Made by a program: the position numbers and the translations under genes. From the NCBI GenBank assembly GCA_963841015.1, contig CAWJAX010000005.1, positions 1-64,000 of the forward strand: a stretch of DNA of 64,000 nt, in the 5' to 3' direction. The notes beneath the pieces are model-generated. The model saw only the letters and a program-made list of their open reading frames with translations, had not been told where the DNA came from and did not search any database. This DNA comes from an uncultured Methanoregulaceae archaeon (GTDB lineage: Archaea > Halobacteriota > Methanomicrobia > Methanomicrobiales > Methanospirillaceae). Shown here one piece after another: positions 1 to 64,000 of this stretch. The stretch's first letter is position 1; each line of letters begins with the position of its first letter.

Positions 1-35
1 ACGGATGGGATTGGAAAAAAAGTTAACTGTTATTT

Positions 36-329
36 ATGAATAAAGAGGATTTATTAAATAAGGGGACATTAAAAAACCCTTTCTGTGCGATACCATCCAT
101 TGACAGCGGATAGAGACCAGGGAATTAAGATTATTATAGTATAGCACGCCTTATTGAAGATGCAGAGGCATAGTATGACCAGAAGGAAGCGATCAAACAG
201 ATTAAGCGATTGGCAGATTCAGGAAATCCTGATGCCGTCACAGCATTGGATCATCTCCTGCATACTCCGGATCTGCACCCATTCCTGCGGGAAGTAATGT
301 CTGGTATTAAAATTTTATCCGGCAGGTGA
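36..329 (+). pseudogene. Possible degenerate coding remnant (helical-repeat-like peptide)
   Basis: One frame from ATG 36 to TGA 329 reads protein-like in its second half (YDQKEAIKQIKRLADSGNPDAVTALDHLLHTPDLHPFLRE) but has in-frame stops at 111, 126 and 171. Confidence 0.25.
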
Positions 330-390
330 AGAATAAGAGTAACCCCTTTACTTTAATAAAAAAACTCTCACCTTTATCGAATTAAAAAAA

Positions 391-2348
391 TTAGATTATT
401 TTAACATTCGGCTGGAGAGCAGCGGGTATATTGGTACCCGATGCAATTGCCGGTACAATGGGGGTCTGACCATCTGCAGTCAGGACTGCCTGACCCTCTT
501 TACCGATGAGCAGGTTGATGAAGTCCACGCCGCCATCCGCATTGCGAGTGCTCGTAGGAATGGTCACCCCATAAATTATAGGAGTTGCAACTTCTGTGAC
601 GGTCGTTGAACCCGATGGGCGTATAACCTGAACATTCGCATATCGGGCAGTCATTGTGGGATCAGAAAGATCTATCTCAGGAGGAAGTGCCAGATAGGGG
701 AGTCCTGACTGGATCGCGACACTGCTGTACTCAAATGCGTAATCAACTGTTCCGGCCTTCAGGAGCGGAATAATATCAGGGCCGGTCTTGGTAATGACGA
801 GTTTCTTGCCATCCGGGGACGGGTTAGTTGCATTTATCGTATGCTTGGCTCCATCAGTCACTTTTGTCATCTTGCTGTAGGGTGCAACAAGGGTATTAAA
901 GATAGAACTGTCACCGTATTTCCGTTCTGCAAGGGCAATGGTCATAAGACTGCGGTAGCCTGCTGGATCTGAAGTAGGATCACTTATTGCGTAGGATACA
1001 TCTTTTGTTGCAAGAACGGTGTACCAGTTATCAGCATTGATGGTAGCGGCACTCTTACTGGTGTTGGTGTAAACAAGTACCATGCTGTTCTTTGCAAAGT
1101 TCACGTCAAAGGTTGCATTCTTCGGGTACAGGTTCTTTGGGATTAGGACCGTATCAGCGCTTGCCAGTACATCTGCAAACATATTCTGCTTGTTCACTTT
1201 GTCGATGATTGCTGCGCTTCCCCCACTATAGAGCTGGACATCGGTGTCCAGGTGTGCTTTTTCAAAGCTCTTCTCCAGTTTGGAAAATGAAGAGCCAAGG
1301 CTTCCTGCATGGTATGCCTTGAGGAGCCTGACTGCAGTAGCCGGGGTACTATAATCACCGACATATCCTGCAGCGGCTGTTGGTACACTTACACTCATCG
1401 GGGTGAACAGAGACTTGCCATACTTGTCTTTACCATAATCAGCGATATCCTGCTGGGTCTGTGGAGAGATAAGGAAACTGATGAAATCATTGGCCATCGT
1501 GATCTTTTCAGCAGGCTGTTTGCTGGTCAGTACCGCCATTGCGCTGTATATATTGAGCAGACTTGCACCCTGGGTTACAATCGGATCAAGTTTCAGATTG
1601 TTCTTATAGGCCAGGTAGGTACCTTCATCGGTGAGGGTGTATGCTCCTTTTTCGCTTGCCATCTGGAGGGTATCTCCCATGCCCTTCCCGGCTTCAACAT
1701 ACCAGGCACCGGATTTCTGAACGTCTGTGGCATATGTGTATCCGGCGCCCTTCCAGAGATTCTGCTCGGCACTGTGGGTACCAGAACCATCACCGCGTGA
1801 CACGAATATTACCTTCGTATCTCCACCCTTACCTTTTGTCAGGATAGTTTTGAAAGCGTTCTCGGGAGTCATTCCTTTGATTCCTGCAGGATCGCTTGCC
1901 GGCCCGATAATCAGGAAGTAGTTTGATGCAAAAGAACGGCGATTCAGCCCATTCCCGCCTTCCAGAAACGCCAGCTCCTGTGAGGGAGAGTGTACAAGCA
2001 GCACATCGGCATCGCCTTTCTTTGCAAGTTCGATCGCTTTCCCGGTGCCCTGTGAGGTGATAAGGAGATCAACATTGTTCTGTGCTTCGTACTTTGTCTC
2101 AAGATAATTCAGGAGACCGGTATCGTAGAGGCTCGTTGTTGTAGCGATAAGAAGTTTCTCCCTTGGGCCTGAAAATACGACGGGGGTTGCTGTCGGCGCT
2201 GCTGTTGTCGCTGCCGTACCAGGGGTTGCCGGGGTTGTTACCACCTGCTGGGGTGCCGGAGTGAGTTTGTACAGCCTGCAAAACAGGCAGAGAATATCAG
2301 TAGTGCGATAACTATTGCAATCAATCCAAAATGCACTTTTTTTGTCAT
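391..2348 (-). CDS. Tandem-fused tungstate/molybdate-binding lipoprotein: N-terminal TupA domain plus C-terminal WtpA/ModA-type domain
   Basis: TupA motifs TTTSLYDTGLL, GTGKA, SRGDGSGTH and TDEGTY are followed in frame by WtpA motifs YHAGSL, DPAGYR, DYAFEYSSVA and PIIYGVTIP. The likely true start is ATG 2348, giving the signal peptide/lipobox MTKKVHFGLIAIVIALLIFSACFAG-C, joined to the long ORF by a probable indel near 2263. Confidence 0.85.
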
Positions 2349-2420
2349 AGTATGACCGGTTTATACTTACTAATAGCAATTCTTCAATGTTTCTTTTTTG
2401 AAATTGTTAATTTTTTAAAA

Positions 2421-2440
2421 TTAACCAATTGATATACCAG
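2421..2440 (-). promoter_or_regulatory. Putative operator (TGGTATATCA box plus a second degenerate box) upstream of the tupA-wtpA fusion
   Basis: Minus strand reads CTGGTATATCAATTGGTTAA; the exact 10-mer also occurs at 5481-5490 and 6273-6282. Confidence 0.6.
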
Positions 2441-2664
2441 GTCAAATAACAAGGGTAGCATTTTTTGAAGTATTGAAAAGAAGTAAAAGATAGTTTAAAA
2501 TTTTGAGAGACATAAAACCTCAACCATTGGTACGATAGCGCGATTTTGAATCCCATTTTAACCTTAAACGAAAATTTTACCTTATATTTAGTTCGAAAAC
2601 CGTGCTTTTTATTTAATAGGTAACAAAAAGGGATTCTGCAGAGTTTTTTCAACTAAATACACGA

Positions 2665-4437
2665 CTATGATAATTTAATATTTCCTTCTTTTTTCACGAG
2701 CACTTCTGAATCAACCATTACCTCATACCCTGAAAATTCTATTTTATATATACCCGGATTCCTGACAACAATCTCCTGCGAGGTTAAAGGAATCCCATAC
2801 AACCTGCCCCATCCCTCCTTTTCATACAAGCCACTTTCATTTGAGATTGTTATTTCAAACCATGCGAATTCATCCGGACGATTGACAATTGCGGTATCAA
2901 TTTTCTTTTGGAAATCTGTTGGTTCAAACCATTTTATATCAGTGATATTATGAGGTAAGACTTTATAGCGGATGACCAATGGTGGATTTTTAAGATCAAA
3001 GGAAATTTTATAGGAATTTACCAGATTATACGATATATTATTCTTGAAAATAGTCAGGTAATCCCTAGAATCAAAAGAAATACCCGGGGGAGGAGCCGGT
3101 TTTTCGAATAACATTTTATTGGTTTTAGGGCTGGTGTCAGGCTCCCGGATAACGGGTTCAATAGTTACGTACTGGGGTGTTTGGGCAGGGGTTGGCAGGG
3201 GAACAGGTGTGGAGAGCAGTGTGGGCGTGATTATCTTGTTCGTGGCAGATGCCGTAATTGTTCCATTTTTAGCTCCGAGTACGCTTCCTGTGGTGTTACC
3301 CTCGGTAATTGCCTGAGCATTGAAACCAGAGAAGATAACACTAGCCATGATGATTATCAACAATGCCATTGCCCCGGCTGTTAGGGAAAAGTATTGCGTG
3401 AATTTCTGTTCCTTGGGGTGATGCTGATGGATGAAATCCGGGACAGGTGCGAGCTGAACTTCGCTGCGCGAGTGATTATCAACCGTAACGAGGATTCGGG
3501 TTTCATCATTCCGTTTCCGTATCATACCGTAGGGTTTCTGATAAAGAGTAAGCTGTGAATACTCCACCTGTGGAGGTTTTTCCTTCTTCGGTGCCTCAAG
3601 AGCAGAGATAACACTACGAGGCACCCGCATACTACTCTGGTTCTGCAAAATCATTTCATTGAGTGTACGCAGGGGTCCGGGGAATTTCTCCCAGGAAAAT
3701 TCAAGACCCCACATGTTCCTGGCATGGATTCCTCCTTCCAGTGCGGACTCGAGCTCATCAATCTCAAACTGATCCCTATTGTCATGTAAAAGTGCACGGA
3801 TTTCCTCGGAGGTTGCCTCTTTTCCAAACTTTTTTATGAGATGTGGGGTGAGAAGTTCGATTATTTCATCAGTGAAGGTAAGATCCGGTGAAAACCTGTT
3901 AAAAATTTCTGCAAAACTTACCAGCTCATACAGGATTGACCGTATGTCAGCGTCCGGCCCGAGTTTTTTTTCTATAGCATCACCAAGGGGTGAAATAATG
4001 TCATTAATTGCTCCTGATTCGGTTTCTGCCAGACCTTCCAGATGCATCTGGCGTTCCTCTTCAAAAATCTTTGAAAATGTACCAATAATGAAGATATAAT
4101 TTGCCTCTACATTTTTTTTCCTAATAATGCGGTATATTTTTTCAAGATCCTCTAAAAAAGAGATAATATCAGCACATATCCGAACCCGCATAAGCTCGTC
4201 AGCGTTACCCATAGGGATGGTGCATTCTGTCTCAAACTCCAGTTTCTTCTGGTAAAAAAAGGTAAAAATATTGTCGAGGCTGTGCTCCTGAATATCAATT
4301 ACCTGGTGTTTATAAAGATCGAGAAGGATTTTTATTGAATTTTTCCGGGTTTCATCATAGAGACGACAGTAATTAACGCAATAGTGACGGAAGATCTGGT
4401 AGTCTTCTTTATTGAAATGTACATTCACCCTCCCCAT
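2665..4437 (-). CDS. Hypothetical single-pass membrane protein (helical N-domain, TM segment, Pro/Thr linker, extracellular C-domain)
   Basis: 590-aa ORF; hydrophobic segment LTAGAMALLIIIMASVIFSGF followed by a TPVPLPTP linker. Confidence 0.7.
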   Translation of the reverse strand: MGRVNVHFNKEDYQIFRHYCVNYCRLYDETRKNSIKILLDLYKHQVIDIQEHSLDNIFTFFYQKKLEFETECTIPMGNADELMRVRICADIISFLEDLEKIYRIIRKKNVEANYIFIIGTFSKIFEEERQMHLEGLAETESGAINDIISPLGDAIEKKLGPDADIRSILYELVSFAEIFNRFSPDLTFTDEIIELLTPHLIKKFGKEATSEEIRALLHDNRDQFEIDELESALEGGIHARNMWGLEFSWEKFPGPLRTLNEMILQNQSSMRVPRSVISALEAPKKEKPPQVEYSQLTLYQKPYGMIRKRNDETRILVTVDNHSRSEVQLAPVPDFIHQHHPKEQKFTQYFSLTAGAMALLIIIMASVIFSGFNAQAITEGNTTGSVLGAKNGTITASATNKIITPTLLSTPVPLPTPAQTPQYVTIEPVIREPDTSPKTNKMLFEKPAPPPGISFDSRDYLTIFKNNISYNLVNSYKISFDLKNPPLVIRYKVLPHNITDIKWFEPTDFQKKIDTAIVNRPDEFAWFEITISNESGLYEKEGWGRLYGIPLTSQEIVVRNPGIYKIEFSGYEVMVDSEVLVKKEGNIKLS

Positions 4438-4613
4438 ACGTTATAATTATAATCACTCTTATTTTATTTTACTTGTTTGTTAATTGAAACAATGTTGTTA
4501 AAGCAATTCGAGACAATTTATTTAAAAAGCGCTTACGTAGGAGTGTGTGCGTTCAGGGAATTTTCTTTTTAATTTCTCGACACCTCGTGTGCTTTTTTTA
4601 AAAAAATATGGTT

Positions 4614-5423
4614 TTAAACAGCACGGATAACGGTACCAACATTCTTTCCTTTAATGGCTTTTTCGATATTTCCCTTGATGTGGCAGTTGATGATTCTAAT
4701 CTCTTTTACATGGGCTGCATCTTTCAACAACTCGATAACCATCGGTTCAATCACCAGGTTCTCAAGGTTCATCGCTTCCAGTTCAGATGCAGTAATCTCC
4801 TTGATAAATTCCGCATCAGGGTGTGATGTAGGATCCTGCATGTACAGCCCGTTGACATTCTTACCAATAATGCAGTTCTTTGCTCCCATCACCTCAGCGA
4901 TAAGGAATGCACCGGTGTCCGTGCGGTGGGGAGGGATTGACCCGGATTTGGCAGGATGTTCATAGAGCCCGTACGGGGGCGTACCATGCATGACCGGCAG
5001 CATCCCGAGCTTCAGCAGGCTGGGAAGTTCAAGAAGATCCCCGGTATGGATTCTGACGCCATTATATTTTGAGAGGAGAATTGAGACCATAATCGCATTC
5101 TGTTCGGAAATCTTTGCCGAGAGTTCCGCAAGTACCCCGGTCGGCATGCCAAGATCCATCCCGACATCCATGATATGCCGGACCCGGCCACCGCCACCGG
5201 TCACAATGAGCATCTGGTGTAATTTTGATAATTGTCCAATCTCTTCGAGAAGCGGGTACATCACATCGCGCCCGTAATCAATCGCTGCATGTCCACCGAT
5301 TTTGATAACATTCAGCTCCGGCGTTATGCGTATCTGCTCTCCGGTCGCCCGCTTCCGGTGTAATCCTTTCCTGACGAGTGTCTCTCCTTGCAATCCACTG
5401 GATATCTCAAACCGCTTATGCAT
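4614..5423 (-). CDS. Molybdenum storage protein (MosA/MosB)-like protein, amino-acid-kinase/UMP-kinase fold
   Basis: Motifs VIKIGG, TGGGGRVRH, GMDLGMPTGVLA, EQNA, PPY..HP...IPPHRTDTGAFLIAE, NVNGLY..DP and VGTVIRA match the Azotobacter MoSto subunits as I recall them; lies among tungstate transport genes. Confidence 0.8.
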   Translation of the reverse strand: MHKRFEISSGLQGETLVRKGLHRKRATGEQIRITPELNVIKIGGHAAIDYGRDVMYPLLEEIGQLSKLHQMLIVTGGGGRVRHIMDVGMDLGMPTGVLAELSAKISEQNAIMVSILLSKYNGVRIHTGDLLELPSLLKLGMLPVMHGTPPYGLYEHPAKSGSIPPHRTDTGAFLIAEVMGAKNCIIGKNVNGLYMQDPTSHPDAEFIKEITASELEAMNLENLVIEPMVIELLKDAAHVKEIRIINCHIKGNIEKAIKGKNVGTVIRAV

Positions 5424-5490
5424 GGTATGTCACACCACCATGGTATCGCAAAGATAAGTTATAAGTTATTGTAAACCAGTTGGTATATCA
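5423..5490. promoter_or_regulatory. Cluster of TGGTATATCA-like boxes in the divergent promoter region
   Basis: TGGTATGTCA 5423-5432, TGGTATCGCA 5441-5450, TTGTAAACCA 5469-5478, TGGTATATCA 5481-5490. Confidence 0.55.
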
Positions 5491-5557
5491 GACACCAGTC
5501 ATTCCCCATACAAAAAGATAATATGATTGGGCAATGAGTATGGTGGGAGGAACCCAG

Positions 5558-5764
5558 ATGAAGATTTATGTGCGTGAACGCCAGAAAGTCGGTGAGGGTG
5601 TTGAGTCACCGAAATATCGTATCGTTGCTGTGACCGGTGGTCAGATACAGATTGAAGCAACCCACTTCCGGAAGTTCGAGATCGAACAGATTGCCAAGGA
5701 TATCAAAGCCGAACTCGTTTACATGAAACCGGTCGCAGACGACCAGAAGAAAAAGAAGCACTGA
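5558..5764 (+). CDS. Small basic hypothetical protein (68 aa)
   Basis: GGAGG ribosome-binding site at 5546-5550 before ATG 5558; protein-like sequence MKIYVRERQKVG; T-rich terminator follows. Confidence 0.75.
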   Translation: MKIYVRERQKVGEGVESPKYRIVAVTGGQIQIEATHFRKFEIEQIAKDIKAELVYMKPVADDQKKKKH

Positions 5765-5872
5765 AAGAATTACTTTTTTCAAAGAAACTTTTTTTCTTTC
5801 CTTATTGAGCGCTTTGAATAGTACTCCGTGTATCTTTATGCTCTCCCATTCCATAGTAATGTACGATTACCC

Positions 5873-6223
5873 ATGGCTGTACTCTCGGTTGATATCCTTT
5901 TTGATGCAGCGATTCGGATCCAGCTCGCAGAGCGATCAATCTCCCTCACGTTTGTGCAGGATGAGGTCCGGATAAAATTCCCGACTACACGACGGCTGGC
6001 AGAATTTCTTGAGGTCCCCCATTATTATGTCCTGCCCTATTTTGCCATGATGGAACAGGAAGAGCTCGTCACCCGTGCTGAACGTGTGGGGATCCTGACT
6101 ACCGCAAAGGGGAGCCGGAAAATGATTGCCCTGATGAAAGATAAATATCTCAAAGAAATGAATGAGATCATCGGTTCGACCATTTTTCAAGAAATTATAA
6201 CAAAATGTCTATTACCTGCTTAA
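5873..6223 (+). CDS. GntR-like winged helix-turn-helix protein, probable regulator
   Basis: KFPTTRRLAEFLEV...MEQEELVTRAERVGILTT resembles the GntR pattern LPSxxxLAxxLxV...LxxEGLVxxxxxxGxxV; start ATG 5873 preferred. Confidence 0.65.
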   Translation: MAVLSVDILFDAAIRIQLAERSISLTFVQDEVRIKFPTTRRLAEFLEVPHYYVLPYFAMMEQEELVTRAERVGILTTAKGSRKMIALMKDKYLKEMNEIIGSTIFQEIITKCLLPA

Positions 6224-6271
6224 GGAATAGATTTTTTCCTCGATTCCCAATATTTTTGATACTTTCGTTTT

Positions 6272-6305
6272 CTGGTATATCAATTGTTTATCAGTTGGTT
6301 AATCA
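6272..6305 (+). promoter_or_regulatory. Three tandem operator-like boxes upstream of tupA
   Basis: TGGTATATCA 6273-6282, TTGTTTATCA 6284-6293 and TGGTTAATCA 6296-6305, upstream of a BRE/TATA-like AAAGAAACAG-TTTTTATA at 6326-6343. Confidence 0.6.
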
Positions 6306-6382
6306 TAAAAAATTTACAATTTAAAAAAGAAACAGTTTTTATAGATAATCACAGATCTTATGCCATAAAGGATTGATCTTGT

Positions 6383-7405
6383 ATGAAACGTTTTTCTGAA
6401 TTATCACTGGGAATTCTGTTAGTAATTCTCCTTATCGGAGTTGTGTTTATAGCAGGATGTACAACAACCCAACCGGACCCGGCCACGACTACCGCTGTAA
6501 CTACACCGCCAACAATCGTAGCTGGTGAAAAGACAAAACTTCTCGTTGCAACGACAACAAGTCTCTACGACACCGGGCTCCTGAACTACCTCGAGCCGAA
6601 ATTCGAATCGATGTATAATGTCGATCTGCAGATCACGTCCCAGGGCACCGGTAAAGCGATCGAAATTGCCAAGAAAGGCGATGCTGATGTGCTTCTCGTA
6701 CATTCCCCATCCCAGGAACTGGCATTTGTAAAGGACGGGTTCGGTATTAACCGTCGATCATTTGCTTCAAACAATTTCATGATTGTCGGGCCGGGAAATG
6801 ACCCGGCAGGAATTGCCAATATGACGCCCGAGAATGCCTTCACCACCCTTCTTGTGAAGGGTACGAACAACACGGCAGGCGTAGTCTTTGTATCCCGTGG
6901 TGACGCTTCCGGGACACACACTGCGGAGCAGAAGATCTGGTCCAATGCGAAGTACAATTATACCACAAACGTCTCAAAATCCGGCAACTGGTACGTTGAA
7001 GCCGGTAAAGGCATGGGAGAGACCCTCCAGATGGCAAGCGAAAAGGGGGCATACACCTTCACGGACGAAGGGACCTACCTTTCGTATAAGAACAACCTGA
7101 AACTCGTCCCGATCATCTCGAAAGGAGCAAGTCTGCTCAACATCTACAGCGTCATGACCGTTTACAATGCCAAGCAGCCGGTCGAGAAGATACAGATGGC
7201 GAACAATTTTGTGAATTTCCTGATAACACCGCAGACTCAGGCAGATATCGGTAACTTTGGTGTGGACAAGTACGGAAAGGCATTGTTTACCCCCATGAGT
7301 ATCAGCGTTCCGACAGCACCAGCGGGCAATGTAGGAGATTACAGCACGCCTGCAACGGATCTCAAACCACCAGTGGCAGCTGTAAACGCTACCGTGACAA
7401 AATAA
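6383..7405 (+). CDS. tupA: Tungstate ABC transporter substrate-binding lipoprotein
   Basis: Lipobox IAGC; motifs TTTSLYDTGLL, SRGDASGTH and TDEGTY; close paralogue of the N-domain of 391..2348. Confidence 0.9.
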   Translation: MKRFSELSLGILLVILLIGVVFIAGCTTTQPDPATTTAVTTPPTIVAGEKTKLLVATTTSLYDTGLLNYLEPKFESMYNVDLQITSQGTGKAIEIAKKGDADVLLVHSPSQELAFVKDGFGINRRSFASNNFMIVGPGNDPAGIANMTPENAFTTLLVKGTNNTAGVVFVSRGDASGTHTAEQKIWSNAKYNYTTNVSKSGNWYVEAGKGMGETLQMASEKGAYTFTDEGTYLSYKNNLKLVPIISKGASLLNIYSVMTVYNAKQPVEKIQMANNFVNFLITPQTQADIGNFGVDKYGKALFTPMSISVPTAPAGNVGDYSTPATDLKPPVAAVNATVTK

Positions 7406-7854
7406 CCTCCCTTTTTTTGTAAACGATCCGTTTACCCTTACCTTCCTGGGCACGTTCCGGGAATAGTTTTCAAGGACAGTAACAGGCTGCAGGAAGTTTT
7501 TTTTGGAGAATATGCGATAAAAATGGTTGCGTCACCGCAAGGCCCGACTTTCCGGGAATTTTAATAAATCCTTGTCTGGTTTTATTGGTTCTGGAGCAAT
7601 CTCAAAACAGCTCCGTGCTCGTGAGGATTGCACCTCGGCGCTTTGTGTTCCCCAAAAATGCGATACCCAGTGAACACAAAATACGTCATCATCGCAATAA
7701 GCGCAGGTGGGGCAGGGGGAAACAATAACGGTTACGCCGTTATCGTACCTGTGCTTTGTATTTCCTGTCAGAGGAAAAGGGATACTCAACGTGGTTTTAT
7801 TGTTCTGCTCATTACAAAGTACAGAAGAACTGTTAACAGCGGCGAGATCCAGGG

Positions 7855-8982
7855 TTAAGATCTTTGTTTATTTTGTTCCCTTCTCCGTCCAATCCATGCC
7901 AGAAGATATGCAAGTACCAGCCCGACGATAAATGCAATGGTCATTGAGCTGAGAAGGGCTAAGATACCAATGATACCGGTAATGGCGAGGGAATCTGTCC
8001 TTAAGCTGTACCGTGCCATCTCAATCCCGACAAACACCAGCAGTGCTCCAAGAACTCCGATCGCAATGATGTACAGAACCTGAGGCGCGGAGAAGAAAAG
8101 GGCGAGGAAGAGAAAAATCAGCCCTGCATAGACATTTGCCCCACCTGTCCTCGCACCATAACGGTGCTGCCCGGCAAGTCCCCCGGCCCCGTGGCACATC
8201 GGAAATCCCCCAAAGGGGACCGAAGTAAGGTTCATCAGCCCTATAGAGGTCGAGAATTTCTTTGGAGGGATATCCACAGAAAAAAGATCTTTAGTAAGGA
8301 GTGAGGTTGCGAGAATTGCGTTTGCAATCGTGAGGACAACCTGGGGCAGAACGAGCGTTTTCAGGGCAGAAGAAAAATCGGAGGGAAGGGGAATTACCAG
8401 CTGGGGTGCAGGGATAAAACTCATCGCGGGTATGCCGTACAGGTACAGCCCCCCCAGTAACCCGACGCCGATGACACACAGTGACGAAAGATCGGGAACA
8501 CGACGGTAACGAAAAAGGACAAGGAACACTATGATAATCACTATCCCGACAATGAAAAAGAACGGATCTTTGATCACAAAATCTGCTGAAGCCTTAAAAA
8601 GGAGCAGGGCAAGACCGAGCTGGATTCCCCTGACGACACTCTCCGGCACCCACCGATCAATAACCTCAAATAAACGGCCGTAACCAAGCACGAGGAAGAT
8701 AACGCCGAGGATGAGTCCGGCTGCAGCAATCTCGCCGCTGCTGATACCCCCGGCGATGACAATCACGGCGATCGCTTTCATGGGTTCAAGAGGGATCGGC
8801 AACCGGTAATAAAACCCGGTAAGAATGAACCAGATACCAAAGAAGAGAAGCACGTACCGGATATTGACATCAGATACCAGCCCCACGGCAATGATCAGCG
8901 GGATGATCGTCCCGAAATCACCCAGGGAACCCGCCAGCTCTGACAGGGAGAATTTCATGGGGGTTGCGGACATCAGGGACAC
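7855..8982 (-). CDS. MOT1-family molybdate/sulfate transporter
   Basis: Motifs ELAGSLGDFGT, PLEPMKAIA and PMCHGAGGLAGQHRYGARTG; many TM helices; exact start uncertain. Confidence 0.85.
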   Translation of the reverse strand: MSLMSATPMKFSLSELAGSLGDFGTIIPLIIAVGLVSDVNIRYVLLFFGIWFILTGFYYRLPIPLEPMKAIAVIVIAGGISSGEIAAAGLILGVIFLVLGYGRLFEVIDRWVPESVVRGIQLGLALLLFKASADFVIKDPFFFIVGIVIIIVFLVLFRYRRVPDLSSLCVIGVGLLGGLYLYGIPAMSFIPAPQLVIPLPSDFSSALKTLVLPQVVLTIANAILATSLLTKDLFSVDIPPKKFSTSIGLMNLTSVPFGGFPMCHGAGGLAGQHRYGARTGGANVYAGLIFLFLALFFSAPQVLYIIAIGVLGALLVFVGIEMARYSLRTDSLAITGIIGILALLSSMTIAFIVGLVLAYLLAWIGRRREQNKQRS

Positions 8983-9189
8983 GATCTTCGGGTTAGTGAG
9001 ATTACAGGTTTTTGGTTTTCAGCATATATTCCGATCTATAATATCCTTCGTTCGCCAACATATACAAAAATCGTTTACCAATCATTAAAATAAAGTAACG
9101 TTGATGATAAGAATTAACCTTTTTACCGGATTCCTCTGGATATCCGATAAAACCAATGTGCACCTATCAAAAATCCGGGGGTAACATCG

Positions 9190-9918
9190 ATGAGCGAGAT
9201 TGTATCGGGATTCATACAGGCATTAAACCTGATTGTCACTTTCGATCCCGAAGTGATGCAGATAGCCGCACTCTCTATATTGATCTCACTTGCTGCAACG
9301 GTCATTGCAGCCTCAATATCCATTCCTTTGGGGGGACTTATCCATTTTTACGAATTCCGGGGCAAACGGGCGGTTATCATCCTGATCCAGACCCTCTATT
9401 CCATCCCGACCGTTGTCGTGGGACTCCTGCTCTACCTTATGTTCTCCCGGAGCGGCCCGCTCGGGATATTCGGGCTCCTGTTCACCCCGGAAGGGATGAT
9501 CATCGGACAGGCCGTGCTGATTATTCCCATCATCACCGGACTGGTCATCGCCGCTCTTGGCGGAGTCGACCGGAATATCAGCGACACCCTCATCTCGCTG
9601 GGTGCTACCGGAATCCAGACCATCATGCAGGTTGTGAGGGAAGCTCGTCTGGCGATCCTCAGTGCAGTGGTCCTTGGCTTTGGCCGTGCTATCTCAGAAG
9701 TCGGTGTTGCAATGATGATCGGTGGCAATATCCGGGGAGAGACACGCGTACTGACAACTGCAATAGCGCTCCAGACAGGTATCGGTGATTTCCCGTTCTC
9801 AATCGCTCTTGGCATCATCCTGCTCCTGATAGCGCTCGTCATAGTAATCATCATGAATATCATCATATCCGGCCTGTCGGTTGAGTCCCAGCAGGCACTT
9901 GGAGGGCCACGATTATGA
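9190..9918 (+). CDS. tupB: Tungstate ABC transporter permease
   Basis: Motifs PTVVVGL..Y...SRSGPLG, FGRAISEVG..M.IGGNI and TRVLTTAI. Confidence 0.9.
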   Translation: MSEIVSGFIQALNLIVTFDPEVMQIAALSILISLAATVIAASISIPLGGLIHFYEFRGKRAVIILIQTLYSIPTVVVGLLLYLMFSRSGPLGIFGLLFTPEGMIIGQAVLIIPIITGLVIAALGGVDRNISDTLISLGATGIQTIMQVVREARLAILSAVVLGFGRAISEVGVAMMIGGNIRGETRVLTTAIALQTGIGDFPFSIALGIILLLIALVIVIIMNIIISGLSVESQQALGGPRL

Positions 9919-11000
9919 TCCGGATAGAAGGTCTCTCGCGCGTGGCTGGTGGCAAAACTATTCTCGAATCGATCGATCTCGAAATTCATCGCGGGGAGAT
10001 CTTCACCTTTATCGGGCCGAGCGGGAGCGGAAAGACTACGCTCCTGCGTCTCATCGATCTTCTCGATACACCAACAAACGGTACTATCATTTTTGACGGA
10101 ATTGATACCACTGCGTCAAATACGGATCGGCTTTCGATCCGCAGGCGCATGTCGATGGTCTTCCAGAAACCCGCAGTCCTGAACTTAACCGTTGCCGGCA
10201 ATGTTGCATTCGGACTGAAGTTCCGTGGTGTGGAAAAATCAGAGACTGATACACGTGTTCATGAGGCTCTTGATATCGTCGGGCTCCTGCACCTTGCAGA
10301 CCGGAAAGCGGTCACGCTCTCCGGAGGAGAAATGCAGCGCGTAGCAATCGCACGGGCACTGGTGACCCGGCCTGAAGTCCTTCTTCTCGACGAACCGACG
10401 GCAAATCTTGATCCAGTCAACACTGAGTTGATCGAAAATCTGATCAGGCGCATCCACAAGCGCTTTCAGACTACTATCATCCTCTCTACGCACGATATGA
10501 TCCAGGGCCAGCGCCTCGCAGACAGGATCGGGGTGATTATGAAAGGGAAAATTGCCCAGGTCGGTTCACTCCATGACATTTTTTACCGTCCGAATGGCAA
10601 AGACATCGCCCGGTTTGTGGGTATCGAAACGATATTGGAAGGTATCGTCGAATCCAACGAAGAGGGACATGCCCGCGTTAGTGTCGGGAATGCTGTCTTT
10701 GAAGTGATCACTCCCTGTAAACCCGAAACAAAGGTATCCTTATTCATCCGCCCGGAAGAAGTGACCATCGCGGTCAGGGACGGGGATCTGCCCAAAACCA
10801 GTGTACGCAACCAGCTAAGCGGGACAATCATAAAGATGGTGCCCTTCGGACCATTTGTCCGTACTACGATCGACTTCGGTTCTCCGCTGACAGCACTGGT
10901 GACCCGCAGGTCTGCTGATGAGCTCGGACTTGCGGTCGGGATGGCAGTGATCGCTGGTGTTAAAGCCACGGCCATTCATGTCCGTCCGGATACCAGCTGA
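9915..11000 (+). CDS. tupC: Tungstate/molybdate ABC ATPase with C-terminal TOBE domains
   Basis: Walker A GPSGSGKT, LSGGE, LLLDEP; TOBE motifs SVRNQLSG and VKATAI; ATGA overlap with tupB. Confidence 0.85.
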   Translation: MIRIEGLSRVAGGKTILESIDLEIHRGEIFTFIGPSGSGKTTLLRLIDLLDTPTNGTIIFDGIDTTASNTDRLSIRRRMSMVFQKPAVLNLTVAGNVAFGLKFRGVEKSETDTRVHEALDIVGLLHLADRKAVTLSGGEMQRVAIARALVTRPEVLLLDEPTANLDPVNTELIENLIRRIHKRFQTTIILSTHDMIQGQRLADRIGVIMKGKIAQVGSLHDIFYRPNGKDIARFVGIETILEGIVESNEEGHARVSVGNAVFEVITPCKPETKVSLFIRPEEVTIAVRDGDLPKTSVRNQLSGTIIKMVPFGPFVRTTIDFGSPLTALVTRRSADELGLAVGMAVIAGVKATAIHVRPDTS

Positions 11001-11079
11001 AGAATCCTTTCTACACCAGACCCAAAAAAAACTGTGATGAGTTAAACACTATAATACGAGAACGCCCAATAATAGGACG

Positions 11080-11868
11080 ATGCGCTGCACGGTTCTTGCC
11101 AGCGGGAGTAAAGGTAATTGCGTTTTTCTTGAAGGGGAGAGCGGGGCACTTCTGCTGGATGCAGGACTGAGCACAAAAGAAACGCTCCTCCGAATGGACA
11201 GATCATGCCTTGATCCCGGGCAGATTAATGCGGTGCTGGTGACGCATGAGCACGGTGACCATATCAAAGGCCTTGACGTGCTCGCCCGCCGTTTTGCTGT
11301 CCCGGTCTATGCAACCGGAGGAACGCTCGATGAATTTCTCCATCACCGGCGCACTTCTGACAAACGGATAGATAGTCATGTATGCCGGTATCATGAGCGG
11401 TTTAAAATCGGGGATTTTGAAGTCGAACCGTTTGCCACCTCCCATGACGCTGCCGAGCCTTGCGGATTTATCATCAGGGAAAACGGTGTCAGGTTTGGGT
11501 ACTGCACCGATACCGGTATCATAAATCCTCAGATGCTTGACCTGCTGAGGCGATGTGATGCCATCGTACTCGAAAGTAACCACTGTCCCGATATGCTCCA
11601 GAACGGGCCTTACCCGGAATCATTGAAGCGGAGAATCCGTTCAAAACGAGGGCACCTCTCCAATGCCGCTGCCGGTCGCTGCCTGCAGACACTGGGAAAA
11701 GACGTACCGCAGGTAATCCTTGCCCATCTGAGTGAGATGAACAACACGCCGGAACGGGTGATGGCAAGTGCCCGTGAGGGACTCGGGTTCTTTTATGAAG
11801 AAAAGACACTCGTTGTCGCCACCCAGTGCGGGACATCCGGTTCCTGCCCGCAGTGGATAAAACTTTAA
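11080..11868 (+). CDS. MBL-fold metallo-hydrolase (YycJ/WalJ-like)
   Basis: Motifs LASGSKGN, THEHGDH, SHDA, TDTG, LESNH, GHLSN and AHLS. Confidence 0.85.
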   Translation: MRCTVLASGSKGNCVFLEGESGALLLDAGLSTKETLLRMDRSCLDPGQINAVLVTHEHGDHIKGLDVLARRFAVPVYATGGTLDEFLHHRRTSDKRIDSHVCRYHERFKIGDFEVEPFATSHDAAEPCGFIIRENGVRFGYCTDTGIINPQMLDLLRRCDAIVLESNHCPDMLQNGPYPESLKRRIRSKRGHLSNAAAGRCLQTLGKDVPQVILAHLSEMNNTPERVMASAREGLGFFYEEKTLVVATQCGTSGSCPQWIKL

Positions 11869-11931
11869 AAAAATGAAATCGGGAGAATGGCTCTGGAGAC
11901 AGATATGATATACGAGGCACTGGTATGATAA

Positions 11932-12052
11932 AGGAGGGGACAGTGCCTGTCCTCCCTGACCGCCCCTCCGCTTGCGATAGTACTGTATTAACTGTTCGGG
12001 AGTTATCGCATTTGGGGGGAGCCAAAGCGGCGGGGGTGAAACCCCCGTGAGC
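11932..12052. repeat. GC-rich multi-hairpin intergenic element (REP/MITE-like or ncRNA candidate)
   Basis: Hairpin GGGGACAG/CTGTCCTC, long-range pairing CCCTCC..TGCGATAG with TTATCGCA..GGGGGG, and hairpin CGGGGGT-GAA-ACCCCCG; single copy in this window. Confidence 0.45.
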
Positions 12053-12087
12053 GTTCAGGTTTTTAAAAACAGTCCTCCAGTGCTGGG

Positions 12088-12115
12088 AAATTTCCTTTTT
12101 TAAAAAAGGAGATTT
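12088..12115. terminator. Palindromic T/A-tract between convergent genes, possible bidirectional terminator
   Basis: AAATTTCCTTTTTTAAAAAAGGAGATTT. Confidence 0.4.
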
Positions 12116-12145
12116 TTCGTATGCAAAGATCGGAATCCGATGTTT

Positions 12146-13342
12146 TCAGGAGTCTTTAATCTTCAACAATTTTAGGCAATAATGATCAATTGAGTTGATT
12201 ATCGCCTTTTTTGCCTGCTTGACTTTCTTTTCGTCTTCCGAGAGGAAATCATGTGCCACGTATTCGAGCAGGGTGACATAATAATGGTGCGGGCCAAAGG
12301 TTTCCTTGATTTCATCCAGGCAGGCATGTGCCTCATAGTGTTTGCCGCTCATCAGCTCAAACCCAAAATCGAGGAGTGTGAGAGCGTGTTGCGGGAAGTT
12401 TTTACTCACCGCCAGTTTCCTGAACCTGTCAAACACATCTTCCCGGGTAGTGATGATTGCCAGTTTGAGCCCGTAATAGATTGGTTCAAGCTCATCGGGA
12501 TACTGCTGGGTCATCTGCTTGACTACACCCGCCACACCTCCGGCGTCACGTTTCTCGAGCTTGAGCTTGTAGAGCTCACGGAGGAAGTACATATCATCGA
12601 AGAACCGCTCAATTGCCATCCCCAGGAGTTCCTCGCGGATATCACGCTTCCCATCACTTGACGCCTTCTCGATTCCTATCCTTAAAAATGCCCGTTCTTC
12701 GGGGAACCATGCAATCGCCTGTTTTAACATGAACCAGAAGATCTTGTTGATCCCGGGGTCATCGCCAATACCCAGCTCTTTGAGCCGGTTCATGGGAGGA
12801 TTTAAGCGGACCAGCTCGATCATCTGCTCGCGGGCGGCAAGTGCCGACGGCGTGGGTCCCCGGGCTGCTTCTTCCTGGTCCATATCTCCTCCCTTTTGGG
12901 GAGAGCGGGCATAATAACAGTACGCCAGTGCCGGGCAGATAAGAACATCAGCATTCCGGTATTTTTTTAACTGTTCAATCGCTTCGGCATATTTGCCGAG
13001 GTTGATCATCTTTATCCCGAGCACAATGTCGAAGAGCGCTTTTCCGGTTTTCCTGCGCTTGTTCCGTTCAGCATAATCGAACAGCTTCTCAACATATGCG
13101 ATATCTTTGGACATAGCGCTCTTTTCAAGCACCCGCAGGGTTATACTGTCGATGAAATGGTCGTACATATCATCGTTGACATTCGGAAGGGTTTTTTCGA
13201 GGGTGTCAACAACCTGACCGTAAAAAACGGGAACATTGGCATCGATTTTATCACTGTTTTTTTCAATATAATCGAAAAAATCCTTTTTCAGCCTGTTGAG
13301 TTTTACCCTGACGATCGCATTGGGCTGGCACTCCTCGTCCAT
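12146..13342 (-). CDS. Hypothetical alpha-helical (TPR-like) protein
   Basis: 398-aa ORF with TPR-like segments (LGKYAEAIEQLKK, GKHYEAHACLDE). Confidence 0.7.
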   Translation of the reverse strand: MDEECQPNAIVRVKLNRLKKDFFDYIEKNSDKIDANVPVFYGQVVDTLEKTLPNVNDDMYDHFIDSITLRVLEKSAMSKDIAYVEKLFDYAERNKRRKTGKALFDIVLGIKMINLGKYAEAIEQLKKYRNADVLICPALAYCYYARSPQKGGDMDQEEAARGPTPSALAAREQMIELVRLNPPMNRLKELGIGDDPGINKIFWFMLKQAIAWFPEERAFLRIGIEKASSDGKRDIREELLGMAIERFFDDMYFLRELYKLKLEKRDAGGVAGVVKQMTQQYPDELEPIYYGLKLAIITTREDVFDRFRKLAVSKNFPQHALTLLDFGFELMSGKHYEAHACLDEIKETFGPHHYYVTLLEYVAHDFLSEDEKKVKQAKKAIINSIDHYCLKLLKIKDS

Positions 13343-13511
13343 ACTACAAAATCACGCTTGCGGGTAATAAATTTGTTGACCTTAAAGATCAGGGAATCAT
13401 TATACAAAATTGTTTTTTTTTTAAAATCTGGCGAAATCTGGCCATTTCATTTCAAAAAAGTATCAAAACGTTAATGCGTGTGCTTGGACAACATCACAAA
13501 CGAGAACTTTC

Positions 13512-15164
13512 ATGCTCTTTATGGACTTTTCCCGGACCTGTGAGCAACTGGAAGGGACGTCCGGGCGTCTCGATATGATTGATATCATCAGCCGTGTTCT
13601 CCCCACCCTGACACCCGAAGAGCTCCCGGTCTTTGTCCGGTTTGTCATGGGCAGGATTTTCCCGGACTGGAGCTCAAAAAAACTTGGTATCGGACCAAAT
13701 CTCCTGTATGAAGCCATCGGTTACGTAGCTGGCATGAAAAAAGACCAGGTAATCGAGAAAATTACCATCACGGGAGATGCCGGACGTGCCGTAGAGGAAC
13801 TGCTTTCGATAAAATCGCAGACTACGTTTTTCCATGAAGACCTGGATCTCGTCCGCGTGTATACCGAACTCATCACGATCGCTGAAATGGAGGGGAAAAA
13901 ATCCCAGCGGGAAAAACTGCTGGCTGTCCGCCGGTTACTGGGTAATGCCCACCCGCTTGAAGGGAGATATCTTACCAGGATCATGCTCGAAGAACTCCGG
14001 ATCGGTGTCGGAGAAGGCAGCGTGCGGGACGCGATTGCGAGGGCATTTTCCGTGGATTCTGCGCTCGTTGAGCATGCGATGCAGGCGTTAAACGATGCGG
14101 GCGAAGTCGCACGGCTCGCCAGACTGGGACCTGACGCTTTACGGGAGGTTCGCATAACGCTGTTCCACCCGGTACGGATGATGCTTGCCCAGCAGGGAAC
14201 AATTCCGGATATGATCCAGGAGCACGGTCAGATTGCCGCCGAGTTCAAATATGACGGTTCCCGGTTCCAGTTTCACAAAAAAGGCAACTGGGCCCGGTTG
14301 TATTCCCGCAGGCTCGAAGATGTAACTGCAGCTCTCCCGGACGTGATTGAGAAACTGATAACCTCAACCACCCATGATGTGATCCTTGATGGGGAAGTTA
14401 TCGCAATAAAAGATAACAAGCCAATGCCTTTCCAGTCGGTGCTCAGGCGGTTCCGTCGCCGTCACGATATCGCGGAAGCACAGGATGCAATCGAAATGGT
14501 GCCCAATGTTTTTGACATCCTCTATCTTGATGGCGAGACCCTCATAGATCTCCCGCTGGAAAAGCGCAGGAAACACCTTGAAAGTGTAGTGAACAGGTAT
14601 ATTGCCCCCCAGGTAGTCAGCAGTGATCCACGGGAAATCGAACAGACTTACAAAGACGCTCTTGAAGCAGGGCATGAGGGAATTATGATCAAAGTGCCGG
14701 CTTCTTCCTATTCCCCGGGCCAGCGGGGGAAAAACTGGATTAAAATCAAACCCGATGTTGATACGCTCGATCTTGCAGTGATCGGAGGGGAGTGGGGCGA
14801 AGGGAAACGGGCACATATTTTCGGTTCATTTCTCGTTGCCTGCCAGGACCAGGGCAGACTCGTTGCCCTCAGCCGGGTTGCAACCGGCTTTTCCGATGAG
14901 CAGCTTGCTGAGGTTTATGACCTGTTAAAAGACCGTGTTATTAAAAAATCCGGAAAAGAAGTATCGTTTGAACCCGACCTGGTGTTTGAAGTAGGATATG
15001 CAGAACTCCAGGTCAGCCCGACATATGAAGGAGGGTTTGCCCTCCGCTTCCCGAGATTTATCCGGATCAGGGATGATAAAAATATAACTGACGTTGAAAC
15101 TCTCGAAAGTATCAGGGAGCGGTACCAGCGACAGGCGAAATCTGCACAGGCATATCAGAAGTGA
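13512..15164 (+). CDS. lig: ATP-dependent DNA ligase
   Basis: Motifs [24 protein letters not shown] and LRFPRF. Confidence 0.95.
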
Positions 15165-16300
15165 GAAAGCGTCCGTTGCGTGCGGAGCTCGGGGATCAGG
15201 AGACTGTGATGTACCCAGGTATCCGATCCAAGAATGGCAGATGCCTGGTTGACAGCAGCAGCAAGCGATTCACAGGTAACGGGGGGATTTGCCATTGCCT
15301 TTCGGGTAGCTTCACGAATCACCCACGTCCCAAGCGGAGCCCAGTAATCACTGGAGATACTCCTGAGGACAATGACCCGTGCAGACCGCCTCGCATTCTT
15401 AAGGTATTCACACGCTGCGAGCCGTGCGGAGTAGTAGGCACCTGAAATCGGGGAATATCCCTTTTTTGTCATGCCCTCCTGATCCTGCACAATAACCTCC
15501 TCTTCCCCTGCCCAGAGTGTCCGGCGCCCCCAAATCTCGATCATCTCGTACTTCCAGTCGCCCGGGACAAGGATACAGACAATCCTGTTGCCAAAAATTT
15601 CTCCGGTAAAAAGACGGATCTCTTCAATCGGGGGATAGCGTGCGATCTCTTTTTTGAGCTGGATGGAAAGCGTATCATCGACGGCAGTAATGGCCCACCG
15701 GGTGGGTACGAAGGTTCGCCGTTTGCCGAGCAGTCCTGCGGTCATAAGATTTGCAATCTGGTACACATCGATTGCCGATTCCCTGAGCGCACCACAGGCA
15801 TCAGTCGCACTCATATCGGTGTCCGATGTGATCCGCTCAACAACCCGCTCCACCCGGGCATTGCCAAGAACCTCCATTTTTTTTACCGGACCGGTGAACC
15901 CGACAGGCGCAATCGTCCCGTCGAAATTCAGACTGAACGCGACCGGTTTTTCAAATACCACATCCACATCCAGCGGAATGGTGGAACGCGCGATCTCCTG
16001 CAGGTTATCGGCGACCGATGGTAATATCGATCTCCCGCTGATCGTACGGGCACGGATACTGACAATCTCCTCGATACCCAGATTGCGGTCGAGCCAGTCC
16101 GGAGGACTATCACTGTCGTTAATGAGCAGCGGCCCGCCATGCATATCCGGCCAGCCATAACTCCCGATGAAGACAGAGGGGGAGCTTCCCTGGTAACTGC
16201 TCGCAGGTTTCAGGGCAGCCTGGGCATGGAACCGGCTCACCACAGGACAGCGGGGCAGCCCGCACATACCTTTTCCCTTGCACTCGGCGCATCGCATCAA
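15155..16300 (-). CDS. nreA: Nre-family DNA repair protein
   Basis: N-terminal CxxCKG..CG...[33 protein letters not shown] and a C-terminal PIP box QRTLSHF. Confidence 0.85.
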
Positions 16301-16305
16301 ACGTC

Positions 16306-17340
16306 TTACCTCTGGTCAATGACCACACGCACCCGTTTATTGAGATAAATCAGCATCTCCTGAACCCACTCATACCAGACAACCTGCACATCCGGGACTT
16401 TTTGTGCAACCTCCCTGCCAACATCATCGTCACGTTCACGGAGCACCTCCACAACTACCGAGCCGGGTGCAAAAGCCGAAGGGACGATAGTATCCAGGTC
16501 ACCATCTACAATTCCAAACACCGGAATACCGCGATGGGCGCAGATATGCCCGCTCACCGCAGTCGTATCATCCCCAATCGCAAGCACACCGCAGCAGTCT
16601 TCGGGCATCCTTGTATAGATCTCATGTCCACAGTGATCGATCACGAGAACACGCCCGCTGCCCGGTGCCTTCCCGTTCGTGTGCGGTGCTGCTGACCGGA
16701 TTGGACCACTCTTGCACCACGCGGTACTGATATCGATGCTCTGGTTCAATGAGAGCTTCTCAAGACCATGGGGTTTGGGTTCCAGGCCGGAACATGGTTC
16801 AACCAGACCACTTCTGCTGTGGAGGACGACGACATCTTCTGTGGCCCGTCCGATCACAATGCCATTTACATAGACCACTTCACCGGGAATACATCCCCGG
16901 ATCTCCCGAATATTTCGCTGTGGGTGAACGGTGCTTTTCAATGATTTTTTCCCAAATCCCGTGAGACGTGAAAGTACCATGGCCAGTTCTTCGTCTCCCC
17001 CGTTCCAGCAATAGACCGTCCTGTTCGAGCATTCTATGTGCACGAGCCCGGTACCACCAAGACGTGAAGCAACCATATTCCCGAACAGTTCCCCGGTTTT
17101 TTGAGTCTTTCCCCGGTTTGCCAGAAACACCGGATCATCCAGGGCCCGAATTACCCTGCTCGGGGGCTGTGCATTGAATTCCACCCGCAAGCCCGATTCC
17201 TCTGCAGCAGTCCTTGCCATAACCCCGGCGACAATGACACATTTGGGGGACAGCACCTCCATAAGCCACGCTACATCGCCCGTATCAAAAATTTCCGGGC
17301 CGTGTACAACCATCATTGCAGAATCAGGGAGTGTTCTCAT
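16306..17340 (-). CDS. DUF2117-like methanogen protein
   Basis: Motifs VVHGPEIFDTG, GVMARTAAEE, IGDDTT and GIVDGD. Confidence 0.7.
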   Translation of the reverse strand: MRTLPDSAMMVVHGPEIFDTGDVAWLMEVLSPKCVIVAGVMARTAAEESGLRVEFNAQPPSRVIRALDDPVFLANRGKTQKTGELFGNMVASRLGGTGLVHIECSNRTVYCWNGGDEELAMVLSRLTGFGKKSLKSTVHPQRNIREIRGCIPGEVVYVNGIVIGRATEDVVVLHSRSGLVEPCSGLEPKPHGLEKLSLNQSIDISTAWCKSGPIRSAAPHTNGKAPGSGRVLVIDHCGHEIYTRMPEDCCGVLAIGDDTTAVSGHICAHRGIPVFGIVDGDLDTIVPSAFAPGSVVVEVLRERDDDVGREVAQKVPDVQVVWYEWVQEMLIYLNKRVRVVIDQR

Positions 17341-17414
17341 GGATCAGCCCTTTTTACTCCTGTTTTAACAAACGGTTGGGATCGCCACTTTGTCATAAAA
17401 AAGGGTCCATCGGC

Positions 17415-17684
17415 CTACAAGGTGGTTATCTGAGTACCTGTAGTCCTCACGAAACGGTTCTCCGGTTCCGAAAACGAAACCCGCCATCCCACATCATACC
17501 GTGCGCCACATTCCGGGCAGATGAGAATCACCTGGTAGACTTCCCGAGTGGATTTGACCGGGGAGTCTTTACCGGCATGCAGTTTGAGAAATGATGTGTG
17601 GAATCCCAGTGCATAACCGCATGCTGGGCATATGTGGAGTTCGTCTTCGATTTTGATATTTCTTATTTCACTCAGAACCGTCAT
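17415..17684 (-). CDS. Small zinc-ribbon hypothetical protein
   Basis: CPACGY...CPECG. Confidence 0.7.
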   Translation of the reverse strand: MTVLSEIRNIKIEDELHICPACGYALGFHTSFLKLHAGKDSPVKSTREVYQVILICPECGARYDVGWRVSFSEPENRFVRTTGTQITTL

Positions 17685-17723
17685 GGTAACTCTTTGTTAA
17701 TGCTCTACGGTCATGGTACGATA

Positions 17724-18827
17724 TTAATTTTGCCCGAGGTTTGCAACATCGATGATTATTGCGGCGGCATTCTCCCTGCCATTGATCGCTTCGTGAACCA
17801 CCCGGACGGGCCGGGGACAGCAGGTCATCGTTTCGGCAATTTTTCTCTCCAGCAGGTCCGGGGTCACCAGCTTTCCGTTTATGGATGTGCCGGCTCCCAT
17901 ATCCACGATCTTTTTTGCATTGTTCTGCTGTTCCGGGTGCTCCGGGTCCATGATGATCATCACCGGTTTTTCAAAGAGCATTGCCTCGTGCAGCGTGGTG
18001 AGTCCCCCATGTGCAATCGCAATTTTTGCTCTCGCAAGGTGCTCGTAAAGGTCCGGTACGTACCCGTGGGAGACAAAATTGTCAGTAGAATCCGGCAGGA
18101 CAGCCCCGGTATAAAATACATCAAAAAAGAGGTCTTTTCGCCGGTCTGCGATCTCCTTTAACATCTGGTACATCGGGAGTTTGTAGGGTTCCCCCCCAAA
18201 ACTGGTGAAGATTGTTTCCCGGGCTGAGGTGTACCGGGCAGGATCCAATTCAAAAAAAGGCCCGGTAAAGGTGTAATGTTTTTCTTCGCCTTTCGGAATG
18301 ATAATATTATATTCGCTGACCGTATCCGGCGGGGGATAATCAGGTATGATAACATGGTCAGAAAAACGGATGTACCTTCTGATAATAAAGTTGAGAGACA
18401 TCCAGACCGGGTTGGTCGTGCCATTGAGCCCGTTGAAATGGTTCTGATTTGTGATGAAGACAACCGGCGTATTCTCGAGCCGGGCTGCAAGAACACCACC
18501 GTACATGGTGTCGCACACCACACAATCGAAATGATGATCGCGGATCAAGCGTCGGACAATCAATCCCGATCGTATCGTATCAGGAATAAGCCACTTTGAG
18601 GACCAGAGCGTCTTTTTCAGGCTGAAGAAACCGTTTTCCCCTTCAAGACAGACTTCGCGGTGGACCCGGTGCAGGGTAGTACCGCCTTGCTGGTGCAGGA
18701 AATCATAGGATTTGCCATACCCGGCAAAATGGATGGTATGTCCCTGCTGCTGCAGGTAATGACTGATATGGAGACACCGGGAGGTGTGCCCAAGCCCCTC
18801 ACCGCAGACAACAAAAAGAATTTTCAT
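17724..18827 (-). CDS. GT-B glycosyltransferase (GT28/MJ1255-like)
   Basis: Motifs GEGLGH, HGGLTTLHEA and EQQNNA. Confidence 0.85.
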   Translation of the reverse strand: MKILFVVCGEGLGHTSRCLHISHYLQQQGHTIHFAGYGKSYDFLHQQGGTTLHRVHREVCLEGENGFFSLKKTLWSSKWLIPDTIRSGLIVRRLIRDHHFDCVVCDTMYGGVLAARLENTPVVFITNQNHFNGLNGTTNPVWMSLNFIIRRYIRFSDHVIIPDYPPPDTVSEYNIIIPKGEEKHYTFTGPFFELDPARYTSARETIFTSFGGEPYKLPMYQMLKEIADRRKDLFFDVFYTGAVLPDSTDNFVSHGYVPDLYEHLARAKIAIAHGGLTTLHEAMLFEKPVMIIMDPEHPEQQNNAKKIVDMGAGTSINGKLVTPDLLERKIAETMTCCPRPVRVVHEAINGRENAAAIIIDVANLGQN

Positions 18828-18899
18828 AGTACTTCCTGCATTAAAGAATATGTCCCGGTAAATGATGAAATTTCAGGTAACTTGTCGTAATCTTCCGGA

Positions 18900-19100
18900 T
18901 CACCCTGCACCACCAGTGTCATCTTCAGGAATGATGATCCATGCCAGGATATAGATGAAAATACCTGTCCCAATGGAGAGGACTGATACTACCGCCCAGA
19001 TCAGCCGGATCACTGTGGGGTCAACATCAAGGTGTTCACCGACACCGGCACAGACACCACCCAGCATCCGATTATTCTTCGAGCGGAACAATCGCTTCAT
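18900..19100 (-). CDS. PspC domain protein
   Basis: RLFRS..NRMLGGVCAG...YILAWIIIP. Confidence 0.9.
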   Translation of the reverse strand: MKRLFRSKNNRMLGGVCAGVGEHLDVDPTVIRLIWAVVSVLSIGTGIFIYILAWIIIPEDDTGGAG

Positions 19101-19211
19101 GCTAAAAATGTTGTTTTTTCACCCATAAAAGTAATTGAGAAACGTATTACCGGCCAACTCAGAAGAGTCTAATAATACCCGCGGTACAAGGCATAGTGGG
19201 AAGAAATTACC

Positions 19212-19703
19212 ATGACAGGAGATACAGACCTGTATAAAACAGCAACATTTGGTGCCGGTTGTTTCTGGGGTGTTGAAGCCGCGTTCAGCAACCAGAACGG
19301 CGTTGTTTCAACTGCGGTCGGATATATGGGAGGCACGCTGAAAAACCCGACCTACCAGGACGTGTGCACCGGGCAGACCGGTCATGCGGAGGTAGTGCAG
19401 GTAACGTATGATCCGTCAAAGGTCAGTTACGAGCAGCTTCTTGCTGTGTTCTGGTCGATCCATGACCCGACACAGCTGAACCGCCAGGGCCCGGATATTG
19501 GTACAAATTACCGCTCCGTGATCTTTTACCATGACGCAGAACAGGGAAAACTCGCAAGAAAATCAAAAGAGGCTGTGGAGGCATCCGGAGTATTCAGGTT
19601 CGGTAAAATTATGACCGTGATTATGCCGGCACCGGAATTTTACCGGGCTGAGGAATACCACCAGCACTATCACAAAAAGCATGGCGGTTCATGCAGTATT
19701 TAA
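19212..19703 (+). CDS. msrA: Peptide methionine sulfoxide reductase A
   Basis: Motifs GCFWG, GHAEVV, HDPT and AEEYHQ. Confidence 0.95.
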
Positions 19704-19757
19704 CAGCATTTACACCTTGAAAATTTTAAAAAAAAACCAGCAAAGGAGAAGAGGTAA

Positions 19758-19831
19758 TGGGCCCGCTGAGATTTGAACTCAGGACCTCCGCCATGTCAAG
19801 GCGACGTCATAACCAACTAGACCACGAGCCC
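19758..19831 (-). tRNA. tRNA-Val(GAC)
   Basis: Cloverleaf GGGCTCG...TCGCC-TTGACAT-GGCGG...GTTCAAATC...CGGGCCCA. Confidence 0.95.
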
Positions 19832-19983
19832 GTAAATGTCTGATGCTCTATAGCATCTGTCATCTTATTATTAAAAAATAGTGTACCGGTTTTCAAAGCA
19901 TGCCCTGTTCTTATAAACAGAACCTGATCGAACCAGCACAAGTGTTTTTTCCAGACAGGATCTACCAATAAACTGATTTAAAA

Positions 19984-20292
19984 ATGACCGAAACACAAGG
20001 ACCACACCAGCTCTTTTCCTTTGAGCGTGATGCACGCCGTCTGGAATTGCTCGTTCGAATTGTTTACTGGATTCTCATAGGAATTGTTCTCTGGGTATAT
20101 GGGATCATTGGGTTCATCTGCCTGTTTGTCCAGTGGTTCCATATTCTTATTCTCGGGCGGAGGAATGAAGGATTATCAAATATCGCAAAAGGGTATCTCG
20201 AATACATGGTTCATGTTATGAGTTATACGTATATCATGACCGACAAACGCCCTGAAATTCTGCCAGTTCCAGTGAAGATTTTTGAGGAATAA
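19984..20292 (+). CDS. DUF4389-like membrane protein
   Basis: RLELLVRI..., QWFHILILGRR, Y..TDKRP. Confidence 0.7.
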   Translation: MTETQGPHQLFSFERDARRLELLVRIVYWILIGIVLWVYGIIGFICLFVQWFHILILGRRNEGLSNIAKGYLEYMVHVMSYTYIMTDKRPEILPVPVKIFEE

Positions 20293-20427
20293 CCAGAGAA
20301 AATGACCGGAAATGGTCATTCGTTTTTTTGGTTTTTATACAGTCACGGCAGACTGACCTGTTCTGCTTTGATTTTCTCCTGAAAGCTAAAAAAGACAATA
20401 TTTGTTGTGTATCGTTTTTTTTAAAAG

Positions 20428-22032
20428 TTAGATTTTTTCACTGGTAATCCTGGCAAACGTCGCGGTGAAGATCCCGGGCATGCCACGGATCTCTTCCATC
20501 ACTTCTGCGGGTACTTCGCTGTCCACGTTCAGGATCATGATCGCTTTATCACCGGGATTGATCCTTCCCACCTGCATGCCGGCAATATTGATATTACATT
20601 TCCCGAGGATGGTGGATGCACGCCCGATAACACCAGGCTTGTCCAGGTGCCGTGAAACGATCACGTAACCTTCGGGAATCATGTCCATCGTGTAACCACC
20701 GACGGCCACAATGCGGCTGCGGCCCTTGAAAAAGACCGTGCCACTGACCGTCTCCTCTCCCTTGTCAGTCTTGATCCGGATGGTGATGAGGTTCTTGAAT
20801 CCGCTGGATTCCTGCGTAACCGTCTCGCTGACCGTGATCCCTCGTTCTTTGGCAATGAAATCCGCATTCACGATATTGACCGGCTGCTGGAGGATCGGGT
20901 CGAGAAGCCCTTTGAGAGCAAGCCTGGTCACAAATTTCATGCTTCCCGCATAGGCAGACAGTTCACCGCCATAGATGCACTCAACGGATGATAGCCGGCC
21001 TCCGGCGATCTGGATAACGAACCTGCCCATCTTCTCGGCAAGCTGGGCGTAGGGTTCGAGCACTTCTGCCAGTTCCGGCGGGACCATCGGGGCGTTGACC
21101 ACGTACTTTGCAGAGCCGCCTTTCAGGACTTCAATGCACTGCTTTGCTACGGAAACTGCGACATTCACCTGTGCCTCAGCGGTACTTGCCCCGAGATGGG
21201 GGGTAACAATGATCTGGTCAAGGGTGAGCAGAGGGGAGTCTGTCGGTGGCTCGGTTTCAAAAACATCGAGCGCAGCACCAGCCACTTTGCCGCTTTTGAC
21301 TGCATCGTAAAGCGCCTTTTCATCAATTATTCCACCACGGGCGCAGTTGATAATCCGCACCCCGTCCTTCATGGTCGCAATACTCTTTGCGTTGATGAGG
21401 TGTTTCGTCTCGGCGATCAGCGGCGTGTGCACGGTGATCACATCAGCTATCCTGAAGAGGTCTTCAACCGACATCATCTCAACGCCAAGCTGGGCTGCCC
21501 GTTCTTTGGAGATAAAGGGATCATAGGCAACGCATTTCATGTCCATCGCGATTGCCCGTTTTGCCAGTTCGCGCCCGATACGCCCGAATCCGACAATGCC
21601 CAGAACCTTCTCGTTGAGTTCCACGCCCATGAACTTACTGCGTTTCCATTCCTTCTTTTTCAGGCTCGCGGTTGCCTGCGGGATATTTCTTGCCAAGGAG
21701 AGCATCATTGCCATGGTGTGCTCAGTTGCAGCAAGGGTATTGCCTTCCGGCGCATTGGCAACAATAATGCCTTTGCGCGTCGCCGCATCCATATTGATAT
21801 TGTCCACGCCAACCCCTGCACGACCGATAAACTTCAGCCGTTTCCCTGACTCGATCACCTTTGCCGTGACTTCCGTGCTGCTCCGCACGAGCAGGGCATC
21901 ATAATCACCGATGATAGTGCAAAGCTCTTCTTCTTTAAGGTCAGTTTTAACGTCAACATCGAACGCCTTTTTCAGGATCTCAAGCCCCTCTTCAGCCAGC
22001 GGATCGCTGACGAGCACCCTTACGTTTGCCAT
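20428..22032 (-). CDS. serA: D-3-phosphoglycerate dehydrogenase with ASB/ACT domains
   Basis: Motifs GRAGVGVDN, GFGRIG, INCARGG and TPHLGAST; ACT motif DKPGVIG. Confidence 0.95.
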   Translation of the reverse strand: MANVRVLVSDPLAEEGLEILKKAFDVDVKTDLKEEELCTIIGDYDALLVRSSTEVTAKVIESGKRLKFIGRAGVGVDNINMDAATRKGIIVANAPEGNTLAATEHTMAMMLSLARNIPQATASLKKKEWKRSKFMGVELNEKVLGIVGFGRIGRELAKRAIAMDMKCVAYDPFISKERAAQLGVEMMSVEDLFRIADVITVHTPLIAETKHLINAKSIATMKDGVRIINCARGGIIDEKALYDAVKSGKVAGAALDVFETEPPTDSPLLTLDQIIVTPHLGASTAEAQVNVAVSVAKQCIEVLKGGSAKYVVNAPMVPPELAEVLEPYAQLAEKMGRFVIQIAGGRLSSVECIYGGELSAYAGSMKFVTRLALKGLLDPILQQPVNIVNADFIAKERGITVSETVTQESSGFKNLITIRIKTDKGEETVSGTVFFKGRSRIVAVGGYTMDMIPEGYVIVSRHLDKPGVIGRASTILGKCNINIAGMQVGRINPGDKAIMILNVDSEVPAEVMEEIRGMPGIFTATFARITSEKI

Positions 22033-22209
22033 AAAAAACCCATATACTATCTGCACCTTACTTAAAGAGGATTATTCTTTAACCGGGGGCAGGTGCCTTC
22101 CCCGCAGAGCAAAAAAAATCGATCGCCGACCGGGTTTACACTTTTACGGTAAAAAAAGGGAATGATAATTATTAAACAAGAGGGAGGTAAGATCATAAGT
22201 GGTGCGAGC

Positions 22210-24495
22210 ATGAAGGACGTTCCGAATATTCTGTGGCTCGAGGAGATCAGGAAGGAAGATATTGTATCGGTCGGGGGTAAGGGAGCTTCTCTTGGCGAGA
22301 TGGCATCCATCGGGCTCCCGGTTCCGAAAGCCTTCGTGGTAACTGCTCAGGCCTTCCGAAGGTTTTTGGTTGAGACCGGTATTGAAAAGAAGATATTTGC
22401 ATCCTATGAACGACTTGATGTCGAAGATAACGAGGCACTTGAGAAAGCTGCCGAGGGTGCAAAGACCATGGTGCTCAGGGCAAAGATGCCGGCATTCATA
22501 AAAGACGAGATCCGTCACGCGTACAAAAAAATTTCAGCAGAAGACCTGATCGTGGCAGTCAGATCAAGCGCTACTGCCGAAGACCTCCCGGATGCCAGTT
22601 TTGCCGGACAACAGGAGACGTATCTGAATATAAAAGGGGAAGCAGCCCTCCTTGAGGCTGTGCAAAAATGCTGGGCATCCCTTTACGGGGCCCGGGCGAT
22701 CTATTACCGCGCCAAGCAGGGATTTGATGATCACACGGTAAATATCGCTGTTGTCGTGCAGCAGCTCGTTCACTCTGAAAAGGCCGGGGTCATGTTCACC
22801 TCCCACCCCATTACCGGTGAACCGCTCACGATTATCGAAGGATCGTGGGGACTTGGTGAAGCGGTTGTTTCCGGTTCGGTTTCACCGGATAAATATATCT
22901 TTGACCAGCGGTCGGAGAAAGTAGACGACGTCCTTATCTCGAACAAGAAAGTAGAGATCATCGCTGACGGGGATCATGGTACAAAGCTGGTGGATGTACC
23001 AGCTTCCCGACAGGATACACAGGTGCTGTCTACCGCTGAAATTACCAAGCTTGCCATGTATGGCAAGATTGCTGAAAACCATTATGGTATCCCCCAGGAT
23101 GTTGAATGGGGCATTGTGAACGGGATTATTTATATTCTCCAGTCCCGTCCGATCACTACGATTGGGAACAAGAAAGAGGCAAAGAGCATGTCAGGACAAA
23201 AACAGAACGCAAAGATTATTCTGCAGGGACAGGGAGCGGCTCCCGGTATCGCTTCGGGCAGGGTCGTCGTCATCCGGGACGTAAAAGACACCGGAAGTGT
23301 AAAAGAGGGCGACATTCTCGTCACGAAGATGACAAGCCCTGACATGGTTCCGGCAATGCGCAAGGTAGCCGCAATTATCACCGATGAGGGAGGGTTGACC
23401 TGCCACGCTGCTATCGTCAGCCGTGAACTGGGGACCCCGGCAGTTGTAGGAACGAAAACTGCAACCCATGTTCTGACGAACGGGCAGCTTATTACCGTTG
23501 ATGGCGAGAAAGGTCTCATTTATGAAGGTGAGATAACCGCTCCGGCAAAACCGGCTCAGGTAGTGCAGATGGCAGACTGCCGCTCCACATATTATCACTG
23601 CTACAAGTGTAAAGGTGAATGTTTCCATTCCCGAAGCAGCAGCCCGGGCTGCAGCGACCGGAGCAGACGGGGTCGGATTATTGAGGATAGAACACCTCAT
23701 CCTTGGGCTTAACAAGACACCGGGCTGGTTTATCGCCAACAACAAGGAAGAGGATTTTGTCAGGGAACTTCATGATGGCATCAAGATCGTTACTCGATGC
23801 ATTCCCCGGTAAACCGGTATGGGTGCGGACACTCGATGCCCCGACCGATGAATTCCGCAACATGATGGGGGGAGAGAACGAACCCCTTGAACACAACCCC
23901 ATGCTTGGCTGGCGCGGGATCCGTCGCGACATCCAGAGCCCGGATCAATTCCGTCTTCAGGTTGAGTCGTTCAAGCGTCTCTGGAAAGAGGGATATGATA
24001 ATCTCGGCATCATGTTCCCGATGGTTTCCCATCCCGATGAGTTCCTGGCAGCAAAGGCGATGATGATGGCCTGCGGGGTGGATGTTGATAATGTAACCCT
24101 TGGAATTATGATCGAAATACCGGCAAGCGCGATCATGATCGAGGACTTCCTCAAGTGCGGCATAAAATTCGCTTCATTCGGGACAAACGATCTTGTCCAG
24201 TACACACTCGCGATTGACCGGAACAATGAAAATGTTGCTGACATGTACGAGCCCCAGCATCCTGCCGTGCTTCACCTGATCCACACGGCAATCCAGATGT
24301 GCAGGGCGTACGATGTGGAGTGCTCAATCTGCGGGCAGGCTGGTTCTGACCCGAAGATGGCAGAGCTGGCTCGTTGAGCACGGCATAGCAAGCATATCGG
24401 CAAATATCGATGCAATCGCCAAGATCCGTGAGGCGGTTGCCCGCACGGAAAAGCGTATCATTCTCGAGGCAGCGAGAAACCGCGATGCTGAATAA
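22210..24495 (+). CDS. ppsA: Phosphoenolpyruvate synthase (three apparent frameshifts near 23570, 23790 and 24362)
   Basis: VGGKGASLGE, AVRSSATAED, TCHAAIVSRE, NPMLGWRG, FGTNDLVQY and ICGQA are distributed over four consecutive frames. Confidence 0.9.
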
Positions 24496-25586
24496 GGGGT
24501 CCTCAAAAGAAGAACTCTTCTCTTTTTTCTCCCAAAAAAAAAGCGAGGATATTGACCACTCCTTTATTCTGAGCTCCATGTGTACCATCCCTCACCCGGT
24601 CGCGGTGCAGGCACACACCATGTTCATGGAGACGAATCTCGGTGATCCCGGGCTTTTCCCGGGAACGGCATCACTCGAAAAACTCCTTATCCTGCGACTG
24701 GGCACTCTTTTCCACCGGAAGGAAGCAGGGGGGTATGCAACATCAGGAGGGACCGAGTCCAATATCCAGGCACTCCGTCTCGCAAAGGTCTGTAAAAAAA
24801 GAGGTTGTTTATCCCAACATAATCGTGCCGGAATCAGCGCACTTTTCGTTCAGGAAGGCCAGCGATCTTCTCTGTCTTGAGATGCGGACCGTACCCCTTG
24901 ATAAGGATTTCAGGATGGATGCCGGGAAAGCGGCAGAACAGATCGACAGGAACACAGTATGTCTCGTAGGGATAGCCGGCACAACTGAGTATGGTATGGT
25001 TGATCCTATTGCGGATCTGGCAAAGATCGCAGATGCACAGGACATTTTCTTTCATGTGGACGCCGCTTTTGGCGGCATGGTGATACCATTCCTGAAAAAT
25101 CCTGTTCCCTTTGACTTTGCGCTTCCCGGTGTCACGACCATCGCAGTTGACCCGCACAAGATGGGCATGAGTACAATCCCTGCCGGCTGCCTGCTCACCA
25201 GGGATCCGGAAATTCTCAATACGCTCAATATCGATACGCCATACCTTTCGGTAAAACAGGAATACACCCTGGGGGGCACCCGTCCCGGAGCTCCTGTTGT
25301 AGGGGCACTCGCAGTACTTGACTATCTTGGTTTTGAGGGGATGAAGGCAATTGTTACCGGGTGCATGAAAAATACCCGGCGACTTATCGCCGGTATGGAA
25401 ACGTTCGGCATCCCGCATGTCGTTACACCGGATGTGAACGTGGCGACATTTGCCTGCAGGAAAGTACCCGAACCCTGGAAGATTTCTTGGACACGACAGG
25501 GGCACTTAAGAATCGTCTGTATGCCCCACGTCCATGGTGACCGTATTGAGACATTCTTACAAAATATTGGTGAACTCTATGCTTGA
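24485..25586 (+). CDS. mfnA: PLP-dependent L-tyrosine/aspartate decarboxylase (frameshift at the A-run near 24800)
   Basis: Motifs ILSSMCT, NLGDPGLFPG, SGGTESN, HVDAAFGG and DPHKMG. Confidence 0.9.
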
Positions 25587-26127
25587 CAGACTTGTGACAT
25601 CCCTTGAGACCTGCCCCATGATAAAGAGGGGAGAGTATAATTATTTCATTCACCCCATCACCGATGGCGTACCTGTTATTGACCCCGCTCTCCTCCGCGA
25701 AGTATGCACCGCAATGGTAAAAATGCTTGATTTAACGGGTGTAGACACGATCGTTGTTGTTGAGGCGATGGGCATTCATATCGGTTCGATCCTGTCGACC
25801 ATGACCGATATCCCTATGACCATCATGCGCAAGAGGGCGTACAGGTTGCCGGGGGAGATAGCCGTTCACCAGACCACCGGTTATTCAAAAGGTGAACTTT
25901 ACCTCAACGGGGTGTATAAAGGAGACCGGGTCGTGATCATTGACGATGTGGTGAGTACGGGCGGGACGATGAGGGCGCTTTTACAAGCCCTCCACATTGC
26001 CGGAGCTGATGTTGCAGATGTCTGCATTGCAGTTCAGCGTGGAGATCCCGATATCGGGCGCCCGTATAAGTCACTGGTAAAGATCGAAGTGACAGACAAG
26101 GTGTATGTCGTTGAACGGCACCTCTGA
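25579..26127 (+). CDS. hpt: Hypoxanthine/guanine phosphoribosyltransferase
   Basis: YNYFIHPITDGVP and the PRPP loop IIDDVVSTGGT. Confidence 0.9.
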   Translation: MLDRLVTSLETCPMIKRGEYNYFIHPITDGVPVIDPALLREVCTAMVKMLDLTGVDTIVVVEAMGIHIGSILSTMTDIPMTIMRKRAYRLPGEIAVHQTTGYSKGELYLNGVYKGDRVVIIDDVVSTGGTMRALLQALHIAGADVADVCIAVQRGDPDIGRPYKSLVKIEVTDKVYVVERHL

Positions 26128-27052
26128 TATTATTAAAAACCTGAAAAAGAAAGGGGCACAACGTGTTGCCCTCCAGTTTCCCGAGGGGCTGAAACGGCAG
26201 TCAGCGGCCGTAGCTGCCGATCTGAAAGCAGCCGGTTTTGAGGTTATCGTGAGCGGAGATCCCTGTTATGGTGCCTGCGATCTTGCGCTTGATACGCTCA
26301 GGCACGCAGATGTGCTCGTCCATTTCGGGCATTCACCTGTTGATGAACAGCCAAAGGTGATCTTCGAACCGTATCCCATGGATTTTGATGTAGCAGTGCT
26401 GGAGAATGCACTCCATTTCCTGAAAGGAGAACAAGTTGGTCTTGTCACCACGGTCCAGCATGTCCACATGATTCCTGCGATGGAACTATTCCTGCAGGCA
26501 AAGGGGATCTCTGTTCGTGTTGCGGAAGGGGGCAGGCGAACACCAAACCGTGGACAGGTGCTCGGGTGCAGTTTCACTGCAGCAAAAGCGACGGGTGCAG
26601 AGGAGATTCTTTTTGTTGGTACAGGACTCTTTCACCCCATCGGTATTGCGCTTGCTACCCATGCACGGGTGATCGCACTGGATCCCCTGACCGGATCTGC
26701 ACAGGAAGTGAGCGGTGACGCACTCCTGCGGCGTCGTTTTGCGGTCATGGAGAAAGCAAGGGGTGCAAAAAGCGTGGGTATTATTGTCAGCACCAAGAGT
26801 GGCCAGCAGAGAATGGATCTCGCCCGCCGGCTGGAATCGCTCTCACCTGCTGCCGTTATTGTTACTATGGGGGAGGTAATTCCGGACGAATTGCTCAACC
26901 TTGGATTCGCCTGCTACGTGAATACCGCCTGCCCCCGGCTCGCGTATGATGATCAGGTACGCTTTCCGGTGCCGGTCCTTTCACCCCAGGAATTTGAGAT
27001 TCTTTGTGGTGTCAGTACGTGGGAAGCCTATACGATTGACGAGATCGTATGA
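26105..27052 (+). CDS. dph2: Diphthamide biosynthesis enzyme Dph2
   Basis: Motifs LQFPEGLK, CYGACD, GQVLGC and TACPR. Confidence 0.92.
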   Translation: MSLNGTSDIIKNLKKKGAQRVALQFPEGLKRQSAAVAADLKAAGFEVIVSGDPCYGACDLALDTLRHADVLVHFGHSPVDEQPKVIFEPYPMDFDVAVLENALHFLKGEQVGLVTTVQHVHMIPAMELFLQAKGISVRVAEGGRRTPNRGQVLGCSFTAAKATGAEEILFVGTGLFHPIGIALATHARVIALDPLTGSAQEVSGDALLRRRFAVMEKARGAKSVGIIVSTKSGQQRMDLARRLESLSPAAVIVTMGEVIPDELLNLGFACYVNTACPRLAYDDQVRFPVPVLSPQEFEILCGVSTWEAYTIDEIV

Positions 27053-27660
27053 AACTCAGACACCTTGAAATGATACTCCAGCGTATCACCGGTTATCACC
27101 ACCCGCGTGCTGCGCTCGAACAATACCAGACACCTGCACCACTTGCTGCCCGGTTGTTGTACCATGCATTGATGAAAGGTGATATTGAAGGGAAAACTGT
27201 GTGCGATCTCGGGTGCGGTACGGGGGTTCTTGCAATCGGCGCTGCCCTGCTTGGGGCGGATCATGTAACAGGGATAGATAGTGATCCACAGGCCGTCAGG
27301 GACGCGAATGCAAATGCGGCGCTGCTCGATACGGATATTGAGTTCATCGTCTCCGATGTTCGGGATGCAGCACTTCCCGGGCGTCTCGGGTACTGTGATA
27401 CCGTGGTCATGAACCCCCCATTCGGGGCACAGAAAGCGCATGCAGATCGTCCGTTTATCGATCTCGCCATTTCTATCGCTCCTGTTACGTACAGCATCTT
27501 TAATGCGGGTTCTACCCAATTTATAGAAACTTACACAGCGGAGCGGGCGGAGATCGATGAAAAAGTTGGCGGTATATTCCCCATAAAACGCACCTTTTCC
27601 TTCCACACGCACGATGTCCAGGAAATCGAGGTCGAGATCCTACGCCTGATACGGAAATAA
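27049..27660 (+). CDS. METTL5-family methyltransferase
   Basis: Motifs LEQYQTP, DLGCGTG and MNPPFG. Confidence 0.9.
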   Translation: MKLRHLEMILQRITGYHHPRAALEQYQTPAPLAARLLYHALMKGDIEGKTVCDLGCGTGVLAIGAALLGADHVTGIDSDPQAVRDANANAALLDTDIEFIVSDVRDAALPGRLGYCDTVVMNPPFGAQKAHADRPFIDLAISIAPVTYSIFNAGSTQFIETYTAERAEIDEKVGGIFPIKRTFSFHTHDVQEIEVEILRLIRK

Positions 27661-27677
27661 TTACCAAAAACCGCAGC

Positions 27678-28853
27678 GTGAAAAATACTATTACCGGGCT
27701 TGCGGCAGCACATCTTGTCACTGATATTTACATGCCGGTACTCCCTGCCATTCTTCCCCTTCTTATCGCCACCAATGGTTATTCTTACCTCGCGGCCGGG
27801 CTGCTGGTTACCGCCTACAACATCACCTCATCATTCACCCAGCCGGTAGTCGGGTGGCTCTCGGACTCTAAAGGTTTTTCCATCAGTATCAGTATCAGTC
27901 TTTTTGTGAGTGCACTATTTGTCGCTCTCATGGGGATTGCCCCGTACTATTACCTGATCATGCTCTTTGCCATCATCGCCGCACTGGGACATGCCTGCTT
28001 TCACCCGACGGCTTTGAGCCTGGTGAACCGGCTCTGTGTACCGGAGAACCGGGGTCGGATCACCTCGTACTTCGTTGTGGGGGGGAATTTAGGGTATGCG
28101 ATTGGCCCGGTGCTTGCCGGTGCCCTTGTCTTCTGGCTGGGACTCCCCGGGCTCCTGTTCCTTATTTTCCCGGCACTCTTCATGCTCGTCGCCCTCAGAT
28201 ACCTGCTTCCGGGCGGGATTGCCGGGGCGTGTCAGTCCCATACCAGACCGGAATCCCCTCAGCGGAAGGAACAATCGAAAAAACCGTTCATCATCCTCAT
28301 GGCAGCATCCGTTCTCCGGGCCTGGGCGGTCTTTGCCGCAATTACATTCCTGCCGATGTACCTGGTAACCCTTGGATATGATCTCATGACCGCAAGTATC
28401 ATCATGACCCTGATGCTCCTTGCCGGCGTTGCCGGTCAGGTTATGGGAGGCCAGATCTCTGACAGGATCGGAAGAAAAGAGTTCATGATCTTTGGCCTTG
28501 CAGGGGCAATACCGTTCTTTTACCTGTTCTTTGCAACCACGGGTATCACTGCGATCATAGCAATTCTCCTGTTCGGGTTCTTTCTCTGGTCAACATTTGC
28601 TGTTGCAGTTGCCATGTCACATGAACTCCTGCCCCAGAATGTCGGTCTTGCATCCGGCATGATGCTGGGCTTGGCAATTGGGTTTGGAGGTCTGGGTGTG
28701 GCGGTCAATGGTATGATCGCTGACCATTATTCTCTCGCTGCAGCGCTGGGAACGATCCCCATCCCGATTATCGCAGCGATGCTGCTTATGATAGTCCTTC
28801 CGTATCCCTGGAAATCGTTAACGGGTTATCTTGCTCGCAGACCATCCCGCTGA
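27678..28853 (+). CDS. MFS transporter (Fsr-like)
   Basis: Hydrophobic multi-TM protein; QPVVGWLSD, FHP, GGNLG and SDRIGRK. Confidence 0.85.
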   Translation: MKNTITGLAAAHLVTDIYMPVLPAILPLLIATNGYSYLAAGLLVTAYNITSSFTQPVVGWLSDSKGFSISISISLFVSALFVALMGIAPYYYLIMLFAIIAALGHACFHPTALSLVNRLCVPENRGRITSYFVVGGNLGYAIGPVLAGALVFWLGLPGLLFLIFPALFMLVALRYLLPGGIAGACQSHTRPESPQRKEQSKKPFIILMAASVLRAWAVFAAITFLPMYLVTLGYDLMTASIIMTLMLLAGVAGQVMGGQISDRIGRKEFMIFGLAGAIPFFYLFFATTGITAIIAILLFGFFLWSTFAVAVAMSHELLPQNVGLASGMMLGLAIGFGGLGVAVNGMIADHYSLAAALGTIPIPIIAAMLLMIVLPYPWKSLTGYLARRPSR

Positions 28854-28911
28854 TTCATTCAATACACTTATAAGGACGGATTCACAAAACAAGAGAGATT
28901 GAGGAACTTGT

Positions 28912-29091
28912 ATGGATAAAATGGGAATTATTGCATTGATAGTCGGTCTGGTTTTACTTGCGATAGGGGGCTATGCAATCTGGGTATTCCTTCCGGAAGT
29001 AATCGTAGCAGTAAAAGGTCTTATCGGGATTGTTGCGGTACTCATCGGTCTGATGATGGTCATCTTCGGCATCCTTATCGTGAACGATTAA
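28912..29091 (+). CDS. Small two-TM membrane protein (59 aa), absent from the ORF track
   Basis: GAGG RBS, then MDKMGIIALIVGLVLLAIGGYAIWVFLPEVIVAVKGLIGIVAVLIGLMMVIFGILIVND-stop. Confidence 0.7.
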   Translation: MDKMGIIALIVGLVLLAIGGYAIWVFLPEVIVAVKGLIGIVAVLIGLMMVIFGILIVND

Positions 29092-29265
29092 GAAAATGTT
29101 CACGGGGAAAACTGACCCGGAGACTTTTTTTTATACCTTACTACGAAGCATGGTGAGCTGGCTGTTTCTCTGCTGAGCTCTCGAAAACGCCATCAAAAAT
29201 TTCTCCACACCATGTGCGGTTTTCTGTTCTGAGATATGAGGATACCAGAAATTATAAGGCGAAGG

Positions 29266-29643
29266 TCAGGTACCAGTTATTTTTTTTATCAAACGGCGAT
29301 TGGGTGCGAGATATCCGATAATGATGGCAACCCCAAGAAAGATCAGTGCGGTCGCAGTTGAGACAAGAATGAACAGCCCTGCCAGATATGCTACGATCAC
29401 TGAAATAAGCCCGAGAAATCTCCCCCGTGTATATGCCCCAAGGACAGACAGGAGCAGGAGGATCATTGGCAGGATGAGAAAAAGAGACCGTATTGCAGGA
29501 TCTGAGTAAACCGTGTCAACAACGTTCCCGAGCACATCGAGAATAACTGCCTGTGGATCGATACCGATCGCAGTCCAGAGCCCGGACAGAAAACCAAGCC
29601 CGATGACAAACTGCCAGATATAGGTTCGCGATTTTTTTGCCAT
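29266..29643 (-). CDS. Hypothetical membrane protein
   Basis: 125 aa with about four hydrophobic segments. Confidence 0.7.
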   Translation of the reverse strand: MAKKSRTYIWQFVIGLGFLSGLWTAIGIDPQAVILDVLGNVVDTVYSDPAIRSLFLILPMILLLLSVLGAYTRGRFLGLISVIVAYLAGLFILVSTATALIFLGVAIIIGYLAPNRRLIKKITGT

Positions 29644-29735
29644 GGAAGATGTCCGCTCATTTCAAACAAAGGGTATCATCTAAGTCTTCCGGTATACCTA
29701 TTTGGAAGTTTTCCTCTCTGGATTTCCGTAATGTA

Positions 29736-31034
29736 TCAGGTACTCTTCGAAGCATAGTGACCTGAGATCACCATGAGCACAACGCCGACCCCCGTGAGCA
29801 CAACGCCGAGGGCAAGCACGGCCGGATCCTGCACTGCAAGCAGGAAAATACAGAAAACAATTCCTGCAACGGGAACCAGCGGTAATCTGCCGATGGAGCA
29901 GGGAATACGAAACGGTCGGGGGGTATGGGGGGAATGGTATCGCAGGACAATAACCGCTGCATTGATCACGATGAACGTTATAAAAAGCGTAAAGTTGGTC
30001 ACGTTTGCAATAAAGGCAATGTCACCGGCAAATATGAGCATACCAGACAGGACTCCGCAGATAATAATGGCTATCCACGGGGTTCGCCGGGCCGGGTGAA
30101 CCCACGCAAGTCCGGCCGTTAAGGAAGACGATCCAGCCATACCATAGAGAATCCGGGACGAGGCATACATCGACATCAGCACAGTATTGGCCGTGGCAAA
30201 AAGGGCGATGACTGAGATGACAATCGCGGCATCGGGGCCCAGCGTGGCAGATACGACATCAGCAAACGGGGCTGGGGAAACCGCCAGCTGCTGCCACCCC
30301 AGGACAGACACTACCGAAAGTGCAACCAGCACATACAGGATTACGCTAATGGCAAGAGCGAGGATAAGCGCTTTGGGGATCGTGGTTTCAGGTTTTTTTG
30401 TTTCCTCAGAAAATTTGACCATGGATTCGAATCCCTGGTAAGCAAAAAAGATCAGGGCTGATGCAGCAAAGAGCCCGGAATAACCAAGCGGCATCTCCCC
30501 GTAGTTCACACTGCCAAGATGCGGCAGACCAATTGCAATGATGATGACCAGTCCTGAGACCTCGATGAGTGTTGCGATGACTGCAACCCGGGCTGTTTCC
30601 TTTACACCCCAGGCAAGCAGCGCAGTAAGCACAATGAGGAGAACAATTGCAGAAATGAGCACCGGGATGCTGGTCAGTGCAGAGAAATATCCCGCAAAAC
30701 CAAGTGCGACCGTGGCAGCGGCAAGGACACCGGAAAGGAAGACCAGCCAGCCGATGACAAATGCCAGCCGGGCATTGAATGCATTTGTGACATAATCATA
30801 TTCTGCCCCGGCTTTGGGGAACATGGAAGACAGCTCTGCATAGCTCAGGCCGGTGAGCAGTGCCATTATCGCTGATAAACCAAACGCGAGCCAGATTGCA
30901 TTGCCGGCAAGACCGGCAGCCTGCCCGATGAGAACATATACACCGGCCCCGAGGATGATCCCAACACCAGACAGCGTTACTTCAGGAAGGCCGAGCTCCC
31001 GTTTGAGGGGGGGATTTGGGGATTGCTGGTCCAT
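29736..31034 (-). CDS. APC-family amino acid permease
   Basis: Motifs GIILGAG, YAELSSMFPKAG, FFAYQGFE, SRILYGMA and RPFRIP. Confidence 0.9.
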   Translation of the reverse strand: MDQQSPNPPLKRELGLPEVTLSGVGIILGAGVYVLIGQAAGLAGNAIWLAFGLSAIMALLTGLSYAELSSMFPKAGAEYDYVTNAFNARLAFVIGWLVFLSGVLAAATVALGFAGYFSALTSIPVLISAIVLLIVLTALLAWGVKETARVAVIATLIEVSGLVIIIAIGLPHLGSVNYGEMPLGYSGLFAASALIFFAYQGFESMVKFSEETKKPETTIPKALILALAISVILYVLVALSVVSVLGWQQLAVSPAPFADVVSATLGPDAAIVISVIALFATANTVLMSMYASSRILYGMAGSSSLTAGLAWVHPARRTPWIAIIICGVLSGMLIFAGDIAFIANVTNFTLFITFIVINAAVIVLRYHSPHTPRPFRIPCSIGRLPLVPVAGIVFCIFLLAVQDPAVLALGVVLTGVGVVLMVISGHYASKST

Positions 31035-31109
31035 AATGATCTAACCGTTCTTTTTTTTGTTCTGATAAAAAATGAGAGGTATACCGGGATTGCTACAAAG
31101 ATTCCCTGA

Positions 31110-31541
31110 TCACGTTACCGGATCCGCATCGACGTCAAATTCATCCAGAAACGGCATCAGCCCGGCAATGTAACGGTTCGTTGTTCCACGCTCGGCTGAG
31201 TGCCTTTCACCAATAGTAACGACCTCTATCATAAGCGGAAGCTCCTGCATTGTCCGCTCAAACGATGGATCGTTCTCCCGGGTGAACCGGAGGAAACTTT
31301 CAATAGTTATGTAGGGGCGTCCGTACTCCGGGAATATGGCAAATTCCTCCAGAACGGATTCGAGTGTCCTGGTACGGGCGAGATCTTCTTCAAAAAATAA
31401 GAAGACCTCGATACCATACATGCGGCTGATCTCATCGAGCATCCGGATATCGAGGATTCCATTTCTCGTTACACCAAGAGATCCAAGTTTCTCTGCAGCT
31501 GTTTTCCCGGGGAGCGCGTCCCAGGCTGCCTCAGTATCCAT
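31110..31541 (-). CDS. Hypothetical protein
   Basis: 143-aa ORF filling the gap between co-oriented genes. Confidence 0.6.
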   Translation of the reverse strand: MDTEAAWDALPGKTAAEKLGSLGVTRNGILDIRMLDEISRMYGIEVFLFFEEDLARTRTLESVLEEFAIFPEYGRPYITIESFLRFTRENDPSFERTMQELPLMIEVVTIGERHSAERGTTNRYIAGLMPFLDEFDVDADPVT

Positions 31542-31595
31542 ATATGGCGTAGGAAGTCGGGGAGTGTAAAGGTATGGATAGCTGCGCCGGGTCTG

Positions 31596-32237
31596 TTACC
31601 TGCCACGCCAGAACATGATTATCAATACAAGACCGATTGCGAAAATACCGGTAGTCACCGATAATCCGTTGGACTTTGACGGGGATGGCAGAATAATGAC
31701 TGGAGAGGGAGCGAGGGGCACAGCCTTTGTGGCGGTTGCCGGTTCCCCTTGTAGTGGCTGGCTGATCAAGATCGTACTGTCCGGAACCACACCGCCGGAA
31801 TTATCTATCTCTTTTACCAGCAATACCATCCCCTGATTAGCCTGCGTCAACGGAACGACGCCATCTATTGTAACATCAAGTGAGACATCCTGGTTTGTGG
31901 AATAGGAGAGGAGAGCCCCGTTCACAAACACTGTAGCACCCGAGCCGCTCTGCCGGGCGGCATTTCGGCCATCGACGAGGACCTGGATATTCCATTGTGC
32001 ATTCACCAGCTCAGTCTGCATCTGAAGCTGATGCCCCGGAATGAACGTGGTTGCACCGGAAGGGCCGACGTAGTACCTGGCAGTGACGTGCTGTTGCCTG
32101 CCGATCAGGAGCGGAGGGTTGGGTGTGCAGGACACCCCGGTGAGTGTCATAATCGCGGTAGCGGGTATAGCCTGAAGCAGGATCACAACAATCGCAAGGG
32201 AGAAGAGGTTGATTCCACGGATCATACAGTTCAACAA
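31596..32237 (-). CDS. Secreted/surface protein with a C-terminal membrane anchor
   Basis: N-terminal signal peptide, Pro-rich linker, C-terminal TM helix and basic tail. Confidence 0.7.
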   Translation of the reverse strand: MLNCMIRGINLFSLAIVVILLQAIPATAIMTLTGVSCTPNPPLLIGRQQHVTARYYVGPSGATTFIPGHQLQMQTELVNAQWNIQVLVDGRNAARQSGSGATVFVNGALLSYSTNQDVSLDVTIDGVVPLTQANQGMVLLVKEIDNSGGVVPDSTILISQPLQGEPATATKAVPLAPSPVIILPSPSKSNGLSVTTGIFAIGLVLIIMFWRGR

Positions 32238-32277
32238 AGGGAGATCTGCTTAAAAAAAGTATTAGTTTGTGTTACGG

Positions 32278-33231
32278 TTACCGGTTCAACGTGTCCTGGG
32301 TATATGCCCCGATATTGCCGATTGCCCGCTGACCTTCGGGTATTTCCTGGGCGAATACCTGCCAGCAGTGAAACATCCCCTCCCAGAGTTCGAACTGGAC
32401 GGGAACTCCTGCCCAGCGTGCTTTCTCGACGAATGTGGCTATATCCGATAACAGCAATTCATGGGTGCCGGCCTGAATATAGAGTCTGGGGAGACCGTTG
32501 AGATGTGCAAAGACGGGGGATGCAAAGGGATCCTTCGGATCATGGCCCGCAAGGTATACCGTTCTGATTGCTTCGAGTCTTTCCAGGGTGAGCCAGTCAT
32601 TTTCAAGGTTCTTTTTCACCGACTCCCCGGAAAAAAGCATGTCCACGACAGGTGACATGCAGATCCCGGCAAGGGGAAGAGGCAGTTTCCGATCGCGTGC
32701 GGAGAGTAAAAGATCGAGAACGAGCGTTCCTCCTGCCGAAATTCCAACCGGGATAATGCGGTGCGGCATGGTGCCATGGGTAATCAGGTAGCGATATGCA
32801 TCAAGGGCATCTTCAACTGCTGCTGGAAAAACACTTTCCGGTGCCAGCCGGTAATCGACGGAGAAAACCTGTGCCCGGGCTTCCCGGGCAAGCCGGATAC
32901 ACAATCCCAGATAGTCCTTTGTCGAGCCAAGCGTGAAACCACCTCCATGGAAAAAAAGAATCGTGTGACCCGTCACCGCTTCCGGAACATCGATCCAGTA
33001 GCCAAAGACACCCTTGGAGATCTCCACACGTTCGGTAATCATGTACTCTCCCCGATCGTCCTGCATTGATTCGTAGAATGCAGAATGATCTTTCCGTACC
33101 AGGGAGACTGGCCTCTTCTGGTCGGGATTATGGGATTTGATGAGGGTAAGCAGGTCTACCGTTGAATCACTTATCATTAATCTGGTTATGGTGAAGGAGG
33201 AAGATAAAGGAAGAGGGTTCATGCCCTTCAT
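32278..33231 (-). CDS. Alpha/beta hydrolase (HSL-family esterase)
   Basis: Motifs HGGG, DYRLAPE, GISAG and GMFH; start may be about 33177. Confidence 0.88.
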   Translation of the reverse strand: MKGMNPLPLSSSFTITRLMISDSTVDLLTLIKSHNPDQKRPVSLVRKDHSAFYESMQDDRGEYMITERVEISKGVFGYWIDVPEAVTGHTILFFHGGGFTLGSTKDYLGLCIRLAREARAQVFSVDYRLAPESVFPAAVEDALDAYRYLITHGTMPHRIIPVGISAGGTLVLDLLLSARDRKLPLPLAGICMSPVVDMLFSGESVKKNLENDWLTLERLEAIRTVYLAGHDPKDPFASPVFAHLNGLPRLYIQAGTHELLLSDIATFVEKARWAGVPVQFELWEGMFHCWQVFAQEIPEGQRAIGNIGAYTQDTLNR

Positions 33232-33439
33232 GGGATAACAGGGGGTTTTTCAAATATCCCGTAAATGCCGCATTACCCCCGCAAAACCAGGGGTAGAACG
33301 AAAAAAATCCCTGTTTGAGGTTTTTTTCGAAATTCTTTAATATAATCGTACATAAACTACCATCTTAATCCCGACATCGGCATCCCCCAGTCGGGGATGA
33401 GGTTGTCAGGCAATTCCACCGTAGAGGGAGGGAGTAGTT

Positions 33440-34033
33440 TTGAAGATTTCACGTGTAAGTATCATCGCAATCGTGCTGGTTGTAATTGCTGTTGCAATTG
33501 CAGGATGTTCGAGCACAAGTCCGACCACCCCTGCAACCGGAGGGACTCCGGCAGCCACGCCTGCTGCAGGAGCTCCGTCAGGGACTACCGCAGCGCAGTC
33601 TGGAGGATCCGTCAGTGGGGGACAGTTATTTGGGGGTGTTGGATATAACTGGGTCGAGTACAGGATGTCTACCGGTTCCGGATCCGATGCTATGACGATT
33701 TATTATAAATATGACAAACAGACCGGAAAATGCACAATGCGTTTTGAAGGGGCAAAAAAAATTGAGGGAATGCCCACTGAGATGGACTGCAGCTCGACCG
33801 GAGGAGCAAAAACGCAGGGTGACCCCAACCAGGTGAACCCGGATGTGAAGTTCGTTAAAGTTGGTACGGAAGTTGTGACCGTACCTGCAGGAACATTTAC
33901 TGCAGACAAATACACTGCGACATACCAGGGCGTCACCGCCACCTACTGGTTTGTAAATGGCAAGCCCCTGATCAAGATGGCCGGTGGGGATGCAACAGGT
34001 TCCATGAACATGGAACTGAATGCAATGGGATGA
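33440..34033 (+). CDS. Hypothetical lipoprotein
   Basis: TTG start after a GGAGGGAG RBS; lipobox IAGC, T/P/A linker and the motif VTVPAGTF. Confidence 0.75.
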   Translation: MKISRVSIIAIVLVVIAVAIAGCSSTSPTTPATGGTPAATPAAGAPSGTTAAQSGGSVSGGQLFGGVGYNWVEYRMSTGSGSDAMTIYYKYDKQTGKCTMRFEGAKKIEGMPTEMDCSSTGGAKTQGDPNQVNPDVKFVKVGTEVVTVPAGTFTADKYTATYQGVTATYWFVNGKPLIKMAGGDATGSMNMELNAMG

Positions 34034-34123
34034 AAAAAGAATCCTGTTTCATCTTTTTTTTTGTGCATTACCATGAAATCCCGAAAATAACTGACATCGT
34101 TGTAAACAGTTCGCTCACCTTTC

Positions 34124-34939
34124 ATGAACTCTCCTCACGAACTCTACGTCCATGGTCGCTCAGACCTTGAAGCAGAACGCCTTCATTACCAGGCATCAAA
34201 ATTAGCTGAGCTGCTCCACCACGACACCTGTTACCCGCCAGGGTGCAGGGTGCTCGAGGCTGCATGCGGTGTTGGCGCCCAGACCATCCTCCTTGCCAGG
34301 AACAGTCCCGGTGTGGAATTTGTCTCTGTTGATATCTCCCGGGAATCCCTCATCAGGGCAAAACGTCGTGTTTCTGAGGAGGGAATCACCAACGTCACGT
34401 TTCGTCAGGCTGATATCTACCATTTACCCTTCAGGCCTGAAACCTTCGACCATATATTCGTGTGTTTCCTGCTTGAGCACCTGCCGGATCCGCTCCTGTC
34501 TATCACACGCATGAAGGAGATCCTCCGCCCGGGAGGGTCCATAACATTCATTGAAGGAGACCATGGCTCCGCATTGTTTTTCCCGGACAGCAGGGATGCT
34601 CATACCGTTATCGACTGCCTTGTTCAGCTCCAGCGGGAGATGGGGGGAAATGCTCTCATCGGCAGAGAACTCTGGCACCTGATGACTGATGCCGGGTTTG
34701 TAAAAGTCGCAGTCTCGCCGCGGATAGTCTACGCTGACAGGAGCCGCCCGGAGTATACTGAAGGGGTGAAAAATATTTTCATTGCAATGGTTGAGGGAAT
34801 ACGGGAGCAGGCTGTTGCCCGGGGCATGGTCGATAGTGAAACGTGGAAGAGGGGAATCAGGGATTTATACCGGACTACAGAGCAGGACGGTACTTTCTGT
34901 TATACGTTTTTCAAGGCAACAGGCTCAAAGGAATTATAG
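34124..34939 (+). CDS. Class I SAM-dependent methyltransferase
   Basis: Motifs VLEAACGVG, LEHLPDP and LRPGG. Confidence 0.88.
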   Translation: MNSPHELYVHGRSDLEAERLHYQASKLAELLHHDTCYPPGCRVLEAACGVGAQTILLARNSPGVEFVSVDISRESLIRAKRRVSEEGITNVTFRQADIYHLPFRPETFDHIFVCFLLEHLPDPLLSITRMKEILRPGGSITFIEGDHGSALFFPDSRDAHTVIDCLVQLQREMGGNALIGRELWHLMTDAGFVKVAVSPRIVYADRSRPEYTEGVKNIFIAMVEGIREQAVARGMVDSETWKRGIRDLYRTTEQDGTFCYTFFKATGSKEL

Positions 34940-35045
34940 GGGGCAGTAGAGAGAAAACAGGATTTTGCCTCCCTGCTATTTTTCCATCACGTCATTAAAT
35001 TCAATTGAACCGTCATCTTCGAAATTGCATCCATTTAAAGGGGAT

Positions 35046-35402
35046 TCAGATTTTTTTCACCAGAGAAATCAGCGATTCATTTCCGGTGGGTTTTGGCAGC
35101 GTACTTCCCTCCCCCTTCCCAAATACCAGTTTCTGAGACCATGAAGGGTGCATGCCGACAATAAAGAACAGAATGGCAATCAGGATAAATCCGAACTGGG
35201 CGACATCGATAAAAATGCTGTTTACTATGGTAAAAAAGAACAGATCAATAACTTCAATAATGGAATAAAGAAGGAGGAAAGACAGACCTGGCAGAAATTG
35301 GGGCTTATTCCATTTCACTGCAAGGACTACGGCAATGAGGGCAGTAATCATCTGAATAATTCCATAAAGTATAATGCTGGATGCCAGGAGGAGCGGGATC
35401 AT
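35046..35402 (-). CDS. Hypothetical membrane protein
   Basis: 118 aa with three hydrophobic segments. Confidence 0.65.
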   Translation of the reverse strand: MIPLLLASSIILYGIIQMITALIAVVLAVKWNKPQFLPGLSFLLLYSIIEVIDLFFFTIVNSIFIDVAQFGFILIAILFFIVGMHPSWSQKLVFGKGEGSTLPKPTGNESLISLVKKI

Positions 35403-35556
35403 GTCAATGTCAACCTTAGCGAAAGCATGAGCATTCTGACATATTTAATAGTTAGCATATAATTAAAAATATAGAATAAAAACAAGAGAATATTCTCCTG
35501 TTCCCAGAGCTAATATCAATGAACAGACAGAATTATTTTCCTTGACAATACGAATT

Positions 35557-36246
35557 TTATAAAATTTTTTTGGGGATATATCGTGCCCAGATAATTCCCT
35601 GATCAAGCACTTCACTATTTTGAAGAACCAGGGGAACTTGTGAACTAAGCATTCCTGCCTTTACTGGATCGAATAGGGTCGGATCTGGCTGCCCTCCGGC
35701 AAGGAATGGATGGATCAACACACTTAATTCGTCAACGAGTCCGGAATTCAGGAGCACGCTGTTGAGCGTCCCACCGCTATCAACCCGGACTGTGGCAACA
35801 CCGTAATCCCGTTTCAGCACCTCCATGGCTGCACGCACATCTATGCGATCTGAACCAGTGACAATAGCAGCAATCTTTCTTTCTCCAAGATAGTTTCGGT
35901 ATTCCTGCGGGGTCGAAGACGAACACAAGGCCAGAACATCCCGCATATAAGGCCATTTCCGGATAGCATCCCAGCAGCGCACCCTTCCCCGGCTGTCAGC
36001 AATGACCAGCAGCGGGCGGGGATCAGATTCTGTATTTTCAGGAGGGCGAAATATTTCTTCATGTTCCGGGGGGACTTCCAGCGAAGGGTTATCCCGGACG
36101 GCGGCAAGGACGGTTTCGCTCCCAAAGAGTATGGCATCTGGATTCCATCGTGCAGCAAGCGCATAGTAAAGATCAAGGTCAGCGGGAAAATTCGTGATCC
36201 GGCCATCAAGGCTCATGGCAGTGTGAAGAATAACGCGGGGAAGCAT
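35557..36246 (-). CDS. RibD C-terminal-domain (pyrimidine reductase/DHFR-fold) protein
   Basis: Motifs AMSLDGRI, DSRGR and DSGGTLN...GLVDE. Confidence 0.85.
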   Translation of the reverse strand: MLPRVILHTAMSLDGRITNFPADLDLYYALAARWNPDAILFGSETVLAAVRDNPSLEVPPEHEEIFRPPENTESDPRPLLVIADSRGRVRCWDAIRKWPYMRDVLALCSSSTPQEYRNYLGERKIAAIVTGSDRIDVRAAMEVLKRDYGVATVRVDSGGTLNSVLLNSGLVDELSVLIHPFLAGGQPDPTLFDPVKAGMLSSQVPLVLQNSEVLDQGIIWARYIPKKIL

Positions 36247-36498
36247 GTGGTGACTCCAAAAGAAAATTTCACGGGTTCTTTATTTAAACAATGGTCGGGA
36301 GGTGTGAAAATAGGAAGGAAACGGATTTTTTTTTAGATATTCTGGAAAGGAGAAAAAGGAAATCGTAATTCCCAAAACTGTCACCCAGGTCGTGAACCTG
36401 ACGGTATCGCACAAAAGTCGATAATAACAGAATCAATGATGAGCATCCGCTTGTCAGGAAAATTTCTTAAGAACAGATTGCCGTTTAAGGAAGGAAGG

Positions 36499-36621
36499 TG
36501 ATAGCAGCTTGGTATGATTCCCGAGGACTCGCGTACCTCGGTACAACATACTACGTGAGCTGGCTTAACTTCTGGGTTCGGAATGAGACCAGGTGTGTCC
36601 CAGCTGCTATGGCCGCTATCA
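36499..36621 (-). rRNA. rrf: 5S rRNA
   Basis: GATAGCGGCCATAGC...CCGAACCCAGAAGTTAAGCC...GCTGCTATC; ends approximate. Confidence 0.95.
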
Positions 36622-36646
36622 CCACAAATACGGGGTAAAACCCCAA

Positions 36647-36718
36647 AGCCAAGGTCCGGATTTGAACCGGAGTGTAGTTGATCTGCAGTCAACCGCGTGG
36701 CCGCTCCGCCACCTTGGC
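36647..36718 (-). tRNA. tRNA-Cys(GCA)
   Basis: GCCAAGG...GTTGA-CTGCAGA-TCAAC...GTTCAAATCCGG.CCTTGGC. Confidence 0.95.
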
Positions 36719-36807
36719 GACCGTGTAGTTTGATACCCTATTTTCTATGTCAGGATAGGATATAAGGTTTGCACACAGAATTTCGTCTGGGTTTAACGTG
36801 GTGAGCA

Positions 36808-39718
<2,911 letters not shown>

Positions 39719-39833
39719 TGCTCCGCTAAACCCATTTAACGTCCTGTGTGCAAACCTTTACACGGCCTCAAAAAGTCATTGGTTTGACTCTCAGCCCTTC
39801 CCTCGTGATTCACATCCCGAGGTGCATCTAAAA

Positions 39834-39887
39834 CGGTTCATCAGGATTCGAACCCGTATTCTTTCACCCCATTTTGGTGATTGAACC
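39834..39887 (-). ncRNA. tRNA-like element (acceptor stem plus T arm, no D arm) in the 16S-23S spacer
   Basis: GGTTCA-A-TCACC(AAAATGG)GGTGA-AAGAATA-CGGG(TTCGAAT)CCTG-A-TGAACC-G. Confidence 0.6.
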
Positions 39888-39956
39888 TTATTATTGTCGA
39901 CACCGGCAATTTTACAGTTTGTTTAGCAACCGCGTAACCCAAAAATCAAATTCGTT

Positions 39957-41423
<1,467 letters not shown>

Positions 41424-41629
41424 TCATTTTGTACAATGTACGCACACTATATCTGAACTGTTTAAGGAATTAGCGGTTACTAAACAAATTTCCGCATTGC
41501 CAGTATCAACGTCAGAACCAACTCCGGTCATGCCGGATCTTGTTGGATCTCCATCAAAAATATTTGTTTTACAATTATTATCGTCGTGTTTTTTCTAATT
41601 AAACACAGGCCTATAGTGTAGGCTTCAGG

Positions 41630-41648
41630 ATTATTTATACCTTGTTGC
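41630..41648 (-). promoter_or_regulatory. Candidate BRE/TATA promoter of the rRNA operon
   Basis: Minus strand CAACAAGGTATAAATAAT about 210 nt upstream of the 16S gene. Confidence 0.35.
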
Positions 41649-42082
41649 CTGCACAGTTTTCTCTCCGAACCGACACCGGAATTTTTTCTGGTTTTCGTCG
41701 GTTCATCATCAGATCTTGTGGATCACATAATAACACATTCAAACACTTAAACGTTATCCATGGCCGGGCCTCCCTTTTCCACCCTTGATTTATCGATAAA
41801 AATTTATTTTTAAAAAAAATACCTTCTGAATGCTTCAATATAGCATTTTTAACCATATTTTCAGCATTTTTCGCACCAGTAAACAGTACCGCGTGGAACC
41901 CCTAATTCAGGCCAAGAAGAGTGTCCCGATAGTACGTTCGCTTGCAGAGCGCGTTCGTGTTTCCTGCGATTTTCTGACGGTAACCCTTTTTTTCCGGATT
42001 GCTTAAAATCAAAACCATGCCGCGATCGCGCAGATCATAGTTCGTACCTTATTTTTTTATAAGATTTTTATAAGAGATGGCA

Positions 42083-42967
42083 TCAGTTGTCTGCATGACA
42101 AATCTGCACAAAAACATCACCGAAAAACTCTTCCTGCCGCAGGGAACACCGCCCCTCAAGGGCAAGGAAGAGGAGCGGGATATAGACTTCCGGGATGCCC
42201 CACTCCATCTTCTCGCATAGCTCAGCCAGGGTCATCTCTTCATCGATCTCCAGACCTTCGAGATATTCTGCGAGCAGCACCATGGACGATTCCTGGTAGC
42301 CTTCATCATGGGCAATACTCACGACATCATCGGCGTAGATAAGATAATCGTCCCCCACATCCTTGAGACGGCGGCGCCTGCGCTCTTCTTTTTCGATGTT
42401 TTTCAGTTCAATGATCAGTTCAAAGAGCGTAACCGGGCTTTTTCGCAGGTTCTTCCGGTCGAGCCGCCGCTGTATCTCGTGTTCCAGCAGCTCGATAGGG
42501 CCAAGCCTCCCATGGTAATCTGTCTCAGAATCGAGTGCAAGGGCATAATCTTCTCCGTACGATTCGTCATCTTCATCAAGGCCTTCTATAGCAGGATCTG
42601 ACTGGAGTTCGAGTTGTTCTGACTTCATGCGCAACAGGGTTGCGGCATAAAAGAGCGTACGTCCGGAGACCTGCAGGTTAAGTTGCCGGCATCGTTCAAG
42701 TTCAGACAGGAACCGGTCGGTCACTTCGATAATATTAATATTCCATGGATCGATTTCACCCCGCTCAGCAAGTCCCACCAGAATCTCAACCGGGTCTTCA
42801 ATAACACCTGACAGGGATGATTCGGAGGGTTCAGATACCAAAGAAGAATCCTCAGGGGCTCCCGAAGGATCCGGTTCAGGGGGGGTTTCTAAGCCTGGGG
42901 TTTCACGCTCGAGCGGGGAGATGTCGGGGGGATTGTTACCGGGTTTATTCTCATAAGGATCAGCCAT
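42083..42967 (-). CDS. scpA: Segregation and condensation protein A (kleisin)
   Basis: DPVEILV.LAERGEIDPWNINI, ATLLRMKS and QEEFFGD; overlaps the end of smc. Confidence 0.9.
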   Translation of the reverse strand: MADPYENKPGNNPPDISPLERETPGLETPPEPDPSGAPEDSSLVSEPSESSLSGVIEDPVEILVGLAERGEIDPWNINIIEVTDRFLSELERCRQLNLQVSGRTLFYAATLLRMKSEQLELQSDPAIEGLDEDDESYGEDYALALDSETDYHGRLGPIELLEHEIQRRLDRKNLRKSPVTLFELIIELKNIEKEERRRRRLKDVGDDYLIYADDVVSIAHDEGYQESSMVLLAEYLEGLEIDEEMTLAELCEKMEWGIPEVYIPLLFLALEGRCSLRQEEFFGDVFVQICHADN

Positions 42968-45900
42968 TCGCTTTTACTCCGGTAACGAGCGTGCTTTTAT
43001 CCGGTCGCAATGTAACACCCATGATCCGTTGTGCTGCCTCAATCATCGGTTTGCGCAGGGAGACAATGACAAATTGCGATTGGGGCGAAAGCTCTGTGAT
43101 CATTGAAGAGATGCGCTCGACATTGGATCCGTCAAGCGACATGTCTACTTCATCGAATGCATAGAAGGGTGCAGGGATATACCGCTGGATTGAGAAGATG
43201 AATGCCAGGGTGGTCAGTGATTTTTCTCCTCCGGATAGTGAGGATAAGAGATGTACCTTCTTGTCGCGGGGTTGTACAGCAAACGTCATGCCACCGGTAA
43301 AAGGATCTTCCTCGTTCTCGAGGATCAGGTGCCCGCTTCCGCTCGTGAGCCTGGCAAATATCTCCCGGAAATTGGTGTCAATGGCGCGAAACGCGGTTGT
43401 GAAGGCTTCATACTTCATCTGTTCAAATTTCTCTATGCGCTCGATCAGGGTTGTACGTTCGCGGGAAAGGGTTTCTTTTCGCTCCGTTCGTTCCCCGACC
43501 TGACGCTGCACTTTCTCATACTCTTCAATCGCGAGCATATTCACCGCCCCGATCTTACGCAGCGCTCCATCAGCCTCAGCGATCTTTCCTTCAATCTCTG
43601 ACAACGAGAGGGTTGTGTCCATATCCCCTACCTGGTGCCTGAGCATATCCACTTCGATTCCGAGTGTCCTGGCCCGCTCTTCAATAGCCACCATCTGGAT
43701 GGTGATCCTTTCTTTATCGGCATCGAACTTCATGAGCTTTAATTCAGAGTCCTGAATCTGCTGCGAGGCTTCGGATCGCCTGGCACGTAATTCATCAAGC
43801 TCACCTGAGAACTCTTTTTGCCGTTCTTCAAGTGCGGCAATCTGCAATTTGTGAACTGCAATCTGTTCATTTGATCCTGCGATATCTGCATCGATCTGAC
43901 CGTTGCGTTCGTCCTGCCGTTTGCGATCATCGCCCAGTTCGACAAGACGGGCGGTGAAATGCTGCCGCTCGCGCTGGGCATCATTAATATCCCCGTCCTT
44001 GTTTCGCAACCGTCGTTCGGACTCTTCGATCTCTTTCTTTTTCTTCTCTATCTGATCAGTGAGCACCGGAATATTGGTATCATCAAGACGTTTCTTGAGC
44101 TCATCTATCCGGGAGGTGATCTCATTGATGGATTCCGTGGTTTTGTCAATATCTGTTTCGAGCAGGGTGAGTTCTGCGGCACCGTTCTTCGTCTCTTCCT
44201 GCTGCCGTGCAACAGACTGCCTCTATGGTCTGCTTTTCGACCGTGATAGCTTCGAACCTGCGGGAAAATTCCTCGGTGAACATCCCCAGGCGGGCGATCT
44301 TCTGCTCGATCTCGTTGCGGGTCGACCGCTTTGTATCCACTTCTTCGGTCAGCCTTTTTACGCCTGCTTCAAGCGTTGCCGCTTCCCCCTGCAGCTCCCC
44401 AAGATGTGCACGTACACGGAATATCTCATCATCAACGGCGGCACCGAATCCTCTTCCACCCTGTTTCTTTGTCGCACCACCCGTCATTGCACCGCTCTTT
44501 TCGAGCAGTTCGCCCTCGAGCGTTACCATCCGGTACCTGCCAATGAGTTTGCGGGCTCGTTCAAGCGTATCGACAACAACGGTTGATCCGAGTGCAACGG
44601 CAAACGCCCGGTCATACCTTGGGTCGTACTCGACCAGATTGATCGCGTAATCGATAATACCCGGCTCTTTTAACGGGGGAAGTGCAGGAGGTTTTAATTT
44701 ATTGAGCGGGAGAAAGGTAACGCGACCGAGCCGCTCTTCTTTTAAGTGCCTGATGGCATCTGCTGCCACCTGATCATCATCGCAGACAACAAACTGGAGC
44801 CTGTTTCCTGCAGCAATATTAAGAGAAGTTGCATACTCTGCAGGTGCTTTCCCAAGGTCAGCGATCGTGCCATGTACATGTTCCATGGCCATAACCGCTT
44901 CGATCGCCCTGCCTCCGGATTCACCCCTCGCCTGCTGTGCCGCTTCAAGACGGAATGCATCCTGTTCATTGTCACGGATCTCGTTACGGAGGCGTTCCAG
45001 CGATGACCGCTGTGCAAACATAGCTCCTTCCAGCTCTGACAGATTGCGATCCAGTTCTTTTTTACCAGCAAGAAGGTCCCCTGCGCTCTTTTCACTGTCC
45101 GTGAGCTGGCTCTGCTTTGCTGTGTACCTCTTCATCCAGCTGTCTGAGAAGCAGCATAAGACGCTCGAGTTCCGTAGTGCGCATCCGGCTCTTCTCAATA
45201 TGCATATCCTGCTGGTGAAGGATTTCCGATCGCTGCCCCCTCTTCTCCTCAAGGTCATGCAACAGGGCGAACAATTTTTCGCGGGCGCCCTCAGTATCCT
45301 CCCCGTGTTGCCGGATCTCGGACTCGAACTTTTCAAGCTGCGCTTTGGCGGCAGCAATCTCCATGGCAAGGTTTGTCCGGTCAATGGATAACGTGCGAAT
45401 CTGATCCGTGCATTCCGCCACCCTGGCTTCGGCACGTTTGGTATCCATGTAGACACGATTGATTGCCTCAAGATTGGTCTCCTTTTCCTTGCGGAGGCGC
45501 ACGATGGTCTGATCTGAAAGTTTGATCCCGCTTTTTGCCTCCTCGAGTTCGGCGATAAGTTTGAGATAGTCAGACCCGCTCTTTTTGTTAATCAGGTCAT
45601 CAATATCTTTTAAATCAGCCTTAAGGTAGGAAAGTTCATTCTCTTCCAGGCTCCGGTCGGCGCCAATGCGGGTGAGCATAATCCTGTGCTCATCAGTGGA
45701 TCTGGTGAGAGATGCCAGCTCTTTTTCCCGGTCGTGGAGCTGGGCGGCAGCCCTGCAGTTTTGGAAAAAAGAGAGATCCTTTTGCCATTTCTGGTATTCG
45801 AGGGCGTGCTCCCGTTCGCGTCTGAGTTCATTTACTCTCCTGGTGAGCTCGAGCAGGAGAAGCTCTTCACGTTCTATCCGTTCCCTCACGATATCAAGTT

Positions 45901-46405
45901 CGGAAAGAGACTGCTGCTTTTTAAGATCAAATTCCGAAACACCCGCAATCTCATCGATAATCTTTCGCCGCTCGAAATCACTCATTTCCATGATTCGGGT
46001 TACATCACCCTGCATGACGACATTGTAGCCATGAGGTTTTATCCCGTGCTTTGAAAGGTGATCGACGATGTCGCTCTGCTTGCAGAGCCGTTCATTGAGG
46101 TAATTATAACTGTAGTACCCGTTGCTGGTACGTTTGATTCTTCTTTTGATCTTCGTCCCATCGGAAAATTCGAGTGCTACCTCTGCGGTGTTCCGGCCGG
46201 AATTGAGGTTGATAAGATCGGTAAGCTTCTCGGCACGGAGATTGCGTGAGCTCGAGAGAGCAAGTACAAAAAGGATGGAATCGATGATGTTGCTTTTCCC
46301 GGAACCATTGGGCCCGGAAATAACGGTAAAGCCCCCTAAAAAGGGGATTTTTGTCTTTTTAGAAAAAGACTTGAAATTGTCAATCTCCAGTTCGGTGATA
46401 TGCAA
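42960..46405 (-). CDS. smc: Chromosome segregation protein SMC (apparent frameshifts near 45125, 44215 and 44065)
   Basis: NFKSF, GPNGSGKSN, Q-loop MQGD, hinge GRVTFLPL/GAMTGG, LSGGEKS and FDEVD are spread over successive frames. Confidence 0.93.
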
Positions 46406-46417
46406 AGATCCGGCTCC

Positions 46418-46909
46418 TTACTTCTTTGCAGGATCCTTCTTGTCTTCCTCTGCGGCCACGATGAGATCGCCCTGTTTTGACTTGACGGATACCCCCTTCT
46501 TGCTTTTCCCGTATCCTGGCGATGCAACTATGTAGTTTTTGTCACCCCGCCTTTCTTCCAGTTTCATGGTTCCATCCGATTGCATGATCATGTCCATGGA
46601 GGGCTCTGGTGGCGCTGCGGGAGTATCAGAGGGGCGGGCACCTTTACGCATTACGACTGTGCTTGAAGCGGCAGGAGTACCGGTTGATGGAGCAGGCAGC
46701 GGCTGTACACCCTGAACAACCGGTGGCCCCCGTTTAGCATCCTGCCTGCTGCGTTCTTCGGTCTGTTTGGACATTTTCATTGCTACAGACTTGAGATCGA
46801 GAAGCTCCTGGGTTAACCCCTTGACGAGTGCTTCCAAATCTCTCACCTTTTTTTCAATCGCAACAATTCGCTCCTCAGTTGCAGCTCCGGTTCCTGAAAT
46901 TTCCAGCAT
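46418..46909 (-). CDS. Hypothetical coiled-coil/low-complexity protein directly upstream of smc
   Basis: Heptad segment RIVAIEKKVRDLEALVKGLTQELLDLK; GGAG RBS; 12 bp from the smc start. Confidence 0.75.
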   Translation of the reverse strand: MLEISGTGAATEERIVAIEKKVRDLEALVKGLTQELLDLKSVAMKMSKQTEERSRQDAKRGPPVVQGVQPLPAPSTGTPAASSTVVMRKGARPSDTPAAPPEPSMDMIMQSDGTMKLEERRGDKNYIVASPGYGKSKKGVSVKSKQGDLIVAAEEDKKDPAKK

Positions 46910-47223
46910 TGATATCAGTTTCTCCTTTTCTTCATGGTTATACTCAAGATATACGATCTTTGCATCAGGTCTGCGCCATCACGCATACTTACTGTACTGG
47001 TGCGGCGCACTCCTTATAAATAATAGTAGTGATCGCCGGATAAGGAAAAAAGGTTTGTGCTTTATTTCACCTTACAATCCGCTGTACGCAGATAATCCTG
47101 ACCTTTATTTACGCGCTCTGCTGGCAGAAAATCGAAAAAGTGTCATCCGGCAACAAAATTGTCCAACGCGCTTACCAGTGCCGGGAAAAAGGTATTACCT
47201 GATTGCAGCGAACCCTTCTCCAT

Positions 47224-48463
47224 ATGTCCTATCTGTCTAAAACTGATCCAGAAATAGCAGATATCATCGAGAAGGAGCGGCTCCGCCAGCAAAATGGTCT
47301 TGAGCTGATCGCGTCTGAAAATCTCGTTTCGCATGCAGTACTTGAGGCCATGGGGTCAATAATGACCAACAAATATGCCGAAGGATATCCCGGGAAAAGA
47401 TACTATGGAGGCTGCGAATTCCATGATATGGCAGAGAATCTTGCCCGTGATCGCCTGAAAGAGCTGTTCGGGGCAGAGCATGCAAACGTCCAGCCGCACT
47501 CAGGTACCCAGGCAAATATGGCAGTCTATTTTGCGTTCATGAACCTTGGAGATACTCTGATGAGCATGAAGCTCACCCAGGGAGGACACCTTTCCCATGG
47601 CTCACCGGTCAGCTTTACCGGGAAATTTTACAAAGTAGCCCAGTACAGCCTCGATCCCAAAACGGAAACACTGGATTATGGTGTAATTGAAGAGATGGCA
47701 AAAAAGGAAAAGCCGAAGATGCTTGTCTGCGGGGCATCTGCGTACCCGAGAACCATTGATTTTAAAGCGTTCCAGGAAATTGCAGATAGTGTCGGGGCAT
47801 ACTGTATGGCAGACATTGCCCATATCGCGGGACTTTGTGCAACGGGTGTTCACCCGAACTCGGTCAATGTCGTAAACTTCACGACTACTACAACACACAA
47901 GACACTCCGGGGCCCCCGTGGCGGAGCAATCATGTGCAACAGCGAGTATGCACAGCCAATTGACAAGGCTATATTCCCCGGCATGCAGGGGGGTCCGCTC
48001 ATGCACACTATAACCGCAAAAGTCTGTCTGCTTCAAAGAGGCGCTCAGGCCCTCGTTCAAGGAATACAATAAACAGATCGTAAAGAACGCACAGGTGCTC
48101 GCAGAGACCCTGATGAATCACGGGCTTCGGCTCGTTTCCGGGGGTACTGATAACCACCTGATGCTTCTTGACCTCACTGCACAGGGTATTACCGGACTTG
48201 AGGCGGAAAATGCACTCGGAAGAGCAGGCATTACCGTCAATAAGAACACAATCCCCAATGAAACCAAGAGCCCGTTTGTCACCAGCGGGCTGCGTGTCGG
48301 TACGCCGGCAGTCACTTCCCGGGGCATGAAAGAAGCAGAGATGCGCCAGATAGGGACCTGGATAGCAACAGTGGTAAAGGATATCAGCAACGAAGCGGCA
48401 ATCAAAAATGTGCATACCGGTGTGACTGCGATGGCAAGCAGATTCACCCTGCATCCCGAATAA
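47224..48463 (+). CDS. glyA: Serine hydroxymethyltransferase, bacterial/THF type (frameshift near 48022)
   Basis: Motifs [41 protein letters not shown] and GLRVGTPA. Confidence 0.93.
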
Positions 48464-48489
48464 AAAAATATGAACCAACGGACTCTCCC

Positions 48490-49338
48490 ATGACCACGAT
48501 CCTTGACGGGAAGAAAATTGCAGATCTGAGGCTGGAAGTCCTTAAAGAGGAAATTGCGGACTCCGGCCTCTCTCCCCGGCTGGCGACCGTGATTGTGGGA
48601 GCCGATCCGGCGTCACAGATGTATATCAGGATGAAACACCGGGCGTGCGGGCAGGTCGGAATAGGTTCTGTCGGGATGGAACTGGCGGGCGATGCAACAA
48701 CTGAACAGGTCCTGCAAACTGTCGCACAGTTGAATAATGACCCGGATATTCATGGTATCCTCATCCAGCTCCCGCTTCCAAAACAGGTAGATTTTGAGCG
48801 GGTAATCGCAGCAGTACACCCGAAAAAAGATGTGGATGGATTCCATCCGTTCAATCTTGGTCTTCTCTTTTCCGGAAGACCCCGGTTTGTTCCTTGTACA
48901 CCACAAGGGATCATGACACTGCTGGCGGAATACAGGATTGATCCTGCAGGTACCCGCGCAGTTGTGGTCGGGCGCAGTATCGATGTGGGTCGTCCGATGT
49001 CAGCACTCCTCACGAATGGTGATGCTACCGTCACTCTTTGCCATAGTAAAACAAAGAACCTCTCCATGGAGACCAGACATGCAGACATTCTTGTGTCCGC
49101 AACCGGCAAAGCGCACTTCATCACCATGGAGATGGTCAAACCGGGTGCGGTTGTTATAGATGTCGGCATCAACCAGTTGAACGGCAAACTGGTGGGGGAT
49201 GTGGACTTTGCGGCGGTTAGGACCATTGCATCCGCAATCACACCGGTGCCGGGCGGCGTTGGTCCGATGACTATCGCGACGCTGATGGAGAACACCTATC
49301 GTGCAGCGAGTCTGGGGATATGCGAACCTGTGTGGTAA
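48490..49338 (+). CDS. folD: Methylenetetrahydrofolate dehydrogenase/cyclohydrolase
   Basis: Motifs [22 protein letters not shown] and [11 protein letters not shown]. Confidence 0.95.
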
Positions 49339-50133
49339 ATAAGACTTGTTATAGGGGGTGACGCACCTGTCCGCGTGATGGGTGTGATCAACTGCAGCCC
49401 TGAGTCGTTTTATGCAAATTCCTATTTCCCGATCGATTTTGTGCATAAAACAGCAGTCGAAATGGTAGAGCAGGGTGCAGACCTTATCGATATCGGTGCA
49501 CGAAGTACTGCCCCCAATACCCAGGCCATCAGCGGAAGTACTGAAGCGGAAAGGATCGATGCTGCTCTCAGGGAACTGGACGGCAGCGGGATAACGGTCT
49601 CGGTGGATACCATGAATCCCTGGGTCCTCGATGTCTGTCTGAACCATGAGATCCATGCAATTAACGATATTTCCGGGCTCTCTTCCCAACGGTACACACA
49701 ACGACTTGCACAATCGGGGCTTCCTGCATTCCTGATGGCATCCAATAATCAACCAGGTGATGCTGTTGGACTGGATGCAACTCTCGCTGCGCTCAAAACC
49801 GTTGTAGCCCGGTGCGAAAATGCCGGAATTAATGACTACATCCTTGATCCGGGTATCGGGATCTGGACCCCTTTCCGTACCGTCGAAGATGACTGGACCC
49901 TCTGCCAGCATTTTGCTGAATTTGGGAAATTTGACCGACCGCTTCTTGCTGCGATCTCAAGAAAGACGTTTATCGGGGATCTTTTACACAGGGATCCCGA
50001 AGGTCGCCTCACCGGAAGCCTCGCGGTTACCCTGATGCTGCTGCAGAAAGGTGCATCGGTTGTCCGGACCCATGATGTTGCTCAGACACTTGATGTGATA
50101 CGGGTGTTCGAACGCATGGTGAAACACCCATGA
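49320..50133 (+). CDS. folP: Dihydropteroate synthase (probable indel near 49340 hides the true start)
   Basis: [36 protein letters not shown] and RTHDV; removing one A gives [21 protein letters not shown] from ATG 49320. Confidence 0.88.
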
Positions 50134-50906
50134 ACAGTTCGTTCAGGGTCTACGGGCTTCCCACCGGAATCATTACCATGGGCGATTCGATCGCCGAGCG
50201 TGTTGTTGCGGCAGCAGGGAAAACCTGTAGCGGTTTTAAGGATGGCGATATACTTGTTCTTGCCGAAACGGCTGTTGCAACGGCAGAAGGCAATGTAATC
50301 ACCCTTTCTACGATCACTCCCTCGGAGCGAGCACAGGAACTTGCAGCACGCTACCATATGGATCCCCGCACGGTTGAAGTCGTGCTCCAGGAGAGTGATT
50401 CAGTTGTCGGAGGTATTCCCGGATTTCTTCTATGTATGAAACACGGCACCCTTCTCCCGAATGCCGGTGTGGATGCCTCGAATGCCCCGCCGGGGTGCGT
50501 TACACCGCTTCCGGAAAATCCGGACCGCAGCGCACTCACCATCAGACATGCCATCGAAGACAAGACGGGAGCGAGGATTGGGGTGATTATCGCCGACAGC
50601 CGGACGCATGCCATGCGCCGTGGATGTAGTGGGGTTGCAATTGGAAATGCAGGGATAATCGCAGTCATCGATGACCGGGGCAGGAGCGACCTGTTCGGCA
50701 GAAAACTTGAAGTGACTCGGCGTGCAGTAGCAGACAACATTGCCTCTGCGGCGGAACTGGTTATGGGAGAAGCAGATGAGTGCATCCCCGCTGCGATTAT
50801 CCGGGGGTTGGGCATGCCCATTGTCGATCAAACCGGTATTGAATCAATTGCTGCAGAAGAGTGTCTGTTCATGGGTGTATTCCGGAAAAATGCCTCTTCA
50901 CCTTGA
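50130..50906 (+). CDS. cofE: CofE-family gamma-glutamyl ligase (F420-0:glutamate ligase or FolC2-like)
   Basis: Motifs PNAGVDASN, PENPDRSA, IIADS, DLFGRKL and LVMGEADE..P..IIRG. Confidence 0.85.
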   Translation: MNSSFRVYGLPTGIITMGDSIAERVVAAAGKTCSGFKDGDILVLAETAVATAEGNVITLSTITPSERAQELAARYHMDPRTVEVVLQESDSVVGGIPGFLLCMKHGTLLPNAGVDASNAPPGCVTPLPENPDRSALTIRHAIEDKTGARIGVIIADSRTHAMRRGCSGVAIGNAGIIAVIDDRGRSDLFGRKLEVTRRAVADNIASAAELVMGEADECIPAAIIRGLGMPIVDQTGIESIAAEECLFMGVFRKNASSP

Positions 50907-50965
50907 GCTATTTTCATGAATTCAGGGAATATTCCCGCAGACATCTTTAACTACGGCGGGTTTAT

Positions 50966-51610
50966 TCATGCCACTTCAGTTTTCTTTTCCTTCCGCTCCA
51001 CGCCGACCCGCCCTTTCTCCACAGATAGCACAAACCCAAGTTCTTCGAGGTAAGCACGGCTCTTACCTGTCCCGTGAATCAGCAGTTCGACCAGATCCTC
51101 TTTCTCATCGATATCCGTATGGAGCCGGAATGAATCGATCACTTCGCAGGAAAGTCCGGCGTCCTGTGCAATTTTTACATGCTTAAAAAAACTTGTACCG
51201 TAATAATCGACATGGAACCGTTGCGGTTCCCTGATGAAAATAACATTCGTCCCACCACCCCTTCCCGGGACAATCGCCATATCATTTTTGGTAGTAATCA
51301 CCCGCTGGATTGCCTGGGCATTGGCAAGGGGAAGGTCAGCCATTATTATCAGAATCGAACCCACTGACTGGGGAAGAAGTGAATTGAGCGTCTGGTTGAG
51401 ATCCGCATCGCTGACCGTGATCTGGATATCCTCGCTGTCAAATAATTCGGTGCCCACGATTACCGGACTGCAGTTCGCATCTTTTACTGCGTGGATCACA
51501 TCTTCCAGCATCGCACGGGCAAATACTTCCCTTTCGTCCTGGCTGAGCACACAGGAGAGCCGGGTCTTCGGGTTAACAAGCTTGAACGGGATCAGGGCAT
51601 GAGGGCACAT
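50966..51610 (-). CDS. cofC: 2-phospho-L-lactate guanylyltransferase
   Basis: Motifs PKTRLS, MADLP, GGGTN and DIDEKEDL. Confidence 0.92.
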   Translation of the reverse strand: MCPHALIPFKLVNPKTRLSCVLSQDEREVFARAMLEDVIHAVKDANCSPVIVGTELFDSEDIQITVSDADLNQTLNSLLPQSVGSILIIMADLPLANAQAIQRVITTKNDMAIVPGRGGGTNVIFIREPQRFHVDYYGTSFFKHVKIAQDAGLSCEVIDSFRLHTDIDEKEDLVELLIHGTGKSRAYLEELGFVLSVEKGRVGVERKEKKTEVA

Positions 51611-51721
51611 TTCATAGCGTGTTATGCAGTGAGATAAAAAAAAGATGCTGGTGTGCATCGGGACGGGAAAGCAAAGGGGAATAACCGCAGATATAACATC
51701 CCTCTTGTCGATAGTTTTGAC

Positions 51722-52216
51722 ATGGATAACCTTGCATTTACCGTGAAAAAAATGCCCGGGAAAATTATCATGGGGGTCCAGCGCAGGACTTCAAATGCAG
51801 ATGGGCGTAGTATCAAGGATATCCCCGCCTGCTGGCAGGATTTTTTCTCCCAAAACATGGCATCAAAAATTCCTCAACGCAAAGACACCGGCAATGTTTG
51901 CCGTGTATTCGGATTATGAGAGTGACTGGACTGGAGAATATCACTGCCTTATCGGGAGTGAAGTGACAAAGGCAGATAAAATTCCCACGGGGATGGCAGT
52001 CGTGCGGATTCCCGCCCAGACCTATGTGGTCTTCACTGCGGCAGGGCCGATGCCGGACGCGATCCTTTTGATCTGGGCGTCGATCTGGGGACAAAACTTC
52101 CACGGGCATATACCTGCGATTTTGAGCAGTACGATGCCCGGTTTACCCGCCCGGAGAATAAGGAGGCTGATATCTGCATAGCGGTTCATGAAGAGCAACT
52201 GAAATCAATGCAATAA
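51722..52216 (+). CDS. GyrI-like small-molecule-binding domain protein (frameshifts near 51875 and 52095)
   Basis: RTSNADG...IPACWQ, AVYSDYESDWTGEY, YVVF...GPMP and DFEQYD across three frames. Confidence 0.7.
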
Positions 52217-52380
52217 TTTCACCCGTGTTCCTTTTTTCTATCTGCCCTGATATCCACCTCACAACAGGGTTGACAAGGCATGGCAGCAGGGTTAAGCGAC
52301 ACTAAATTCTCACTGGCTGGTATGCCCCAACAGGTCATGCCGGCATTACCTTTCAATAGATAGGACGAGTATCTTTTCTC

Positions 52381-53370
52381 ATGCAGTCCCGCACTATCAC
52401 CTTCTCGCGGAATATATTCCTCCCTCTCACTACGGTATGCCGGAACCGTTGTGGGTACTGCTCATTCCGTACTCCGGTTTATAACGGATGCCTCATGGCA
52501 CAAAAAGACGTTGAAAAGACCCTTCAGAACGGGGCAGCACTTGGATGTACGGAAGCACTCTTCACATTCGGGGAGCACCCTGAGGAAGAATCTGGCTTTA
52601 CCGACTATCTCAAACGAGCCGGGTATGCTACTATTCTCGATTACTGCGAGGCTATGTGCAGGAAAAGTATCGGGTATGGGGTACTTCCGCACACGAACGC
52701 CGGTATCCTGACATGGGATGAGATGGAACGGTTGCGTACAGTAAATGCAAGCATGGGTCTGATGCTGGAGACGACCGCCAGGATCCCGGCTCATTTCAAT
52801 TCTAAAGGCAAGGAACCAGAAATCAGGCTTCGCATGATAGAGGATGCCGGAAAACTCAAAATACCCTTCACCACCGGCCTGCTTTTGGGAATTGGTGAAA
52901 CAATGGCAGACCGGGAAGAATCCCTCCGGGCTCTGCAGGATCTTCATAAAAGGTACGGGCACATTCAGGAAATTATCATCCAGAATTTTTGTCCTAAACC
53001 AGGGACACCGATGGCTCACCATCCGGTGCCGGGAACCAATGAAATCTGCTCTGTTATCAGGATGGCACGCGATATTCTCCCAAAAGATATCGCCATCCAG
53101 ATCCCTCCAAATCTCATCGATGCGTCCGTGCTTATCTCCTGCGGGGTGGATGACCTCGGGGGGGTCTCACCCCTCACTATCGATTATGTCAATCCGGAAC
53201 ACCCCTGGCCAGCGATTGACGAACTCAAAAAGATCGTCGGTAACGCCCATCTCCGTGAGCGACTCTGCATCTACCCGCAGTACATAAAAAGAGGATGGTA
53301 TCACCCCCATTTGCAACCCCTAATAAACCGGCTCGCACAAACTGTTAAGGCAAGGAGCAGTGGACTATGA
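52381..53370 (+). CDS. cofG: FO synthase subunit 1
   Basis: Radical-SAM CRNRCGYC, PHTNAG, SMGLMLE and DDLGGVSP.TID.VNPE. Confidence 0.93.
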   Translation: MQSRTITFSRNIFLPLTTVCRNRCGYCSFRTPVYNGCLMAQKDVEKTLQNGAALGCTEALFTFGEHPEEESGFTDYLKRAGYATILDYCEAMCRKSIGYGVLPHTNAGILTWDEMERLRTVNASMGLMLETTARIPAHFNSKGKEPEIRLRMIEDAGKLKIPFTTGLLLGIGETMADREESLRALQDLHKRYGHIQEIIIQNFCPKPGTPMAHHPVPGTNEICSVIRMARDILPKDIAIQIPPNLIDASVLISCGVDDLGGVSPLTIDYVNPEHPWPAIDELKKIVGNAHLRERLCIYPQYIKRGWYHPHLQPLINRLAQTVKARSSGL

Positions 53371-54098
53371 AGTGTAAGGATCTCCTGATTAAAGGTAAAG
53401 CAAAATCAGTATACGCCACCGATACAAAGGGCAAACTCATTGTTGAGTTCCGTGACGACATCACCGCATTTGATGGCGGGAAAAAAGATTTGCTGAAAAA
53501 TAAAGGGACCTGCAATGCGGAGGTTTCAGCATTCTTCTTTGAATATCTCGAACATAACGGGGTAAAAACCCATTTTTTCACCATGCTGGATTCTCACCAT
53601 ATGGTGGTAAGAAAACTCGAAATGATCCCGCTTGAAGTAATTGTGCGGAACATCGCTGCCGGCTCCATTGTCAGAAATTATCCGTTTGTGGAGGGGACAC
53701 CGCTTGACCCACCCCTGATCGTGATCGATTATAAGGACGATGTACGGCATGATCCGATGCTCAACGATGAGATTATTTTTGCCTTAAAACTCGCCACACC
53801 TGCTGAGCTAAAAACAATCAAAAAAGTGGCACTCGAAATCAACAGGCTTCTTTCTGCATTACTTGCAGCACAGGGAATCACGCTGGTGGATTTCAAAATA
53901 GAGTTTGGCAGGCAGGGAAAAACGATCTATCTGGGCGATGAGATCAGCATGGACTCCATGCGACTCTGGGACAAAAAAACCGGTGAGTCGCTGGACAAGG
54001 ATGTGTACCGGTTCGAGAAGGGAGATGTAATGGCAATTTACAACAAGGTAGCACAGCGGATCACAAAGCCGGGTAAAGAAACAGTAACAAAGGGTTGA
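53367..54098 (+). CDS. purC: SAICAR synthetase
   Basis: Motifs GKAK, FRDDITAFDG, IPLEVIVRN, DFKIEFG and LDKDVYR. Confidence 0.95.
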   Translation: MKCKDLLIKGKAKSVYATDTKGKLIVEFRDDITAFDGGKKDLLKNKGTCNAEVSAFFFEYLEHNGVKTHFFTMLDSHHMVVRKLEMIPLEVIVRNIAAGSIVRNYPFVEGTPLDPPLIVIDYKDDVRHDPMLNDEIIFALKLATPAELKTIKKVALEINRLLSALLAAQGITLVDFKIEFGRQGKTIYLGDEISMDSMRLWDKKTGESLDKDVYRFEKGDVMAIYNKVAQRITKPGKETVTKG

Positions 54099-54230
54099 TG
54101 AAAACGAGTAATTCCAGAAAAGTATCGACAGCGTTGATACCGGTGTCCGCTGAATTGAGCACAAAGACTAACGTCTTGAATCAAGAAACATATCATGAAA
54201 GAGAATATCATACAGACAGGGTCTGGTAGC

Positions 54231-54512
54231 ATGACAGAAGAAAATGCAGATGAAGAAGAGATGCTCAAATGGGCAAAAGGATATGCAAACAAGCAGGGAT
54301 GGGAACTCAATACCGATCAGAAACAACTTTCGACAGTTATCCGGGGGCTTGTTCGGAACAAAAAGAAGTTCGGAAGACCGTACTGTCCCTGCCGTCTCCG
54401 GAGCGGCGATGAGGAGAAAGACCTGGCGATTGAATGTCCCTGTGTGTACCATAAAGATGAAGTTTCCCGCGATGGACATTGTCATTGCAACCTCTATTTT
54501 AAAAAGAACTGA
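54231..54512 (+). CDS. Ferredoxin-thioredoxin reductase catalytic-domain protein
   Basis: YCPCR, CPC and CHCNLY motifs; start 54195 or 54231. Confidence 0.88.
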   Translation: MTEENADEEEMLKWAKGYANKQGWELNTDQKQLSTVIRGLVRNKKKFGRPYCPCRLRSGDEEKDLAIECPCVYHKDEVSRDGHCHCNLYFKKN

Positions 54513-54556
54513 TCATTTTTTTTACGAGAGTAATTCACCTGTTCTAGAGTTTAACC

Positions 54557-55063
54557 ATGGATGAACCACCTGTTACCACTGCTACCGGCCCGGTCACAGG
54601 TCTGCCACCGGTTCATGGCGAATCACCTGAGATACTCATTCTCGGGAGTTTTCCTGGCAGGCAGTCACTGCTGAAACATGAGTACTATGGGAACCCCAGG
54701 AATCATTTCTGGCACATAACAGAAGCCCTGTTTCTTGTTGATCGTCACCTTCCGTATCGTGTACGGATAGTACGGTTAATGGATCACCGCATCGCACTCT
54801 GGGATGTTGTCAGCACCTGCTCCCGGGAAGGGAGTGCAGATGCCCGGATTCAGGATCCTGTGTTCAATGATCTTACTGCTTTCCTTGCAGAATTTCCCTC
54901 AATTCACCTCATTGCCCTCAACGGAAGCTCTGCCGGCCGATACTATCACCAGCTGAAAATATCTGTGTCTGTCCCTGCTGTTGTCCTGCCATCAACAAGC
55001 CCGGCAAACACCCGTTACTCCCTTGGTGAAAAAATTAAGAAGTGGGAAATAATCCGCAGATAG
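54557..55063 (+). CDS. DNA-deoxyinosine glycosylase (UDG superfamily)
   Basis: Motifs LILGSFPG, YYGNPRNHFW, LWDV and LPSTSPAN. Confidence 0.88.
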   Translation: MDEPPVTTATGPVTGLPPVHGESPEILILGSFPGRQSLLKHEYYGNPRNHFWHITEALFLVDRHLPYRVRIVRLMDHRIALWDVVSTCSREGSADARIQDPVFNDLTAFLAEFPSIHLIALNGSSAGRYYHQLKISVSVPAVVLPSTSPANTRYSLGEKIKKWEIIRR

Positions 55064-55087
55064 ACAACCAACAATTAATAAAAAAAT

Positions 55088-56800
55088 TTATCGTCCCATG
55101 TGGAACTTCAGGAAAATAACGTGATATATTGCGTAGAATCCTACAAGCACGGCAAAGGTATAGCCGAAGATTGCAACCCAGTAGATATAGTCCGGAAGGG
55201 ATAGCGGGTGCGAAAGCAGTACAAGCGAGGACCCTACCACAAGGGAAGCCACGACTAGACCAAGTAAGAGCTTGTCGCTGGCTTTATCGAGAGACATCTG
55301 GAGTTTCTGGATATCGGTTTCAACGATCTCCAGCTTGAACGTCCCGGTTGAGAGCCGCCGGAGCATAAGGTTGAGATTACGGGGCATATCAAAAATGGCA
55401 TCGGCGGCGTCCAGAAAGGATACGGAGGCTCGTTTGAAATACGCAGCAGAAAGGTTTCGCGCATCAGCAAGCTTGGTAAGATAAGGTGTGACCTCTTTTT
55501 CGAAATTGAATCTCGGATCAAGCCGGATACCGATGTCAAGTACCATAATGAAGACCTTGAGCAGGAGCATCAGGTTCATAGGGACTTTCAGGCTATAGCG
55601 TCGCATTGCATTGGTCAGTTCGGTTACGACAAGCCGGAAATTGTATTGCGCAAGCTCGTCACTACCACCGAAATCATGCATCAGGATGTAAAGGTCGTCC
55701 CGCAGGGATTCACGGTCAGACTCATCAATCTCGATTCCGAATCCTTCGAGGGACCTGATCATGAGTTCAACGTCGTCATTCACCAGCGCAAAAAGGAGGT
55801 TTATGAATCCCTGCCGTTTTTCCGGACGCAGGATACCAACAATACCAAAATCCAGAAAGACGATGTTTCCCTCTTTTGTTACGAGAAGGTTACCAGGGTG
55901 CGGGTCACCGTGGAAGAATCCATCTTCAAAGATCATCTTGAGGTAAGCATGGAATCCCCGGACTCCGATTTCATGGGGGTCAAGACCCATCGTCACTATT
56001 GCTTCCCGATCATCAATCCTGACCCCTTCGACAAACTCCATGACCATCAGGTATTCAGATGAGTATTCCCAGTAGACCTTTGGGAAACGGATACCGGGAA
56101 CATTATGGAAGTTTCGTCTCATTCGGTCGGCGTTTCGGGCATCCCGGGTAAAATCGAGCTCTTTTACGATCTGATGGGCAAAATCATCCACCATGCCGAT
56201 CGGATTGTAAACCCGCGTTTCGGGAAATACTGTTTCGACACGCTCTGCCATGGATCGAAGAATGGAAAGATCCGTTTCGATAATTTCCCTGATTCCGGGC
56301 CTTTGTATTTTAAGGGCGACTCTGGTCCCGTCTTTCAGGATTGCGGAATGTACCTGAGCAATCGATGCGGAAGCAACCGGCAGTTCATCGACCTTCCAGA
56401 ACCAGTTTTCGCATTGGTTAAAACCTTCACAACTCTTTTCCAGGACCACCCGGACTTCTGAGAAAGGGACAGGTTTTGCATGGTCCTGCAGTTTTTTAAG
56501 CTGTTCAATCAGTTCCGGGGGAAGCAGTTCGGTCCTCGTGCTCATTATCTGCCCGAACTTAACAAATGTCGGGCCAAGTTCCTCGAGGGCAAGCCGCATC
56601 CGTTCGTACACCGTGGATGCATCGGGATCCTTCCCCTCGCCGGGAAGCCTGAACCGGGCTCGTGTGGGGAACATTGTTTCAAGCCCTATATTAAAACCAT
56701 GTTTGCCCAGTATGTCCACTATCTGTGCATACCGCGTGATCCGGTTAACCATGCGTATGATTTGGATGTCGTGATACTTAATGCGTGCTTTTTCCGTCAC
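55088..56800 (-). CDS. AarF/UbiB/ABC1-family atypical kinase
   Basis: LGPTFVKFGQ, ASASIAQVH, KIQRP, HGDPHPGN and DFG; C-terminal TM helices. Confidence 0.92.
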   Translation of the reverse strand: MTEKARIKYHDIQIIRMVNRITRYAQIVDILGKHGFNIGLETMFPTRARFRLPGEGKDPDASTVYERMRLALEELGPTFVKFGQIMSTRTELLPPELIEQLKKLQDHAKPVPFSEVRVVLEKSCEGFNQCENWFWKVDELPVASASIAQVHSAILKDGTRVALKIQRPGIREIIETDLSILRSMAERVETVFPETRVYNPIGMVDDFAHQIVKELDFTRDARNADRMRRNFHNVPGIRFPKVYWEYSSEYLMVMEFVEGVRIDDREAIVTMGLDPHEIGVRGFHAYLKMIFEDGFFHGDPHPGNLLVTKEGNIVFLDFGIVGILRPEKRQGFINLLFALVNDDVELMIRSLEGFGIEIDESDRESLRDDLYILMHDFGGSDELAQYNFRLVVTELTNAMRRYSLKVPMNLMLLLKVFIMVLDIGIRLDPRFNFEKEVTPYLTKLADARNLSAAYFKRASVSFLDAADAIFDMPRNLNLMLRRLSTGTFKLEIVETDIQKLQMSLDKASDKLLLGLVVASLVVGSSLVLLSHPLSLPDYIYWVAIFGYTFAVLVGFYAIYHVIFLKFHMGR

Positions 56801-56871
56801 AATCCCCGCGGATGGGCAGGAAAAAAATCATGGAGTCAGGTCCAGAAGGGATAACTCCTCAATCATTATTG

Positions 56872-58119
56872 TTATTCTGGTTTATGGAAAATGACAATCC
56901 GGTTTGTATTCGTGCCGGATGCCATATTGTTCACGCCCCATATATTGGAGGTTTTGGTGAATACCTGCTGGTTGATCAGCACTCCGTCACACCTGAACCC
57001 TGCTGCGATCCCGAGCGGGATGACCTGTTCTTCCAGGTGAATCGTCCGTTTTCTTACCTCCCCCACTTCAAACGCAACATAGCCCCCGACCCGGGTAATC
57101 CGGTAGAGCTCCCGGAATACCGACCCCATAACACCGGTCCACTCATCCAGAGTCCGGGCCATCGTAATCTGCTCCCCAATCGCTTCCTCGTGTTGACCGT
57201 TAAACCAGAAGCGGAGCCAGTTATCCTCCCGGTACTGGACGATATCAAGAAACGGGGGTGATGTCACGGTCAGCTGTACGCTGGCTTCCGGAATGTCGGG
57301 TGTTGAACGAGCATCCCCGGTGAGAAAGCGGGCTTTTTTTCCTGCCCGGTTAAGATTCTTCTTTTCTCCGGGGGATAGTGAACGTAACAGGCTCTTTGTC
57401 TTGTCCAGAATAAGTCGGTGGGTATCACGGTAATCGGGGATCTGCTGGCGTTTCCGGTTGATCCGTTGCTGGCTCTGCTGTGATACTGCCTGGTTTGGCG
57501 GCAGGGTATATACGGAGAAAAATCCCTTTGAGTGACCAGTGAGCCGGTTCGTCGCCACCATCGCAATCCAGCGGTCAATCATATCATCCCTGCAATCTGA
57601 TTTCCGGTTCAGGAGATACTGCTTCAGGGCCACAATTTCTTTCTCGGTATCGGGATGGTAAAACATGGAGAGATCGATGGTTGCCCCTTCGCTGTCCCGG
57701 GGGATGGTAGTAAGACGTTTGTCAACGCCTGCAATATCAGGAGGAAAGAACCGTGGTTCCATCATAATCCGGGAGAGGGGATTTGCATCGTTTGCGAGTA
57801 CATCACGTCCGGAAAGGCCCGCTTCGATGAGGGTTGTACCACGACCACTGAATGGATCGTAGACAACATCACCTTTCCGGGTCAGGATATCGATGAAAAA
57901 ACGGGGAAGTTGTGGTTTGAAGCATGCACGATACGATATCTCATGGATTGAAGATGCCTGCCTTTGCCGGGAGGTCCAGAATTCATTGGTATACTTTGGG
58001 ACGGTAACCGGTCCGATTACCATATCCTCAACGACTGTGGGGATAGCGGCATGGCTCACGAATTCGCGAAGATACCGGTTCAGGGTATCTAGGGGTAAAG
58101 GAGATCTGCCGGACACCAT
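56872..58119 (-). CDS. Amino-type (m6A/m4C) DNA methyltransferase, apparently orphan
   Basis: Motif I DPFSGRGT and catalytic TSPPF; start uncertain (the ORF extends to 58302). Confidence 0.8.
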   Translation of the reverse strand: MVSGRSPLPLDTLNRYLREFVSHAAIPTVVEDMVIGPVTVPKYTNEFWTSRQRQASSIHEISYRACFKPQLPRFFIDILTRKGDVVYDPFSGRGTTLIEAGLSGRDVLANDANPLSRIMMEPRFFPPDIAGVDKRLTTIPRDSEGATIDLSMFYHPDTEKEIVALKQYLLNRKSDCRDDMIDRWIAMVATNRLTGHSKGFFSVYTLPPNQAVSQQSQQRINRKRQQIPDYRDTHRLILDKTKSLLRSLSPGEKKNLNRAGKKARFLTGDARSTPDIPEASVQLTVTSPPFLDIVQYREDNWLRFWFNGQHEEAIGEQITMARTLDEWTGVMGSVFRELYRITRVGGYVAFEVGEVRKRTIHLEEQVIPLGIAAGFRCDGVLINQQVFTKTSNIWGVNNMASGTNTNRIVIFHKPE

Positions 58120-58346
58120 AGCTAAGGGTAGGTTGGCGGACGAAGGTATAATGCTGGTGCCCACCAGGTCATGATAGGGATGTGCCGGCACCAATACACG
58201 GACCAGGGAACACGGGGAGGCTGGTGCAGGAGTAAAACAACACTGCTCTGCCAATATCCGACTCTGGGGTAAATACTGGATCCCGGGAAAGTTACGGATC
58301 AATTAAAAAAGAGACACTTGTACACTTTCAGACGAATCGGGAAGGA

Positions 58347-58913
58347 TCAGGAGAGCGAATTTATTTTTTTGCTCTTTGGTATGCTCATGCCCTCGATTGC
58401 ATCAAATGCTTCCGGGTATTTCACTATGCCCTGAATGCCATCCAGTGCGCCGGGGTCCAGGGCAAGTACCATAAATACATCGTCGGCAACAGCGAATGGC
58501 GCTACAATACCATTTGCCCGTGCTGAGCGAAATCCATACCGGGGATAATATCCCGGGTGGCCGATGACAATAACAATACGATGCCCAAGAGTCCGGCATA
58601 CGTTAAGTCCCTCTTCAATGAGCGCGGCGCCAACACCACGGCATTGGTAATCCGGGTGCACCACAAGCGGGGCAAGAGCAATCGCCGGGGTGATTCCCCG
58701 GGGAGATTCGATGGTGACGGGGGGAAACATGATATGCCCGATGATCCTTTCCCCATCAACTGCGACCAGCGAAAGTTCGGGATTGAAAACCCTGGCATCC
58801 CGCAGGGCATCTACCAGACGTGCTTCGTCATAATGAGCAAACGCCTGGTAGTTTACCTCAAAAATTGCAGGAATATCCGCAGGAATTTCCTGCCGGATAA
58901 AAAAGGAATCCAT
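58347..58913 (-). CDS. GNAT N-acetyltransferase (YhbS-like)
   Basis: LAPLVVHPDYQCRGVG and GHPGYYPRYGF. Confidence 0.88.
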   Translation of the reverse strand: MDSFFIRQEIPADIPAIFEVNYQAFAHYDEARLVDALRDARVFNPELSLVAVDGERIIGHIMFPPVTIESPRGITPAIALAPLVVHPDYQCRGVGAALIEEGLNVCRTLGHRIVIVIGHPGYYPRYGFRSARANGIVAPFAVADDVFMVLALDPGALDGIQGIVKYPEAFDAIEGMSIPKSKKINSLS

Positions 58914-59062
58914 CCTGTCCTATTAGGTGGCTGGGCAGATAAGGGAGAGGTTCGTGGACTACCTGATTCAACATGTAAAAAACATTCCTTAAATCATTGA
59001 CAGCGGGTTGATTCCGGTTTATCAAAGGGTGTAAATGTGAGTACTGCAAACCTCCTTTTAGA

Positions 59063-59962
59063 ATGAACCAGACCATCAGGGCATATATCGATCTTACCCG
59101 GCTCCAGTTTTTCTTTGCTTGGCCACTTCTCTTCTGTTCGGGATACCTGCTTGCGACCACCGTCTACGGAAATTTCGCATGGTTCGATCTCGCACGGGTT
59201 TCTTTGATTGGATTCTTCGGCTTTGAAGCCGGGCTTGTCCTGAATGATTATATCGATCGAAATTACGACAAAAAGGACATCGAATCGGATAAGCTCACGA
59301 AATACTGGCGGATATTTAAAACCCGGCCGATCGCCGCAGGGCTGATTTCCCCCAACCAGGCATTAGGACTTTTCATCGGTTTAGCCGCCATCACTACCGT
59401 TCTTATCGTAACACTCCCGTATCCGCACTCACTGATAGTCCTTCTCATCATGATCTACAGTTATACCATAGAAATATTCTACCAGATCGAGAAACGGCAG
59501 CCCCAGCAATTCCCCTTTGCCCAGCTTATCGGCAGAACGGATTTCGCCCTGTTTCCGGTTGCCGGGTATCTCTGTATCGGGAACCCTGACCTGAATGCAT
59601 TCCTGTACTTTGTTTTTTTCTACCCGTTTGCTCTGGCACACCTTGGGGCTAATGACCTGATCGATGTGGCAAATGACCGTGCAAGAGGAATGAGTACCAT
59701 CCCGATACTCTATGATATTCCCAGGACAACCTACTGGATTGCGGGATTTACGATTATCCATGCGATGATGGCGTTCCTTTTCATGACACGGCTTGGATGG
59801 ATCGGCCGTGCGGGTCTTTTAATCGGGCTGATACTCCTCATGGCTGCAAATATCGTGATCCTGAAGAAAAAGACACCGGAAGCCGGTCTGAAAGTGCTTC
59901 CACTTTTCCATGTAACGATGCTCGTTTACGCAGGATCGATTGGGCTGGATTCGGTACTGTAA
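59063..59962 (+). CDS. UbiA-family prenyltransferase
   Basis: Asp-rich NDYIDRNYD, RPI and NDLIDVAND; many TM helices. Confidence 0.85.
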   Translation: MNQTIRAYIDLTRLQFFFAWPLLFCSGYLLATTVYGNFAWFDLARVSLIGFFGFEAGLVLNDYIDRNYDKKDIESDKLTKYWRIFKTRPIAAGLISPNQALGLFIGLAAITTVLIVTLPYPHSLIVLLIMIYSYTIEIFYQIEKRQPQQFPFAQLIGRTDFALFPVAGYLCIGNPDLNAFLYFVFFYPFALAHLGANDLIDVANDRARGMSTIPILYDIPRTTYWIAGFTIIHAMMAFLFMTRLGWIGRAGLLIGLILLMAANIVILKKKTPEAGLKVLPLFHVTMLVYAGSIGLDSVL

Positions 59963-60018
59963 CTGGCGGGAACTTTCTTTCTTTTTTTTGGGGGGGATTG
60001 ATAAGGAAAACTGCACCA

Positions 60019-60690
60019 TCAGATTTTCAGCAACCACTCATGGTCTTTCAACCAGTGCCTGCGCTGCTCGAAATCCGGCATTATTTTTCTTATCTTATCC
60101 CAGAATTTTTTCGAATGGTCAGGCTGGTCGATATGGACAAGTTCATGCACCACCACGTAATCAACAATTTCGGGAGGAGCCTGGATCAGACGCCAGCTGA
60201 AATTAAGTCCCCGCTTGTGGGTACATGACCCCCATCGCTTCCGTGCATCGGTAATACGGATCGTGGCCGGAACATGACCCGTTTTTAAGGAGAACCACAT
60301 GCATCGGGCCTGGATTTCCTTACGGGCTTCCTCTCTGTACCAGTGTTTGAGCTGGTTCCTGATATCCGGTACGAGCCTACTGGACACATACAGGCTGTCG
60401 CTGCGTTCAATTGTCACACTTCCGTTTTTAACAATGTGCAGCGGGTATGAACGCCCGAGAAAGAGGAACATCTCCCCCTCGGCATACTCATGCACAGGTG
60501 AGAGCGGACGCCGCTTCACCTCATCCATTTTCCGCAGGATCCATGATCTCTTCTGCCGGATTATCTCCCCTATGTCCGAAGAGGATGCACGGAAGGGTGC
60601 CCTGACAACAAGGGTCGCGCCAGAGGTAATTTCGAGTGCAATGGTCCTGCGACGAGAGCGTACAATTTTCTCTACAGGGATTTCTTCCAT
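60019..60690 (-). CDS. YgjP-like (M48/SprT-type) zinc metallohydrolase
   Basis: RWGSC and DYVVVHELVH...HS..FW. Confidence 0.88.
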   Translation of the reverse strand: MEEIPVEKIVRSRRRTIALEITSGATLVVRAPFRASSSDIGEIIRQKRSWILRKMDEVKRRPLSPVHEYAEGEMFLFLGRSYPLHIVKNGSVTIERSDSLYVSSRLVPDIRNQLKHWYREEARKEIQARCMWFSLKTGHVPATIRITDARKRWGSCTHKRGLNFSWRLIQAPPEIVDYVVVHELVHIDQPDHSKKFWDKIRKIMPDFEQRRHWLKDHEWLLKI

Positions 60691-60771
60691 GACTACAGAC
60701 TACCTGCCATAGATTACCTGCACAGTGTTTGTTGTGCGACAAAAAAAGGGTCGGGATACTGCATCGGTACT

Positions 60772-61467
60772 TCAGGAGGTGGTTTTCCCGTTAATCCCGT
60801 CACTGACAATCTTACCATCTCTCAACCTGATAATGCGGTGGAAATAATCCTTGTGCCAGTCCTCGTGAGACACCATCACAATGGTCTGGCGCATTGACTC
60901 ATTGATTTCCTTAAAAAGTTCAAGCACTATCTGCGAATTTTCCGTATCAAGGTTGGCGCATGGCTCATCTGCAAAGAGAATATCCGGTTTATTTACCATC
61001 GCACGGGCAAGCGAAACCCTCTGCTGCTGGCCGCCGGAGAGTTCCCGGGGAAGGTGGTCCCGCCGTTCACCTAGTCCGATTTTCTGCAATATCTCAAAGC
61101 TGTCCTTCTTTAACTGCTCCTCAGTGCGGTCTTTTCTGAGCATTGCGGTAAGGGAGACGTTCTCCATCACTGTCAGGTCGGGAACAAGTGCGTAATCCTG
61201 GAAGACATACCCGAGCTTGTAGAGCCGGAACATGGTTTTCTCGTAATCGGTGAGTTTTAAGATATCCAGCCCGTCAATCACAATTTTACCTGAAGTGGGA
61301 AGATCCAGGAGTCCCAGCATATGCAGGAGTGTAGTCTTACCACTTCCGCTCGGTCCCATGATACCAAGAAACTCTCCTTTTTCAATGGTGAGCGAGACCC
61401 CGTCAAGGGCTTTCACTTCGACATTTCCCATATGGTAGGTTTTCCGCAATTCTGAAATCTCGATCAT
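60772..61467 (-). CDS. ABC transporter ATP-binding protein (LolD/MacB type)
   Basis: GPSGSGKT, LSGGQQQRV and FADEP. Confidence 0.92.
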   Translation of the reverse strand: MIEISELRKTYHMGNVEVKALDGVSLTIEKGEFLGIMGPSGSGKTTLLHMLGLLDLPTSGKIVIDGLDILKLTDYEKTMFRLYKLGYVFQDYALVPDLTVMENVSLTAMLRKDRTEEQLKKDSFEILQKIGLGERRDHLPRELSGGQQQRVSLARAMVNKPDILFADEPCANLDTENSQIVLELFKEINESMRQTIVMVSHEDWHKDYFHRIIRLRDGKIVSDGINGKTTS

Positions 61468-61468
61468 A

Positions 61469-62689
61469 TCAGGACCTCATGGCAGCCTGGATATCCTCAC
61501 GGGAGACCTGGTAAGCAGGAACATACCCGGCCACGACCGCTGCACAGAACAGGATCACGGAATTGAACAAAAGATCCCAAGGCGTGATATACAGGGTGGC
61601 AGACCATTCCGGTGTAACAATGGGATGAACTGACATGTATGCTGCGAGCAGGAGCGTGATGATAATTCCGAGAATAATACCAAGGATCCCGAGAATGATA
61701 ACCTGGAAGCCGTAGTTATGCATAATAACCTCCTTATCCACACCGATAGCCTTGAGAATTCCAATCTGCTTGCGGCTGTTGAGGGTCTTGATTGTGATAA
61801 CGATGAACAACACGACCGTTGTAATGATGATGCTGACAAACAGGGACACCGCGTTAATAATGGCAAAACTCTGGAGCACCTTGCCTACGCTCTTACTCAG
61901 CAGGTCAGTCATGGACTGGACTTGTCCGTTTCCTCCCACCCCATAAGCGAGGAGCTCGTTCTTGATGAACTGCTCGGTGTACCCGGGTTTTGCTTTCACA
62001 GTGATGTAATCTGCTTTGTCAAGCGTCTTTCCTTCAACCTCTTCCATATCCGTCCAGGTCACAAACGCTGCGTTATCAACCGGACTCCAACCGGTGGCAT
62101 AGATCCCCTTGACCCGGTAATCTTTCGTATACCCGTTGCCGTACTCAACGGTGATCGAGTCTCCGACACGGACACCCCCCAGCGATGGCTGGAATTCGTC
62201 TTCCTGGCGGACGGTGGCATCACCGGCTATCGGTTTCCCGATAATTATCTCCCCGGTATCCCCTTCTCCCAGATAACTGCCGGCAACCATTTTCGTATAG
62301 ACCGGGGATACTTCCTTCTCATCCGTGGGCGAGATGGCTCGCACGGAAACGCCGAGGACCCGCTGCCTATACTTGAAGGTCCCTCCCTTCGAATAATGGG
62401 GGGATGCCCGCTGTACGCCCGGCATACCATTGATCAGATCGAGCGTGGATCCAAGGTCGGTAATATACTGGTCGCCCGGTTTGGGGCTGACAAGGATATT
62501 TGAGAACTCATAATCCACCAGCTGTGTTGTAATGCTCTGGCCAATCCCACTGAACATGGAGGGGAGGAAGAGCATATTGGTAAAGCACAATCCGATAATC
62601 AGGATTGTCAGGATCGCGCTTGAGCGGCTTCCCCGCTGAAGCGAACGCAGCGCCAGCAGGAATGCCACTTTTAGTTCTTTTTGTCCCAT
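61469..62689 (-). CDS. ABC transporter permease (FtsX/MacB type)
   Basis: Starts MGQKELKVAFLLALRSL; large extracellular loop, IGILKAIG and C-terminal TM helices. Confidence 0.85.
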   Translation of the reverse strand: MGQKELKVAFLLALRSLQRGSRSSAILTILIIGLCFTNMLFLPSMFSGIGQSITTQLVDYEFSNILVSPKPGDQYITDLGSTLDLINGMPGVQRASPHYSKGGTFKYRQRVLGVSVRAISPTDEKEVSPVYTKMVAGSYLGEGDTGEIIIGKPIAGDATVRQEDEFQPSLGGVRVGDSITVEYGNGYTKDYRVKGIYATGWSPVDNAAFVTWTDMEEVEGKTLDKADYITVKAKPGYTEQFIKNELLAYGVGGNGQVQSMTDLLSKSVGKVLQSFAIINAVSLFVSIIITTVVLFIVITIKTLNSRKQIGILKAIGVDKEVIMHNYGFQVIILGILGIILGIIITLLLAAYMSVHPIVTPEWSATLYITPWDLLFNSVILFCAAVVAGYVPAYQVSREDIQAAMRS

Positions 62690-63946
62690 GGGAGTTTTCC
62701 GTTCCCGTTCCTTTTTGGTAAGTACCAGTACCCGGTATGCCACGAACCCCAGGATACCAAGGATGATGAGACCGATAATTATTGTACCTGACTGGTCTGC
62801 TGCTGGCACCCTCAGGTTCATCTGCCGTATCTGGGTATGGACTCCCATATCATCGGTATACGAGAGGGTAAGGTTATAAGGGTAGTTGCCGGCTTTGATT
62901 CCTTCAAGAAGGAATACGGCTGGTGCATCATTACCGGGCTTGATCTTTCCGATAAAAGCTTCTTTTGTGCCTTCTGCAGGGAGATCAATCTTCGCCGAGA
63001 CCTGTTTTGCCTCCCCGGTTCCGGTGTTTTCAATGCGAATAGTGAGATCAAATGGTGTGTTTTCTGAAAGTCGCGGGGGGTTTGTATCCACAGAAACAAA
63101 CCCTAATTCGGCCTTGCCTTTCATCATCAAATCGATCCCGCTCATCTGGGTGCGGTGGGCTCCATCAATTGCATTGTAACTGATAGTGACCGGAATCCTG
63201 ACAAGACCGGCTGTTGTTTTTTTATCTGACAGCAAGGTGAGTTCGACGGTCTTCATTCCACCAGCCGTGATAGCCCCGAGATGATATGCATCAGCACTCT
63301 TTGGAGCCACTGTTGCACTAACATTCTCGATTCTGATAATCACATCGTCGGCAAGCGTCTGCCCGGCGTTATTTATGGTAAGTGTCACCGGGATCTCATC
63401 GCCGGGGTTCACATTGCCACTCAGCGAGCTTGCCATGATAAGTATTGCCTGCCTCTCTATTCCCACGGCTGTGTTAACATTTACGGGGACAGGGTATCTG
63501 GTACTCCTTCCGCCGGTTGTATCAATCCATACTTCAGGAAAATACATCCCGCTTTTTGAAGGTGCCTGTATAGAAAACGTCAACGGTATGGATTGGCCGG
63601 GCCCTATCTCACCCACATGCTGAAAATCCCTGCTCTGGACAATGATCCCATTACCCTCGAGCTTGACATTTTCAATATTGACATTGATATCCGTAACTTT
63701 CGTGGTCGCTGCATCTGTCATTACCAGCCCTGTATTCTCTTTGAGGGTGGCACTTGTTGCCGTATTTTTCACGATAATGGTGATAGTCCCGAGACTGTCC
63801 GGCATCAGAACCGAGGGGGCTACCTTATATTCGGTAATTGCAACGGTTGGTGCATCTGCTGCTGACACAGGCAATGCACATGCTCCCAGAATGAGAACCG
63901 CTATGAGCACGCCTGATTGAAGAGATGTCTGGAACAGTGCCGGCAT
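62671..63946 (-). CDS. COG1361 S-layer-like/Ig-repeat surface protein (one indel near 62733 fuses it to the permease in the ORF track)
   Basis: Signal peptide, repeated I.N.G...A / IG.I.PG units and a C-terminal TM helix; removing one G gives YRYWYLPKRNGNGKLPWDKKN-stop at 62671. Confidence 0.75.
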
Positions 63947-64000
63947 CTTCGGTATTTTCCTGTTTTTTGAAATTGATGACATGAGTATTGTCATAGAGTA

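Follow-up and report, generated by a model that had tools for sequence, protein, structure and literature searches.

Gene content of the locus

The window analyzed here is a stretch of 64,000 nucleotides from a Methanoregula-like genome (2.28 Mb; 94% complete). Near its beginning lies a gene for a 269-aa relative of the Azotobacter storage protein MoSto, which is divergently oriented to a small gene of 68 codons and surrounded by putative molybdate and tungstate transport genes. The features of this region are as follows.

391..2379, minus strand: TupA-like/WtpA fusion of 662 aa (PBP_like_2 and SBP_bac_11)
4614..5423, minus strand: MoSto-like gene, 269 aa, amino-acid-kinase fold with an AA_kinase Pfam match
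5458..5465, minus strand: TATA-like box, CTTATAAC, located 35-42 nt before the start codon of the MoSto-like gene and conserved in the alignment
5471..5492, no strand assigned: operator-like element in the divergent promoter region, with the core palindrome ACCAnnTGGT at 5475-5484
5558..5764, plus strand: 68-aa partner gene, reading frame open from 5534, likely start ATG at 5558 with GGAGG at 5546-5550
5873..6223, plus strand: 117-aa winged-helix-like gene, reading frame open from 5828, conserved start at 5873
6383..7405, plus strand: TupA-like periplasmic oxyanion-binding protein (PBP_like_2, 127 bits; tung_bind_TupA, 178 bits against a cut-off of 400)
7855..8982, minus strand: MOT1-family molybdate transporter (PF16983, 179 bits)
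9190..9918, plus strand: TupB-like ABC permease (ABC_perm1, 233 bits, which passes; TupB, 171 bits against a cut-off of 320)
9915..11000, plus strand: ABC ATPase with a C-terminal, molybdate/tungstate-binding TOBE domain (ABC_tran and TOBE; WtpC, 301 bits, below the cut-off)

Because the TupA and TupB scores fall under the NCBIfam equivalog cut-offs, we refer to these genes as TupA-like and TupB-like. Given that the WtpC-like score is also below its cut-off and that a MOT1-family gene is present, the neighborhood favors neither tungsten nor molybdenum. In the fusion protein encoded at 391..2379, the WtpA portion passes TIGR03730 (272 vs. 242.75 bits). Such a setting is common in the clade of single-gene MoSto-like proteins described below: 68 of its 84 loci contain transporter genes for molybdenum or tungsten, as do 45 of the 49 that span 12 kb or more, compared with three of the 80 MosA-type loci. 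Loci L076 and L079, from Geobacteraceae, have the gene order tup genes, moeA, moaC, moaB, MoSto-like gene, and partner. The 590-aa reading frame downstream of the MoSto-like gene (2665-4437) was considered as a member of the module and rejected, as it is present in only one of the 84 loci.

The earlier note on this DNA had placed the gene among Tup genes rather than nitrogenase genes, which agrees with the adjoining transporters and with our failure to find NifD in the genome (best match 77 bits vs. a cut-off of 653). Four molybdopterin-oxidoreductase genes were found, while a search of the genome for tungsten-only AOR enzymes found none. The sole TOBE domain found in the genome is that of the transporter ATPase (9915..11000), and the genome has no free-standing TOBE-type storage protein.

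Identity of the MoSto-like protein

The 269-aa protein matches AA_kinase (PF00696) with 92 bits in Pfam. Among PDB chains searched with phmmer, it scores 203 bits with MosB (E = 6.6e-59; a full-length, gap-free alignment) and 158 bits with MosA (E = 3.5e-45). UMP kinases reach about 43 bits at best, 160 bits under MosB. It also stays below the equivalog cut-offs for PyrH, with 73.7 vs. 158 bits for the archaeal model TIGR02076 (pyrH_arch) and 47.6 vs. 243.9 bits for TIGR02075. A true pyrH, for which the earlier note had suggested that the genome be checked, is present elsewhere (G000:C3:16440-17102; 267 bits, above the cut-off). Judged by sequence, the protein is therefore a true MoSto relative and not PyrH, as had been proposed. 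The accompanying expectation that such genes would be auto-annotated as uridylate kinase also held, since homologs are labeled "uridylate kinase" or "amino acid kinase family protein" by NCBI; the JGI label is "molybdenum storage protein." Our finding corrects this systematic "uridylate kinase" mis-annotation of MoSto-like homologs.

The mosaic of alpha-like and beta-like motifs that had been described for this protein is seen in our alignments. The alpha-like segments are IPPHRTDTGAFL and GMDLG (in alpha, IPPHRADTGAFL and GLDLG), and the beta-like segments are YPLLEEI and an undeleted PPY...IPP stretch; the PPYHHHE of alpha is replaced by PPYGLYEH. The N-terminal arm of the MoSto family is present in the alignment. 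Within the clade, K41, G43, G44, G76-G78, R82, H83, T168, D169, and G171 are invariant, and most positions of the KxGG lysine motif, the Gly-rich loop, and the RTD...G motif are conserved across the MoSto family. By these residues, the ATP site of the kinase fold is kept in the MoSto-like protein.

Copy number and phylogenetic placement

A search of the genome with the protein itself as query identified 4614-5423 as the sole MoSto-type gene. A profile of the alpha/beta type gave 297 bits for this gene and 56 bits for PyrH, and no second MoSto-type gene. The claim of one gene in place of an alpha/beta pair is thus upheld at the 94% completeness of this genome. Among 41 related genomes, 27 have the MoSto-like gene, and 23 of these have a single match. 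Two full copies are present in G018, G031, and G036, and G016 has an extra fragment of 67 aa. The tandem copies of G036 are 82% identical to one another, which points to a recent duplication and not to an alpha/beta pair.

In the family tree, the single-gene MoSto-like proteins form a clade with a support of 99/100, and the backbone is unresolved. At 30 positions, residues conserved within the clade differ from the alpha and beta representatives alike. On this phylogenetic evidence, the single-gene proteins make up a third lineage separate from both alpha and beta, and the tree lends no support to the suggestion that the protein represents an ancestral form. As judged from the homologs collected, this branch is widespread and occurs in methanogens and in anaerobic bacteria, including Geobacteraceae.

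Linkage of the MoSto-like gene to a small partner gene

The 68-aa gene (5558..5764) accompanies the MoSto-like gene nearly throughout. A partner was found within 600 bp of 77 of the 86 MoSto-like genes and within 4 kb of four more; of the five genes without one, three are at contig edges. Among the 41 related genomes, 27 have both genes and 14 have neither, and the copy numbers are equal. Across 301 genomes of the phylum, 51 have both genes, none has the MoSto-like gene alone, six have the partner alone, and 244 have neither. Each of the tandem MoSto-like duplicates has its own partner. The linkage is specific to the clade, as the partner was detected (E ≤ 1) in 79 of the 84 clade loci and in none of the 80 canonical mosB-mosA loci. 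Eight loci, all of them bacterial, have both genes on one strand, with the partner following the MoSto-like gene directly after a gap of 13-176 nt.

The partner-only cases appear to be relics. In one such genome, a MoSto remnant of 73 aa lies 29 bp from the partner, and the partners of G065 and G084 have each lost one otherwise invariant residue. In three genomes of one genus, the partner looks intact and an intact MoSto-like gene is missing. The earlier view of a stand-alone homo-oligomer calls for revision in view of these patterns. It had also been noted that an obligate partner subunit encoded elsewhere would weigh against that view; the 68-aa gene does co-occur strictly, but its product is no MoSto paralog.

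Several lines of evidence describe this protein. Of 445 substitutions, 307 are at third codon positions. It is usually basic (median pI 9.2) and has five invariant residues, namely, Arg6, Arg8, Lys10, His36, and Arg38; the partner alignment contains neither a conserved Cys nor a conserved C-terminal residue. The predicted structure (pLDDT 81) has a beta-beta-alpha-beta arrangement. Searches returned no match in Pfam at E ≤ 10 and none in NCBIfam, and the best PDB profile match (E = 0.048) covers only 24 residues. In fold comparisons, the best Foldseek match has E = 0.37, and the best VIA matches (Z = 3.9) are unrelated chains. An Atlas search returned just the partner's own unnamed clusters, and all 2154 clusters of the family are named "hypothetical." The partner was also considered as a fragment of the MoSto fold and rejected (hhalign probability of 2% against the MoSto family). 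A Rosetta-stone search gave eight longer matches, none of which is a convincing fusion: P0453, a single sequence in which the partner is joined to a MoSto-like segment via low-complexity sequence, resembles a frameshifted gene call, P0454 is similar junk, and P0449 is a tandem double partner. Since the partner has no recognizable family or fold, any role proposed for it is a guess.

Contigs from RNA libraries cover the partner in two studies and the MoSto-like gene in one. These are assembled metatranscriptomes that may contain DNA and give no strand, level, or transcript ends, such that they are weak evidence of expression.

Promoter region and putative regulator

The TATA-like box at 5458..5465 would be the promoter element of the MoSto-like gene. 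The adjacent operator-like element (5471..5492) occurs once in the window and nowhere else in the genome, and it is invariant in all 14 intergenic regions of the Methanoregula type. Its palindrome was found in 53 of 67 divergent intergenic regions, compared with one of 3350 shuffles. The 117-aa gene is present in 62 of the 84 clade loci, and its product has weak profile matches to the winged helix-turn-helix (wHTH) of SSO2273 (E = 0.009), to the wHTH of DtxR-family repressors (E of about 0.06), and to 3ic7 (E = 0.0025). The operator occurs in 54 of the 57 regions with an adjacent 117-aa gene and in three of the eight regions without one, while all 65 regions contain the partner. These associations suggest that the 117-aa winged-helix-like protein is the probable regulator of the module. 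No match to this gene was found in the seven bacterial loci examined. Pfam likewise identified no TiaS-like kinase domain among 33 reading frames surrounding the module in seven bacterial loci of the clade. No Moco riboswitch was found in the window, and such riboswitches were found in only one of eight bacterial loci (L091, two copies).

Proposed function and alternative explanations

The combination of a single MoSto-related gene, a constant small companion, and tungstate/molybdate uptake genes probably marks a means of managing or stockpiling tungsten and molybdenum that has yet to be studied. From this gene content, we lean, by a narrow judgment, toward an ATP-driven module for storage or handling of the two metals that consists of one cage-type subunit and the small partner. 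Oligomerization, a physical association with the partner, ATP-driven deposition of metal, and any preference for tungsten are features that we infer. The 269-aa protein may form a homo-oligomer, possibly a hexamer as in UMP kinases and MoSto. The retained ATP site would drive the uptake of tungstate or molybdate, supplied by the Tup, Wtp, and MOT1 transporters, into this protein, which would hold the metal most likely as a polyoxometalate; the stored metal could later feed the methanogenesis enzymes that use tungsto- and molybdopterin. The 68-aa protein could be a subunit or an accessory factor that serves as a cap, as a cluster-binding lining, or in release and hand-over, and it may assume tasks of the Azotobacter alpha subunit. 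The winged-helix-like protein would act on the palindromic operator to regulate the divergent promoter.

A more elaborate version of this storage or handling module can be drawn, and we offer it tentatively, with its full set of details being doubtful: a two-component nanocage for tungsten (and molybdenum) in methanogens and anaerobic bacteria, in which a homo-hexameric MoSto-type ATPase is capped or lined by copies of the basic 68-aa protein, the invariant Arg and His residues of the partner replace the cluster ligands of alpha, a metal-responsive winged-helix repressor of its own controls expression, and the metal is delivered to formylmethanofuran and formate dehydrogenases. A rather unlikely alternative is that the MoSto-like protein stores nothing and is an ATP-dependent enzyme of oxyanion handling, e.g., one that activates tungstate or molybdate by forming a phospho-metalate, a route that has been proposed for MoSto beta; the small protein would then carry or pass the metal to the cofactor insertase MoeA or help in discriminating between tungsten and molybdenum. 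The retention of ATP-site residues despite the loss of the alpha cluster ligands would fit such an enzyme, as would the position of the pair directly behind moeA-moaC-moaB in Geobacteraceae and the five invariant basic residues of the partner, which would suit oxyanion binding. However, the partner keeps no carrier-type feature, such as a conserved Cys or C-terminal residue, and the closest characterized relatives of the MoSto-like protein are storage cages. If instead the protein were a self-sufficient homo-hexameric cage and the 68-aa gene a co-regulated neighbor whose product does not bind it, then the single MoSto-type gene in the genome, the family N-terminal arm with the ATP motifs, and the homo-hexameric state of UMP kinases, the nearest other relatives, would all be expected. 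We consider this unlikely given the strict co-occurrence, coupled copy numbers, and joint duplication of the small gene, its same-strand position directly downstream in the eight bacterial loci, and the signs of decay in partner-only copies.

Two further explanations receive still less credence. The basic character of the 68-aa protein could suggest a small regulator that binds DNA and controls the MoSto-like gene instead of serving as a subunit, as could the archaeal arrangement, in which the two genes diverge from a conserved palindromic operator. Yet the operator tracks the 117-aa gene and not the partner, which none of the 65 regions lacks; the partner occurs in bacterial loci as well, but none of the seven examined gave a 117-aa match; and the partner model, in which neither a helix-turn-helix nor a ribbon-helix-helix is seen, matches no DNA-binding structure. 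Such a regulatory role is thus quite improbable. The least credible explanation, to which we give hardly any weight, is a diverged UMP kinase or other small-molecule kinase that takes no part in metal handling. The amino-acid-kinase fold and the NCBI "uridylate kinase" label would accord with it, but the scores far under the PyrH cut-offs, the true pyrH in the same genome, the margin of 160 bits by which MosB exceeds any UMP kinase, and the constant molybdenum/tungsten gene setting argue against it.

Significance

The literature treats MoSto as a peculiarity of Azotobacter-type nitrogen fixers, and a 2019 genetic study even states that MoSto has no known homologs (PMC6448029). Our literature search found no paper describing a module of a MoSto-like gene and a 68-aa partner. 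Tungsten buffering in strict anaerobes and methanogens is largely an open question, although central enzymes of these organisms need tungsten; only in 2025 was a defined role reported for a tungsten storage protein, Tub, the first such case (PMC11980592). The one-subunit MoSto branch provides a directly testable candidate for such buffering in anaerobes, as well as a natural experiment that sets the hetero-hexameric cage against a simpler architecture. The partner represents a new family of small proteins with a clear first hypothesis. Should the nanocage prove true, no polyoxotungstate store would have been described in archaea before it.

Comparison with known systems

The MoSto of Azotobacter vinelandii (MosA/MosB; PDB 2OGX, 4F6T, and 6GU5) belongs to the same amino-acid-kinase-derived family as the 269-aa protein. 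It is encoded by two adjacent paralogous genes and forms an (alpha-beta)3 hexamer, whereas only one MoSto-type gene is present here; in canonical MoSto loci, beta lies directly upstream of alpha in 71 of 80 cases. These canonical loci lack the 68-aa companion that the single-gene clade has, and, unlike Azotobacter MoSto, the 269-aa protein is encoded among tungsten/molybdenum transporter genes with no nitrogenase context. Beta Met149 is said, in work by Brunle et al. in PNAS in 2019, to be a gate residue. The corresponding position here is Thr148, and all 34 clade sequences compared have Thr at it. In the alpha subunit, the histidine on the threefold axis is one that we take to be His140. Alpha Glu129, His156, and His140 align with His126, Gly152, and Leu136 of the 269-aa protein, respectively. 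In the structural account of PMC4504029, Glu129 and His156 are the covalent cluster ligands of alpha, together with three symmetry-related histidines on the threefold axis. With these cluster-binding residues replaced, the cage chemistry of Azotobacter is not conserved. Both molybdenum and tungsten are stored by MoSto, according to two papers (PMC6448029; PMC4504029).

The fold of the 269-aa protein is also common to the archaeal UMP kinase PyrH (TIGR02076; PDB 2BRI, 2BMU, and 2IJ9). As a rule, a single gene suffices for the homo-hexamers that UMP kinases, including PyrH, form. The TOBE-type molbindins Mop and Tub (the latter from Eubacterium limosum) resemble the module as candidate cytoplasmic stores of tungstate or molybdate whose genes adjoin those of Tup or Mod transporters (PMC11980592). 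Their fold is unrelated to that of MoSto, and they bind a few oxyanions passively. MoSto-type proteins, unlike Tub and Mop, use ATP and hold polynuclear clusters.

A precedent for a small protein on a hexamer of this fold is PII, a small trimeric protein that caps the amino-acid-kinase-fold hexamer of N-acetylglutamate kinase on its threefold axis. The 68-aa partner has no detectable similarity to PII in sequence or structure (the best structural Z, 3.9, belongs to unrelated chains), and the PII-N-acetylglutamate kinase complex may still serve as a model for how the partner could act on the MoSto-like protein.

Identity and copy number of the MoSto-like gene

The window contains a homolog of MoSto, the molybdenum/tungsten storage protein of Azotobacter (alpha subunit, MosA; beta subunit, MosB), and a small gene that we refer to as its partner.

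4614-5423, minus strand: MoSto-like gene, an ORF of 269 aa
5534-5764, plus strand: ORF of the partner; probable start ATG at 5558, preceded by a conserved GGAGG; 68 aa

The MoSto-like protein belongs to the Pfam amino-acid-kinase family (92 bits). Among all PDB chains, its best match is MosB (203 bits, E 6.6e-59; gap-free over residues 12-268), compared with 158 bits (E 3.5e-45) for MosA and 43 bits for the top UMP kinase. Its score against the archaeal PyrH model (73.7 bits) is below the cut-off of 158, and a genuine pyrH is present on another contig of the same genome (267 bits, above the cut-off). The proposal in the earlier note that this gene encodes a MoSto relative rather than PyrH is thus upheld. 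Alignment with a MosA-like (P0150; 473 bits to 2OGX_A) and a MosB-like (P0136; 320 bits to 2OGX_B) reference also bore out the mixture of motifs described there, namely, the alpha-like IPPHRTDTGAFL and GMDLG, the beta-like YPLLEEI and undeleted PPY...IPP segment, and the replacement of PPYHHHE of alpha by PPYGLYEH.

We inferred a maximum-likelihood tree from 45 sequences: the window protein, 25 of the 85 remaining clade members, selected to cover a range of taxa, 18 full-length representatives of the family, and PyrH of this genome as the outgroup. All partner-linked sequences fell in one clade (support 99/100, stem 0.8). Besides Methanomicrobiales and Geobacteraceae/Desulfuromonadales, this clade takes in MAGs of Thermoplasmatota and Borrarchaeota. 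Pairing of the MosA-like with the MosB-like representatives is weak (80/18). The backbone is unresolved, such that the "ancestral" status suggested previously is neither supported nor rejected.

A single MoSto-type gene was found in the genome to which the window belongs (2.28 Mb in 5 contigs, 94% complete), and no second subunit was detected there with either a protein query or an alpha/beta-type profile. The profile matched the MoSto-like gene (297 bits), PyrH (56), a third kinase-fold frame (17), and nothing more. Among 41 related Methanomicrobiales genomes, 27 have the MoSto-like gene, with one match in 23 of these; G018, G031, and G036 have two full copies each, and G016 has an extra 67-aa fragment. 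The adjacent copies of G036 are 82% identical and therefore represent a recent duplication rather than an alpha/beta pair. Tandem duplication of the partner and MoSto-like gene together is seen in one genus, at 5805-8081 of locus L017 (G036:C1:1943000-1957000) and in L018 (G031). Five further genomes reached through the loci (two Geobacteraceae, a Desulfuromonas, a Pedobacter-labelled MAG, and a Thermoplasmatota MAG) carry the clade-type gene in one copy or in two copies on separate contigs, and no alpha/beta-type gene was found in these five.

Linkage and properties of the 68-aa partner

Using tblastn of the window's neighbours against 84 clade loci with 86 MoSto-like genes, we found the partner within 600 bp of the MoSto-like gene in 77 of 86 cases: divergent upstream in 66, directly downstream on the same strand in eight, each at a bacterial locus, and on the opposite strand but still downstream in three. 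The partner is 1-4 kb away in four more cases and missing in five, of which three are less than 170 bp from a contig end. The profiles of the two genes are identical in the 41 relatives (27 with both, 14 with neither), and copy numbers are coupled, with two of each in G018, G031, and G036. Across 301 genomes of the phylum, 51 have both genes, none has the MoSto-like gene alone, six have the partner alone, and 244 have neither; because these genomes are related rather than independent observations, such counts overstate the statistical weight.

The six partner-only genomes are from one genus, and three of their partner matches contain in-frame stops. In five of the six, the MoSto profile found PyrH-like genes only, except in G153, where the C-terminal 73 codons of a MoSto-like gene persist 29 bp from the partner. 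Among the four copies inspected, G065 lacks the invariant His36 and G084 lacks the invariant Pro18. The copies of G044, G084, and G153 look intact, which counts against an absolute dependence on the MoSto-like gene. In the loci of these four genomes (L190-L193), the module looks like it is being lost.

For the canonical control, a metagenome-contig scan with the alpha/beta-type alignment yielded 80 loci, all MosA-type and at least 80% identical to P0150, which represent one narrow lineage. A beta-type gene is directly upstream of alpha in 71 of these, and eight of the other nine begin no more than about 160 bp from the end of a contig. The partner HMM had no match in any of the 80 loci even at E<=1 (292 kb of flank scanned; both flanks of the gene pair reach 600 bp or more in 31 loci, and one flank does so in 43 others), compared with 79 of 84 clade loci at E<=1e-3. 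One gene call (P0453) suggests that the partner is also present upstream of a MoSto-like gene from another lineage.

The partner is under purifying selection; third codon positions take 307 of 445 substitutions in 11 comparisons. Residues R6, R8, P18, H36, R38, E41, and A51 are invariant in 37 sequences, the protein is usually basic (median pI 9.2, range 5.7-10), and the family has no conserved Cys. No family was found in Pfam (E<=10) or NCBIfam, all 2154 cluster relatives are named "hypothetical," and the best hit among PDB sequence profiles covers 24 residues (E 0.048). The possibility that the partner is a piece of the MoSto fold was rejected (hhalign probability 2%). The AlphaFold2 model from the 37 sequences (mean pLDDT 81, pTM 0.63) has strands at 2-9, 19-26, and 52-56 and a helix at 39-48. 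No convincing structural relative of this model was found by Foldseek (best E 0.37) or VIA-align (best Z 3.9 over 48 residues, well under typical values for unrelated models). Genomics is therefore the source of the role proposed for the partner.

Putative regulation and presence in RNA libraries

5471-5492: 22-bp element in the divergent intergenic region; invariant in 14 of 14 Methanoregula-type loci
5873-6223, plus strand: winged-helix-like gene, 117 aa, conserved start at 5873; first ORF beyond the partner; carried by 62 of 84 clade loci

The 22-bp element has no second copy in the window or in the genome. Of 67 divergent intergenic regions from several genera, 53 contain its core palindrome ACCAnnTGGT, against 1 of 3350 shuffles. 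Allowing up to one mismatch, the palindrome is present in 54 of 57 regions with the 117-aa gene adjacent and three of eight without; the partner is present in all 65. This distribution points to the 117-aa protein, rather than the partner, as the putative operator-binding regulator. All matches of the 117-aa protein are weak and to winged-helix DNA-binding domains (3ic7, E 0.0025; SSO2273, E 0.009; DtxR-family repressors, E about 0.06). L017 and L018, the tandem-duplicated loci, each have a single winged-helix-like gene and lack the operator before the inner MoSto-like copy.

Metatranscriptome contigs (X18) contain parts of the MoSto-like gene, partner, and 117-aa gene at 88-95% likeness, and one of 532 nt runs across the latter two. 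A cDNA-library contig from another study (X20) corresponds to 5511-5767 with six differences. These contigs show presence in RNA libraries, short of proven transcription.

Genomic neighbourhood and probable metal use

391-2379, minus strand: TupA-like+WtpA fusion, 662 aa; TupA-like at residues about 74-327, WtpA at 353-624 (above the TIGR03730 cut-off)
2665-4437, minus strand: ORF of 590 aa directly downstream of the MoSto-like gene; no Pfam/NCBIfam match
36499-41423, minus strand: complete 16S-23S-5S rRNA operon, with a tRNA at 36647-36718

The earlier note placed the MoSto-like gene among Tup genes rather than nitrogenase genes, and the pair is indeed surrounded by tungstate/molybdate transport genes. 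These encode a TupA-like binding protein, a MOT1 molybdate transporter, a TupB-like permease, an ABC ATPase with TOBE, and the fusion; the TupA, TupB, and WtpC scores are under NCBIfam equivalog cut-offs. The fusion combines two different tungstate/molybdate-binding modules in one polypeptide, and several related loci have long matches to its whole length (e.g., L022, L025, L033, L045, L048, L086, and L094). The 590-aa ORF is found in only one of 84 related loci and therefore appears lineage-specific and not part of the module.

At least one Mo/W transport gene is present in 68 of 84 clade loci (45 of 49 among loci of at least 12 kb), compared with three of 80 MosA-type loci (two of 19 among loci of at least 8 kb), the flanks of which are shorter. 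In two Geobacteraceae loci, tup genes, moeA, moaC, and a moaB/mog-type gene precede the pair (L076, 3198-7154; L079, 3558-9183), forming a compact Mo/W cofactor island, and L076 has a MobA-like NTP transferase with an HD domain nearby. Two Moco/Tuco-type riboswitch aptamers were identified within 5 kb of the MoSto-like gene in a deltaproteobacterial MAG (L091, minus strand: 3754-3872, 75 bits; 7421-7539, 64 bits), and none was found in the other seven bacterial loci.

In the window's genome, we found no NifD (best 77 bits against a cut-off of 653), no AOR-family tungstoenzyme, and no TOBE domain beyond that of the transporter ATPase. Four molybdopterin-oxidoreductase-family genes are present; therefore, judging from sizes and knowledge of methanogens, the consumers would be formate and formylmethanofuran dehydrogenases. 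Apart from the MoSto-like module, no storage candidate was recognised in this genome.

Elsewhere in the window, the rRNA operon accounts for an ORF-poor, composition-skewed stretch. Three housekeeping genes look split or truncated at 22162-24377, 42960-45471, and 47203-48072: PEP synthase is divided between two ORFs that overlap, SMC is broken into two or more pieces, and serine hydroxymethyltransferase covers only profile positions 1-292 of 399. They are pseudogenes or have been disrupted by assembly indels.

Interpretation

The most cautious reading is that these genes represent a distinct MoSto branch, in which a single cage-type gene is accompanied by a dedicated small partner and tied to cofactor genes and to genes for tungstate/molybdate uptake. 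The ATP motifs of the kinase fold do not vary within the clade. The likeliest mechanism, which we favour by a little over even chances, is a homo-oligomeric cage in which metal is stored with the use of ATP and with help from the partner. The main rival, ATP-dependent metal activation or hand-over without bulk storage, would be a rather improbable explanation. Tungsten is a plausible metal because of the TupA-like and WtpA neighbours, and molybdenum is a possible alternative.

Our literature search found only Azotobacter work, polyoxometalate reviews, and the Tub paper, and no paper in the library that we searched deals with both molybdenum storage and methanogens. A 2019 genetic study describes MoSto as having no known homologues (PMC6448029). 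The JGI pipeline already names homologues of the window protein "molybdenum storage protein," so the homology itself is known to databases.

Comparison with other MoSto-family proteins

The KxGG lysine is absent in several other MoSto-family lineages (A1: P0126, P0142, P0144, P0146, P0147, P0172, and P0200), whose proteins may be catalytically inactive partner subunits in other hetero-oligomeric systems. In a single metagenomic sequence (P0127, 732 aa), a CbiQ-like transporter domain occupies the N terminus, and residues about 465-729 form a MoSto-like domain of the kinase fold; this protein may be a candidate fusion of a membrane transport component with a cage-type domain.

Where conservation within the clade is 90% or higher, 30 positions are unlike both the alpha and the beta representatives, 12 agree with alpha but not beta, and 17 agree with beta but not alpha. 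The position of Met149 of MoSto beta, reportedly a gate residue, is occupied by an invariant Thr148 inside the strictly conserved G-T-P-P-Y-G-L-x-E-x-P. The threefold-axis His of Azotobacter alpha, which we take to be number 140, aligns with Leu136 of the MoSto-like protein. The covalent cluster ligands of alpha, Glu129 and His156 (PMC4504029), align with His126 and Gly152, respectively.
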